Positions 1 to 64,000 of a DNA stretch of 64,000 nt are shown one piece after another (the stretch's first letter is position 1; the number at the start of each line of letters is the position of its first letter). The notes beneath the pieces are model-generated. The model saw only the letters and a list, made by a program, of their open reading frames with translations, searched no databases and had not been told where the DNA came from. This stretch comes from Microbotryum violaceum (lineage: Eukaryota), in contig CDLV01000009.1 in NCBI GenBank assembly GCA_001244265.2, positions 992,001 to 1,056,000 of the forward strand. Direction: 5' to 3'. The position numbers were made by a program, and so were the translations under genes.

Positions 1-1054
1 GTTCCTGTTTGTGGGTAGATGAGTCGGAAGGACCGTCCAACACCTATTCAACAGAGCCGGGAGGCAGCGAACTGCTTTCACGCCGAGGCCACACCATAAA
101 CTTTTCACTGGACTTCGGCAGGGCCTATTTCACAGCCGGTCCGTGCGTGCCCAGTGAGCGTAGCGTGAGAAGCATGGAATGACACTGCGCCGAGGACGCC
201 GCCCCGATGTCTCAGCTTCACTGGAGCGTGTCTTACTTTGTCGGGATCCGCAGGCTACGGGACCCAGCTCGGCCAGGGCCAAAACGTGACCGCGGGTGAG
301 TGGTTGTTGTAGATTATTATAAAAATTAGTTGCTTTCCCCGAATGGAAACTGTCGCAATTCAGGACCTACACCGGTCTGATGGGCTACTTACTGCTTCAG
401 GCACATGTTAGCTTGTGCCGAGAAATGATAATGGAAGAGGCTTGCTCCACGCAATCCTAAAGGCGGGAAAAAGGTTGCGCAGGCTGCGGGGCCGAGAGCG
501 CGAGAGGGGGGCCGGGCAGTGGGCATTGGGCGCTGGGCACGGCGCATGGCAGGCCGGCAGGCCGGCACGAGCGTCATCTGCTCCGTCACGGTTGAGCTCT
601 CACCCCCTTGTCACGAACATTGCACTTCGTCTGCGTGCTCACTTACCGAACCATAGGACTGGCCGGCTGCTCACCTGATCATTAACGGTCACCCTGATCG
701 TACACCAGCCTGGTGCGACGTCTCTTTCTGCAAGCAGCGATCTCTTCGAGGCCGACCATCACGTTCTGATCGCCCATTTGGGACCGACTTTTCGTCACCT
801 CGACCTCCACCTCGATTGATTCGGCGTCTGCGGTCCTACCTTTTCTTGGACACGAGATAGCACTCGTCCTAGCGCCACTCTCTAGCTTTGCCTCTCTTCG
901 TCGACCACAACGTGTGTGACTGCCATTCGTCTCACCTGTTTCATCCTACCACAAGATCTCGGCGATCAGATCGACAGTAAGCGGATCGAGCGGCTCAAGA
1001 GGACCGTGTACATCTGCACAAGCTCGAAAGCTCGAGTAGGCGCAAGTAGGAGCC

Positions 1055-4000
1055 ATGTCGAAGGATCTTTCAGTAGTATCCCCAAGGGCTTTGAGTCTGG
1101 CGGCCGTGTGTCTACAATCGACAGTGCTGGCCATCGTGTAAGCCCACGCTCTCGGATCGTTCCTGCCCAATGTGCTCGCCCGATGCGAGCGCTGCTGACG
1201 ACCCCGAGGGGGTTTTGGCTGTAACCTTTGCAGTCTTCATATCTCTCAAGCAAAAGCAAGTCCCGGTGCAAGGTCGTACAAAGCCTCGAGTGCCGTCCTC
1301 TTGACAGGTGAGTTGTACGCTCAAGCGGGCTCGACGATGAGCGAGGCTGGACGATCGCTCCGACATTCGCCAGCCGGGATGGCGGGCAGGTGGGCTGGCA
1401 GCTCGCCGGGCCCATCTCCGAGTAATACGAGGCGTTTCCGGCGTCAATCTTAGATGTTCCCTGTACTCGCACTGACATACACCCCGTCCCACCCTATTTT
1501 GATGTTTGATTTTTTTCAGAACTCGGAAAACTATTGCTCTCCTTGTTGCTGGCACTGCGGGACGTGTGGAAGGAGCGCGAGGCATTGCTGGCGCCTAGAC
1601 ACCCCTTGCCTTCGCCAGAGCTCTATTCGTCGGGCTACGAGAATGGCAAGGACAAGTACTCGCTACCACCGGATGCGGCGCCACCAGAGTCTCGTCGACA
1701 CACACTCCGGCGACGGAGCTCCGCCATCAGCCTCGACCTGCGAATAGAACATCACGAAAAGGTGCGGCGCATGTCTGGCAAGTCGGCGCTCGCGGCGTTT
1801 CAATGGCCTCGCACAATGCTTTTCCCCGTGCCGGATATGAAGGACTCGCCACTGCTGTGTGGTAGTCCCGAGATTGTGAAGAGGCTCAACGACCCGACTT
1901 TGTGGACGCGGCGCCGTCGCCTGGGTCTGCGAGCGATGCTCTGGGAGGACATCTTTGGTTCCGACTGGTGGAAGATGGGGATTCCAGCAGTGCTCTTTGC
2001 GGTGCAGAACAATCTGATGTGAGTCGACAAGATCCTCTCTATTTCGTTCTATCTAGACCTATGCAAGGTGTCGTCGAGCTCAACGTTTGTTCTTTGCAGC
2101 TACGTCGCCGCTCGCAACCTCTCCATTCCCGTCTTCCAGATCACGTTTCAGATCAAGGTGAGGCACCCAAGATACTGGAAGCGGAGAAAGGAAGCCGAAC
2201 GAGTACCAATACATGCTGACGCGTGCTCTTCCACTTTGGTCTGTACAGACTGTGGTCACCGCTTTGTGCGCCGTAGTGATGCTCGGCCGCCGGCTGACGG
2301 CCTTGCAGTGGGTCACGTTGATCACACTCGGTGCTGGTGTCGCCTCGATGCAGCTCGGCGCGATCCATGCCAAGTCCGGCGGCGACCCCGGCCACTCACC
2401 CAACGTTTCCGCTGAGGAAGATATGAACCACCTGGCTGGGGTGGGTGCTGTGCTCGTTTCATGTTTTGCTTCGGCCATCGCCGCAACCTACTTCGAACTC
2501 GTCATCAAGAAGCCCGCTGTGGTTCCTCAGATCCGCGAGTACATGATGGTCGCACCGCCGGATCTCAAGCCAGCGAGTCTTTGGATTCGCAACATCCAGC
2601 TGTCATTATTCAGCACCTTGTTCGGCATTGCGGTCGTCCTTGTGCAAGCCAGCCCAGCCCATTTCGCCTTCCACGGAGGACTTTCGCTCGACTTCAAGGG
2701 CACGCTCGATCCCCTCGAGCATTGGTACGATCCGTTCTCACTGGCGGCCGAGGGGTTCTTTGAAGGCTTCAACTCCATGACGTGGTTTGTCGTCGCGTTG
2801 CAGACCATTGGCGGACTACTTATTGGTAGGTCACCGACTCGTGAGATGCTTTTCGCGCAATGCCGCTGTTCACCAAGCTCATCCGTGGTCGCGTGTCTGA
2901 GTCTTCTTCGTAGCCCTCGCGATCAAGTACGCCGACAACGTTGCGAAATCGTTCGCGCTCTCGGTCTCGATCGTGTTCACCTTCCTGCTCTCGGTGCTCA
3001 TGTTTGACTTCCAAGTCACACCCTCGACCGCTATCGGTGCCCTCGCTGTGGTGGGATCGACGATGCTATTCGAAGTCGACCAAAGCGCACTCAAAGCGGC
3101 AATCATGCTCGACGGTCATAAACGAGCTGGCCCGCTCCTCCGCAGATGGCATTACGTCTTGTTGGTGGTGCTCGGGACCAGCTTCCTTGCGACCGTCACT
3201 CCACTCTCGCGTTTCTCCGTCACCACGGCGGCTTGGGACGCACTCAGCTCGCACGTCGACCTGTCCGCTTCATCAACGCAGCCGACAATCGCCATCGCCG
3301 ACATGGCCCACATCAACGCGTACCTTGCGAGGGGCGCTGGTTCGGGCGAAGGGGAATGCGATTGGGGCTTGTCGCCCTTGCGGCTGTCAACACGACAGGC
3401 ATTCGGGCCCGCGATTGACAAGGGCCTTGCGGCTTCCAATGTTGTGAGTCAGTAAGGTCTTCAATGGAAAAGCGAACTATGAAATTGACCTCGTTAAGTG
3501 TGACGTGCTACATAGAACTTTCCGTATTACGAGTTCGAGACTGGGCAATACTCGCTCGACGACATTCTTGCTACACGCATGACTGACTATGCGCACAACG
3601 TCCCGATTCTCGCGTCACCCTCACCAGACTTCATTTTCCTTCCCCTCCTTTCGCTGTTCTACTCGAATCCGTGGAACTGCGAGTCAAAGTCTCTGCAAGA
3701 AGGAATCCGCCAGACGACAGAATACATTCGCGCGATCGTTCACAGCGTCGGCAACACCGCCTACCCTCGCATCATCTTGCCCATCGCAGGTGTTCGCTCG
3801 GACGTCGAGGACAAGCTCTTCACCCCAGAGCTGATGGAAGAGTTTAAGGATAGCGTTGTGGTGGTCTCGATTGAATCGGCACCCAGGAGATACGCCGAGG
3901 GGCTTAAATATCTGATCGACGTCCCCTACCCGACCTGGTTCCATCTCTCGACGACCCGCGCGGGTCGCAAGCCCGGGACCGACGACTACTTCCTGCATCA

Positions 4001-4844
4001 GAACCGACCGAACCTCGTCTTCTACACTGCAGCAGTGTCGCACCCCTGGGACGCCTCCGCGTCCGACCCGTTCAACGGCTTTGCGCTTCGTCAAGTTCTG
4101 CAGCGTCAGTTCTCGGACTACGTTGCACTCCCTGCTGAGCAGCAGACCTCGCGCGTCATCTTCGAAGACCTCAAAGTCGACCACAATGGCTCTGGGGATT
4201 CTGAGGGCTTCCATAGCTCGATGGCGTCTTCAGTGTTCTGCCCCATGCCCGCGGGTGACTCACCCACGCGCCGCGCATTGTACGAGGCCGCGCTGCTCGG
4301 CTGCATTCCCATCATCTTCCGCGAGCGCTCGTACGGTCGCTTATTCCCCTCATCCCCCGAGATCAACGACCTGTCGCGATGGACCGTCTACGTCGACGAG
4401 CACGAGATGATTGAAGGAGTCGGGCAGGGTCTGATTGAGCGCCTCGAAGCGATTCCCCCGTACGAGATCCAGCGTATGCAACGCCACCTCGCGTCCATCG
4501 CGGCCGGTCTGCAATGGTCGGTCCTTGATGAAGACCAGTGGTACCCACCCGCGCGGGTCTCCCGTACCAACCCGGGCGTCTACAACCAGACGAGCTTTTA
4601 CAACCATACCAAAAGCATCGACCAACAGAGGAGAGCCTCTCCGGTCATCGATGCCTTTTCTCTTCTCGTCAAAGAGCTGGAAGGAATCCGTGATGGCACA
4701 TGGCGAGCCGGTATCGCCCGGGACCATCGCGTCGGCAAACATTCGAAGCATTTCGGAAAGTCTGCAGCGCATCAGCAGCAACAAAATCAAAAAATACAGC
4801 AGGTCAAGCGCCAAAACACTCGTCGGCGAGCGGGGGAGCCTTGA
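1055..4844 (+). CDS. Nucleotide-sugar transporter (SLC35A/UDP-galactose transporter family) fused to an exostosin-family (GT47) glycosyltransferase, ~1049 aa
   Basis: Exons 1055-1137, 1234-1307, 1520-2018, 2100-2157, 2249-2825, 2914-3443, 3516-4844 (3150 nt, all GT-AG, phases consistent). Transporter motifs: SSAVLLTELGK, IPAVLFAVQNNLIYVA, FQITFQIK, LWIRNIQLS, GGLLIALAIKYADNVAKSFA. GT47 motif: SSVFCPMPAGDSPTRRALYEAALLGCIPIIF. Confidence 0.85.
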
Positions 4845-5588
4845 TAATCGCCGGCCTCGGACTCAGCCGGACTCAGCCGAGGACCCGTTCCCATGTTTCA
4901 TAAATCCAGTCGGTATGCCATGTTGTAATGTTTACCTAGGAGGAAGCAGTTCGCATCATGTCACTAGAACTGTCGTTATTCACATGCAGTACCTGCTTCA
5001 GTACCTGGATTATCTCTGTCATGATTACAGACCCACTTGCAATTGTACGGGTCCCGTCACTTACTATCACCCTGGCCCAAACCGCTGATTTGCAGTGAAA
5101 AAGTTGGAAAGTCGTGCACCCTGTCTTACGAGAGCTCACGCGCTCACGAGCGCCCCTGCCGGCCGCTGTGGGCACAGCGGCGCCTTTGTCCTGATCTGGA
5201 CCCTGGCAGAGCCGGTCGACGAAGCTGCGGCGGTGTCGGGTTACGCCCTGTCTGAAAGGGCGGCGCCACCTTGCGGTTTCCGCCAGGGCGCCGGTGTCTC
5301 AAGTAGCGCTTCGAGCAATAGCGATCACACCTCCGACTCGACGCGGACGCGAGCAGCCTTCGACCGGTCTCCAGTCAAGACACCCATCGTCATTCTTTCG
5401 AAAATTGATCCAAGAGTGGTTATATCTGCAGCGCAGATAGGCCCCGTTCCTTGTGTAAGTGAGCTCGCCGCCGAGCGAACATTTTACTTCAATCAGGTGT
5501 CCCTCGGCCGGAGGCTGGCGCTCAAGCCTAGCCCCGCCCAGTAGCGGTACAGGAGAAGCTAACAACCCTCATGATCGCTCGCTCCACC

Positions 5589-6893
5589 ATGACAGGCTAT
5601 ACGTCCCCTTCAATGTATTCTCCGCACGAGCTTTCGAAAAATCAGGCTGCGGAGCCAGCCAAACATAGTTATGGCGTACAAAACCAGCAGCTCGTGCGTA
5701 TGAATGGCATCGCACTTTGCGAGTGAGCCGTGCTGGTCCGCGGTACTGAACGCTGCCGGTTGTTTTTCACGTCAAATGTATCTACCTACTCCCCAAATGA
5801 GCGTGGGTGGCAATAGGAACAGCAGGTGAGCTCTCGATAGCCCTGGTGAAATTTTGGCGCCGTAGCAAATCTTCGGAAAAGGGATTGGAGACCGCCCGAC
5901 GCCTAAGGGTCGCCGTTACTGTGCCTTGTACAGGTGAAGCAGCCCTCTAACAAAGTCAATACTGATACGTTTAGAATGTTGCGATTGCCTAAACAGATCG
6001 GTCGAGATTGGACTCGATGGTTATCGTCATTGGAATAACGACATCTGTCGCTGCCACGAACGGCCTTGGTTGGTCTGTGCGGCGTATTGCTGTCCCTGCG
6101 TCATCTGGTCGTTGATTCACTCCAAGACGGAGCATCTTGTTGCTCACGGTACTCGTGCGTTCCCTCATGCGGAGTGGGAGCTGTCATGTCACGTGCCCCT
6201 AGCCCCGGAACACTGACACAGCTTGCCCCCTATTGCTTTCGAACGCACCCCGTCGCCGGCCTCGCATCTTGACAGCTCATCCCAATCCACGAAAGGTGGG
6301 GTCATGGTGCTGCATCATTGCGTTCTCGCCTATTTGTGTGGCCCTCCCTGAGGTTTTGTTGGACTATGCATCCCGCGCCGAAACCCGCAAGCGTTATGGC
6401 ATTCGAGGGAACTGGGCCGAGGACTTTGCCATCGCGTTGTGCTTACCTTGTTGCTCAATTGTCCAGGCAAGTTTTTCGTTCGCATTGCGTCAATTTGCAG
6501 CCAGCTGTGTCATCCCCTCACACTAAGTGTATGTCATGATTGATGATCACCGCACAGGAATACCGCGAGATTGAAGACGAAGAGATCGCACTCGGAGTTG
6601 AACCGGCTCCCCGCCCCACTTGGCTGCGACCGCACAACATCGATTGGATCATCACGCGTTTTGTTTCATTATTGTCTCGTGGCTTCCAATATGTATGTCG
6701 TTTATTGAGGGGGGTTGTAGGTCATGACAGTGATGGAGCAGCTTTGTATTTAAGCTTTCAAGCTTCACTGAAGGGCCGTGGTGGCTATGTAGTTGGCCTG
6801 TCGCCATGTCGCCGACTGACCGCTGACCTCCGAGGTTACGTTGTGCAGTGCCGGACGGCGACTGGACCCGGTCGCTCCAAAGGATGTGTTTGA
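5589..6893 (+). CDS. PLAC8/Cys-rich family protein, copy 1 (start and end uncertain)
   Basis: Spliced translation gives MSVGGNRNSRSVEIGLDGYRHWNNDICRC...AAYCCPC...RAETRKRYGIRGNWAEDFAIALCLPCCSIVQ|EYREIEDEE, the PLAC8 CCPC, RxRYGIxG and QEYRE motifs. One intron has a GC donor (GCAAGT at 6467). Confidence 0.75.
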
Positions 6894-7345
6894 GTGCATC
6901 GCATTATACGGTATAGCGAGTTATGGTGCTCGCAGTGGTTGATGCTTTCGTGCACATGAAGCCCACGGCAGAAGAACCTGTGGCTCCAGCGTCGGCACAC
7001 GATCGAGCTGAGCGAATCGGCTCGACTGGGTCCGAGCGGAGCCGGGCTGAGACGTGCAGCCTCTGGCACCGCCACCATCCTCGAAGACGACTCGGTAACG
7101 GTGCATTCTGTCCCCGTCTCACGCTCCCCTCTGAAATATATCAAGGTAGAACGATCCTTTTGACCAAAGGTGAGTGAGATTACTCGCGGTTACTCGGAGC
7201 AGTCGTGCAGTCCCCCGACCGTACCCATGCATTCCAAGATGACTCGATCCAGCGCTCGATCGGCCACGCTGACCTGAACCGCACGTCGTAAATGTGTCCT
7301 CACAGATCGCCCTACTCGTCCCCATCCCCGCACCAACCTATACCG

Positions 7346-8378
7346 ATGACGATTGACTCTGTTCCCGCCAAGGGCGAGTTGCTGGTCAACTTGGACGATG
7401 GGTCGGCTCCGAGTCCCCCTTCGTACGAAGCGTCCGAGTTGGGAGATCGCGCGGCGACGATCATGGCCGAGCAACTCGTATGTGCTTGGATCTGACTGCG
7501 GCTGCAGAACACAAATCAACTGAACAGAGCTAGCCTATTCGAACCACAGCAACCCATGAATAAGATGACCATCGCAGGAGCTCGTAACAGCAAGTGAGTC
7601 GTCGAAGGACGGCCACGTCGCGACTCGCCCTCTTGCCCCCTATCCATTAGGGCTGGGCATGCTTCACCAGAGTAGCCCGCACTTCAGAGCTGCACTTCAA
7701 TTGCGCCTCTTGCGGTTTTGCTGAAGTGGTTTCGTGCCTCACTGCAGATCCGTTCCTATCGGTCTTGATGGTCGACGAGCTTGGAGTCATGGTCTGTGCG
7801 CGTGCCTTGAACGACCCGGCCTGTCGCTCGCGGCGTTCTGCTGCCCATGCTCTCTCTGGGCGACGAACCATTCGAAGATCAACCACCTCGCCGAGACGGG
7901 TATGCGTGAGTCACCTTTTCTCAACAAGGCCTTGATGGTTCTTTCTTGCCAGTGCACCGCTAATCGTCCCATTCCTCGGATCTTCGCTTCAAGCCGATCC
8001 CTCGCCCGAGCGCGTCGGCCTTTGGTGTGCGCTCTACGCCATCTCACCGAACTTCCTCGGCATCGGTCAAGTCTTGATGCAAACCGTTTCGCGCTTCCAA
8101 ACGCGCGAGCGTTACGGCGTTCGCGGCAACATCGTTGAGGACACCCTTATTGGCGCGTTCCTGCCTTGCTGCTCTCTCGTTCAGGTTCGTTTCTCTGCCA
8201 TCTGAACCTTTCACCCATGTGAGCTCCCCGACTGAAGGATCTTCATACTCCATAAAAGGAATATCGAGAACTCGAAGCCGAGGAAGCTGCCTTGACGCAG
8301 ACTTCTGCCGCTCCCGAGACCCACTTCCAAGACGAAGAGGGATCCATCGCTTCGGGTTCCACTGAACCCCTCATCTGA
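7346..8378 (+). CDS. PLAC8/Cys-rich family protein, copy 2
   Basis: Spliced translation GARNSKSVPIGLDGRRAWSHGLCACLERPGLSLAAFCCPC...RERYGVRGNIVEDTLIGAFLPCCSLVQ|EYRELEAEE; stop TGA at 8376-8378. Intron positions match copy 1. Confidence 0.85.
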
Positions 8379-8723
8379 TCGTCGATCCTGATCCGAATTC
8401 GTGTCTCGACATCGTGTACCACTCCATTGAACCCTCCTTTGTTATTGTTTGTTCATATTTGTTCCCGTTCCTCCCCCTTTAGCTCTAGCTTGCCATTTGT
8501 ATTACATCGTCGCTCGTTCGTACCTTCGGTGTCAGGTGAGATTTCCTTCCGCATCGAAGGTGAGAATTGAGAGCTGCACCGTGCCAATTTCACTGAGGCG
8601 CACACTTCCCGAAGCTGGCTTCTGATGAAAAGGTCATCTCGAGCACACATGCTTACATAACCAATGAACGTTACACAACATCTTTAAGATTCAAATGTTC
8701 CGTTCGCGTCAAGGCAATGTTAT

Positions 8724-10771
8724 TTAGATCCTCAACTTCTTTCCTTTGAGTGCCCACGCGGCGCCTACCACGAGGGCGCAATACCCGATCAAGATGAGCA
8801 TCGCGATCGTGGTGCCAGTGTACATGCTCTCGATCGAGACGTTGACGAGACCGGTCAACAGGTTGGCCTTGGGAAGATTGGATAACAAAGTCACGGATCA
8901 GAACCAGGTTGGCATCTGGAAACGGCGCCTAAAGGCACTCACGACAAGGAAGACGAGCAGGCCGTTCTTGTTTATGGCTTCAAAAATGCCAGGCGCTGAG
9001 CTGGATCGCGTCGTCGGCGATTTGGAAGCCCAGAGGTGGACGCAGAGGTAGAGGAACAAGAAGGCCGTGTTGAAAGCCGCGACCCAGAGGATATAAGGGA
9101 GGTTGGCCTGTATGCTCATCCAATGCGACGTTCACTCTCAGCTCTCAGCCGCGTGTGGCTCCTGGACTAGGACGTACCAGCCTTCTTGAAACCTCGATCC
9201 CCGACCACCTCACAAGCACAAACAACGTCGACCAGATGATGGCATAGCTGCCCAACACGCTCGCCAACTTGTCCGGTTTCGAGCGCCAGACCTTTTCCTT
9301 CTTCTCCGCCAGCTTGCGTTGGACCTCCTCCGATGCCTGCGAGTCCGCGGTCGTGGTCATGACGTGGTAGAAATACGGGTCCGGGGGTAGGACATATAGC
9401 CCTGTACCTAGCCCCAGAAGATAAATCGCCAGGTAGCCTGTGGGGACCTGTTTGGGTGAGCGAAGGGCACGTGCAAGAAATGGTATACACGAAGCACTTT
9501 ACCTGGCAAGCTGACGAGCCCTTCCTTGTTCTGGGACACGAGGGACACTCTTGCAGCCGTCAAAACCCAGCTCGTCACGCTTGTTCGGCTTAGGATGAGT
9601 TGATGCACTACATCGAAAAAATGCGCCGACGCGTCAAGTCAGCATCAGGACCCCGAAATCAAAGGGTTCCGGACGAGAGGGTGTTGCGCACCAGCGGTAA
9701 CGAGGAGGGCCATCAAGGTGAATCCGACCTTGGGTACTAGTCTCTCGAGACCGGCTCCAAATACAGGCAATATTGCCATAGTGAAGAAAAAGTTCCAATG
9801 CACGCCGTATTCGGTGACGTGTTCCTATTCAGAAGACAAAAGCTGAGATCAGCACAGATGTCATTTCTGGTTTCCTCAAAAATGACAAGATAGCGTACCG
9901 GATAATCCACGCCTTTGACCATGACGACTCTGACCATGCCCAAGGCCAACAATCCGGCACTATGCTGGATCGACTTGAGAATCTCGTGCAGGACGCTCGA
10001 CTTCGTTTGTTTTTGCCGCAGGATGGGCAAGGCCGAGATGAGGCCAAGCGAGAAGACGAACGAGCCGACTCCCAGGTCCATCTTTTCGTAGGAAAAGTAC
10101 CGGTTAGACTTTGGCCGGAAAACGTTCCAAAAGAAAGGTAATGGACTGAGAGGATTTGAACTCACTATCGAGGTGCCATACGTCTCGGCCTTGGCAAAGG
10201 ACCTTGGGAAAATAGGAAAGTCGACCGCAAGGATACAGATGACGGTCATGAGCATCATGTGGGCTCGGTATACCGTCACGAATGGTCGATTAAAGACTTG
10301 GAACGAGGGGAGATGGGTCGACGAATGAGCGCCGGGTGTCGGCGTCGATCGCTTGGACGTCATCGGCGATAGGGGTGGGGACAGCGGTGTTGGCGGCAGC
10401 ACGTTCGAGCAGGCTACGATGCAGAGCACGAGGAACGCATTGAAGAGGAACGCATGCGCCGCTGCCAAGGTAAGAGCGAGCAGCAAAGGCACGACGAGTA
10501 CGAGGAATTCATAAAAGGGGGCCTTGAGGGATGATGCGGTGCGGGAGGAGAAGCGCGCCGAGACGATCGTCCACAGCGCGTAAGTGGTCTGCAAGGTCCG
10601 TGCGCGCGAGTGTTCAGCGATGCAAGACCGAACCTTTTACCGCGTATCGCGGGTAGATGTGTGAGACATGCTACTCACAATAGCAGTGGCACATACGGTG
10701 TTGATTGTTAGGATGGATCCTCCGGCCGAACCCGACACGAACTGCTCCTTGGCGTGCTTGTAGCCGCTCAT
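8724..10771 (-). CDS. GWT1: GPI inositol acyltransferase Gwt1/PIG-W
   Basis: [14 protein letters not shown] start; [76 protein letters not shown] motifs; C-terminus KGKKLRI. Confidence 0.95.
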
Positions 10772-11059
10772 CCTTCGTCGAGCGGTCGTGTTGGTGGCTC
10801 CAGGAGCTCCGTTCGAGGTTGAGGGGTCCCGAGAGGCCGAGCTTGTCGTGCACGCGCGGGTGAGACACGTAGGGCGCGTCACTTATTCCAGTGATCGGTC
10901 CATACTGCGTCCTGCGAGTATGCGCGTTGAACGACAGCAGGGCATGAGTGCGAGCACAATCATGACCGTGCCGGGCTACGAAGCGCGAAGCCCGGGGGGG
11001 TGGAAATTCACCATTAGCCCCCGAGGAGTGCGCATTAGTGATGGCGCTGGTCGGCGCTG

Positions 11060-11075
11060 ATTGGGTCTCTATTGG
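11060..11075. promoter_or_regulatory. Two CCAAT boxes (ATTGG on +) upstream of NDUFS3 in the GWT1/NDUFS3 divergent promoter
   Basis: TGATTGG (CCAATCA on -) ending 11064 and ATTGG at 11071-11075, about 100 bp upstream of the NDUFS3 ATG. The motif is short and could be chance. Confidence 0.3.
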
Positions 11076-11166
11076 TCTGATCGCGCCAGTATGCTGTGTG
11101 AGCGCCGCCTTGATCGGGCCACGCTTCTACGCACACCCACCTCTGATCACCGCCGTCGATTCTAAC

Positions 11167-12355
11167 ATGGCCTCTCTCGCACCTCGCACCGTTGTGAGGT
11201 CGCTGTCCTCGGCAACACACTCGGCACGCCGGTCCGTCGCTGCAGTCCATGGCGCTGCGCTTCGAATGTCGGCTGCCTCGTCCTCCGCCCCTGCGTCGAG
11301 GCCGCTGACCACGTCCAGTGCGGCCCGATCAGGTACGTGCCTTCCGTTGCGTCGTGTGTTCAATGCGAATCCGTTCAGCTCACCACCACCATTCCACCAC
11401 TCAGCAGCTCCGGCAGGCCAGGAGTCGCCGTTCAAGGAGCCGGCACCTTGCAACCCGAACGAGGATTACCTTGCGATCGCCCCCCAGCTGCAAGAGTTCG
11501 GTGCCTACCTCATGGCCTCGCTCCCGAAATTCATCCAGCAGACTTCGGTCTACAAGGACGAGCTCACCCTCTACGTTGCGCCGTCTGCGATCGTGCCCGT
11601 GCTCCACTTTCTCCGCGACCACACAAACACCCAGTACAAGCAGGTCATGGACATCGCTGGCGCCGACTACCCGAGCCGCTCGCACCGGTTCGAGGTTGTG
11701 TACCATCTCCTCAGTGTCAAGCACAACTCGCGCATTAGGGTCAAGACCTACGCCGACGAGGTCTCTCCCGTGCCCTCCGCCACCGGTCTCTTCAGGGGTG
11801 CAGATTGGTACGCGCCTCCTACGCAGCAGGGTTGATCGCGTAGCCGCATCATAAAGAAAGTCCAACGCTGCTAATCCCTTCATCCTCCCGTCGCCGTGGG
11901 CAGGTACGAACGCGAGGCATGGGACATGTACGGCATCTTCTTCACGGGTCACCCCGATCTGCGAAGGATCCTCACCGACTACGGCTTTGAAGGCCACCCT
12001 CTCCGCAAGGATTTCCCCTTGACAGTACGTTCACCAAGCATGTGATATGAACCAGTGCTAGCCATGCGATACATCTGCGCTGACCCGGTACGACCCTCTC
12101 TGCTTCACTTCCGTTCCCACTCGACGCGGAATCTGCGTTTGTACGGCATTTGCCGATTCACAGGGCTACACCGAGGTGCGTTACGACGAGGAGAAGAAGC
12201 GTGTCGTTTCGGAGCCTCTGCAACTCTCGCAAGCGTTCCGCAACTTTGAAGGTGCTCTTTCACCGTGGGAAGGGACGGGAGCCGGTGTCGCGTCGAGTCC
12301 CGAGCAGTTCACGCTCAAGCCGCCGCAGGAGGAGAAGGAAGGGGGCAAGAAATGA
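11167..12355 (+). CDS. NDUFS3: NADH:ubiquinone oxidoreductase 30 kDa subunit (NuoC-like), mitochondrial precursor
   Basis: Arg/Ser/Ala-rich presequence; [80 protein letters not shown]. Confidence 0.97.
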
Positions 12356-12851
12356 GCGGGAATATGACTCGATGGTTACAGTGACTTGCGGTGGAGGTGA
12401 TACCCCGTCTTGGGGTCTCCGTTTTACAATGGTCAGGTGGGGGATATTCAGAGGTGCGGCCAGTCGACTCATCTTGTTCTCGGACAAATGCAATACTCAG
12501 TCTGCGTGTGTTTGTTTCATCATTTCTGTTCTTTTGTGTCGGCGAAAGGGGGAGGAAAACAAGGTTCCGGGACGTACTGATGTATTCAACCCGCCAGTAG
12601 TGGGCCCGCAGCCGTATGTTGCACTCACCGCTTCGGCGCCGGGCAAGTTGCAGATGCCGAGGCTCTCACCCGCGCAACCGCCCCACAAAGCTGACATGGC
12701 CGACAGGCAGCGCTCGAACGGCTTCCGTAGGCTTCCGTGAAATCCGTGAATTCCGTGGCTCGGCTTGAGCCTCCCGGACGCTCGGCTCTCGACCTCGATT
12801 CTTGAATCCTGTTCTCGTCACGAACCGCGTATCGATTATCTGCACAACATC

Positions 12852-15483
12852 ATGTCGCCCCAAATCTCTGCCCAAGACAATAAAGAGCACTACACAGCGT
12901 TGAGTTCTTCCTCCTCCTTCCTTTAGCGGGCCGGCGTTCCCCGAGCCTGAACGCCAACGCTAACTGGGTACCGCTTTGTGGGAAATGTGGGGCTGCGTGC
13001 TGCGTGCTGCGTGCTGCGTGCTGCTTCGCCTTCCGAACCCTTCTGTGGTGATGATGGTGACCCAAGCAGTATCATTCTCGGTGCTGGTGTATCAGGATTG
13101 GGTGAGTATTCATTTCATCAGTCACTTCTTCCGTGGTCTTGATGCCGTGAGTGCTGACGGCGACTCTGTCCCGCACCGGCATGGCTCCCACTCTACTTGC
13201 GCGGCCCCAGCTTCCAACATCCAGATTGCCCGACGATTGGGTTTGACCGATGTCCTCTGCTAGTAAATCACCATTCTACTCTTGTTATCTCTCTTTGGGA
13301 TGATTCACTAATGTTTCGACACCTTTTATGCGCAGTGAAAAATCTGGAGACATCGGCGGCACCTGGAACCACAATCAATACCCCGGAGCCGCTTGCGGTT
13401 AGTCGTGCCCCCGATGGCGCTCCAAAAATTCAAAAATTCAACCTTGGCTAAGCTCCACCCGCGATTTTGGGGTGTTCCCTCGTCATGAAGGGGACTGACA
13501 ATTTTACCTGACATTTCAAAAAATGAACAGACATCCCCATGTCACTCTATTCTTTCTCGTTCGCTCATCCCCACAAGCTCACGACGCAATGGGCCGGACA
13601 ACAGGAGATCATGAGGTGTTCGTCCATCAGATTCTCCGTCCCACGGGGAAAGCCGCTGAAGTCTACTTCCTGTGAATCTTTACCCCACTTCTAGACTTGC
13701 ACGAGGTGCAAGAAAAATTCCACGTCCACAACATCTGCTTTCACCACGAAGCGAAGCAGATGCTCTTCTCCCGCGACACCGGTCTGTGGACGCTTGAGCT
13801 CAAGGAGCTCAAGACGGGCCGAACCAAAACGCGGACCTGCAATATTTTGATCTCGTGCGTCGGCGGTCTCTCGATCCCCAACGACCCTACCTTCGACACC
13901 AAGGACTTCAACGGTGACGTCATGCATTCGGCGCAGTGGAACCATGACGTCTCGGTTGTGGACAAGGACGTCGTCGTGGTTGGTAATGGTTGTTCGGCCG
14001 CGCAGATCGTCCCCGAGATCGCAGACAAGGTCAAGAGTTTGACGCAGATCGCTCGATCGAGGCAGTCCATCCTGAGGAGACCGCCCGTGCCCGATGGCGG
14101 ATGGATGGTCTTCATGCAGAACTACATCCCGGGAGTAAGTTACTCCAGTGTCACTCGGTGTCAACGCGAGTGGAGCAGAAGTGCGCAGCGTCTGACGCGC
14201 ATGATCGCGTTTCCGACCCATGTGAATTGCTTCTTACAGATGTCGTACCTGTTCCGATTCCTCATCTTTTTTCTCGGGGAATACGACTTTAAGGGCATGG
14301 ACCTCATCCGCGGGCAAAAGCTGCGACAGTGGGTCTCCAAGGACCTCACCTCGTACATCCGCGAGGTTGCACCTAAAAAGTATTGGGACGTGTTGGAACC
14401 CAATTTCGAGGTCATGGCCAAGCGTCGTGTGTTTGATGCAGGCTATTATAAGGCCTTGCATAACCCCAAGGTCGACCTGATCAGCGACGATGCGTTGGAG
14501 ACGGTCAAGGGCGACACCGTCACGACGAGAGAGGGGCGGAAGCTCAAGGCCGACGTGATCGTTCTTTGCACGGGTTTCAAGATCCAAGAGTGTACGTCCA
14601 CTTGCGAACATGAAAGTCTGCTCTTATTTTGTTGATACTCACCCTGCATCCCTGGCGTAGTCTTGTTCCCCCTTAAGATCGCCAATGACAAGGGCGAAGA
14701 TCTTGCAACCGTTTTGGGCTCAAGCAACGCCAGCAACTACCTCGGAACACTCGTGGCTGGCTTTCCCAATTATTTCTGGATCATGGGTCCCAACACGGCG
14801 TAAGGAAATATCCCATGTTCCGCCAACCCCTCGAGCCATGCGACATTCGGACCTGGCTCCTAATGCCTTCGATTGCCTTTCCGCAGCACCGGTCATTCGA
14901 GCGTCATTTTCACGAGTGAATGCCAGATCGGGTAAGCCAATTGAGCCAACAGTCCATCAGTGCTCTCTAGCCGCTACGCGCGCTGACACCGAAGGCCGTA
15001 CTACGCTCCTTCAGCATGATGATCAAGCTCATCAAGCCGATCCTCAAGAAACTCGAGCAAAACCGAGACGCATCCCCTGGACCGATCGTTGAAGTGTCGA
15101 AGCAAGCACAAGATGCGTACATGGGCAAGGTACGAGCGGAGATGAAGAAGAAGGTCGGTCCTAAACCTTGCCGTGTTATAGTTCAAGTCGAGTAGAGTGG
15201 TGATCTGACACACGCTCGCGCCACGTCGTCATTCAGGTCTGGGAAAAGGACGGCGGTGTGAGTTGGTATGTCAACAAGGGGACTGGTCTCTGCACTGCAC
15301 TCTACCCATGGTCAGTTTCTCAAGCTGTATCAGAATCACAACGTCAAGGTGAACGCCACCATGCCAGTCAGCACGAGCATGCTAACACGCTGGCGCCTCC
15401 TGATCGAGTTCAGGTCGCAAGTCCATTTCTGGCGCAGCTCCGCCTGGCTCAGCATGAAGGACTTCATCTACTCCAACTGCTAG
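12852..15483 (+). CDS. Baeyer-Villiger-type (class B) flavin-containing monooxygenase
   Basis: Spliced N-terminus HYTAIILGAGVSGL (FAD Rossmann), GGTWNHNQYPGAACD (BVMO fingerprint), FNGDVMHSAQW (FxGxxxHxxxW), VVVVGNGCSAAQ (NADPH Rossmann), DVIVLCTGF, GFPNYFWIMGPN. Confidence 0.9.
12992..13024 (+). repeat. (GCTGCGT)n 7-bp tandem repeat, ~4.7 copies, in intron 1 of the monooxygenase gene
   Basis: gctgcgt gctgcgt gctgcgt gctgcgt gctgc read directly. Confidence 0.85.
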
Positions 15484-15876
15484 AAATGTGTGACACGAGA
15501 ACTCTAATGCTTTGCTTCTTATCTGTTCTTATCTGTTCTTTGTGTCCAGTGATCTTTTGTATGCCTTCCTCGCATCAAGATCCTCAAGGCATTGGCTTCT
15601 CGTTTCCTCGTGGTTCTCTTCCCTGCCCTCGATTCTTACTTCTTGTTTCCAGATCCGTAGTGACCTTGTGTCAAATTGCGTAAAGTTCCACTTGTCGTTC
15701 CTTGTATGGTTAAGGGTCCGTCGGAATCGTCGAAACGCATGGAAGAGCATCGAGGGAGGATGATCGAGAGACCATACGGACGTCACATACAGAGGGCAAG
15801 CTAAACGGATCCCCCAACACTACACACGATGAGCCGTCTCCTGCCACAACCTAATCACACAGCCTATGCAACTCGA

Positions 15877-16561
15877 TCAAGCCTTCCTCCTCAACGTCGT
15901 CTGATTCGCCTCGTCATGGAACGCGCTCCAGATCCCCCTGACGCTCTCGTTCGAACTCTCGACCTTGGGTCGTTTCAACGTTGTGATCTTACTTCCCGAC
16001 GAGTCGAGCAGCAGCTGCAATTTGGCGCCAATCGAAGGGGGTGGTAAGGAACGCACGCAGATGACTTTGTCCCGACCGTTGACTGGAAAGAAAAGAGGAA
16101 CGTCGGGGAAGAGTCGTCTCAGTCCAACAATCCAGACAGATTTAGTGAAGGGCAGCTTCGTCCACTGACCATAAACTGCTCTCAGATGGGGATGTCGGTT
16201 ATCGACCCTCTGCACGACCATCTCAACCCCAGGGTATCTTTGAGCGAACGAGACGATCGGCCCGTTCGCGAGAAACTCTCGCATCCCTCGGTTCGAACCC
16301 CATGTCTCGCAGTATTCGAAGACGATCTGTTTAAGATGAGGCGTTTGGATGAGTAGGGTTGGGAGGGTATCAACTGCCTGCGATGCGCAACCACAGAGGA
16401 GTCGCCGTTCGCAAAGAGGAAGAGCACGATGTCGACAGTGACGACGAGCAAAAGGAGAGGCCACAGGCTCGACATACCTTTTTACACGGCAACACGAAGG
16501 ACTTTGTTCCATTCGCGACGGGCACGGCCAATGACCGCCGCAGGATCGGTTGTAGGGACAT
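15877..16561 (-). CDS. MRPL51: Mitochondrial ribosomal protein mL43 (yeast Mrpl51 / human MRPL43)
   Basis: NGTKSFVLPCKK|IVFEYCETWGSNRGMREFL...HPHLRAVY|NGRDKVICVR...VESSNESVRGIWSAFH. Confidence 0.92.
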
Positions 16562-17254
16562 GGTGGGGCTGTTGCCTTGAGGACGATGCGGCGACGACGG
16601 TGAACGAGGGCTTCTCTTGGTGCTTCAACGGTGTCACAGGGGGAGGAGTCCGAGAGCGACGATGATGGATGATGGGGTTGGTCTTCTTGTACGTGAGTGA
16701 GTGTTTGCAGGTATGCGCAGGAGGCGATCGAGATCAGCTCGCCGTGAGCGCTGACTGTCTTGTCTTCGCGAAGGCTCACTCGCACGGACCACGCTGAGTC
16801 ACTCGTAGTCTTTGTATGGACAGTAGTGACAGGACCTATATTATGAGAAAGGGTCGAACATGACATGATTTGCATGGATTGTAATCATGAGTATTGTCGT
16901 GAAAAACGGAATGGCTACAACTTAAACTGGTTCGGAGCCAGTAACTTCAAGAAGAAGCTTTGCTGTACATGTGGACTGCTTAGTCGAGTCGGAGCAAAGA
17001 AAGGTAAAGCGAAACAACAGGGGACAAACACATAAAACAACGGCGACTGCGACATGATGGTAAACAAGCCCCCTGAGCAAGCAGAGAAATGGGATCGTCG
17101 ATCGACACAAGCTGGTGGAACTGAACAACATGAATACTGCTGAGGAAAACTTGGACGGGGAGAAGCGGCGGCGGCAGGCGTGGATTTTGCCGGGGATTGA
17201 GAAGAGAGACGGTGAACGACGTGATATTTTATGGTCTCGAGGCCACCGTAGTGT

Positions 17255-18029
17255 TCAAATTGGAGACTGGTAACAGCAAGGTAGAGTTAGCTGCTGTGCA
17301 TGCATGTTCACAAACATGCAGGTCGACTCACCATCGGATCGAAAAAGATGTAGGGGCCAAACTTTTCCCAGCTGAGGGAAGCAAAAGCGTAGACACTGTT
17401 CAAGGGAAAAGACAAGGTCAGCGATCTGCACCAAGACGCCGAGCTAAGCAACAGTGCCCGAAAGAGAGCACTTACTCGTGCATCTTGTCCAACGTGAGTC
17501 GGCCTTGCTCAAACAGGTAGACGCCAAAGACAACGTCTTCGGTAAAGGCCGAGGCGTAAAAGATCTTCTCGTACGTCACGAGCTCGCCATCGATCGTGCG
17601 CTCGCCGTTGCAGTCCCTGGTACCGTCGAGTTGAAGGGCTCTGTCACTAGGGGGCAAGGCGACGACCACGACGTGAAGATTGGGTCGCTGCTCGTGCAAG
17701 AGATCGGCTTGACGCTGAGCGAATCGGCGGAGAGCCAGGTTGGGGCTACTCGAAATCGATTCGGAAGGCGACAAGGGCGCCGACTGGAACGAATGCGTGC
17801 TGCTGAACGACGACGATCGCGGCGAGTTCGAGTCGGAGCCATAGTAGTCAAGGCCTTCCGAAGACGACGATGACGAAGCCGAGGTGACTGCATTTGGTTT
17901 GTTGAGCTTGTCTTGAGTATGTGGTTGTTGAAGCGAGCCTTGATATTGTAGGTCCTGGGATGAGGATGACTTGTACAAGATCCCGGTTGATAAAAAGCAG
18001 GGGATCGGCGATGGATCGTCGTCGCGCAT
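17255..18029 (-). CDS. Hypothetical protein, ~209 aa; Ser-rich N-terminus and globular C-terminal domain
   Basis: Exons 18029-17476, 17395-17332, 17266-17255 with GTAAGT/GTGAGT donors and consistent phases; C-terminus FGVYLFEQGRLTLDKMHDVYAFASLSWEKFGPYIFFDPMSPI. May have a further upstream exon. Confidence 0.6.
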
Positions 18030-21000
18030 GGGCCTAGCCGAGGCCAGCGCAGGCCCGTGCAGCGTGGCCGGCGGTGGGGGCCCGTCTATAGTCTCACTCT
18101 GACATGCGTTTACTTTAGCTTAACCAGCTAGGAAGTCAGGATGACGCAAAAAAAAATAAAAGTTACCTACAACTGTTTCCTTAACAACGCTTCGGCTGCG
18201 ATGACTCGAGGTGACGTTGAGCGCTGAGATCCTACTGTGACCACTGTCGCTGCGGGCGCCGAGGTTTGGTCGATGTGTGGCCTGAACACCGGAGAAGGTC
18301 GACTTGGAATCGATGTTGATGTATGGTATGCGACGAGAGCTAACCGTCGCAATAGTGTGGGATGAGCAAGAAGAAGGAAAGGGTAATCCAGTGCGCGCCC
18401 AGCGTAGAGTCGAGTTGCATGTGGCGTGAAACGAGCGAGACAAGTCGAGCCGAGGTGCGAATTCGCATCGGAAGGGGAACGATGATTGGTGCTTCGACGC
18501 CGCGTGGCATTGAACCAAATCCGCATCTTCAAGTCGTTGTGGGTAGCCAAAACTTTACACCGATGCACAGGCGAGTCGCCCTTGATCAGCCAGGCCAGAT
18601 CCGACATACATTCAATACATTGGATATCCGTATACCCTTCTCTCATTCCCTAAGGGTTTCCTCTTAATTTGTAGTTCGAGCGTACGCATCGAGATGCGCA
18701 TGCGATATTCGAGCACCCATCACGACGTAAAATCCGCGGACCGAAGACGATTTACCGAACGCCGTTCCATCTCGACCTTCCAATATATTTCAATCGTGCT
18801 CTCGATTATGTTTTAACCTTCGTGACAAAGTCGATATCATGGTGCATCACTTTTCGTTGCGCTCTCATCGAGCCGATCTTGTTCTGATTGGCATCGGCGT
18901 TTGGGGCTGCTAGCCGGCTGCTCGATCGGGTTCATTACGCGCTAACGGAGACCTTCGCGGTGCCGTTGCGCGCTGGAGCGAGCTGACATTCCGGAGAAAC
19001 GGAGGAGTGCCACACATAACCACTACTAAAGCAGAGTTTTAAGGGGAATCCAATTCGAAGGCAACAGAAAATAAAACGGTCGACTGTTACGAGCAGTTCC
19101 TGAGCCAGCGGGTCAGCGAACCGGCTTTCATCCAGTCTCGGCAACAACGCTTCGACTTCGACTTCGTCGAACAACTTTCCTCTCGCGGGGTCGGCGAACG
19201 CCGCGTCCACGCCCAAGACGCCCAAGTCCAAGACGACGGCATCGCCGATCGGACGTCGTCGAAGTCGAAGGTTAATTGGTAAGGGCCTCGACGCGAGCGA
19301 GGCTGCGGCCGGTGGAGCGGGTGATCAAGAGATGCGCGATGCGTCCAGAGCACGGACTTTTAGCGCGCGTGCCTGACTAGTTGCTCGCTGCGCGAGTGTT
19401 CACGTGACCATCCTCGAAACTGAATTATCGTGTGATCCCCTTTTATTTACTTGCTTACCAATCGGACCACATAAAACACCTTCGATCTCTTTTTGGCCTT
19501 TCAAGGATTTGTACATGTCCTTTTCGAAGTTGCTTCTTTCCTTCCTGCAAGCAACAAACTATGACGGTCTACGCGGACAGGGAAGGTTCTAGATCTACTC
19601 GCTTTTCGTTATTGCGTCACTCTCCGATTTGTAGGCTTCCCAGATCGAGTTGAAGTCGAAAGCGGAAAGCCCAGATTGTTCTCTCTTCGTCGGACGGCGA
19701 GAGAAAGACGGTACAAGTCCTTAAATTGCATTCGATGAGAAAAGAAGTGAAGCGAGGAAAAGTCGATAAGCGGTGTCGAGCGATTATCGAAGGTAGATCC
19801 GTGTGAAATCGGGGGAAAATTACTGGATGGGGAAAAGAGTAGAGAGGAGAGTTCTACGGCAAGGCTAGAAAGAAAGGGAAATGAAATGGAGGCCAGCGGC
19901 TCTGATGAGTAACAGTGGATTGGAGGCGCTGGCCTGCACGATTGATCGAGATTGCTCGAGCTTCAAGTCTATCTGAAGGCCGACAGCAATTGGAACACTA
20001 GAGGTGGAGCTGTGCGCTTCATCAAGTCGCCTGTGGAGAGTGGCGAATCGCAGAACAACCAACTCAGGGAGGAACTCTCAGAGTACAGCAGATTCCTCTC
20101 GAAAGAGGAACTGTTTTGTCACGTGACTTGCGGCCCACCGTCCACCTCTTGATAACGTCAGCCACCTCCACCTTCGCCTCCGCCTCCGCCTCCGAGTCGG
20201 GATTTTGCATCACAGAGGATCTCCTTGTTTGTCAATCAGCAGTGCAAGAAGCCGTAACGACGATTCGTCACAAACAAATGGGTTTTGTGCACACCAAATT
20301 GATTATCTACTAGTAGTTCTCATCTACCATCCCCCTGTGCTGTGCTCGAACGCAAGCCTGCTAAAGTTGCGAGTTGCTGCCAAGATCGTCGCCCGCGGCC
20401 AGCAGCTCCTTCAACTCGCAGCACGTCGAGACAGGACAGATGAGGATGGGAATGATGGGGAGAAAGTGGGTGTGTAGGGGGGGAGCTCGCTGTGTTCGCC
20501 TTTTCACGTGCCCAGTGTTTAGGCCGCGTTGCATAACGGTTCCGACTGCCGGTGTCTGCTCTTTGGTCTCCCACTGATTGTTTGGGTAGAACCTCGTTCG
20601 GTAAGCACCGTACTAGAGTACCGGACTGGGTCCCGAGATGTTTGTTAGTAGCAGCACTTTACCTGAAACTTGCGACACTTCTCCAAGACTCGCCGGCTTG
20701 CATCTGCAATGAATGCCGCGAACGAAGGAAAAGTCCTCCTAATAGACGGCCGATTGCTGCGGCTGCTCGCCACCCAACTTGAACCTCAGGGGTCAGGGAA
20801 CATCATGATGGCCGCGAATGCGATGCAGCCATCGCGGCCGTATCCCAGAACGCCTCAGACGACCTTTCGCGAAGGGCTCGACAGGAGAGGTACGAGCGCG
20901 AGAGTCCCTCATCGACTTCCGGCCTCACCATCGCGACTTTCTGCAGTTTCGGACGCGCTCGGCCCCCGAAGTCGCTGCCGCCTGCCGAAGCCGAGGCGGT

Positions 21001-21479
21001 GCACAACACGGTCTTGCTCCAGATTCCCTTCGCCGCCGCCGAGACGTGGGTTGAGTCATCACGATCGACCAAACTAGCCTTCCTTAGGATAGCGAGGGAT
21101 ACCAACACACCAGTCTCCAAGACCAGTACCTTGACTCACTGAGGCATTCGTGCAACTCACGCCAACAAGACCCGAATCGACCGTGCGCGCATCGTCGATC
21201 ACCCGGTGCGACGACCGATAACGCCCGTGCACTCCGCGTTGGTGCTGAGGCCCTCATTTCCTCGTAAAAACTCAGACCTCGTTCTTCGGGCCCTCAACTA
21301 ATCTCGACGCTCACAAGACTCTTGCAAGTCGATCTTGGCCACTGTGGACCTCGTTACGATTCGTAACGGGCCACTGTGTCATCGCGGCTCTCTCCGACGG
21401 CACTCCGGCGACCACGCCAGTCTCTCTCCAAGGGGGATTAAGACTTGCATAGACCGTACAACCTCTCGCACACTGTGAC

Positions 21480-24256
21480 ATGAACAGTTACGACGCAGAC
21501 TCGTTTCATCGCCCATCCGCGGCGCATCCTTCCCAAGAGCGCACGCAGTTGTGGGGCCCAACCACCGCGACCACAACCCGGCCACCAGCATACGCACCGA
21601 CATACGCACCCGGTCCAGCATCGGCGCCAGCACCTGTCGAGTTCAGCCATCCAAACGGGCGATCATCGACTCAACCACTCAACGTTCATCGGTCGCAAGC
21701 AAGTGCACATCGACCAGAGGTCCAAGTCGGTGATTTTGGCGAGGATCCAGTGAGTGACGATGCCTCTGAGCTGGTTTTTGGCTGGACGCTGAAATTTGAT
21801 CTTACTGCGCTCTTCCGATTGGATTCCTTTTCCACAGCAACTCGAAGCCATACGAAGAGAGTCCGTACAGATCGAAAAGGAACGACAGGCTCGCTTTCGG
21901 GAGAATGAACAGGCGTTGCTGCGCACACTCGCCGAATCACAACGAGTGGACCAGCGACGGTCTGCTGAAGAAGCTCAGGCGGAGCAGCTGCTGCGGCAGG
22001 CGATGGAAGAGAGTCAAAGAGGCAAATCCCTTGAAAGGGAGGAAGAGGAGCTTCAGATGGTGTTGGCCATGAGCCTGAGTGAACACGAGTTCGCGACCAC
22101 GAGTGCACAACGTTTCGCCCAGCTCAGTCACATCTCCAACTTCATCTCGCCCGACGATTCGGCGCAGGCTTCAAACAACACTCCACATTCGCTCTTCCAG
22201 AACATCACCGTGGATGCATCAAACACCAATGGCCAACAGCCGGCTGCCCAACGAAATCCGCCCCTTCGTCGGGCCTCTCTGCACGATTCGTTCAGGAACC
22301 CCGATGAGCTTGTCAGCCCACCAGCGTATGCGCAGGGATCTCCGATGCTGTCCTCAACGTCGAAGGAAGTTAATGGGCTTTCGCTGAACCAGCCTTCGCA
22401 CCCCATTGACCAAAGGGCTTCCGACGATACTGTGGAATCCACGGATGGGGCCTATTTACCAGCACCACAGCGAGCGACCCCCTCGGTCCCCCCGTCACAA
22501 GTGCCGGCCTCGGCATTCTATTCTGGAGCAGTCGCTGGTGCAATGCTCCCGAATTCCCCACCTATCGACAGAGTACATACCCCCATGCACAATGCCTTGC
22601 TCCCGTACCCTGCACTCTCGCTCAGGCGGTCGTCCCACGCCTCGACCCCGGAGCTGTCCGATGGCCACAACTCGGTGCGGTTAAGCGTGCTCTCAACCAC
22701 CAGCGTAGCAGGGTCTTGGGCAAGCGAGGCCAGTGACGATACTCTTGACGACACTCGAGCGACAAGCCAATCCTTTTTTTGTCTTTCGGAAATGCAAGAG
22801 TCCCACATGGAGCCTGGGCCGAGCCAAAATCTTCCACATTCTCCAGCGACGGAAACGGGCGACGACATCGATCCTTTCGACGATCGCTTCGCAAGTGTTG
22901 ACGGGGACGATTTGGATGCACATCTACCGATGACCGCAAGCGAAGCCGATTCAGACTTATCCTTCGCCTCGAGCTCTGTCGTTCAAGATCGGGACATGTT
23001 TGACATCGCCCGGCGTATGTCCAAGCAAAGCATGTGGAGGCCCTCCCTTTCCATCGTGGCACCCGTTCCGTCCGCTCCTGAATCGGGGGCATCTGCGTCG
23101 CATGCTTCGGATGATCGAGATGAAGCTCCACCAAGTACACCGACACATCTAGACATAAGCAATACTCCCTCGGCCCCGATCCTGACACCTGCTCGACCAT
23201 CGATGTCCCGTAGCGCGTCGCTCGAGTCGGCTCTGCCCAGCAGTCCCGACGCAATGCATTCAGCATCAAGCTCGACTGACGCACTGGACGCATACCGAAC
23301 AAACCCCTCTTCCGGTGGTCTTGTCATCGATGCCACAGCGGGCGGTGTGGCGCTCGCAACGGAGGACATCGTCGAAGGAGTGCGGTGGGGCTTCGTGCCC
23401 GCGGACAAGCTTGCACAACATCCGCCACTCGAGCATGACGGCCCGTTCCAGAAAGCCGCACAACTTTCGACGTATTCTGATGAAGGCGCCCATCAGCGAC
23501 CTTTTGAATGTTTCGCCATCGAGGCGTCGAGTTGGCACCGTCTTCTGTGCTATCTCATGTGGTGAGCTGAAGCCTTGACTGCCTTGCCGAATCGCTCTTA
23601 ACACAATGATCCTTATCTTGCATCGCAGGTTTGGTCTTTCGCAATTCGAAGCAGCGCCATACGACCATGCGGCTCTGTCAAAAGATCGTCGCCACTTTGA
23701 AGTCAGCGTTCTGGTGCAGTTTTTCCGCTCGTTTGAGGACGAAAGCCCTCGTGTGCGGTGCCTCGTACAAATACTGCCTCTTGCCAGGGCTAGCGCGATT
23801 GACACGGCACCAACACGTAGGAGTCAAACCAGGTTCGACGCCTCTTGTCCCAACATCTCCATCCCTATCGAAGCTGATCCCGATCGGCCGCTTCGCCTGC
23901 CGCTCACATTGACAACACTGGGGTCTGCGCTCTCCAAAGCCCACACGATCTCGTCTCGGTCAGGTCGCTCGACTTTTGGAGCTCCGACCTCCCGCGGTGG
24001 GACGGTGATGGAGAAGACGCTTGCGTCCGCCGTCATCTTTTGCAAGCAATTGAACGGGGACTTTGCGACGGCTTCACCCGAGGCGGACGACTTTGAAAGG
24101 AGCACTTTGGAGCGGCTCAAACTTCGCGTGAAACGGGCCAGGGGCAAGAGAGTCGGCGTGCAAGGAGGTCGCATGGAAGGGGGCCGCGACGCCGTGCCGG
24201 AGGAAGCGAGTTTGATCACACCGTTTATCCTGGAGGAGGCAGAAGATGGGTATTGA
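21480..24256 (+). CDS. Uncharacterised protein with UIM-like ubiquitin-interacting motifs, long disordered middle and folded C-terminal domain
   Basis: Long ORFs joined by introns at ~21750-21837 and ~23562-23628; UIM-like EEEELQMVLAMSLSE and EQLLRQAMEES. Confidence 0.7.
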
Positions 24257-24683
24257 TATCGGCAAATTTCCCGCCTTACGGACGAGCATGTACCATGCGA
24301 CAGCAAAATTGTAACATCAGAAGGTAAATATAGGGTTCGGCAGCCACCCAGAAGCTCCCAGCTCAACTTCGGACTGACTTGCTTGACCTTCCTGACCTGT
24401 CTGTGACTGACAACCATTGTGCCTCCCTCCCACCCTTCTTATTTGTGCTCTATCTTTCTCCATTGTTCTACTTTTCACATAGAACCACAGTCTGTAAATG
24501 ACGGATCACCTTGAATAGTAATATGTAGCGCTCTTCTCTCTTTTCCTCTCTTGTCGTCCCCACGGGGACCCACACCCTTGACTCTTGATAATCGACTGGG
24601 TTTAGGACTGTCTTTTCGTCAGGTACCTTCGAGAGTACTACCGAGGAACACGCCTTTCTAGATTTTTGCCTTTCTTTAGTAGT

Positions 24684-24716
24684 AAGAAAAAAAAAAGAAA
24701 AAAAAAAAAAAAAAAA
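24684..24716 (+). repeat. Poly(A)-rich tract between convergent genes
   Basis: Interrupted A run of 33 bp including 19 consecutive A. Confidence 0.85.
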
Positions 24717-24963
24717 GTCTACTCACGCCCACCGCTGAGTAATCTGGACTCCTTACAGTAAACAACAGATGAAATTACGATGACACCAATTTATAAGATA
24801 AGGCTATGCAATTGAAGAAAACCGCCCCAAGGGAACCCAAGAAACAGATGTGAAGGGGGTCAATTCTTCCTCCAGCGCCCAAAAAGTGGTATCGGAACAA
24901 GAATGAGATCCTCGACGAAAAGGAGTATTCTTGAAGGTGACGAGTTGGTGGTCCAGACAGTAC

Positions 24964-27900
24964 TCAAGCCGTCAGGTCGAAGCTCTCGAACCCATCAAAG
25001 TTGGCCCCGTTGAAGAACAAGGTGTAGTCGACGAACTGCCCTTGATCCAGGACAGCCGATCCGAGAGAATTGGTCGAAGTCGCGAACAATGCGTCGATCT
25101 CGTCCGACGTCATGGCTCCAGCTCTAGCTCCGGCCCCGGTTCCGGTTCCGTTGACTCCCACAGTCTCCGAGCCAGTGGAGGCCCCATCGTCCAATGTGTA
25201 GAAGCCACCACCCGTGGTGCTGCCGAGTTTCGAGATCGGATCGGAAGCCTCCAAGGTCGCAGGGTTGAAGAAGATGGACGAATCCGACTGGTGCTCCGGT
25301 GATGCGACGAACGCACCGGACGGAGTTGGGTCCGTTGCCGTCGACTCGGTGGCCACGATGCCAGTCGGTGCCGGCGTGGACACTGGCAGAGAGGTATCTC
25401 TCATGACCGGAGAGGGCGTCAATGGCAGCGCGACATTGGCCGGTGTAGTCGCCGGGGCGGTCGAGAGAGAGCGTTTACGTTCGTTCGGCCCGCTCCTCGG
25501 AGGTGGCTTCGCAATTGCAGCAGAGGCAGCTCGAGGCTTCTTGGGTGCGGCCGAAGCTTCCTTGGCCACTTCTCGCTTCCGCTTCGTGGTCGTCGTGTTG
25601 CTTTGTTTGAGCGCCACGGGAATTGATCCTGGCGTCGTGGCCGAGGTCGTCGCGTGCGGAGAAATGCCGCTTGTCGTCTGAGTCGGCGTTTGCATCGCTG
25701 GCGAAGTGACGTATTGGCTAGGTGTCTCGGGTGCCCCAACGAGTCCATTCGCGCCGGGAGTCGCCGCAGGCGTCCTGGATCCGCCGACACTTGCAGAAGG
25801 TGTTGACGCATTCCGGAGCGCGGGCGCGGGCATCTGCCCTTCCCAGTGGTGCGCTTGCAGTTGCGAGCGAGAAATACCTTGCTGCAGCGCAATAGTCGGA
25901 TCGACCGTCTGTAGACGCGGTGTTGTCGAGGAGGGACGCGAGTTCCCGTTGACCCCGTTGCCTTGTTGGGCCCCCGGAGTAGACGAGGGTGCGGCGTGGG
26001 GACTGGCTGCGTTCGTCTTGGCTGAGGGCCCGTTGAGGTGATTCGGGTTAGGCAAGGAAGCCATGCGGCGGAACGAGGCAGATGCCTGATCAGCACTTGG
26101 GTAAAGTGAAGAGGGTTCTGGCGTAGGAACAGGCCCGACGGGCTCATAGTTGCCGCCGTACCGGTCGGGTCGCGCTGGGCTGCCGTAGCTGCCCTGAGCG
26201 CCGTTCGCGTACGGGGACGAAGTATTGACCGCTAGCGGTGGTTGATTTTGCTGTGCCTGCGGGTCATTACCGTTGATAGGGCCCCCTTTGGCCGCGACAA
26301 ATCGCTTCGCAGGAGAGGGCGGGTTGCTGTTGACACCGATCCCCGAGGGATAAAATTCTGCCGCATTCAACTGCATCGTGGCGCCTGGCCCGGTCGGAGG
26401 CGACCGCCGGTTCGCCAACATGATCCGCTGCTGCTGCAGAGCTAAAGCTTGGGCTTGCGACGATAGTTCAGCAGATCTTGCGACGGCTGCAGTTGCATGA
26501 GGATACTGATGGCCCGGTGAGGGACCGCCGACCGGAAGTGGGGAGGGCCCGTGTTGTCGCTGGTTCTCCATCTGTGATTGAGCTTGCGCGTGCGAGTGGT
26601 ACGCACTTTGCTGAGGTAGCTCCGGGTACGCAATTTGTTGATGTTGCTGCTGCGGCTGCTGTTTCGACATGTGTGGCTGGTCTGGATGATGTTGAGCCCC
26701 ATTGATCAGACCCTGACGATCACCCGAGTACACCGCGGCTGATCCGTGCACCTCCATAGCCCCATTGTGCGCATCGAATCGCTGCTGCTGCTCGGAAGGC
26801 TGCGGGTAGGCCGGTCGCTGCCCTTGAGGTTCCAACCCAGCGTGTTGCCCACCTGGCGCTGGCGCCGACTGCGAAGGGTGCGGATCCCTACAGCGAGTGA
26901 AATGCCGAGGTAAGTTCAGTCGGCAAGCCCGTGATTCAACTGGACTCGGTCTCGTCAGACTTACTGCGCTGGAGTGGGTCGATGGCTCATCTGCCTCTGA
27001 AGTGGACCCGGAGGTTGCGTCTGTTGCATCTGCGTCTGATGCGGTCCAACCATCGTATTCGCCATGATCCCCCGCTGCTGCGGTAATTGACTGGCTTGGC
27101 TGGCGTGTATTGTCGCGTGTTGCTGAGGCGCTGCACCTCCCGGTGCCGAGTATGCGTTCGAGTTCGGTCCACTGCCTGAACGGGGCCCACCTTGACCTGG
27201 ACCATAGGAGCCACCAGGAGCAATGATGATCCGTTGCGGCGGCGGCGGCTGCCTCCCCGATGTCGGATGGGCAGCGGACGCACTTGGGTGCGGTGATGGC
27301 TGGCCTGCAAAGCTGCCCTGGTACTGCGCCGGTGGCTGCTGCTGCTGGTACTGTTGCTGCTGCGGGCCAGGTGGCACTGCGTTCACTCTTCGGGGCGATT
27401 GCTGTTGGGAGTTCACAGGCGTCGAACCTCGCTGAATATTCAGACCCCAAGTCAAGGAAGCAGACGGCGTGAGCTCCCACTGTCTCGAATCAGACGTGCT
27501 AGTGGATTTCACTGCTCACCGGTGGTCCACTACTGTTTCTTATACCGACATCGATCGCATGGTGGGACATGTCGACCAGTCCGCGCGACGACAGTGCGCC
27601 GTTGGGCCCAGCACGTTGTCGAAAGACCTCGTAAAATATTGTCCACCACCTGCGCAAAGACGACTCGGGTCAACAACTGGGGCCTCTAGTCAAGTACACA
27701 TGCCACGAAGGCACTCACTCAAACAGAAACCCGGCAGGCGACTCGATTCGCACGTTCGCTTGAGGAATTGTCCGGGGGTCGATCCCTGGCGAATTCCCGG
27801 AGGGGTCCGATTCGTGCATGCGACCCTTCCCCTTGTTCGATGCGGGATGAAGTTGACCCGGCCCGAGAGGTCTGATTGGTGTCGTCGGCACGTCGCGCAA

Positions 27901-29367
27901 GAATGCATGAGCGGCCGTGTGAAGACCGCTCTTCTGGAGGTAGTCAAAGATGTAAGAGCTGCGCGGAAAAGGGGTGCAATGTCAGCCAGGATGAAGACGT
28001 AGAACGGATGAGCGGCCGAGACCCGAAGGCAAGGGAACGCACTGGAAAATGGGCCGTAGATCGCCAGAGCCTAATGGGGCAGATTGTTGAACCTGGGCTC
28101 GAGCTTGCTCTGAGCTCGGGTGCGAGTTGGGATGGTGGGGCTGGGACGGCGGTTGAGCCTGGGGTGGTGGCCGCGGTGATACGACGAGACTGGCCGATCG
28201 TGATGTTGCGGCCAGTCGCCCGTCCCGCTCGGTAACATAACTGTTGTCGTGATACCGCCTATCTACCGGAGAGACCGGCCGGCCCCAAGACTGAGGACCC
28301 GCCGGAGAACCAGGCTGCAGCCGTTGTGGTTGTGCTTGTTGCGGCTGCTGGACTGGCTGTTGCTGCTGCAGCTGCGGAGGCTGATGGTGAGACGCATAGT
28401 GCGGCGACGAGGGCGGTTGGAACTGTTGTTGATGCTCGTGCTGAATCTGATGGTACTGCTGCTTAGCTGGGGTAGGCGAGGCACGCGTCGCGTAGGACGA
28501 TGGGCCAGCTGCGGCGGAGGGACTGTTCGGGCATGAATGACCCGCTGGGTGTAGGTGAGTTAGAGGGTGGTGCTGCTGTTGTTGTTGCTGCTGTTGCAGC
28601 TGCATCTGAGAACCATTGACCATGGCGACACGTTGGAGCGAAGGATGGACCATCACCGGACTGCTGTGGAGCGAGCGTGCATCACCCGATCCATACGAGC
28701 CATGTGGTGGGGGTCCGATGCCGTTGCTGCTCGACGCCTGAGCCCGAGCCGGAACGGCAGTCGAGGGTGACACGAAGGCGGGCATACTCGAGATTCGCTG
28801 TTGATGCAACTGCTGCTGCTGCTGCTGCTGCTGCGCATGGTGTTGTTGTTGCTGTTGTTGCTGTTGTTGCTGTTGTTGCTGCTGTTGTTGCTGTTGCTGC
28901 TGTTGCTGCTGTTGTTGCTGCTGTTGTTGCTGTTGTTGCTGTTGTTGCTGCTGCTGCATCGAGTGATGAGGATGGTTGGCATGCCCCTGATGTGGTGGTG
29001 TGTACATGCGTGGATGAATCATCGATGGCCCTCCTGGCACGGGCACTTGTGGCTGGCCGCCGGTCGTCGCGTAGCTGCCAGTCGAGATTGGCGCAGAGCC
29101 GGGGGGACCAGCCGGTGCCACGCTCGAGCCGTACGGTTGCGGTATTTGGTAGGCACCTCGGGGGTGGTGCTCAAGATGCTGAGGATGCTGGGGGTGCTGA
29201 GCGTGCTGCGGATGTTGTTGTTGCTGTTGTAATGGCTGCTGCTGCTGCGACGACAGCTGAGGCGGTTGCGACGACTGCAGGTGCAATTGCAGCTGGCTGG
29301 GTCGCAGCGGTCCTGAACGGCCTGAACCCTGCGGCGGCGGATCCGAGGCCGTATCCCCGCGATACAT
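24964..29367 (-). CDS. Gln/Pro-rich LUFS (LisH + SSDP-like) transcriptional regulator, Flo8/Som1/SSDP/LEUNIG-like
   Basis: Exons 29367-28043, 27958-27719, 27649-27520, 27431-26965, 26887-24964. Splicing gives DLRPIFHSYIFDYLQKSGLHTAAHAFLRD (LisH) and ESPAGFLFEWWTIFYEVF (LUFS motif). Basic NLS-like TKRKRE/PKKPR near an acidic C-terminus. Confidence 0.85.
28843..28956 (-). repeat. Coding CAA/CAG trinucleotide repeat encoding 38 consecutive Gln
   Basis: 114 bp of TTG/CTG triplets on +, in frame with the LUFS gene. Confidence 0.95.
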
Positions 29368-30760
29368 GCCTCCGAGCCCTCGACGAGCGACCGGCACTCG
29401 AGCCACTAGGTAGCTGCAGCTACCGGCTCTTGGCGGCTGTCGCGCAGATGGAGAACGACGAGTCGCACAAGGTCCAAACACGCGGCCGAAACACGATCCG
29501 AAACAGGTCGGTGGGAGCAGCACGCCGGAAGTCAAGCCTCGACTGCCTCGTGAGTCGTCGCATCGAGTCGCTCACGCAGGCGCCCTCCGGAATCTCATTG
29601 GCGCGACAAGACACTAGTCCGATAATCAATCGTGGCACGGGACGATCTTTTTCCGAAACTGGTTCAACATCTCATATTCTTCCTGCATTCACCAATGTCA
29701 CGTACAGTCGCGGCCCTATTAACCGTGAGATTCCCGCCGCATGCCGATTCTCGCGACAAAACCTGGATAATGAAAAACTTGCGGAGCTCCGAAAAACGGC
29801 ATTTTACGCGATCGGTACGGCCTGACCCGCGGCGGAGGCATTAATTAGGTGAGCGGAGTACCTCCTTAAAATAGGAAGTACTCGCCTACTGGTTCAAGCC
29901 CTCATAGGTACACAGGCAGGTCACTTTGCACCGACGTTACACGCCTCCGCGTTGTGGCTCGGCTCAGAACAGTTTCTCCCGAATCGGTTCGAAATACGCG
30001 CCTAGACCCGGCGGGGCGTCAAGGTCACGCGCCCCTATTCCGATCGTGGAACGTTCCATCGCCTATCTCCGACGCGGCCTGGCCCGACCAGACCTGATCA
30101 TTCATGTTTCTACTACAACGGAGGCCAGCTCCCACACCCTCGCTAGATCTGGCACCTTCACCTCTTGTGCATGAATCTACCTCGTGCACGATGGCTCAAG
30201 TTACCCCAAGCAGGGTAGTCTTCCAACGGTCCTCGCGGATACCGAAATTCTTTCTGTGGAGAAAAAAAGACCTGACAGAATAATGTGCACGAACTGCAAG
30301 GATTTTCACTTTGAGAGGTATCAGCTATAAAGTGGAATCACCTATAAAAGTAGGAATCAGCCAAATTTCAAACTCATGGCGGACTGTCCAATAACTGCTC
30401 GGTGCGGAGCGGTCGAGTCGAGATCGAGTGATAGATAGCTGAAAATTCGAACCGAGGCATGCCGTATGAAAACGATCATTCTCTTCTCTTAAGACATGGA
30501 ACGTGAACTCGAAACCATTTACACACACACACACACCGACCGGAGGCGCGCAAGCAAGCACGGGTTGATATCCGGATTAGAATAGAGAAAGGACAGATGA
30601 TTCGGATTCATTCCAGAACACAGGACAGCGAGTAAACAAAGGATGTAGGTGGTTGTGCGAGCAGAGTGCCTTGCGATTGTTTTGGTAGCGGTAGACAAAA
30701 TGAATAAGATAATAGATTGACCCCCCCCCCCCTCCTTTATAGACTCATGCGTGATTAGTC

Positions 30761-30862
30761 GACGCGAGAAAGTGGAAGACGCGAAAAGGTGGAAGACGCG
30801 AAAAGGTGGAAGACGCGAAAAGGTGGAAGACGCGAAAAGGTGGAAGACGCGAAAAAGTGGAA
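30761..30862 (+). repeat. 17-bp minisatellite (GACGCGAAAAGGTGGAA), 6 copies
   Basis: Four identical internal units; the first and last are slightly diverged; no spacers between units. Confidence 0.95.
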
Positions 30863-31338
30863 GGAGACGATCGGTGGAAAAGCAAAAGGACTGAACAAGA
30901 GGGGCCGAATGCATGGTATGACATGCGTGCAGCGAGCGGAGCAATTTTTGTACATGGATCGAGACAGCGACGCCAACAAACTCGAAAAACATGCCAAGGC
31001 GAACGAGAACGAGACGGGAAGCTTTGAGAAGGGGCCCAAAGGCGTAGAGTTGAAGCGGATGTAGCGGTTGCTGGCGAGGAACGTGGAAGAGGTTGACACG
31101 AAAATATGTTGTCGTGCGACTGGAGTGTCGCGAAACCGGGGGTCTTGCACTAGAACTCGTCTTGAGGAATGCTAGCTTGGGTTTGTGTGTGTGCTGGCTG
31201 CTGGTTGCGGTGGTGGTGGCGGGGTGGGGGTGGCGGCAGGTGTGGAACGAGATGAATGCGAGTATACTTAATTGTTTTATTCTGGACTTTGCGATGAGCT
31301 TGTGCGATTGCGAAGCTGAGACTGTCTTGAGACTGAAT

Positions 31339-34300
31339 CTATGCGTGCACACCGTTCCACCCGCTGCTCCACGGAGCGCTTCCACCATGGGCCGCACTGT
31401 CATCGTGGCCAGCGCCGTCGACGTTCCCATTACGAGACGCGTTTGGTATCAATGACGAGCTCAAAGAATGAAAGATTGGCGTGCCGTTGTGCGAGGATTC
31501 AGCCGCGAGCGAGCGCGGCGACACCGATGAACCGAAGCCGAGGTTGGCAAAGGAACCCTCCAAGCCGGTACCTGGCATTGGTGGAGGCATGGTCGTGTAG
31601 ACGCGGTCCTGATATTCATATCCGCCATATTGAGCACCATATGCTCCGCCTGCATTCCCGGCGCCGAAGTTCGGGTTGTACGCCTGCGGCATGGGGGGCT
31701 CGGCGTATTGACTGAACGAACTGAATCGTTCCTGCGGTCGCATGCTACCCTCCGCTAAGTCTATGTTCGCATAGGGTGACACCGGTGCATGGCCCATGTA
31801 CGGGTCGGCTCGAGTCTGTGCGTAGGATGAAGGATTGAAGCTCCGCGCTCCGGATGGGGGACCAAACCCTGCACATCGGCGGATACACAACCGGGTCAGC
31901 TTGACGCGTCTAAGGAACGCCGGCACTCTGTCGAATACTCACCTGGGTTGCGAGTAAATTGCTCACCCCCATGTTCATTTCGATGCGCGCTCAAAGGCGG
32001 ACCTGCAGCACCACCGACCTGACTGCGACCTCCCATCAAGTCCAAGACTTCAGCCTCGGTCAAACCAGCAGCACTAGCGACGCTGGCGACGGCCCCTACA
32101 TCGAGGCGATCGCCACGGTTCGACTGTGGGTGAGCGTTGTAGCCCCCGCCGCCGCCAGAGGGGAGCTGTCGAGCTGCCAAATGCGATGACGGCCCATTGT
32201 GGTTGCTGCCGCTCCCAACAGCCGTGGTAATCTGCTTAATGGTCGAGTTGTCCTGACCTTGGACCATGCGCCAAACGGCTTCGAATGGCACCCCAAGCGC
32301 GCTCGCAAGCTTGCGCACGTGCTCGACCTGTTTGTCGCCCTGAGATCGCCCCCAGCTGAGGCGAATCCGTGACTTGCCGTGGATGGGGAAATCGTTCATC
32401 TTGGCGATGGCCAACTCGGCATCCTGGCGTCGCACGAATTGAACGAAACCACACCCTTTGCCGGCAGGAATCTTGCAGTACGTGATCTCGCCAAAGTGGT
32501 GGAAGAAGGACTTCAGCGTCTCCTCGCTGATGCACGCCGGCAGTCCACCGACAAATACGGTCGTATTGTTGGGGTCCGCAGGCGAAGAGCCAGGAGCGGC
32601 AGGGCCTCCGATGTTGGTCAAGAAGCGACGCTGCCCCTCGGGAGCACCAAGGTTGCCAAGCGAGGGAGAGAGGGGCTTGTTGGCACCCGCATAGGGGCTC
32701 GTTGCTCCCGACATAGGTCCGTTCGGGCTGAACGCACCGGAGAAGGTCGGCGAAAGAAAATCAGGATAGCTGTTGCTCGTAGCCGTAGGCGAGGCGAGAT
32801 CGTTTTGTGGGCCTGAGTTGTAGGACGCGTTCGACATGCCACCAAAGCCGGGTTGAATCGTCAGGGGTCTGGGCAGTCCACCATCACTGCTCCTCGAGCG
32901 CGTGCGAATGCGATCAAGCCCACTCAAGCAAGCACCAGTCCTGCCCTCTTGCCCTGGTCCACTAGCTTCACTTATTCGCAGTGTTCGTCCGTGCAACGAC
33001 AATCCACTTCCAGGGTTCTGGCCAATCAGAAGGGCCCGCTGCATATCTGATTCCTCGGCAAAGCGGACAAAGCCATAGCCGCGCGAGAAACCGGTCGAGG
33101 GATCGCACATGACTTTGGCCGACTTGGTCGAAGGGAAAATTGGAGTGAAGAGGTTCTGCGGATTCAAAGCCACCCAAGTTCAGCATTCAGTCAGCAAAGC
33201 CTGTCGAAGCGCTTGAGGGCAGACGACTCGTACAACGACTTACGACCAGGTCTGCTTCTCCAACATCTCGCCCCAGATCTCCTACAAAGACGCTGTGTTC
33301 ACCTGACCATCTCGGCTGCAATCCTGGTAATCCTGTGCCCCAGTTGAGCTTAAACATTCGACCCGAGCGAGGCATGAGCACGGGCGGCGAGGCGTTGAAA
33401 CGAGCGAGGACCTGTGCTGCTTGCGCCGCGGATACGAACGTGAGAAAGCAGTACCCCGAAGAAGGACTAAAAAAAGTTGAGAGCGGTCTATAAGCTTCAT
33501 GATCACAAAAATGTCAATCTCTGATAGGACAGCAACTCACCTCGAACCACGGATCAGTTTGATGTGTTGGACCGAGTCCCAACCCATTCGTGCGCAGCAC
33601 TCGCGGATGTAGGCTTCGTCCATCATCCAAGCGTCGAGTTCGCCCAAGTGTAGACTCGCGTTCGTCCGCGCATCACCGTTCTCCGCAAGCGAGGGCGTCG
33701 AGCCATGCGCATCGGAGTGTGCTGGAGGCGAAGAAAGCGGCTGATTCGACGAGTTCAGCGCGCCCAATGTCGGCGGTTGGAAGAAGGAGCTCGGCGCGAC
33801 GAGGCCGTTCGAGGTTGGAGACGTGTGCTGAGCAAAGTCCCGAGCCGAGGACGAGCCAAGGCGAGCCTGGGCCGACGTCTCGAGCGAGCGTCGCTCGTGT
33901 TCACGAAAGAGTGCCGCTCGCTCCTGGTGTTCGTTCGCATCCCCTGCCGAGACAGATGCATCTGAGCCTCGTTTAGGTAGCGAAGGCGTATGTCCGCTCG
34001 GTGGGCTCTGGTTCGACGAGTTGCCGCTGGGTTGGCCGGGCGGCGACGTGCCGTTGTTCAGGACGACCCCGTCCGACGCCGCTCGAGTTGTGGGATTTGG
34101 GCCCCAGATATCGTCATTCACGGTTTTAATGGACTGATCAGAGATGCCGTTACCGTGATTGAGAGCGTGGTATGGCGAGTGCGCCGAGTAGCTGACGCGT
34201 CGTTGCCGGTCGATGTAGTGATCGGAGGCCGGATTGAACGACCGGCCTCGAGCTGCTGGGGGCGGGCGCGCGGAGGCCGACGCCGAGCCCGTGCTTGGAG

Positions 34301-34535
34301 CAAACGAATCCGTGCTCGAGGGCGATACAGCGTCATAGGACGCGTCTTCCTCCTGCACTTTACCGCTGCTGGGGCGGGCAAACGATACCCTGGCCGTCAA
34401 GGAAGAATCCTCGGCTTGGACGTGGGGCGACGGCGGATGCGGCTCCGCGGGCGAAACGGGCGAGGTGAGCGGCGAGCCGGGGCCCGAAGGCGACAGATGG
34501 AACGACGAGCTCAAGGTGTTGAGCAGCGGCGCCAT
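31339..34535 (-). CDS. Three-RRM RNA-binding protein of the Nam8/Ngr1/Csx1 family
   Basis: LHLGELDAWMMDEAYI (RRM1), GYCFLTF, FKLNW, EHSVFVGDLG, SAKVMCDPSTGFSRGYGFVRF (RRM2), DPNNTTVFVGGL...GKGCGFVQF...IRLSWGRS (RRM3). Confidence 0.92.
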
Positions 34536-34692
34536 GGTGGTGGTGAAGTTGTGATGTCGTGTATCCACGGGGCCTGCCTTTATCGTGTGCAGATGTGGCG
34601 GGTCGGCTGGTGCTCACGATGAAGGTTGAATGTATGCGGAGCGACGAAACCGGGCGTGGGCTTGTTTATCACGGCGCGCTGGCCTCTCGCTT

Positions 34693-34750
34693 GGGGGTAG
34701 GAAGGGGGGGGGGGGGGGGGTTGAAGGGGGGGGGACGGGGGGAAGGGGGG
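34693..34750 (+). repeat. Clustered G homopolymer tracts (up to G17)
   Basis: Five G runs of 5-17 nt separated by short linkers, 160-215 bp upstream of the RRM gene ATG. Confidence 0.9.
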
Positions 34751-35507
34751 ACGAGGAGGCCCGGCCAGCAGCAAGCAACCGCGAGCTTAACGAACCCAAC
34801 GACGGTCCAAGACGATGTTGTAGAGTCTATTGGTTTCAATCTTGGGTCAGAATTTGGGTCGGGACGGGCTTGGGGCGGGCCGGCAGGGGTGCAAGGGACG
34901 TTGTATGCACGTACCACGTGAGGAGTCAGGTCCACAGGACAAGAGTCTCAGGGGAGGAAAGGCGTAGGGGCGGAGCGCCAGGTACTACTACGGTCGGCGG
35001 TGTCAAAGATCCAGTCGTCAATGTGATCGCGACTCGAGTACCGTATCGACCGATTGAGCTACAATCCAGGGAGCTGAGATCCAGACGCCGTGATTAGGAA
35101 GGGCAACAACGAGCGGATCCGACTGGGCGTCGGAGGGCGCGCATTGCGCTGCCGGGGGCCGTCCTGCGCTCTCCTCCACTGTCCACGCCGGGGCACGGGG
35201 GCACGGTCCAGGAAGCAAGGGCACGATCGAGCTACTAGTCGTCTCGAAGCTCACCTACCCAATCATTCACGATCTCCAGCGCGTGATTCAAAGAGAGAAA
35301 TGTTGATGTGCAGAATCACAGTGCTACACGATATTTTGCCTGGCCCAAGTTCACCATCCATGTCGTCTGAAAAGGAGTTTTCAGACTCGATCGGCTCGGG
35401 CGCGGCAAATAAATGAGCTCGAGCTCGCGTCGCTCGACGGGCCGTTGTGATCGAGTTCGCAACCGGGGCGACTCGGCTGACGATAGTGACTCCTTTTACT
35501 GCCGCGG

Positions 35508-35569
35508 TATCGCAGATACTAATATCGCAGATACTAATACTAACATCGCAGATACTAATATCTGCGATA
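35508..35569. repeat. 15-bp direct repeats (TATCGCAGATACTAA x3) followed by an inverted 11-bp copy
   Basis: tatcgcagatactaa tatcgcagatactaa tactaa catcgcagatactaa tatctgcgata. Confidence 0.85.
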
Positions 35570-36124
35570 GACTTGCCCATGTTGGCCGGCGACGATCGTG
35601 TATACATACCACTACCTTAGGCTTCTCGTCCTACAACTCCTTCAAGCAAAACGCCTGTTACCGAAACTTCAGTCACGCGTCGCCTGGATCCAGGCACGTC
35701 TCCAAACCGCCCGAAGTGTGACGAACTGGTACAGCAGGTCGGAGATGAGCTTTCTCGGATCTGCCACCATCCTACTCTTGACTTGTAAGAGCAAATATTC
35801 TTGGGAAAGCTGTGAACGTTCAACTAAGCCACAGTGGGGCACGCTGTAGCTGAAGTCAGCGCTGAGCCGGTGCGCGGAACGTCGAGAGATAAAGCCCGAC
35901 CACCTGATCAGAAGCGGGGCAAAAATCCAGGAGTCGGCCTTGCAGTGAAGCTGATCGATTGGTCTCTTCGTCTCCAGTAAGACTTAGGCCCTGGAGACCT
36001 GGAATCATAGCATGACATTTCGCACCCAGGACTCGGACCCTTGGGCACTGTACGCCTAATGACAGTCTACCCCTGACAGGATTCGACCTCTGGCACCTTT
36101 CCAGAATCGAAAAACTCGAACAAA

Positions 36125-38566
36125 CTACCAGACCCAGTCATCGTGTTGTGCGCTCAGCCTCGAGATGACATGTTCAATCTGTCAAGTGGATGCATGCATA
36201 AGAACAGGTGTAAGTCGCATGGCAAAGTTCATGCGGTTCCCGCCGGAGCTCTCACCTCGTTGCGCAGCTCGGCGCACAAGAGATCGAGGGGCAAGTCGGA
36301 ATCATCGAGCTTTTCATGCAATGACGTTTCAGGGAAGTGTCAGCGCGAAGCGGAAGAACCGAGAAGTTGAAAACGTAGTGGCTTACTCCGAACGGCTGCG
36401 ATTTTAGTAGGCCGGGCAGCAGGAGGATCAGCAGTCAGCTCGGCTTCATGAATCCGTCAAACTCCTGAACCCATCTCATCGAGGAGCACTCACCATTTCG
36501 ATCTCGGACGCAATTCCCTCGATACCCATCAATGTGAAGGCGCACAAAGTCACAAATGGAACCATCTTCCAACCCATGATTTCGACCAGTGTAAAAGGGA
36601 GTGTGAGTAGGTAAAGTGAAGTACTCTGTTTAAGATCTGTTCAATTTCGACGCGATGCGCGCCATGACATCGTCAGTTCATAGTGCTAGTCTCCCCATGA
36701 CCTGAAACATCGTGACTCACGAATTCCGTATACGGGTGGGATGGGAATTACGGCCAGTCTCTCGACAGTGGTGAAGCAGTCGGTCAGGGTGGAGACCGAT
36801 GCCGACATGGCGTTGTAACCTGCTGGACCGATGGACTAGTCGTGCCCAAGTGAAGAACGTAGTCAGAGGCAATTCGAACTCAGAGGCAAAATCGAACCCC
36901 AAGGCAAGATGATATCACGCATCTCACCTCCAAGAGCCCTTTTTTCTTGCACACAGCCAGATACAGACCGAGTTGATGCGTAATTAAAAGCGGAAGAGGG
37001 ATGCTAGGCTTGGCGAGCGAGTCGTTGAGAATAACCGCCGAATGGGTCGAGACGTGGGACGTCGAACGATGAAGCAAGGGCGTTCGCTCCTCGTTCAAAG
37101 TATGCGAATGATGATGAGGAGACGTTGGGGTTTGGGGTGATTTAGGCGGAGGGCGAAGGGAAGGCATGGAAGCGAGTCGACGGATCTCTTGGGCGATCGC
37201 TTCGGGAGCACGGGGTGAGGCCGCGGAAACGGTTGCTGAACCTGCAGCGTCAGCTACGGACACCACCATTCGGGCATCAGCTTTTGCACGGTGACAGTTA
37301 AGAACTGATTCTGAGAGCCCTCACCTTCTGCCGCGCCCCATCCAAACCCGGTCGTCCCCACGATCTCCTTGAACTTTGAAGGCAGCAATGCCGAAAGATC
37401 TTCGTAATCCGTTCCGTATTCGCCTCGAAGATGATGTTTCGTGGCGACCTGTTTGCAGAAGTTCCAATAACCTACAGTCGGTACAGTTTCAATAAAGCCG
37501 TGTGATATCTCCAGGACTGACCACAACAGCCACCATCAACCTCAGTGCTTTGACCTTGGCATTGTGACCTCTTTCGGTCAAGTCCGGGTCGTTGCTAGCG
37601 ATCTGGGACCCATCTCGCTCGAATTTGGGTGGAGCGGCAGCGCCTACGTTGATCCAGACCGAGCGAGAGAGGCACCGCGTGATCGAGATCTGTGTGATGA
37701 CGAATGAGTGCGATCCCACAAACTATTCTGATCAGCGTCTGTCGCGTAGATGTTCTCTCGAGGTGCCGGGCGATGTATGGGTGTGAAATTAAACCTAAGA
37801 AGAACTGACGAGCGTTGAAAAAGCCTTTCGTCCCTCATCCCACCTCTGGAACGCACTCGAGTTGCGGAAGACCCTGTGTGTGACGATGAGTGTAGAGTGA
37901 CGGAACGAAATTCAGTCGGGTAACCTTTGAAGATGGACCGCCGAGTGCCAGAAGTGCGGCGAGAGCCAGGTATTCCACTGACAATAAGAGACCCACGACG
38001 ACCGAGAGGAGTGGTGTGACATTGTTCGTCAAGCCGAGGCGTTGCTGATAGTTGAACTCCAAGACGGCGATCAGAGCGGCCCACAACGTAATGATGGTAA
38101 TGGCACGCCAGATCCGGGGCCAGGTCGATCCTTTGATCCTTCGGACGTCACTCCACCATCCTACTTTGGAGGTGCGTACGCGGCGGGAATCGATCTCCTC
38201 CGCCTTGGCGAGCGCTGATAATGCCGAGAAGGGCTGGGCTGCGCGCGGGGGAGAGGCAGACAGGGGTCGACTGATCAGCGGGGACAGGTTCGAGGATTAA
38301 TACAACGCATGCGTCGTAAATTGAATTCGATATTTCTAGATATATCGCCGTGGTGTCGAGACGTGTGTGACGAATCCATTACTGGCTTTCACTGTTTGAA
38401 GGCCCCGGTCATAGTGTCGTGTTCCCCCCTCCCCCACTTGAAGCTTGAAGCACGGTGCGCGTACCTTACGCGGCGACACGTACGGCGTGAGCAGCTCACT
38501 AACGGAACAAGAGGTGTACTCACGCAGAGAGGCAAACGCAGGAAGGACAGAGTGTACAGTATCCAT
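36125..38566 (-). CDS. Bestrophin-like (UPF0187/YneE) putative anion channel
   Basis: Spliced translation LLSVVVGLLLVFRNSSAFQRWDEGRKAF, TKHHLRGE, VERLAVIPIPPVYGIHLKQ, MGIEGIASEIEM|PFG|LDDSDLPLDLLC. Confidence 0.9.
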
Positions 38567-38999
38567 TGTGGCGGTGGGAACAAGCCCAAGCGGCGGCCAC
38601 CAGTAGTACAACAGGAACCAAGCGGCCTCAGGTCGGGCGGGCGTCGGGCGAGTCGGTGCCGATCGCACTAAATAGATCAGTACTAGATCACTACTAGATC
38701 GGATTTAGAGCGCACTCTGATAGCGCCGCCGGCACCGCGCCTCCGCGTACCTCCCTTGCACCTTTTGCCACGTTCGGACCCTCGTTGAACATCGTATCGC
38801 ATCACGACAGGTCGATCTTTGCACTGCCTTTGGTCGATCTCACATCGGACGTGCTCGCTGCCTCCCGTCTTGATCGCCACTCCTCTGCTTCCCCCGCCGC
38901 ACCCCCACGACGTCATCTCGGATCGACCCAGCCCACCACCCGCAGTCCATCTTATCGTTCCGGGCACCCACCACCCACCACCCACCACCCGCGTACACC

Positions 39000-41346
39000 A
39001 TGTTCCACTCTTCTCAGCCCTTGATCAAGTCGGAACCGTCTCCTTCCGCCTCGGGATCTCTAACCGATGCCACCTCACTCAAGCCGGCACCCTCGCCGAC
39101 TCCGCCCGTCTCGACGCCCCAAGGCTCCTACACCGACTTTGTGCTACGTTCCTCCGCACCTGGTTCGCAAACGGGGTGGAAGTACAACGTCATGAAGTTC
39201 GCTGCGCTCGCCAACAAGTCTGTTGACCCTTTGGACGAGAGCGAGTTCGTGAGACCGTTGAGGTTGAACCGAAAGGATCCGCGTACGGTGCGACGCTTGA
39301 CCGATCAGGAGAGGGAGAAGATTAGGAACAAGTCTATGGGCTTGTTGGATGAGGACGGGAACCTCATCGATCAGAGTACTGTGGATGGAGTCAAGAAGGA
39401 GGGTGAGGCCGCCGCCGCCGCCGCCGCCGCCGAACCGGCCAAGGAAGCCATCAACCCCGATCTCGTAGGTACAGGCGTCACGGGTGCTCTTGCACCGCAG
39501 CAACAACGACAAAAGAAACATGGGGGTCGGTTTGAGAAAAAGATCAAGCGCGTCTTTGTCAGCTCCGAGGAATCAAGAAGGCTTCGGAGAGAAGAATGGC
39601 AGCCGTGGGTGCTCGAGGACGATGAGGGCAACGAGAGGTGGATCGGACGACTCGAGGGTGGGGCGAGTGAAAGATCGATGGCGATCGAACAAGAGAAGAA
39701 GAGGCAAGAGTTGGAGAACAAGGGGCAAGCGACCATGGCAGGGTGGAGGCCGGCGAGCGAAGGATCAGCTACCGGTGGTGGGGGATCGAGTTATGTTGCG
39801 TTCGTCTTCGGTCCCGACGGGGACGAGTTCCAAGTCGTGCCCATTCATCGGTGGTACAAGTTCTCTCAGGGTCCCAGATATGTCACCCTGGGCAACGACG
39901 AAGCGGAAGCAGAGGTAGGGCACCACTTCACCGTGAAAGCTTGCATCGGCATTCTAACCGAGCCCATTACTCGCCCTCTCTCTCTTCGCTCCCGCTTACA
40001 GTATGAGCGACAACAAAAGTCTCACGAAGCAGAACGGTGGATGATGCACAAGCGCAATCCGAACCATGCTTCGTCCTCGACAGGCCAAGGCAGCCGCCCC
40101 CCCAGTGGCGCAGCGACACCCCACCTCCCACTAGGCGACGACGGTGGTCTACCCCGTCTGCCTACGGACATCAAACCGCGGATCAAGCGCGAAACCTCCG
40201 CGGAGCCTTCGACGATCCGATCTCGTCTTCTTGACAAGTCTGAGCTCTCGGGGCGTCGTGCGGGATCGGAAGCGCGTAGTGCTGCGGCGGGTCGACCCAA
40301 GCTCAGGAGCGTCGATACGGGTAGTCGAGCGGAGAATGATGATGATGAGTTGTACGGAAGAAAGCGGGGCGACGAGGGCAGGGGACAGGATCAAGATGAT
40401 GATGAGTTTGACTATGATGAGGAGTTTCAGGATGATGAGGAGGGGGTGGCGAAGATTGATGATTTGGCGGATGAGCAAGAGACCAAGGAGCTCGAGGTGC
40501 GTGGGTCACTTGCTACCTGTCACACTCATGCTCACTTCGGTAAATTGCTCCCACCTACCACAGGAGCGCATTCGTAAAGAGATGCGAGCCGTCGAACGAG
40601 CGGCCTCGGAGCCCGAGGAAGACGACGACGATGAAGAGCACCTGACCGCCACGGGCAAGGATCTCAAACGTCTCGTCAGGAAGCAGGACCAAGATGGCAT
40701 CTACGGGTCCGACGACGATGACGATCTCTCTTCTTCCGATTCCTCCGTTGCAGAAGACGACGATTCCAAATCCGTCACTTCGGCCAGTGGGGATCCTTCG
40801 ACCCCACGTCCCGCATCGCAACAACAGCAGCAGAACAAACCCCGCCCTTCGACGGACTCGATCCATCGCACGCATTCATCGTCGTCTTCTCGCCCTCATT
40901 CGACACAGACTTCTCGGCACCCTTCTCGAGCGGCTTCCCCTTCGTCCGGGTCGGCGTTGTTGGCCAAACGAGCTACTTCGCCTACGCGGTCGAACCCCGG
41001 TAGTCGAGCGACGTCACCAAACCCTTCAGGGAACGGAGCGAATGGTAAAAGGAAGCGGGATGACCATGATGGATTTTCGAAGCGCCGTGCTCTTTCACCT
41101 TCCGCCGGTACGGCAGCAGTAGGAGGATGGGACGCCCCATCCGACGCCTTGATCGAAGACCGTCACTTGATCGATTTTTTTAAGACCAAAGCTTCGGAAC
41201 CTAACAAGTCGACGACGAAGGAAGTGTTGAATTACTTTAGGAGGCAACTCAAGGGAAATGAGAAGAACAAGGAGAGGATCAAGGGGGCGCTGCATAATGT
41301 CGCGAGTATGCAGGACAAGTTTTTGGTGCTCAAGGCGGGAATGTAG
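39000..41346 (+). CDS. TFG1: Transcription initiation factor IIF large subunit (Tfg1/RAP74)
   Basis: YNVMKF, PLRLNRKDPR, RRLRREEWQPWVLED, FQVVPIHRWYKF, acidic FDYDEEFQDDEE, C-terminal winged-helix-like segment. Confidence 0.9.
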
Positions 41347-41881
41347 AGCTTCTCTGAGAGGGAGGAGCGTAGAGGAAGAGTCGTAGATGAGATGGGCTTT
41401 GTTGTGATCCTCGTAGCCGAAAAGCTACTTTCATGGTCGTGCTTGCGATGCCAGTTCGCTCTCTCTGATCGGCGCTGACGATGGTAGGAGGACCGCAAAC
41501 GACGGGATGTGATTAACAGAATAATAAGCTTCGAAGAGGGAAAGCAGAAACCCGAAATTAGAGAATGAAGTTGGAGGAACATCGTGGAAGAGAGTGTGGA
41601 GGAAGGACGAGGGCTACGAAAGACCTGGTCGAAGTGATCCAGCCCTGACTTTGTCGGGAGCAAAAGTCGAAGAAAAGGTTGCACAAAGGCAAGAGATATA
41701 TGTGAAGGAGTGAGGAAGATCGCATTTGAGTCGTGGAGAAGATCGTTCTCCACACCAGCACCGAACGAGAGAAAGATAGGAGGGGGGCTCCTTTCTATTA
41801 TATTGCGCCATCCGCCCCTTCTATGCGGTCGTTACGAACTCGGGAAGAGAAACAAAAAGCCGAGCAAACGAAAGTTTCCGA

Positions 41882-43858
41882 TCATGTCGAGACTGCTGTC
41901 GTCGTTGTTCCAGCTTCAATAGGTTTTGCCAAAGCGGAGGCATCGGCGTCGGGGTCGGTGGATCCATTCTCGACTTGGTGAGAAGCCGATTCGTCCGAAA
42001 CCACTTGTTGTGCGTCATTCTGCTCCTTCTCCTTCTTGACCTTCTCGAGAATGGAGGGATCGTTCCAGGGCCCAGCATCGGACATGGAACACCCTTGCGA
42101 GCACTGACAGGTTCCACCGAGGAAGGTCGGCAACGATTCGGCGGGAACTTGCTCGAGTAGGCTCTTTTTGTAGTCCGACGAGAGGATGTGGATCTTGGCG
42201 ACGGTCGCTTCGTCGAGCCAGCCCTTGACGAGGTTCCATACAGTCGAGAAGGCCCAAGATGCGTTGACGATGTAGAACTTGCCCATCTGTTTGGAAGTGC
42301 GATGAGACTGTGGTCAGCTTTATTATGTTCTTCATACAGGTCCCGAGAGCTACGCACCCTTTCCGGGTAGTTATTTTGCGAGACTGAAGCAGGAAGAAAA
42401 AAACGCACGTGATCAAAGCGCCGCCCATCAGATTTGAGCCAGTCCGCTTTACTCACTGGCAGAAGCCTCCTGAACATAGTTCTTGACACTCCAGAACGAG
42501 CTCATGCCGACTCCCTTAAGATCCATGATGGTGCACGAGGTCTCGATAAGGTGGCCGGCCAAAGCGGAGCAGACGGGGAGACGGTCGCGTTGGAATTTCT
42601 CGTATTCGACGACGAGCGATTGCATTTGTCGTTCAGGGGTGGTAACCTCGTACAGCTTCTTTAGGTCAAGCTTGCCGAGTTGCTCGATGTACAACGGTCG
42701 GCCGTCCTGGAGAAGAGAATGGACAAGCGTAAGTCACGGTGAGATGTTGTTCGGCTGCACTTGACGTATCCAACGGACCTTGTCCGTCTTGTGGTAGAAC
42801 CTGGAGGGGAAGGGTAGACAGGTCAATAGACGAGAGAGAGACCCAAGAACAAAGATCAAGACAACGTACCTCGGGTAAAGCTTGTCGACCTCTGCCTTCT
42901 CCTTGTACTCGAACGTTTCGTAGAGCTCGTCGACCTTGAAGCTCTTGCGCCAGTTCTGGGTGTCGATCCACATGATCTTGGCCTTTGGGATGTCGAACTT
43001 GCGGGCACGGAGGAAGCGACTGTGGGAAAGGGGTGTATAAGCTTGGGCCGTGGGCTGCGGTAATAGGGGCTTGTCGGTTCGAGGGAGCGCGGTATGTGCA
43101 CGAGATGGATGACGGCGCGTGGGATGCACGTGGATCTGCACGCGTCAGAGTCACGATCGCCTTTGCTTTAAAGGGCTACGCCATCGCTCATGATCGAAAA
43201 TGTGTCGGCCGGATATCGCCAAGGACTGGTGTGTACGCAAAAACAAAGAAGGGGGGGGGGAAGAGTCGAAAAAGGTGGGGTCGGTTCACACGCACAGCAA
43301 TTCCGGGTCATCGTTCTTGGCCGGGTCGTAGTAGCCGGCCTCGGACAATTCCTTCTTGAACTGTGGGGAGGTGGGGAGGGGGAGAGAGATCAGATGTGTG
43401 TATGCGTGAGCCAATTTGTGAGGTATAGCGAGGTGGTAGCCGGTCGTCGATCGAAAGAGAACGGACGACGCGAGCACGGGGAAAGCGAGTCCGTCTGCGC
43501 TGGCGGAGTTGGGCGACCGACGCGTGCGAGCGAGCGAACTGAACGAACTGAACTGAACTGACCTTCTCGAGGATGTGTTGCTGTTCGACCGAAAGATGGC
43601 CGGGGTGACCCGAGAGCAGATCCTGTGTGGGAGGTGGGAGAGGACGTCGTCAGCAGTGCATGGGGGTCCGATCCAACTGCATTGGTTCGACGCCGTCAAG
43701 CGCCACGCCATCGCACCATCGCACCACACACAGCTAGCAACCCGCGCCAGAGAGGCAGCCAGCTGACAGGGATCCAGAGCGAACGATTGACTGACCCTCG
43801 AAGGCGCCTGATTCTGCGCCGAGTGAGTCGAACGAGCCGAGCTGTGCAGTGAAACCAT
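41882..43858 (-). CDS. SEC14: Sec14-family phosphatidylinositol/phosphatidylcholine transfer protein (CRAL-TRIO)
   Basis: GHPGHLSVEQQHILEKFKKEL, LLRFLRARKFD, YP..FYHKTDKDGRP, YIEQLG, ETSCTIMDLKGVG, QNNYPE..MGKFYIVNA, LPTFLGGTC, SDAGPW. Confidence 0.95.
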
Positions 43859-44923
43859 TTCGGAGTGGCCTGGACGGTCGGGCTGGAGTGAGAGAACGGG
43901 AAGCGGGCGGAGCGCGTTCAAGCAGCGAGTGGTGAACGCAGGGGAAAGAGGGTGAGGGGTCAGGCCGGTCTCAGGTCCGGTTGGTCGGTCGATTGATGGG
44001 TGACCCGTTCGACCCGGTTCGACCCAAGCGAGCGAGCCCTCTCGAAGCGCTGTTGGGTGCGCGAGGGGCGTGCTAATGAGCGCCGAGCATTACACTAATT
44101 GGGAATCCAAAGCGCCCTGTTACCCAGCATCTATCTACACCCATGGCCGCCTCCCCTCCGCCTCCGCCTCCCCCACGCTCGGAGCAACCCCTCGCCCGTT
44201 TCGAGCTGACAAGCCGCCCGCCACCACCCACATCCGGCCAGCTCGGAGTGCTGAGCGCTCGCTCGCCGACTGCTGTGTTTTGGTGTGCACCGCCTAGGTG
44301 TAGGTGTGCTTCCGGCAGCGATTACTCGGTCACTCCGGACCTTTCGCTCGTCTTACTTCCCCAGCTTGGAATCACCACGCGTCTGCGCTAGTTCTTCGCT
44401 CCGGCGGCTAGAGTGATTTTGAGTACCTTAGCTCGGACCGCAACGTTAACCTCAGCCTCAACCTCCCTCCCCGAGGTTTCGTCCCCTCTCGCAATCCCTC
44501 TCGCATAGCAGACAATGTCAGTCATCCCGCATCCCATTTCGTCGCTCGTCTTTTTCGTTGCCCGGTGCTCTGCCAGCGTGGTCGCTTTCAGCCGCTTTCA
44601 GCTTCGGCTTCTTTGGGGCGTGTCTCGGTCGGCTCGCTCGCCTGTCTCACAACCCACCTTCAGCGGCACCGAGCCAAGTGCAGCGCAGTCAGAATGATCC
44701 ATCACTCAGTCCAAGCTGATCAGGTGCCCCCTTTCCTATTCAACAGCTCCCTCTGCACCGCTTCGCCCCGACCCCGACCGAGGAGATCAGCTCTCGTCCC
44801 CCAAGGCCACCAACCAAGCCCGTCCCAATCACGATCCCCGCCTAATTCATCCACCCTCTCCGCAGAACCGGATCTAGTAGCCGCAGCTGTACATCCTCTT
44901 TCGCACGCAGAGCATCATCCACC

Positions 44924-47900
44924 ATGGCTACCACCAGCGAGGATATCGTCTATGCACTGCACGACTTTGAGGCCGAGAACGAAGAGTGAGCATCCACCCC
45001 TTCCCCCCGATCGATCATGCTCAAAGCTCAAATCCCTGTTGGATGCCGAACCCAACATGACTGATCCCTCCGTTCGATGTGTCGTTGCAGTGAGCTGTCG
45101 TTTGCGATGGGTTCCAAGATTGTGATTCTAGAGCGCGATGACCAGTACGGAGATGGGTGGTATCAGGTTCGTGTCTTCCCCTCGGCCTTCTTCATCTCTC
45201 GTAATCACCTCGGAGCAAGCATCGGACCGGACTGACGCCCCACTAAACCATGTACACAGGGTCAAAATGAAGCCGGCGAGGTTGGCCTCTTCCCCCAATC
45301 CTACACCTCCATCAGCCCCCCTTCGCCCGAAGAAGACGACGATGACGCTTCGCTTGCCGAGTCTGGTCGTCACTCGCCCGTGCCCGTCATCGCGGCCAAC
45401 ATGAACGAGGTGCAGCAAGCGCTCGCCTCACTGCAAGTACGACGAGCCGCCAATCTCGAACCAGCGGTGGCCCAATCAGGCGACTCGTCGTCCGAAGACG
45501 AACTCGACGAGGGCAAAAGCATTGCCGAGCGCGGGAGCGTCCGACCCAATGGCTCCCATGCCGAAGTCGGAGTGAATCACCGAGCCGCTCTGGCGGCAAC
45601 GGCCGCGTTGAATGCGGAGCGAGCAGCACGAGAGGAACGCGAACGAGAGGAGCAGCGCAGGAAAGACGACGAGGCCGCGTACGAGCGATCACGGCAGGAG
45701 GGACTCGTCGAAGGGCTGCAGCTCAGTGACGAGAGCGACGACGAAGCGGGTCTTCCGCTCCCTCTTACGGTCCCGCTTCTCCCAACAACCCTCCCCGCTG
45801 CCTCGACAAAGTTCGCCGCTCTATCCGGATCGGAAGTAACCCCCGCCGTCCTTGTATCCAACGGCGACTTTCCGCACGAGCCGGTCACCACGAACGGTTC
45901 AGTCGATGCCGCAGCTTTTGTCTCGTCGGATAACCCCGTCTCACGCGATCTCGAGTCGTTGTCCACCTATGCCGAGTCTGCGTACTCCGAAGCTTCGGTC
46001 GCTGAGGAGGCCGTCGACGACGCCGTTCCTGCGGCCACCGGGATCGACAACGGACTTGACTCGATCACCATTGATCCCTCGCATGCACCCATCCTCGCCA
46101 GCGCTCGATCTTTTTCCAGCCTGCCTACAACAGCTTCCGCCGCCGCCGTTTCCCAACCAGCTCTCGAGTCGGCCGCCCCGATGCCCCAGGCCTCCAGTGC
46201 TTCTGATCATGTACCTCTCCTGGCCGGGGCTGGCCTTGCTACTGGTGCCGTTGCCGCCGGTGTCGCCGCTCATCATGCCTTCGCAAGCAACGAGCACCTT
46301 TCAAAAGCTGTCAAAGCCAACTCCTCGGCAGCAGCGCGCGCAGTGACCCCGGACTCGGTTCTACCACCGTCGATAACTTCTACGCCTGTGGCTTTACCCG
46401 TGGCTTTATCCGTGGCTTTACCCGTGGCTGCCGTCGTGTCGCCAGGTCCCAACTCAGGCCGCATCCTCTCCCCGAGCCAGTCAAGCTTATCGATTTCGAC
46501 GCGTGCAGGCAGTGGCAGCGTGACCGACGCCACCACGAACGGGACGTCACATGCCGCCGGCTCACTGCCGTACGACCCTCGAGTGTGGGGCGTCAACGAA
46601 GTGTGCGAATGGGCGACAAGCAAAGGGTTTGATGCGTTGACGTTGGCCAAGTTCCGCGAGCATGAGATCTCGGGTGACGTCCTCGTCGAAATGGACGTGG
46701 CGATGCTCAAAGAGATCGACCTTGTGGCCTTTGGACGACGGGTGCACATCTACAACGCTATCAAGGAGCTCAAGGGGCGAATCGCACCGCGCGGTAACGC
46801 TTTGTCTCCGACCGGGTCGGGGTATGAACCCGATACACCGAGCACGATGGGTTATGCGACTCCGGCGACGTACCATCCGACGACGTTTGGTTCTTCGGGT
46901 CAACGAGCTATGGGGTTCGAAATGCATGGCTTGGGTCTTGATGGCTCGTCGGACCAGCACCGACGTCCGATGTCGTTCCGGACCTCCTCGGATGGGCCAT
47001 CGCGGTCAGCCTCGCAAACACATCTCAACGACTTGCAATCGTCGCAAAACTCGTCGCTGCATTCATCCGGAATGGTCGGCGCCGATCTGGGCGCAGCACA
47101 ACACCACGGTCTGATCCATCGTCGATCGTACACGGGAGATACGGGTCGAGAAAGTCTTGGAGCCGATGCCGCGATCCCGGAAGAAGTTGAGGACTCCCCT
47201 GTACCGGGTAACAAGACGTCGACGAATGCGACGCCGGTCCTCGGCGCGGTCGGCGCCAGTTCGCTCCGCGCAGCCAAGTTCCAGATTCAACCCAGATCCG
47301 CACATCGTGTCTCGGATTCTGAGATCAGTCTTCCTCCCAGTCCAACTCACAGCTCTTCGACGAAGGGCACGAGAAAGGACAGCGGTGATCGCACGTTCTT
47401 TGGCGCCATCGCGCGAGCGAGGAAACCGCCGCCGAGGGTCTCAAATTCGGACTCGGTCGCCTCGGGTTTGAGCAGTGAAGGTGCGACCTCGACGACGGCT
47501 CGACCGGGGAGGGCCAAGTCGGCATTGACTCAGGCGAGGCGTACGACGAGGTTGTTTGGTTCCTTCGGTACCCAGAGTGCGGAGGGCGGTCGGTCGTCGA
47601 ACGAGCGTGTTGGGACACTCAATGTGTCAAAGGCATCGGCGAAAAATAAGCGAGTGAGTGGTATCTCGGCGACGCGCGATGCGCCCTCGAGTATGTCTCC
47701 CAAAGCCGTCGACGCTGTGGGAAGCGAGATGATGCGCAAGGAAGTCGAGTCCGTTGCCCCCGGCGCGAACTTGATGGAGAAGATCGGGACGCCGGACTAC
47801 TCGGGTTGGATGCAGAAAAAGGGCGAGAAGTACAACACATGGAAGCAGAGGTTCTTTGTTCTCAAGGGAACACACCTCTATTACCTCAAGTCTGAAAGCG

Positions 47901-48986
47901 AGCAACGTGTCAAGGGCGTCATCAACCTCAAAGGCTACCGCGTCATCACCGATCCGAACATTCACCCAGGAGAATACGCGTTCAAGATCGTACATGACCG
48001 CGAGCGCTCGCATTTGTTCAGCGCTCGCGAGCAGTACACCGTTCGCAATTGGATGCGCGAGATCATCAAGGCGACTATTGTGCGCAATTACAACGACCCC
48101 GTCGTGTCCTCTTGTGATATCGATACCATGCCGCTCACCATCGCTCAGTCTATGTACCCACCACCTCGACCACCCTCGCCCACCGAACGTGCGCGCGTTC
48201 AGAAGGAGCGATGTGAGTTCAAACGCGGTCGGTTCGTCGGAGGCACGCCCACGATTGACACTTCATTTTATCTGACACTTGACAGACGGCGATGCCAACC
48301 CCAACACTCTCACTCCAGCGGATGCTCAAAAATTGATGGAGTTCTCAGCCGGCTCAACCTTGATGCCGGACCGCGGCACGGGTTCGACTGGTCGCCGAAC
48401 TTCGACGGCACCGGATGCTGGCCGTCGCGCCTCCGTCAGCAACCTCGCCTCCGGTACCCGCCCCGGAGCTCTCCCCGCGATCCCGACACAGTCTGCGTCC
48501 GTCGCCAAAAGCCCTTCGAATGGATCGAGAAATCTTCCCGCGCCGTCGATCGCACCGGCTGTTCCTTCCGAGGCCGAGAAAGCCGCTCTACTTGCCTGGG
48601 TCAACGCCAATCTGCCATCCTCGACGCCGCTCGCGACAGACTTGGGCGCCTCGCTCAGTTCGGGTCAAACTCTCGTTCGACTGGTCGAGAGCTTGAGCGG
48701 CAAGCCGAGCAACATTTCGGATGCCGATTTCGCCAAGCACAAGCCTGCTTCGTCAGGATTGACGATGGACGTCGGGTACTTTGATACCGTGTTCAACGTG
48801 TTTGACTACCTCTCGCCAATTGTGTCGAGTAAGTCGAGTTTTGCCTGCGAGCTAGAGTTTGCGGACCGGCGCTGACTGGGGTACATTCTTGCAGCGGATG
48901 AGATCTCTATGTCGGACTTGCTCTCCGGGAACGACGCTCGTCTCAGTCTGCTCGTGGCGAGGATCAAGACCATCTTTGATCCGTAA
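44924..48986 (+). CDS. Boi1/Boi2/Pob1-like polarity scaffold (SH3-SAM-PH) with C-terminal calponin-homology-like domain
   Basis: SH3 VYALHDFEAENEDELSF...DGWYQG...GLFPQSY; SAM WGVNEVCEW...FREHEISGDVLVEMD...FGRR; PH PDYSGWMQKKGEKYNTWKQRFFVLKG; RPPSP; CH-like LLAWVNANLP...DLGASLSSGQTLVRLVESLSGK. Confidence 0.9.
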
Positions 48987-49681
48987 AGATTTGCTCCTCG
49001 TCGCCACCCCTCGGCTATAGCGTGGCCAGCGTGCGATTGTAATACCCTGCCACAACAGATGTACCGTTTCCCCAAAAAATAATCGGGAATCTGCTTCATC
49101 AATTCATCCTCTCTCTTTTCCTTGCCTGTTCCTATTTTGCTTTGTGGGGCTTTCCTTCTTCTTTTGACTCTACTCTACTACTTTCCGTCCCTCTAATGCA
49201 CCGGTCTGCTCTCCGCTCCATTTCGATTACCTTTCTCTCCAGGAATGGACTCTTGTAATGTTTAAGAGTGTTTGTCATCCACTTTCACAGCCCTCTTGAT
49301 GGAAAGGGAGAGGAGAGGAGCACGTTTAGGGGCTTTACATATTGAATTAGGAGACGATCCTAGGATGCCGCCTTGGCGTAGGTGTCCAACAGCCGAACCC
49401 TTGCCGAACCCTTGCGAAAACAAGCGCTACCTTTTTTTTTTCCCCTTCCGCGCTCTTGCTTTCCCTTTCCCCTCTTCACACTCGCAGGGTTGAAAACTGC
49501 TTCTCGGTTTACTTTTCTCTTACACCACCTGCTCATCTCGACTGGTGCGTCATGAGATACTCCCTCGGCGGATACTCGCCCGGGCGTGACCGTTTCGACT
49601 CCTGATTGACTCTTCACCCCTGATCAACCAGTAGCCGTAGCCGTCTCTCTTTTACGTCGCCCCCCCACGTCCACACTCACC

Positions 49682-51838
49682 ATGCACGGCAATTACCTCC
49701 GCCTCTTATTGGGATCGATCCTCATCTGTCAAGTCATTGCGAAATGGTACAAATACGACACGGGTGATCATAGAATCCCGCGACGACACCGCGGGGTCGA
49801 TCTGCGGGGCCGACACCATGCTTCAGGCGTACTTGGGGGCGACTTCAGCTCCAATATCGAAACGGCGAACCAAACGATTCAAATCGATGAACTCCGCCAG
49901 ACTACCGACACAAAAGGAGAAAATGAGGATCTACAAGTCAGTGATCAAGAGGGAAATGGCTCCTCGTTCGACGAATCGGACAAGGCTTCGAACGGTCGAA
50001 TCATCATCAGTGGGCCCCCTCGCTATGTTAACCCCGCGGTCCGCGAGAAATACCTCAGGATCGATATGCGCTCGAAGGGGTTTACTCTGGACGAAGAGCC
50101 TTTCCGTGTGGTTGGAATCAGTGTGTTCGCGGTGTCTGATCGGCAAAGGTGCCAAAGGTGCCAAAGAGGGATGCGAAACTGACCATTTTAATATTGTGAT
50201 TGAGGCAGATATTTATTGTAAGTCTAACGGGTTCGCATGATGAGTATATCGCATGTGAAGGTTCCGCCTCAAGCTCATTTTGCGCTTCCGTGGTGGTTGC
50301 GAGTTTCATTCGGAGAGCACCGAGCGGCGCACTGCGGGCTCGGTGCTTCGGAGGCCATCGCTTCTCGTACTTTCGACTGATAAATCCACTCTGCGCAGGG
50401 CTTTGTAATGACGAGAATGTTCTCGGTGTGAAACCAGGAACGCCCACGCAGAAGCGGCGCATCCGCGAAGCACTCGCAGCGGCCGTGGCTATGGGTGCCA
50501 ACACCGTCCGCGTCGGATCCTGCGGGATCTCACTCGGCTACGCGGACGCCCTTCAACCTGATCAACACCATCGTGCTGCCCCTAGAAGCCCGGCGATGGA
50601 CATTCACGACTACGCAATTTATGCTGCTGGCAGATACGGGCGTGAGTGCAAGAATGAGGCGCCTGTTCGCCTCGCTCAAGGAGCTCACTGCATCGTGTCG
50701 TGACTACTAACTCCCTCGATCGGGCAGTCAAGATTATTCTTCCGCTGATGGACAATTACGATTACTACCATGGTGGGAAGTATACGGTCCTGAAATGGCT
50801 CGGCATCTCGGCCGAGCACAACGGCGCCAACTTCTTCACGGACCCTAGGGCGATCGCGTTTTTCAAGTCCTACATCGAGTTCGGTCAGTTCGCTCTCTCC
50901 CGAGAGAAATACCAGCCTGGTATATTGTATCGTTGAACCGGTGTATTGTCAAACCGGTGCATCGTACAGTCCTCAACAGAAAAAATCCCTACACTATGCG
51001 CACGTATGGAGAGGACCCCGTCGTCTCCATCATCGAGGACGGGAACGAGTTTGGAGCCTATAAGGGGTCGGAAGGCTACCCACCGCTTGCGTTCACGGAC
51101 GAGATTGCTGCGCAAGTCAAAAAGTTTGCACCCCAGGCCCTGTTCATGGACGGAACAGATGGCTTCTTCAAGTAGGTTCCTGTTATTTATTCAAGGATGC
51201 AAGCCAGACCTCAGGGGCTCACAAACCTATCGCGCGATGTGTAGTCTCACCGGTGGGTTCTCAACCCGACTCCCACGCATGAAAAGAGCAGACCAGTAAT
51301 TTCCGGTGAAACAGCTCATTTACAGGCACCAGGATTACGTTCTAAAGCGGTCGACATCGTCACGGACCACCCGTACCCTCGAGATATCCCCCTGTTACAA
51401 ATGCAGGCATTTCTTGCTCGGATCAGCGGTAAGGCCTTCATCCTCGGCGAAATGGACTGGGTACCTAGTGCTCCATCTAGGAACCCGCCTTCACGCCTAG
51501 TCGAACCGAGTTTGTCGGCCTATCTTAACGTGCTTGATCGCTACCCCAACAGTAAGCTTCCTCTACGGATGCGAATGGTGAGACCCGTCTTGTCACGAAT
51601 TCTGACCTGCTTCAATCTCGCAGTCGGAGTTTTGGCGTGGAGCCTGTTCGTCCATACCGACGACTGCCGTGACTGGGTCCGACACCACGATGGATACGAG
51701 ATGTATTACCCTCTACCCCAAGACACCGCCGAGAAGCAAGCCAACGTCTTGACGCTCGTTCAGTGGTTCTACGCCCGGACCGGCCGTGAGGTTCCGTCTC
51801 TACTACCCTACCAAACGTGCCCCCAAGAAGAGTTCTAG
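49682..51838 (+). CDS. Secreted glycoside hydrolase family 5, endo-beta-1,4-mannanase-like
   Basis: N-terminal signal peptide; FRVVGI|NIYW|LCNDEN, AMGANTVR, DNYDYYHGGK, NPYT..YGEDP..EDGNE (acid/base Glu), DHPYP, FILGEMDW (nucleophile Glu), LAWSLF. Confidence 0.88.
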
Positions 51839-52425
51839 AACTGCGGGGCAGCTCTGTGAACGCCGGACTGCTGTATTTTACCTACGGGACGAAGTAGCTC
51901 GTGCGGATTACATCTAGTCAAGGCCTCTTAATGGAATACACGTACCCAGTCTCTGGAACCTGATTCACGTTTCCCTGGCAAAGGAGCTGATACTCATCTG
52001 TGATCTGGTTGATCTTCGACGGAAGCCCGAGAGTGGACAGTGTAAGAGACAGTACCAGGTTGCAGCAGCCCAAAGGCGGGTAAAAGGCAGTAGTATGTGA
52101 CATAGAAGAAGAGTATCCGAAGATTTCCGTATGCTAACTCGGCGGTCAATGATGCGTCGATGCAATGCGAGTGAGATTCCGGATCGAGAGGGAAGACTAC
52201 AGGGCGAAAGATCCAAAGAATATCGGATACGTAAGGGGGTGCTAAAAAAGACGAGCTGGTCAGAAGGAAGAGGAAAATCGGCGGAATGATACAAAAGTAG
52301 TGTCCTTGCGGTGACCTTTTGGGGTGGAGAGCGATGCGAAGTCGGAGCGTGAGTTATGAGTGTCTGTGTGTGTTCCGAGTCGAGTTGCGAGGCTGTGATT
52401 AATTGATGATGAGATTCATGGATGT

Positions 52426-55400
52426 TCATGGCATGGGAGTGAGGCGGAACTGGGATTGGAATCGAGAGGCTGATCGGTTGCCAAAGAGTCCCAGCGCATT
52501 CGGAGACGTGGAAGAGTTAGCCGTTTTTGACGAGGGCTTGAAACTCGACCTTTTGGGCGGCACGGGGCTCGAGGCACCCGAGCCGGGAGGGGTACTTGCA
52601 GACGAGCGGGACGAAACGGGGCTGAGAGTGTTTGCTACCTGGGTTGCCTCACCACTGGCCTCGTGCGCGCTGGGCAGCTCGAGATCGGGCGTGGACTTGA
52701 AGGCGAGGCGAGACGGCGCCGAATACGATGACGAGACGGGATTGGGATTCGGACCGCCGGCGAAGAACTGGGCCAGGGAGGGAGTGGAGTGGGCGCGTTT
52801 GGAAAAGAAGTCCCCAATCTTGTGAGAAGCGGCGGAGGCTCGACGTTGCAGACTAGACGGTCCGAGGTTGTTGGGCTCTTGCAATGTCTCGCGGCGAGAA
52901 TACGGGTCTCGCGACGGGGGATCGTCATCTTGCGTGCTGCCCAAAAGGAAGGCACTGCTTCGTCGACGCAGCTTGAGCACATCGCCGAGCGTCGACGTCA
53001 TCCGACGAGAACCACTTCCTTGCCCAGATTTCATTCCATGCGAGGAGTTGATCGCAAAGAGCCTCTCGTCGAAATCGCGAAGATCAAGATGATCACGGTA
53101 ATCGGGTGACGGCGGGATTGAGGACGGCGGCGTCTCCGTCGATCCAGCACTGCCCGTATTCGACGTGGTCCCATGCGACTCGGATGAATTCGTGCCCGAC
53201 GTGGACGATGAAACAGAGTTCTGTCGGTCGACGCCAGCCGTGGTCGACGCCTTCACGGCGGGGGCTGCTGTCGCGGCGGAAGGCGTAGTCGGGGTGATCG
53301 CCGACATTCCTCGCAAGGAATGCAAGGAAGAATGCGAAGACGCGCGCCGGACCGCCTTGCCTTTCCACGATCCCAGCTTTTTCAACGGCGGTGACATCAG
53401 CGTGTCGACCTCGGCCAACATCGGGCGGGAGCTTTTGAACGCGCTGGGGTTGTTGGCACTGCCACTCTTGCTTTTGCGAAGCGAAGTGGACCAGTTGCGG
53501 TTCTCAAACGCCGACGAAAGAACGGGAGAGTAGGCGGTATCAGGATCCCCAACGTGAGATGTCCTCGACAGGCCCATTGGATCAAAGCTCGACATGCGCC
53601 GTCGCTCCTTGTCACTGAGAGAACCCACCTGGCTCGTCATGCTCCGACGGGGTCCGAACGCAGATCGAGTGCGACCGGCGAGAATTCGTGCTTGGGTCAA
53701 GTCTTGCGAGAAGACGTCGGCAAGACGCAAGTCGATCGCGGCGTAGGAGGCAGCCGAACTCTTGCCGAGCAAGGCCGAGGCCGTCGAGCTGAAGCGATTG
53801 CGAGAAGACATCGTGGATGACATCGACACGTGGTTGAACGAGGTCGCAGTGTGCGGGATCGGGCCGGTCTCAGAAAAGGTGGGCGAGTCTTCGGTCGTCA
53901 CACTAGTAGGAGATCGTTCGTACAAGCCCGGAAGAGACAGTCCGCTGTTCGTTCGCGAGTGCGAGCGCTTCTGTGTGGTCGAAGGCGTCACCGCGACCAG
54001 ACTGGAGACCAGAGTTTCGTCGAAGAGTGTCGGCAGACCCTGCGAGTCAAGCTCTTGGCTGTCCCATGCTCGATGAGCTTCGGTTTTGGCGGCCAGAAGT
54101 CGCTCAAGCCAGATCGCCTTCTCGTTCACGCAAGTAGAGCCCAGCTCGAACGTGTGCTCGCGGCAGGAAAGGCGGATCGAGTAAAGCAGCGCACCTGTGG
54201 ACCAGACGTCGTAAGCTTCAACATCAAGGGCTTTAGATATCTAGGTCAGTGGGGTCGAGTCTGACTCACCTTCGCCGTCGGGCAGATCAACAATGTCGAA
54301 CAAGCGCAAAGGTAGCCATTCCCGAGGTTCATAGCTATCCCGCTTTTTGATCTTGCCAATAATGAGATGCGACCGATACAAGAAGCACCTATAAAGAAAA
54401 AGTTTGATTTGATCAGAATGAAATCGAACTTGAGGGTCACATCTTCTGTGGAGGTCGTGCTTACCCGAAGTACTTGACGCGCAGGCCCGAGTCGGCCGAG
54501 TGCGATCGGTGCAGCACGTGCAGCGATCCTACAAGCAACGTCGGTCCGAGCACATCGCAGAACGCCGCGTTGGCGGGGGCCAGGAACTCCATTCTCGTCG
54601 CGACAATCTTCGTGCGAATCTCGCCGGCGCGAGCTCGCTGCGCCGCATCAACCCCCTCAGCGACGATGTGCAGGCCGTCTCTTGCGCTCCTCATCACCTC
54701 GTAAGCTGGACCAGGAGGAAGATGTTTGAGAACTTGACTGAAAACTAGCGGGTAGCGGCAAATGCGTTGTACGGGCGTGATGGCATAGTCGGCATACCGA
54801 AGGCGACTGCGAGCGGCGGACGCGACTGCTGAGGCGGAGCCGGCTGCGCTCGAAGTGGATGGAGCGTTCAAAGTGACCAATGACGAGGGATGGGAGAAAG
54901 CGATGGCGGTCGATACCCTGGAAGAAGAGGAAGGTGGGGAAGGAGGAAAGAATGGCGACTGTGCAGTGGTAGCGACGGGGGTCTGCTCGCCCGATGAAAT
55001 GGATGGGGAAGCTGGGCCGGCGTGCGAACTGCATTGACGTTCGAACGTCTCCCATTCTGGCGTGTCCTTGAGCGAGTTGACGACGTCGGCTGCCTCGACA
55101 TAGCCCGCACAAAATTGATTATAGAGGAGGAAGTTCGGAAGCTGCACATCGAAGGAAGGATCCACCGGTGGGCGAAGAGAGGCGATCAGTGATTCGTCGG
55201 TCGAGTTGAAGCCCCTCCTCCGAACGCGTGCACTCACTTCATCGAGGAAAATCTGAGAGATACGACCCGCAGCTTGAGCTACTTGCGAGCTGCGTTGCTT
55301 CTGATATTGTTGCCCTATCCTGCGCCAGTCGAGCTCTCGCTCGACCTCCTCGATGCGGGTGCCAATGCGCTCGTGCAACTCGAGCACAGCCTCGCCGTTG

Positions 55401-56833
55401 CGGATGACGGTCCGCAGCTGGTCGACCGAGAGCAAGGTCAAAAAGGGTAGGGTGTGGAAGTAAACCTATGTTTGCGAGCGAATGTTGGGTCAGATGCACA
55501 TGGCCTCGAAGTTCAGGAACCCGAACCACACAAGTACACTGACCTTGACTAGCACCCTCAAGTGCTCAAGGTAGAGTGCTTCGGTGTCGACCAGCTCGAG
55601 CAGGCTGTGGAAGCGCTTCGAGTGTCTGCTCTCCTCTTCCGCTTCCTGCTCCGAGTCCTTTTCCGAAGACAATCCTACCGGGGTCTCAGGTAAGACATTC
55701 GCGTCGAGGGGACATTCGACCGCACAGGCCAAAGATAGGAGTGGGGCCGAGCACGAGTGTTCGGGCATCGCGTAGAAGAGAGGTGAACTGGGCGAAGCCG
55801 GCCATGAGGGGATGGACTGGGTGGCCGATGGGGGTGTGAACATGAGATGGATGGGTGAGGTCAACCCAGTCGAAGGTGGTACGCTGTGAATCGGCGGCGA
55901 TGACGAATTGTGAGTAATCGAAGCCGAAAGAGTCACGGACTCGGGGTTCGTCGAGACCCCTGTTGATACAGGGAAGGGCAAAGCGCCGCCAGCTGCATTG
56001 TCGTACATTGAGGTCTGATTGGTCGAGCTCGTACTCGTGGGTGATGAAGACGTGCTGACCAGTGTAATCGGCTCGTCAAGACGCTGCCTGAGCTGGACAG
56101 AGGGCGTGCAGGGTGAATCGAGTGGGGAAGGCTCGGAGCCGCGATCTCTAGGTAATGAGGTCACACTTTTATCGAGGACCGAGTTTGTAAACACACGATT
56201 CGCCCACCGTTCCGTCGTGTCGGATCGTGGAGGGCGCGGGGCCAAGTCGACCAGCCTTGCCAGTGGCTCCAAGCGCTCGGCGCCGCTCGATGAAGCGGTC
56301 GCGATCGACAACCGCGATGGCCACGACGAAGCGTCGCCCGACGATGATACTGGCCTTCGGAGCGTGCGCGGGGTGGAACTGCGTCGGATCGTCGAGGTGG
56401 GAGGTGTGGGAAGGATGGGAACCCAGGTACTAGGTTCAAACGAGGACGCGCGACGATGACTGTCGGCGTGACTGCGGAGCTCAGGCCCGTGCCTGTCCGC
56501 GTCGGCGAGCCCCTCGTCGCTGTCGTCGCCCTGCTCGTCGAAGTCGAACGGAGTATCATCGCCGCCAGCCGAAGATCTTTTGGATCGAAGCAGAGCCCTC
56601 GATAGCTGGGCTTGCAGCTTGATGAGCTGTAGGCGATGATCCCTGCCCGTCGACGGCTTGACCGCGGCGGGCGCGATCGCGAGCAGAGGACCGAGCGTTG
56701 ACGTCGTAGGCGGCGGCGGCGTTATCGTCGATGGTGGTGGTCCGTGCGGGGGTACGGAGGTGCTGCTGCATTCGTCCGAGCACGCATCGTCGTCGGCGAT
56801 GAGTGGTGGCACGACAGTCGCAAGATCGAGCAT
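52426..56833 (-). CDS. Dbl-family Rho guanine nucleotide exchange factor (DH-PH) with disordered termini
   Basis: KRFHSLLELVDTEALYLEHLRVLVK, YNQFCAGY, DYAITPVQRICRYPLVF, PH-like LLVGSLHV...VKYFG and FELGSTCVNEKAIWLE. Start codon inferred. Confidence 0.88.
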
Positions 56834-59089
56834 GCTGTGGCGCTGCGTCGCTACGTGAGGAGGTGGGGCTTGGCAGCGGCAGCGTCGTCGTCGTACTGCC
56901 CCCTCCGATTCGATTCGCTCGATGGGTCGTCTCGTCTGCTCGCCTCGCTCGCACCACGCGTCCGAATCCCAATTCGTTGAGCGCCTTGGCACGTGCTGTG
57001 AATGGAATCGTGGACGGAAGAGATCGAACTCGTCAGGGAAATAGCTCGATGTAAAGGATACGAGGTAAGAGAGACTTTGCAACCTGCGAACTGATGCGCT
57101 GAGACACAGAATCAAACTTGCGAGAGGGAGAGGAGCGGTCCAACTGCCGAGGGCGACGGCGATGAACGGCTGCTCGCGACAGGTAGCGACTGGCTGCGGC
57201 GCTAGCGGCTTCAAGGAACCACGATCGGGGGACTGCTCGACCGGTCGAGTTCGTCGTCTGAGTTCGCGTTAGTCTCTGCAGCACCAAGGCCACCATTTAT
57301 CACGTGATTGGCGTTGACGATGAGGCGGCCAAGCCGGGAACCACGCCAATAGTGGAAAAGCACCAGCTCGGACCAGCTTGCACTATGTACGTCTGGCAGA
57401 GCGTTTAATGCCGTCGGCCGACCTCGGAGTGTGAATATGGCTACAGTCCTAATCCCAGCGAAGTAACGGCCCCGCTTGCAAAATGGGATACGGTGTATGA
57501 TATGGAAGGTGGTACGGTGTCCCAGTCGATTTAAAGTTTAAGTCATAAATTCCAACTAGTCTTGTTCAAAGACAGAATCTAACAAACGCTAGAGCCGCTG
57601 GACCACCATAACATGTCTCATATATCATATATCGCTCTAGCAGAAATATCATCGATCCACGCGCTCCTAATCAAGAGATCACATTTCCGCCGCAGGCGCC
57701 CCACCCATGATCGACCCCGGTGCATTTCCTATTATCCGATCGCTACCTCGGATATGTCTTTCTTCCCGTCAGGGGCTTACGAAACAGAAGGGCGTCATTC
57801 CGCAATGTTGATCGAGCGAACTAGCGTAGATGTTTCCTTGCTTCTCTTCCTATCACACCACATTATCCACGTCAGGATGAAACACTTCTTCGTGCCCTTC
57901 CTCGCTTCTGCGATGGCCACGGTTTCCAGCGTCCAGCTCACCCGTGCCTTCACCCAACCAAGACTCGGACCAAACTAGCCCCTCTCTTCCGTTCGCTCAG
58001 GCCGGCGGGATCTAAATACCGATATCTCTACTTCATCAACAGGAGTATAACAGCCCGAAACTGTTTGCAACAAGATCAAAGGGTGGCAATATTGCCTGAG
58101 ATTTATCATCATCTCATCCAAGTCTCCCAGCTGTTGCAGGAATCACCTGGTCCGGGGGCGTCCGTCTTTGTCGTGTGTGGGGGTCTGGAACGCGTGTGCG
58201 GCTACAGGGTACTCAAAACAATTGATTTCCACCTTCTCTATCCTGGGGGTTTATGAGATACTTCACATGCGCCGCATGCTTCGAACTTCCTCAGCGACTC
58301 AATCTAAAATCGCTGGCTTAGTAGGCGAGGTGCCAAAGTGTTAGTATTCGGTCGTCGTGCATCATGTCCGATCGCAAGGCTTCGATCTCGTCAGACCATT
58401 GCATCTCGACTTCTTCGGTAGCTGGTGGTTGAGCCTGTATAGATGATGATACTTTTTTAGATAACTTGGTAGAACGTTCAGTATAATTGGCAAGTAATCT
58501 CCAGCCCCACCAAGATCTCAGGAAGTGGTTGTCTGTCGGTTCAGCGCTCAGCAGCTCGGCATCGACCCCGGGATCCCAAGGTAGCACATGCTTAGCCTAT
58601 GACAGGCTGCAAGGACAAACCTCGAACCTCTTGGTTTCAAGAGACCAAAAGAAACCCCTTTCGACCAAATATGTGTGGAACACGACCCCCGTCCTTTCTG
58701 CGCTTATCTCGTCTCGGTGCGGACGTTCGGCGATTATCGTCCTTTTTGCCCCAGGGGCTCGAGCTCACACCCCAGACGAGAATCCCGACGCGTGTTCGCT
58801 CTCATAGATGGGAAGACCACATTCAGTGGTTTGCTATGTGTTCGTTCGAGGTCATGTAATCGATCACCGGATTCGGCCATCATTGCGTAGGGACGAGGTC
58901 GACGAGTGGCCGCTGAAGCGACAAACCTTCGGCCGCTCATGAGGCTTAGTAGAGCAGAAAGTGGAATGACACAAGGTCAATAATTGCATACAATATATAC
59001 ACGTATAAACCAAACATTTGAGACCAGTGTCTCCCCCGAAGTCTCCCATCCTTGCTCGGACCCTCGAAGACGCCTCCCTCGCCTCTCGC

Positions 59090-60049
59090 TCAATCGTCGC
59101 CGGGGGGCATGTTCTCCTCCATAAACCTGACTAGCGTGACCCTCAACTCGGTCTTTTCGTCACCTCGTAATGCGTCGCTCACGATCGTTGCCGTCACGCT
59201 TGTTTGGATCTATGAGCAGAGGGAAGTGGGGGAGCAATCAAATTCTGCTCGGACCGTCTCGAATTTTCTTCAAAGCGGGAGGATCATGTGCACTCTTTTT
59301 AGGGATACACAGCTCGCGAATTGCCCCACTTACCATCTCCAAAGCCCCCCTGATGACACCTTCCAATACCTTGGCATAGTCGAGTCCGCCCTCGATCGCT
59401 TCGTCCGGCAATTCGACAAAATCCGTTAAGGGGTTCTCGTCAAAGATGAGGGAGAAGGAAGGTTGTTGATTAGCCGAGAGGGCGGGATGGTGTACGAGTG
59501 TTGGTGTGATGGAGAGGAGGGACCGGAAGGCGACCTGAGATGGGGAGATGGGTATCAGGGGATCCGTGGGGGCCAAGGTAGAGGGATGGGAGAGCTGGCA
59601 ACGTACCTTGGAAACGACCTCGCCTGTTTCTGAAAAGTCCCGACATCTAGTGAGACCTGTTCGGGCGAGAAAGTCCTCGATCAAGCGTACGCCAATGTTG
59701 TAACCCCTGCAGAGCGAGTCGGTCGTTCACGGTCGGGTCAGGTCAGCAACGTGGGGTTATGGGCAGTCGGAGCACCCAGTACCACTTGCATCCTTTCCAA
59801 CTGCGTGTTGACCTGCTGGTAGTCCTCATAGTCCTTGATGAGCTGTACGACGAGTGCGCCGTACGTGAGCGAGAAGAGCTCGGCGTTGATCTGGCAGGGC
59901 GACGTGACGTTGATCAGCAACGGGGCAGAAAACGGCTGAGAATAGTGCAACACAACGCAATGACCTGCCTTGTCGGATTTCTTGTAGAGCTCGTCACCGA
60001 GCAACTTGTGCTTGCTGGGGCCGGCACTGAGAGGATTGAGCGAGGACAT
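59090..60049 (-). CDS. BET3: TRAPP complex subunit Bet3/TRAPPC3
   Basis: [87 protein letters not shown]. Confidence 0.97.
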
Positions 60050-60484
60050 GTTCCCGACGTGGTCTCAAGCTGGGGATGTGGACGAGGCGAGGTGGATCGA
60101 GGAGCCAGTGGGTAATCGAGATGCCAGTCGACAAAGATGGTCAAGAGTCCTCCGAACACGGGGTAGGTGGTGGCTGGCGTGGGAAAGGGGTGCGCCAGAG
60201 TTCCCGGACAAGCGCGGACTGCCGAGGTGGGGGCGGCGGGCGCGGGCATTTTGTCCGCAGTCGGCCGCAGCTTGTCCTCTCTCCTCTCTTGGACAAAATC
60301 ACGTCCTGCTCGTTCCGTTGCCCACAAAGAATCGCGTTGCTCTCGACAATCGTCCCAACTGCCCCGTTTCACCTTCTAACCCCCCGCCTTGTCCACGGGG
60401 CCGCTGCCCGGTCTCCCGTCTCCCATCGTCCGGCTACCCCACCGACCACCCACCGGGTATCCCCATCCAGCCGAACGTGGCACT

Positions 60485-62034
60485 ATGCCTTCCTCCTCGA
60501 CCAATCCCTCAATCCTCATCATTGGAGCTGGTCTTTCAGGCTTGAATCTCGCCCGCTCACTCAAGCATTACCAACCGATCATCCTTGAGGCACGCCATCG
60601 TCTCGGTGGAAGGGCCTACTCGGTTCCCCTCGGTGCCGGTGACCATGACGCCAGCGTCGATATGGGTTGTGCGATGGTCCATGGATGGAATGAAGGCAAC
60701 CCCGTGCGGGAGTTCATTCACGGTTACGGAGGCGTGAGTTTTTGGCCCATGCTCTCCGGAGTGCAAAATCGTCGGCTTGCAAAGAAAACTCTGACCTTTC
60801 TCATCTCCATCTCGAGCAGAACGCCCAAATTGTCCCCAATACGAAAAACATCATCATTAGCTCATCAGGACCATTGGATTTCTCCCAAACCGAAGCGCTA
60901 CAAAACCTGTCCTCGAAGCATGCCTTCTCAAGCTCCTCCGACCCCTCCCCAAGTGCAACCGATTCGATCGCTTCCCTTTTATTGCCCACGTTCCCGAAAG
61001 AGCACAAGAACGAGCTCGAAGCTTTGGCAAGAGCACAACAGAATGGAGCGGGGATCACGTTGGAACAGACCTCGGCAAAGTGGTTCGGGTTTGCGAGGAA
61101 CTGCTTTGGAACCGACGCACTCCCCGAACGAGGGTACTCGACCGAAGTCGTGGACAGATTGGCCGAAGAGGTTCGAGCAGATGGGGGACAGATCGAATTG
61201 GGGATCAATATCGTCACACTCGAGGATCTGGGTTCGGAAAAAGGCGTCAGAGTGACAAGTCAGGATGGTCAAGAGTGGACAGCCGATTACGTCGTCTCGA
61301 CGATCCCGCTCGGCGTCTTGCAGCAGGGCGCAATTTCCTTCTCCCCGGCATTACCTCGGGATCTACGCATGGCGATCCAAAGGACCGCTGTGGGTGTGTT
61401 GGAAAAGGTTGTGCTGACGTATGACGAAACTTGGTGGACCGAGTCGGAACAAGTCGGTGGTTTCACCCTCTTGCCCACCGCCGAGGACCGGGATCTTTCG
61501 CGGGCCAAGACACCGAAAGAGGTCTTGGAACGTACGACCTTGGCTGTTCAATCGCTGTATCGTATCGCTTCGAAGCCGACACCTACTCTACTCGTCTACC
61601 TCGGAGCTGATTCGGGCCGACGGCTAATCGAGGACCATTCAAAAGAGACCATCGCCCAAGCTGTGCACGACTACTTCATCTCCAGGATACCCGTTTCAGA
61701 GGGGAAGAAAGCTCCTGCTCAAGCGAAGCATTCGGTGATCTCGGACTGGGTCAAGGATCCCTTTTCATACGGCGCTACATCGACCCCTGTCAGTTTGAAT
61801 AAGAGCGAGGATGGAGAAGCGGCGAGTCCGATCGATTTCATCATTCTCTCGAGGAGTATCTGGGAGGGAAGGTTGGGCTTTGCTGGAGAGCATAGCGAGA
61901 TGGATCATCGGGGAAGTGTTGTCGGTGCTTTGGTGTCGGGGGAGAGGGAGGCCAGGAGGCTTAAGGAGGTGCTCGAAAGGAAAGCGCAATCTGGGGGGGC
62001 CAGCGGGAAAGTTGTAGCTGATAGGCAGCAGTGA
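60485..62034 (+). CDS. Flavin-containing amine oxidase (polyamine oxidase/Fms1-like)
   Basis: IIGAGLSGL, LEARHRLGGR, DMGCAMVHG, ADYVVSTIPLGVL, LEKVVL, WVKDPFSYGA, FAGEH...GSVVGALVSGEREARRL; one intron 60734-60819. Confidence 0.9.
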
Positions 62035-62075
62035 TGCGAGGGTTTAGATTACAACAAGTAGATCCCCAAGAATTC

Positions 62076-64000
62076 CTACAATCTGGCCTTTTGTGCTATG
62101 GCCTGTCGTTTCTCCCACTCGGCCTTCAGCTTGGGTTTCAGCTCCGTCTTTAGCGTTTTGCCCGTCGCGTTCCTCGGCATGTCCTTCCAGAACAGAATCA
62201 TCTCCGGTACGCAGTGCTTAGGTAATTTTGCGCCGACAACTTTTCGTAGTTCGGCTTCGTCGACTTGGCCTCGGTGTTTGGAGTGCAGGACGACGACGGC
62301 CACGACGGCTTCGCCGAGTTTCTCGTGTGGGACTGCAACGACTGCAGCATCCTTGACTCGATCGTCGGAATAGAGCGCATTCTCAACGTGGATCGAGGCG
62401 ATGTTTTCTCCTCCTCGGATAATCTGTCGTGAGGTCACAGCGATCAACCACCACATTGCCACTAGGGAGATCGCTTCACTCTCTCGCGGGGACTCACAAT
62501 GTCCTTAGCCCGATCCGAAACGTACAAATACCCTTCCTCATCGACATGCCCCATATCCCCACTCTTGAACCACCCATCTTCCGTAAACGCCTCCTTGGTC
62601 GCCTTCTCATTCCTATAATACCCTTCGGCGATATTCGGCCCATGGATGCAAATCTCACCCGTCTTGCCGGTCGGCAATTCCTCGTACGTCGCAGGATCAA
62701 TTATCTTCAACCTCGTCACCGGGGTCGGTAGACCACATGACGTCGGTCGTTTCACGTATTCTTCCCCCGCGACAGAAGTGGCGACCGAATTTGTTTCGGT
62801 CAATCCAAACCCTTGACCCGCGGGAACTTCACCGATCGATTTCTTGACCATCTCAGGCAACCTCGAGCTCGCGGGTCCACCACCGAAACTGAGGGCTTCG
62901 AGGGCATGGCTCTGTCTTGAAAGACGGTCGACGATCTCGAGGACCATGTGAGGAACTCCGCCGGCAAGGGTCACGCGTTCGCGAATGATCAACTCGGATG
63001 CCTTTTCGGCACTGTACTTGTGCATCATGACGACCTTGCCTCCCATTGCGGTCATGAGCGTCAGGAACGAATGCGCGCCAATGACGTGGAACAAGGGGAC
63101 CGAAAGCAGGACGGCTTTCTGAGCGTTAGGATCGGGGACGGGGAGACTGAGCCCCTTCATAAGTGTTGCTCGAGCACCGGCGACACTGGTGTTGAGTCGG
63201 TTCGAGAGGAACTGTCGATTCGTTGCGAGAACTCCCTTGGGTTTCGAGGTCGTACCCGACGTAAAGTAGATGGTCGCGTTGTCTTCGGGTGCGATCGAAA
63301 CCTTGGGCATCTGCTTGTCCGAACATCCAGCGAGGGCTTGATCCATCGATTCCATTCCTTTGGGTAAGCTCTTGCTTGGTCGAGCGACCAAGATGGTCGA
63401 ACAACCCAACCGAGCCAATTCTTCCTGTTGCTCAGCCAACTTAGTCACCCTCTCTTGATCAAGCACGAGCAACTTGCACTCGACCATCTGGAAACAATGC
63501 ATCAACACGTCCAACGTCCCCCACGCGTTGACCGCCGAGATGAGGGCACCGATCGAAGCCGCGGCCCAGAAGGAGAAGATGAATTCGGGCAAGTTGCGAG
63601 CGCAGATCGCGACGCGGTCCCCCTTTCGAACGCCGCGCGAGTGGAACAGCGCTGCGAGCGCCGCGACGCGAGTGTGCGCCTCGGCGTAGGTGTACGACTC
63701 GTTATCGTACACGATGTACTTGCGTGAACCAAACGGGGTCTGTTGGGAGAGGCCATCCGAATGGGCGTCAGTGATCTACCGCGCGGCACGGTGGTCACAG
63801 AGGGACGGCGAGACGTACTTTGGTCGCTAACCAGAACTCGCGCATGGAGCTGGGCAATTGCTTGTACACTGGGTAGGTTCGACCCTTGATGGTCTTTTCT
63901 TCAGTTTCCCATGGCCTGAATTGACACAAGAGGTGGCAGGTGGTCAGCTTATTCTCAGAGACGACGCTGCAACCCTCGACAGCCGCCCGACTCGGAGCTC
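62076..64000 (-). CDS. AMP-dependent acyl-CoA synthetase/ligase with PTS1 (-ARL); 5' end lies beyond the window
   Basis: YFTSGTTSKPKGV, GFGLTET, DGWFKSGDMG, DRAKD|IIRGGENI, PRNATGK; C-terminal QKARL. Confidence 0.93.

What the first reader, a model, noticed from the sequence alone, without database searches (positions are those of the whole stretch)
1055..4844. Nucleotide-sugar transporter fused in frame to a GT47/exostosin glycosyltransferase
Seen: after the transporter's last helices (KYADNVAKSFA...VVGSTMLFE), exon 2914-3443 stays open through a short basic linker and one extra hydrophobic helix (WHYVLLVVLGTSFLATVTPL). It then splices in phase 0 (GTGAGT 3444...CATAG 3515) into the 3579-4844 ORF, which carries the exostosin motif. 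There is no stop or room for a separate promoter, and the GT47 ORF has no signal anchor of its own. Established: SLC35A transporters have 10 helices with a cytosolic C-terminus, and GT47 enzymes are normally separate type II Golgi proteins. Inference: the extra helix would place the catalytic domain in the lumen next to the transporter, forming one import-and-transfer unit with possible donor channelling for a cell-wall or extracellular glycan. I know of no characterised protein with this architecture but cannot search to confirm novelty.
Basis: partly seen in the sequence, partly recalled or inferred. Interest (0 to 1): 0.8.

Follow-up and report, generated by a model that had tools for sequence, protein, structure and literature searches.

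The report
Sugar-nucleotide transporter fused to glycosyltransferase
This fungal gene really does encode one long membrane protein that joins a Golgi-type sugar-nucleotide importer to a sugar-adding enzyme through an extra membrane helix, an arrangement shared by a whole class of yeasts and smut fungi but apparently never studied.

Summary
Window 1055-4844 (+) is a 7-exon gene. Its 1049-aa product is letter for letter the deposited hypothetical protein MVLG_01173 of Microbotryum lychnidis-dioicae. The critical in-frame junction 3443/3516 (72-nt GT..AG intron with six in-frame stops) is present in spliced contigs of two runs from two studies. Each contig spans all six introns. Residues 5-487 superpose on the complete 10-helix CMP-sialic acid transporter (Z 25.7). 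Helix 509-528 is an eleventh, extra helix. The GT-B fold, closest to exostosin GT47 domains (Z 17-18 versus 12 for other GT-B), already starts at residue ~553 inside exon 6. Exon 7 therefore cannot encode a complete enzyme on its own. The fusion is found in 31 of 31 long homologues; all 29 named ones are Microbotryomycetes. Sporobolomyces also has stand-alone paralogues that use the helix-11 equivalent as their own signal anchor. The architecture is visible in databases, but ten literature searches found no description. Coupled import and transfer is inferred, not shown. The donor sugar and the acceptor are unknown.

The parts
900..5051 (+). Stretch covered by one spliced transcript contig.
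   Evidence: run X11 record 8 (3800 nt, depth 41, 0 other letters) and run X4 record 13 (3722 nt). No ATG lies in 600-1054 and there is an in-frame stop at 1037.
1055..1137 (+). Exon 1: start codon and TM1.
   Evidence: joint 1137/1234 in X11.
1234..1307 (+). Exon 2: TM1-TM2 loop and start of TM2.
1520..2018 (+). Exon 3: TM2, the ~125-aa insert between TM2 and TM3 (residues ~77-200, window 1591-1962; no Pfam match) and TM3.
   Evidence: 0 families for 1522-2016; low pLDDT 78-168; joints.
1705..1722 (+). Conserved LRRRSS motif in the insert (residues 115-120).
   Evidence: R117, S119 and S120 in at least 90% of 26 sequences. A role as a phosphorylation site is inference only.
2100..2157 (+). 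Exon 4: TM3-TM4 of the transporter.
2249..2825 (+). Exon 5: TM4-TM8 of the transporter.
   Evidence: Nuc_sug_transp 5.2e-28, profile 121-205.
2914..3083 (+). Exon 6, first part: TM8 end to TM10 (to residue 487), the end of the 10-helix transporter fold.
   Evidence: Nuc_sug_transp 2.8e-11, profile 264-314 of 315; the CST alignment ends at model residue 487.
3084..3146 (+). Basic linker (residues 488-508), predicted cytosolic.
   Evidence: mean K+R 5.8, net +3.8 over residues 485-510 in 26 sequences.
3147..3206 (+). Eleventh transmembrane helix (residues 509-528). It is equivalent to the signal anchor of the stand-alone paralogues.
   Evidence: KD peak 511-529, 1.76; helix 508-525; the R-R/K-R-W-H plus hydrophobic anchor is shared with P0034, P0036, P0037, P0040.
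3207..3278 (+). Stem (residues 529-552), predicted lumenal.
   Evidence: pLDDT below 50 for 526-551; 33% mean identity.
3279..3443 (+). Exon 6, last part (residues 553-607): first strand and helix of the GT-B fold (PTIAIADMAHINAYL) and conserved C579, R587, G595.
   Evidence: strand 556-558, helix 562-572. (EXT1 and bacterial GT-B chains align from model 549-554). (invariant P554, C579, R587, G595).
3444..3515 (+). Intron 6: 72 nt, GTGAGT...TAG, six in-frame stops.
   Evidence: Skipped in the contigs of X11 and X4.
3516..4844 (+). Exon 7: the rest of the GT47-like GT-B domain, a C-terminal basic tail and the stop at 4842-4844.
   Evidence: Exostosin_GT47 8.6e-17; pLDDT 86; EXTL3 Z 18.2, EXT1 Z 17.6.
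4236..4319 (+). Most conserved block of the GT47 part, FCPMPAGDSPTRRALYEAALLGCIPIIF (residues 848-875). It resembles the family's C-terminal nucleotide-sugar-binding motif; that role is recalled, not tested.
   Evidence: D855 is invariant, and F848, C849, P852, G854, S856, R859 and G869-P872 are at least 90% conserved in 61 sequences.

Best explanation
The gene encodes a single 1049-aa membrane protein of the secretory pathway, most likely in the Golgi. Residues 1-487 form a complete SLC35A-type, 10-helix nucleotide-sugar/nucleoside-monophosphate antiporter. A ~125-aa loop carrying a conserved RRRSS motif sits between TM2 and TM3, on the predicted cytosolic side. After TM10 the chain is on the cytosolic side. 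A basic linker and an eleventh helix (509-528) carry it across the membrane. That helix is homologous to the signal anchor of type II GT47 enzymes. The short stem and the GT47 GT-B catalytic domain (~553-1005) therefore lie in the lumen, tethered about 25 residues from the transporter's lumenal face. Proposed working: the transporter imports a UDP-sugar in exchange for UMP. UDP-galactose is the simplest donor common to SLC35A carriers and GT47 enzymes, but this is a guess. The tethered enzyme transfers that sugar to a lumenal glycan acceptor. Donor supply and use are thus held in 1:1 stoichiometry in the same cisterna, with a locally high donor concentration. Shown here: one spliced transcript and frame, two intact domain folds, the extra helix, and conservation across a fungal class. 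Inferred: topology, activity of each half, a shared donor, any kinetic channelling, and the acceptor.
For: Gene and transcript. The exon model gives 1049 aa, identical to the deposited P0001. Contigs of X11 (0 mismatches) and X4 (about 5% diverged; a different study) are spliced at all six introns, including 3443/3516. Domains. Pfam gives Nuc_sug_transp at 223 bits and Exostosin_GT47 at 58.7 bits, both above their cut-offs. A profile search of the PDB finds CMP-sialic acid transporters at 8.4e-38. Whole-protein model against mouse CST 6oh3: Z 25.7, rmsd 3.7, 299 of 304 residues, 32% identity, model 5-487. Exon-7 model (pLDDT 86, pTM 0.84) against EXTL3: Z 18.2 (282 aligned). Against EXT1: Z 17.6 (279 aligned). 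The best other GT-B scores 12.4. The fold is split by the intron: EXT1 aligns from model 549, and bacterial GT-B chains align from their first residues at model 552-554. Topology. Eleven long helices are predicted. K+R is 5.8 before TM11 versus 2.7 after it. Four Cys invariant in the 26-sequence alignment of fused proteins (579, 662, 849, 870) and the NQT/NHT sequons lie after TM11. Published 10-TM topology has both termini cytoplasmic (PMC6709370, passage read). Selection. 31 of 31 long homologues carry both Pfam domains. The transporter core is the best conserved part: 63-69% identity versus 55-56% for the GT47 core, in 22 non-Microbotryum sequences. The linker-to-stem region has invariant residues. 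D855 and the surrounding motif are invariant or nearly so in 61 sequences. Stand-alone Sporobolomyces paralogues keep the TM11-like anchor. This shows that TM11 is a type II signal anchor.
Against: There is no functional data of any kind. The Pfam GT47 match covers only profile positions 134-283 of 293. Identity to solved exostosins is 8-10%. The best fold match, EXTL3, has a GT47 domain that I recall (not tested here) to be catalytically inactive, so a non-catalytic GT47-like domain is possible. The whole-protein model is poor (pLDDT 61, pTM 0.44) and says nothing reliable about how the two halves sit together. Sporobolomyces keeps stand-alone copies of the enzyme half, so tethering is not required for that fold to exist. 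Whether these genomes hold another SLC35A carrier could not be checked, because no genome is held. The RNA evidence consists of assembled contigs, not reads. Contigs cannot exclude additional shorter transcripts or intron retention.
Confidence: 0.6

Rival explanations
1. These are two neighbouring genes wrongly joined: a transporter ending at the TAA at 3453-3455 and an independent GT47 gene starting at ATG 3579.
For: An in-frame stop follows the donor site by 9 nt and an ATG lies at 3579. Run X1 holds an unspliced contig over 3235-3729 at depth 3.4. The same run also holds introns 1 and 4 unspliced, so it looks like DNA.
Against: Spliced contigs in 2 runs of 2 studies join 3443 to 3516 and continue through all other introns. 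Residues 608-628, upstream of the ATG, are conserved (YPY, QY.LDDIL), and M629 is F/L/I elsewhere. A product starting at 3579 would lack any membrane anchor and the first strand and helix of the GT-B fold, which lie in exon 6. 31 of 31 long homologues are fused.
Confidence: 0.03
2. The fusion is real but only one half is active. Either the GT47-like domain is a non-catalytic lumenal module (acceptor binding, sensing or regulation of the transporter), or the transporter half serves merely as a polytopic anchor or localisation device for the enzyme.
For: The Pfam match covers only the C-terminal half of the GT47 profile. The top structural neighbour is EXTL3, whose GT47 domain I recall to be inactive (for the match; the inactivity is recalled). 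The family is divergent, at 8-10% identity to solved exostosins.
Against: The donor-site-like block FC..P.GDS..RR....GCIP is invariant or at least 90% conserved over 61 sequences, down to ~20% overall identity. The transporter core is the most conserved part of the protein. It keeps 32% identity to mouse CST over 299 aligned residues. Stand-alone paralogues persist as ordinary type II proteins, as expected of working enzymes.
Confidence: 0.15
3. Both halves are active but not coupled through one donor. The fusion only secures co-expression and co-localisation, and the transporter feeds the general lumenal pool for many enzymes.
For: Nothing in the data shows a fixed geometry between the halves (pTM 0.44, stem pLDDT below 50). 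Sporobolomyces keeps untethered copies next to the fused gene, which suggests that the imported donor is available to untethered enzymes.
Against: The fusion has been retained across at least three orders plus one family of uncertain order, with the linker-TM11-stem region under constraint (invariant P527, P554). That is more than co-expression would need. This is weak, indirect evidence.
Confidence: 0.2

Closest known systems
SLC35A nucleotide-sugar transporters (solved: mouse and maize CMP-sialic acid transporters 6oh2/6oh3/6xbo, 6i1r)
   Same: A full 10-helix fold: Z 25.7, 299 of 304 residues, 32% identity. Pfam Nuc_sug_transp at 223 bits. Family blocks QNNL.Y.A..NL and KYADN..K.FA are present (the motif names are recalled).
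   Different: A ~125-aa insert between TM2 and TM3. The C-terminus does not end in the cytosol but continues through an eleventh helix into a 520-aa lumenal enzyme. The substrate is unknown.
Exostosin GT47 domains (human EXT1, EXT2, EXTL3: 7sck, 7sch, 7au2, 8og4)
   Same: A GT-B fold closest to these among 999 chains re-aligned (Z 17-18 versus 12.4 for the next). Pfam Exostosin_GT47 above its cut-off. Predicted lumenal location behind a single membrane-crossing helix.
   Different: Only 8-10% identity. No GT64 second domain. The anchor helix follows a 10-helix transporter instead of a short cytosolic tail. The family belongs to a narrow Pucciniomycotina branch: 23 representatives at E<=1e-30, and the next tier, at ~30% identity, is Mixia, Phenoliferia and Meredithblackwellia.
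Stand-alone GT47 paralogues of Sporobolomyces (P0034, P0036-P0041; 530-591 aa)
   Same: 45-51% identical over 91-92% of exon 7. They share the RRWH-type anchor helix, PTVAIA strand, C.WG, YPY and catalytic-domain blocks.
   Different: They have no transporter and are ordinary type II proteins. They nest inside the fused clade (joint clade SH-aLRT 89; two origins on the tree). They lie 1-5 locus tags from the fused gene, so they look like partial duplicates of the fusion. The tree is quick-mode and the direction of descent rests on distant outgroups.
Non-covalent transporter-glycosyltransferase assemblies of the mammalian Golgi (SLC35A3 and SLC35A2 with MGATs; SLC35A2 with B4GalT1)
   Same: The same idea of pairing donor import with a transferase. 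PMC6453868 (abstract read) reports MGAT-NST complexes by FRET/BiFC. PMC11994309 (listing and start of abstract only) reports SLC35A2-B4GalT1 interaction.
   Different: There the partners are separate polypeptides with transient contacts. Here the link is covalent, 1:1 and conserved. A 2022 review of nucleotide-sugar delivery holds no passage on a natural fusion. This is PMC9368800, searched for 'fusion', 'fused', 'channeling' and 'channelling'.

Membership tests
Nucleotide-sugar transporter, SLC35A type (Pfam PF04142) | Family HMM match above the curated cut-off | tested here: met
   223.4 bits versus 27, residues 192-483 as the best stretch, 2 stretches. Exons 5 and 6 match separately.
Nucleotide-sugar transporter, SLC35A type (Pfam PF04142) | Ten-helix drug/metabolite-transporter fold | tested here: met
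   VIA Z 25.7, rmsd 3.7, 299 of 304 residues of 6oh3, model 5-487. Caveat: the model's mean pLDDT is 61.
Nucleotide-sugar transporter, SLC35A type (Pfam PF04142) | Both termini on the cytosolic side | not testable with these tools
   Inferred from the published topology (PMC6709370 passage). Here the C-terminus of the transporter fold continues into TM11, so the protein's own C-terminus is predicted to be lumenal.
Nucleotide-sugar transporter, SLC35A type (Pfam PF04142) | Nucleotide-sugar / nucleoside-monophosphate antiport | not testable with these tools
   Needs proteoliposome or vesicle assays.
Glycosyltransferase family 47 (Pfam PF03016 Exostosin_GT47) | Family HMM match above the curated cut-off | tested here: met
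   58.7 bits (whole protein) and 61.8 bits (exon 7) versus 33.4. Only profile positions 134-283 of 293 are covered. Paralogue P0036 matches 32-283.
Glycosyltransferase family 47 (Pfam PF03016 Exostosin_GT47) | GT-B fold closest to solved GT47 domains | tested here: met
   EXTL3 Z 18.2 (282 aligned, rmsd 3.8) and EXT1 Z 17.6 (279 aligned, rmsd 3.7). The next family scores Z 12.4. Model pLDDT 86.
Glycosyltransferase family 47 (Pfam PF03016 Exostosin_GT47) | Conserved C-terminal donor-binding block (recalled as typical of the family) | tested here: met
   FCPMPAGDSPTRR...GCIPIIF is present. D855 is invariant and its neighbours are at least 90% conserved in 61 sequences. Its role in donor binding is recalled, not tested.
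Glycosyltransferase family 47 (Pfam PF03016 Exostosin_GT47) | Type II topology: short cytosolic tail, one N-terminal signal anchor, lumenal domain | tested here: not met
   The anchor-equivalent helix (509-528) is preceded by 508 residues forming a 10-helix transporter. The Sporobolomyces paralogues do have the classical layout. This is the point of difference, so the protein is filed as a variant architecture.
Glycosyltransferase family 47 (Pfam PF03016 Exostosin_GT47) | Inverting transfer from a UDP-sugar | not testable with these tools
   Needs an enzyme assay.

The most novel reading that the evidence does not exclude
The protein is a natural 'Rosetta stone' for the long-suspected direct hand-over of nucleotide sugars from Golgi transporters to glycosyltransferases. 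It would be an obligate import-and-transfer machine. The tethered GT47 domain would dock on the lumenal mouth of its own transporter and build a Microbotryomycetes-specific wall or extracellular glycan. The RRRSS cytosolic loop would gate supply. The Sporobolomyces stand-alone copies would provide a natural split control.
Probability: 0.25. Interest if true: 0.75.

Novelty: new variant of a known kind. Interest (0 to 1): 0.55.

Why it matters
It is debated whether Golgi nucleotide-sugar transporters feed a bulk lumenal pool or deliver donors to associated glycosyltransferases. Evidence in mammals rests on proximity assays between separate proteins (PMC6453868 abstract; PMC9368800 read only in searched passages). 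A covalent 1:1 fusion, conserved across a fungal class that includes genetically tractable yeasts and paired with natural untethered paralogues in one genus, gives a direct experimental handle. Fused, split and point-mutant versions can be compared in one organism. It would also assign a first function to a fungal GT47 branch. A 2021 paper states that the only fungal GT47 enzyme reported was from Cryptococcus neoformans (PMC8355462, passage read). If the halves share a donor, the fusion would tie a transporter of unknown specificity to a defined product.

Tried and rejected
1. RNA holders: no listed holder is on record as RNA. The kinds were guesses. X11 and X4 are taken as RNA-derived only because their contigs lack all six introns. 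X1 (unspliced pieces) and X2 (short pieces, one joint at 2824/2913) add nothing on the 3443/3516 junction.
2. Complex prediction of residues 1-530 against 553-1005 gave no verdict (score 0.00, controls not run, my alignment not used). This is no evidence either way.
3. The window's own genome is not held. I therefore could not ask whether another SLC35A carrier or GT47 copy exists in this genome. tblastn of the model against the window found only the gene itself.
5. The protein-atlas search returned no usable hit, and the Atlas holds no model.
6. The PDB sequence-profile search found no GT47 structure at E<=0.01, only three transporter sequences. The relation to exostosins came from fold comparison.
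7. Neighbouring genes: 10 ORFs between 9740 and 33179 were tested in Pfam. They include GWT1, a complex I subunit, an FMO-like protein and an RRM protein, with no glycan-synthesis cluster. Only about 1 kb upstream of the gene lies in the window.
8. P0072 (1209 aa, GT47 at the C-terminus) was checked as a possible second kind of fusion. It carries an FMO-like N-terminus and is marked partial, so it is probably a merged model.
9. Donor specificity from binding-site residues was not attempted, because I could not recall the residues reliably.
10. Literature: ten searches gave no paper on this fusion, on MVLG_01173, or on the Pfam pair. Supplements are closed, so fitness or CAZyme tables that might list orthologues were not seen.
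Full report
WHAT IS THERE

The region 1055-4844 on the + strand is one gene of seven exons: 1055-1137, 1234-1307, 1520-2018, 2100-2157, 2249-2825, 2914-3443 and 3516-4844. All six introns are GT..AG. My first set of exon ends was off by one to nine bases at three of the junctions and gave a broken frame. The corrected set gives 3150 nt and 1049 aa. ATG 1055 is the first ATG downstream of position 600 and has an in-frame stop at 1037. The product is identical, letter for letter, to a deposited protein. That protein is the hypothetical protein MVLG_01173 of Microbotryum lychnidis-dioicae p1A1 Lamole, a basidiomycete of the class Microbotryomycetes.

THE JUNCTION

Exon 6 (2914-3443) runs from the last transporter helices through a basic linker and the hydrophobic helix WHYVLLVVLGTSFLATVTPL, then 79 further residues. 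Intron 6 (3444-3515) is 72 nt long, starts GTGAGT, ends TAG and contains six in-frame stops. It must therefore be removed for the frame to continue.

I laid the contigs of four public runs on window 900-5100.
- X11 gave one 3800-nt contig with no mismatch, spliced at all six predicted introns, including 3443/3516.
- X4, from another study and about 5% diverged, gave one 3722-nt contig spliced at the same six places. At three joints the tool placed the cut 1-3 bases off and listed the letters between.
- X2 showed only the 2824/2913 joint.
- X1 held unspliced pieces over introns 1, 4 and 6 at depth 3-4 and looks like DNA.

None of the runs is on record as RNA. I read X11 and X4 as RNA-derived because DNA would not lack the introns. 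Contigs cannot rule out additional shorter transcripts.

THE TWO HALVES

Pfam on the whole protein gives Nuc_sug_transp (5.1e-66, 223 bits, cut-off 27). It also gives Exostosin_GT47 (7.7e-16, 58.7 bits, cut-off 33.4; residues 725-905, profile 134-283 of 293). The per-exon results agree. A profile of 26 of the 31 fused homologues found only CMP-sialic acid transporters in the PDB by sequence, at 8.4e-38.

An AlphaFold2 model of the whole protein is mediocre (pLDDT 61, pTM 0.44) but shows eleven long helices. These are 10-34, 45-76, 202-225, 228-250, 256-281, 292-324, 349-372, 414-436, 441-461, 467-484 and 508-525. Re-aligned to solved chains, model residues 5-487 cover 299 of 304 residues of mouse CMP-sialic acid transporter 6oh3 (Z 25.7, rmsd 3.7, 32% identity). 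The transporter fold is thus complete, and helix 508-525 is extra.

A separate model of exon 7, built with 61 sequences, is good (pLDDT 86, pTM 0.84). Its nearest solved folds are the GT47 domains of EXTL3 (Z 18.2, 282 aligned) and EXT1 (Z 17.6, 279 aligned). These stand well above the next GT-B enzymes at Z 12.4.

In the whole-protein model, EXT1 aligns from residue 549. Bacterial GT-B chains align from their first residues at model 552-554. The first strand and helix of the GT-B fold (PTIAIADMAHINAYL, strand 556-558, helix 562-572) therefore lie in exon 6. That is the same exon that encodes the end of the transporter. Exon 7 alone encodes neither a membrane anchor (maximum hydropathy 1.44) nor a complete fold.

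TOPOLOGY (INFERRED)

Published structures give nucleotide-sugar transporters ten helices with both termini on the cytoplasmic side (PMC6709370, passage on Vrg4 read). An eleventh helix would then put everything after it in the lumen. Three observations are consistent with this.
- The 26 residues before the helix carry on average 5.8 K+R (net +3.8). The 26 residues after it carry 2.7 (net +0.65). These are means over 26 sequences.
- Four Cys invariant in the 26-sequence alignment of fused proteins (579, 662, 849, 870) and two N-x-T sequons (964, 970) lie after the helix.
- The stand-alone paralogues described below use the equivalent helix as the sole N-terminal anchor of a type II protein.

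DISTRIBUTION

With exon 7 as query, and among proteins of 775-2210 aa, 31 of 31 hits carry both Pfam domains. The 29 that bear names are Microbotryum (4), 'Microbotryomycetes sp.' (2), Rhodosporidiobolus (5), Rhodotorula (7), Sporobolomyces (6), Phenoliferia (3), Meredithblackwellia (1) and Pseudohyphozyma (1). One of them is named 'UDP-galactose translocator, glycosyltransferase family 47 protein'.

The taxonomy tool places Microbotryum, Sporobolomyces and Meredithblackwellia in three orders of Microbotryomycetes. It places Pseudohyphozyma in the same class, with order uncertain. That Rhodotorula, Rhodosporidiobolus and Phenoliferia belong to the class is recalled.

A whole-length search gave the same set: 29 of 31 hits with both domains. 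The other two are Logan fragments listed with the transporter domain only. Their sequences nevertheless run through helix 11 into the GT47 part before breaking off.

An exhaustive phmmer search of 1.84 billion representatives with exon 7 found 602 proteins at E<=1e-3, 66 at <=1e-10 and 23 at <=1e-30. Ten hits from the next tier, mostly ~30% identical, were looked up, and eight bear names. Those eight are GT47 proteins of Mixia osmundae (2), Phenoliferia (5) and Meredithblackwellia (1). Mixia belongs to another class of the same subphylum. Within the reach of these searches, the fusion is confined to Microbotryomycetes and the GT47 branch to Pucciniomycotina.

NATURAL SPLIT FORMS

Among proteins of 243-774 aa, 15 hits appeared. 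Seven are named, and all seven are Sporobolomyces proteins of 530-591 aa with only the GT47 domain. Where both are listed, their locus tags lie 1-5 numbers from the fused gene of the same strain. The four sequences read have a short tail and a helix introduced by a basic W-H or W-R motif (RKRWH, RRWR, QRWR). The same PTVAIA strand and the C.WG, YPY and catalytic blocks follow.

I built a quick maximum-likelihood tree of 36 rows.
- 25 fused proteins cut to their last 560 residues. Left out: P0002 as mis-annotated, and P0009, P0013, P0014, P0027 and P0028.
- 7 stand-alone proteins.
- 4 outgroups.

The stand-alone proteins fall inside the fused clade with the Sporobolomyces fused genes (SH-aLRT 89), in two places. 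They look like partial duplicates of the fused gene. The outgroup branches are long and the support is moderate.

CONSERVATION

Against 22 non-Microbotryum fused proteins, mean identity by region is as follows.
- TM1-2: 69%.
- TM3-10: 63%.
- GT47 core: 55-56%.
- Helix 11: 41%.
- Exon-6 lumenal part: 35%.
- Cytosolic linker: 20%.

Invariant residues include P527, P554, C579, R587, G595 and P610 around the junction. In a 61-sequence alignment reaching ~20% identity, D855 is invariant. The block FC..P.GDS..R....GCIPV is at least 90% conserved. Both halves look to be under purifying selection.

WHAT IT MOST LIKELY DOES

The best reading is a single Golgi-type membrane protein that imports a UDP-sugar and uses it through the tethered lumenal GT47 domain. 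I put the reality of the fused protein at about 0.95. I put both halves being active and sharing a donor at about 0.5-0.6. UDP-galactose as that donor is no more than about one in three.

Nothing here shows channelling. The stem is predicted to be disordered, the inter-domain geometry is unreliable, and the complex test gave no verdict.

Three rival readings are scored in the report's rival sections: two separate genes (about 0.03), one inactive half (about 0.15), and co-localisation without a shared donor (about 0.2).

KNOWN OR NEW

Both domains are members of known families by HMM and by fold. The layout departs from the type II topology that defines GT47 enzymes and from the cytosolic C-terminus of the transporters.

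The predicted proteins are public, so the architecture is not hidden. However, ten full-text searches found nothing on it. A 2022 review of nucleotide-sugar delivery holds no passage on a natural fusion among the six places where 'fusion' or 'fused' occur. A 2021 paper states that the only fungal GT47 enzyme reported was from Cryptococcus neoformans (PMC8355462, passage).

I file the protein as a new variant of a known kind, of moderate to good interest.

Noticed in passing
P0002 and P0004 versus window introns 1308-1519 and 2019-2099: The deposited models of M. silenes-dioicae (1107 aa) and M. intermedium (1061 aa) carry insertions exactly where the window gene has introns 2 and 3. The spliced contigs show these stretches are removed, so the deposited models probably read the introns through.
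   Followed up: partly
window 1705-1722 (residues 115-120): LRRRSS sits in the ~125-aa insert between TM2 and TM3. R117, S119 and S120 are conserved in at least 90% of 26 fused proteins, although the insert is otherwise only 39% identical. It is a candidate regulatory site on the predicted cytosolic side.
   Followed up: no
Sporobolomyces records behind P0019/P0034, P0021/P0036, P0023/P0039, P0017/P0040, P0024/P0041: The stand-alone GT47 paralogue lies 1-5 locus tags from the fused gene in five strains. This hints at a small glycan-synthesis cluster or a tandem partial duplication.
   Followed up: partly
Mixia osmundae proteins P0063 and P0067: The two nearest GT47 relatives outside the class have accession numbers three apart (GAA95768, GAA95771). 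They may be clustered in that genome. P0063 is 1288 aa, with its GT47 part near the N-terminus and no other Pfam domain.
   Followed up: no
P0010 (Phenoliferia psychrophenolica, 1375 aa): This protein carries a ~330-aa acidic, low-complexity N-terminal extension absent from all other fused proteins. It probably comes from an upstream gene merged into the model.
   Followed up: no
window 9740-33179: Neighbouring ORFs hit GWT1 (9740-10636, -), the NADH dehydrogenase 30 kDa subunit (10966-11832, +), an FMO-like monooxygenase (13676-14632, +), an L51/S25/CI-B8 domain (15880-16884, -) and RRM (31899-33179, -). Long ORFs at 21793-23562 (+), 24967-27489 (-) and 27985-29571 (-) had no Pfam hit.
   Followed up: partly
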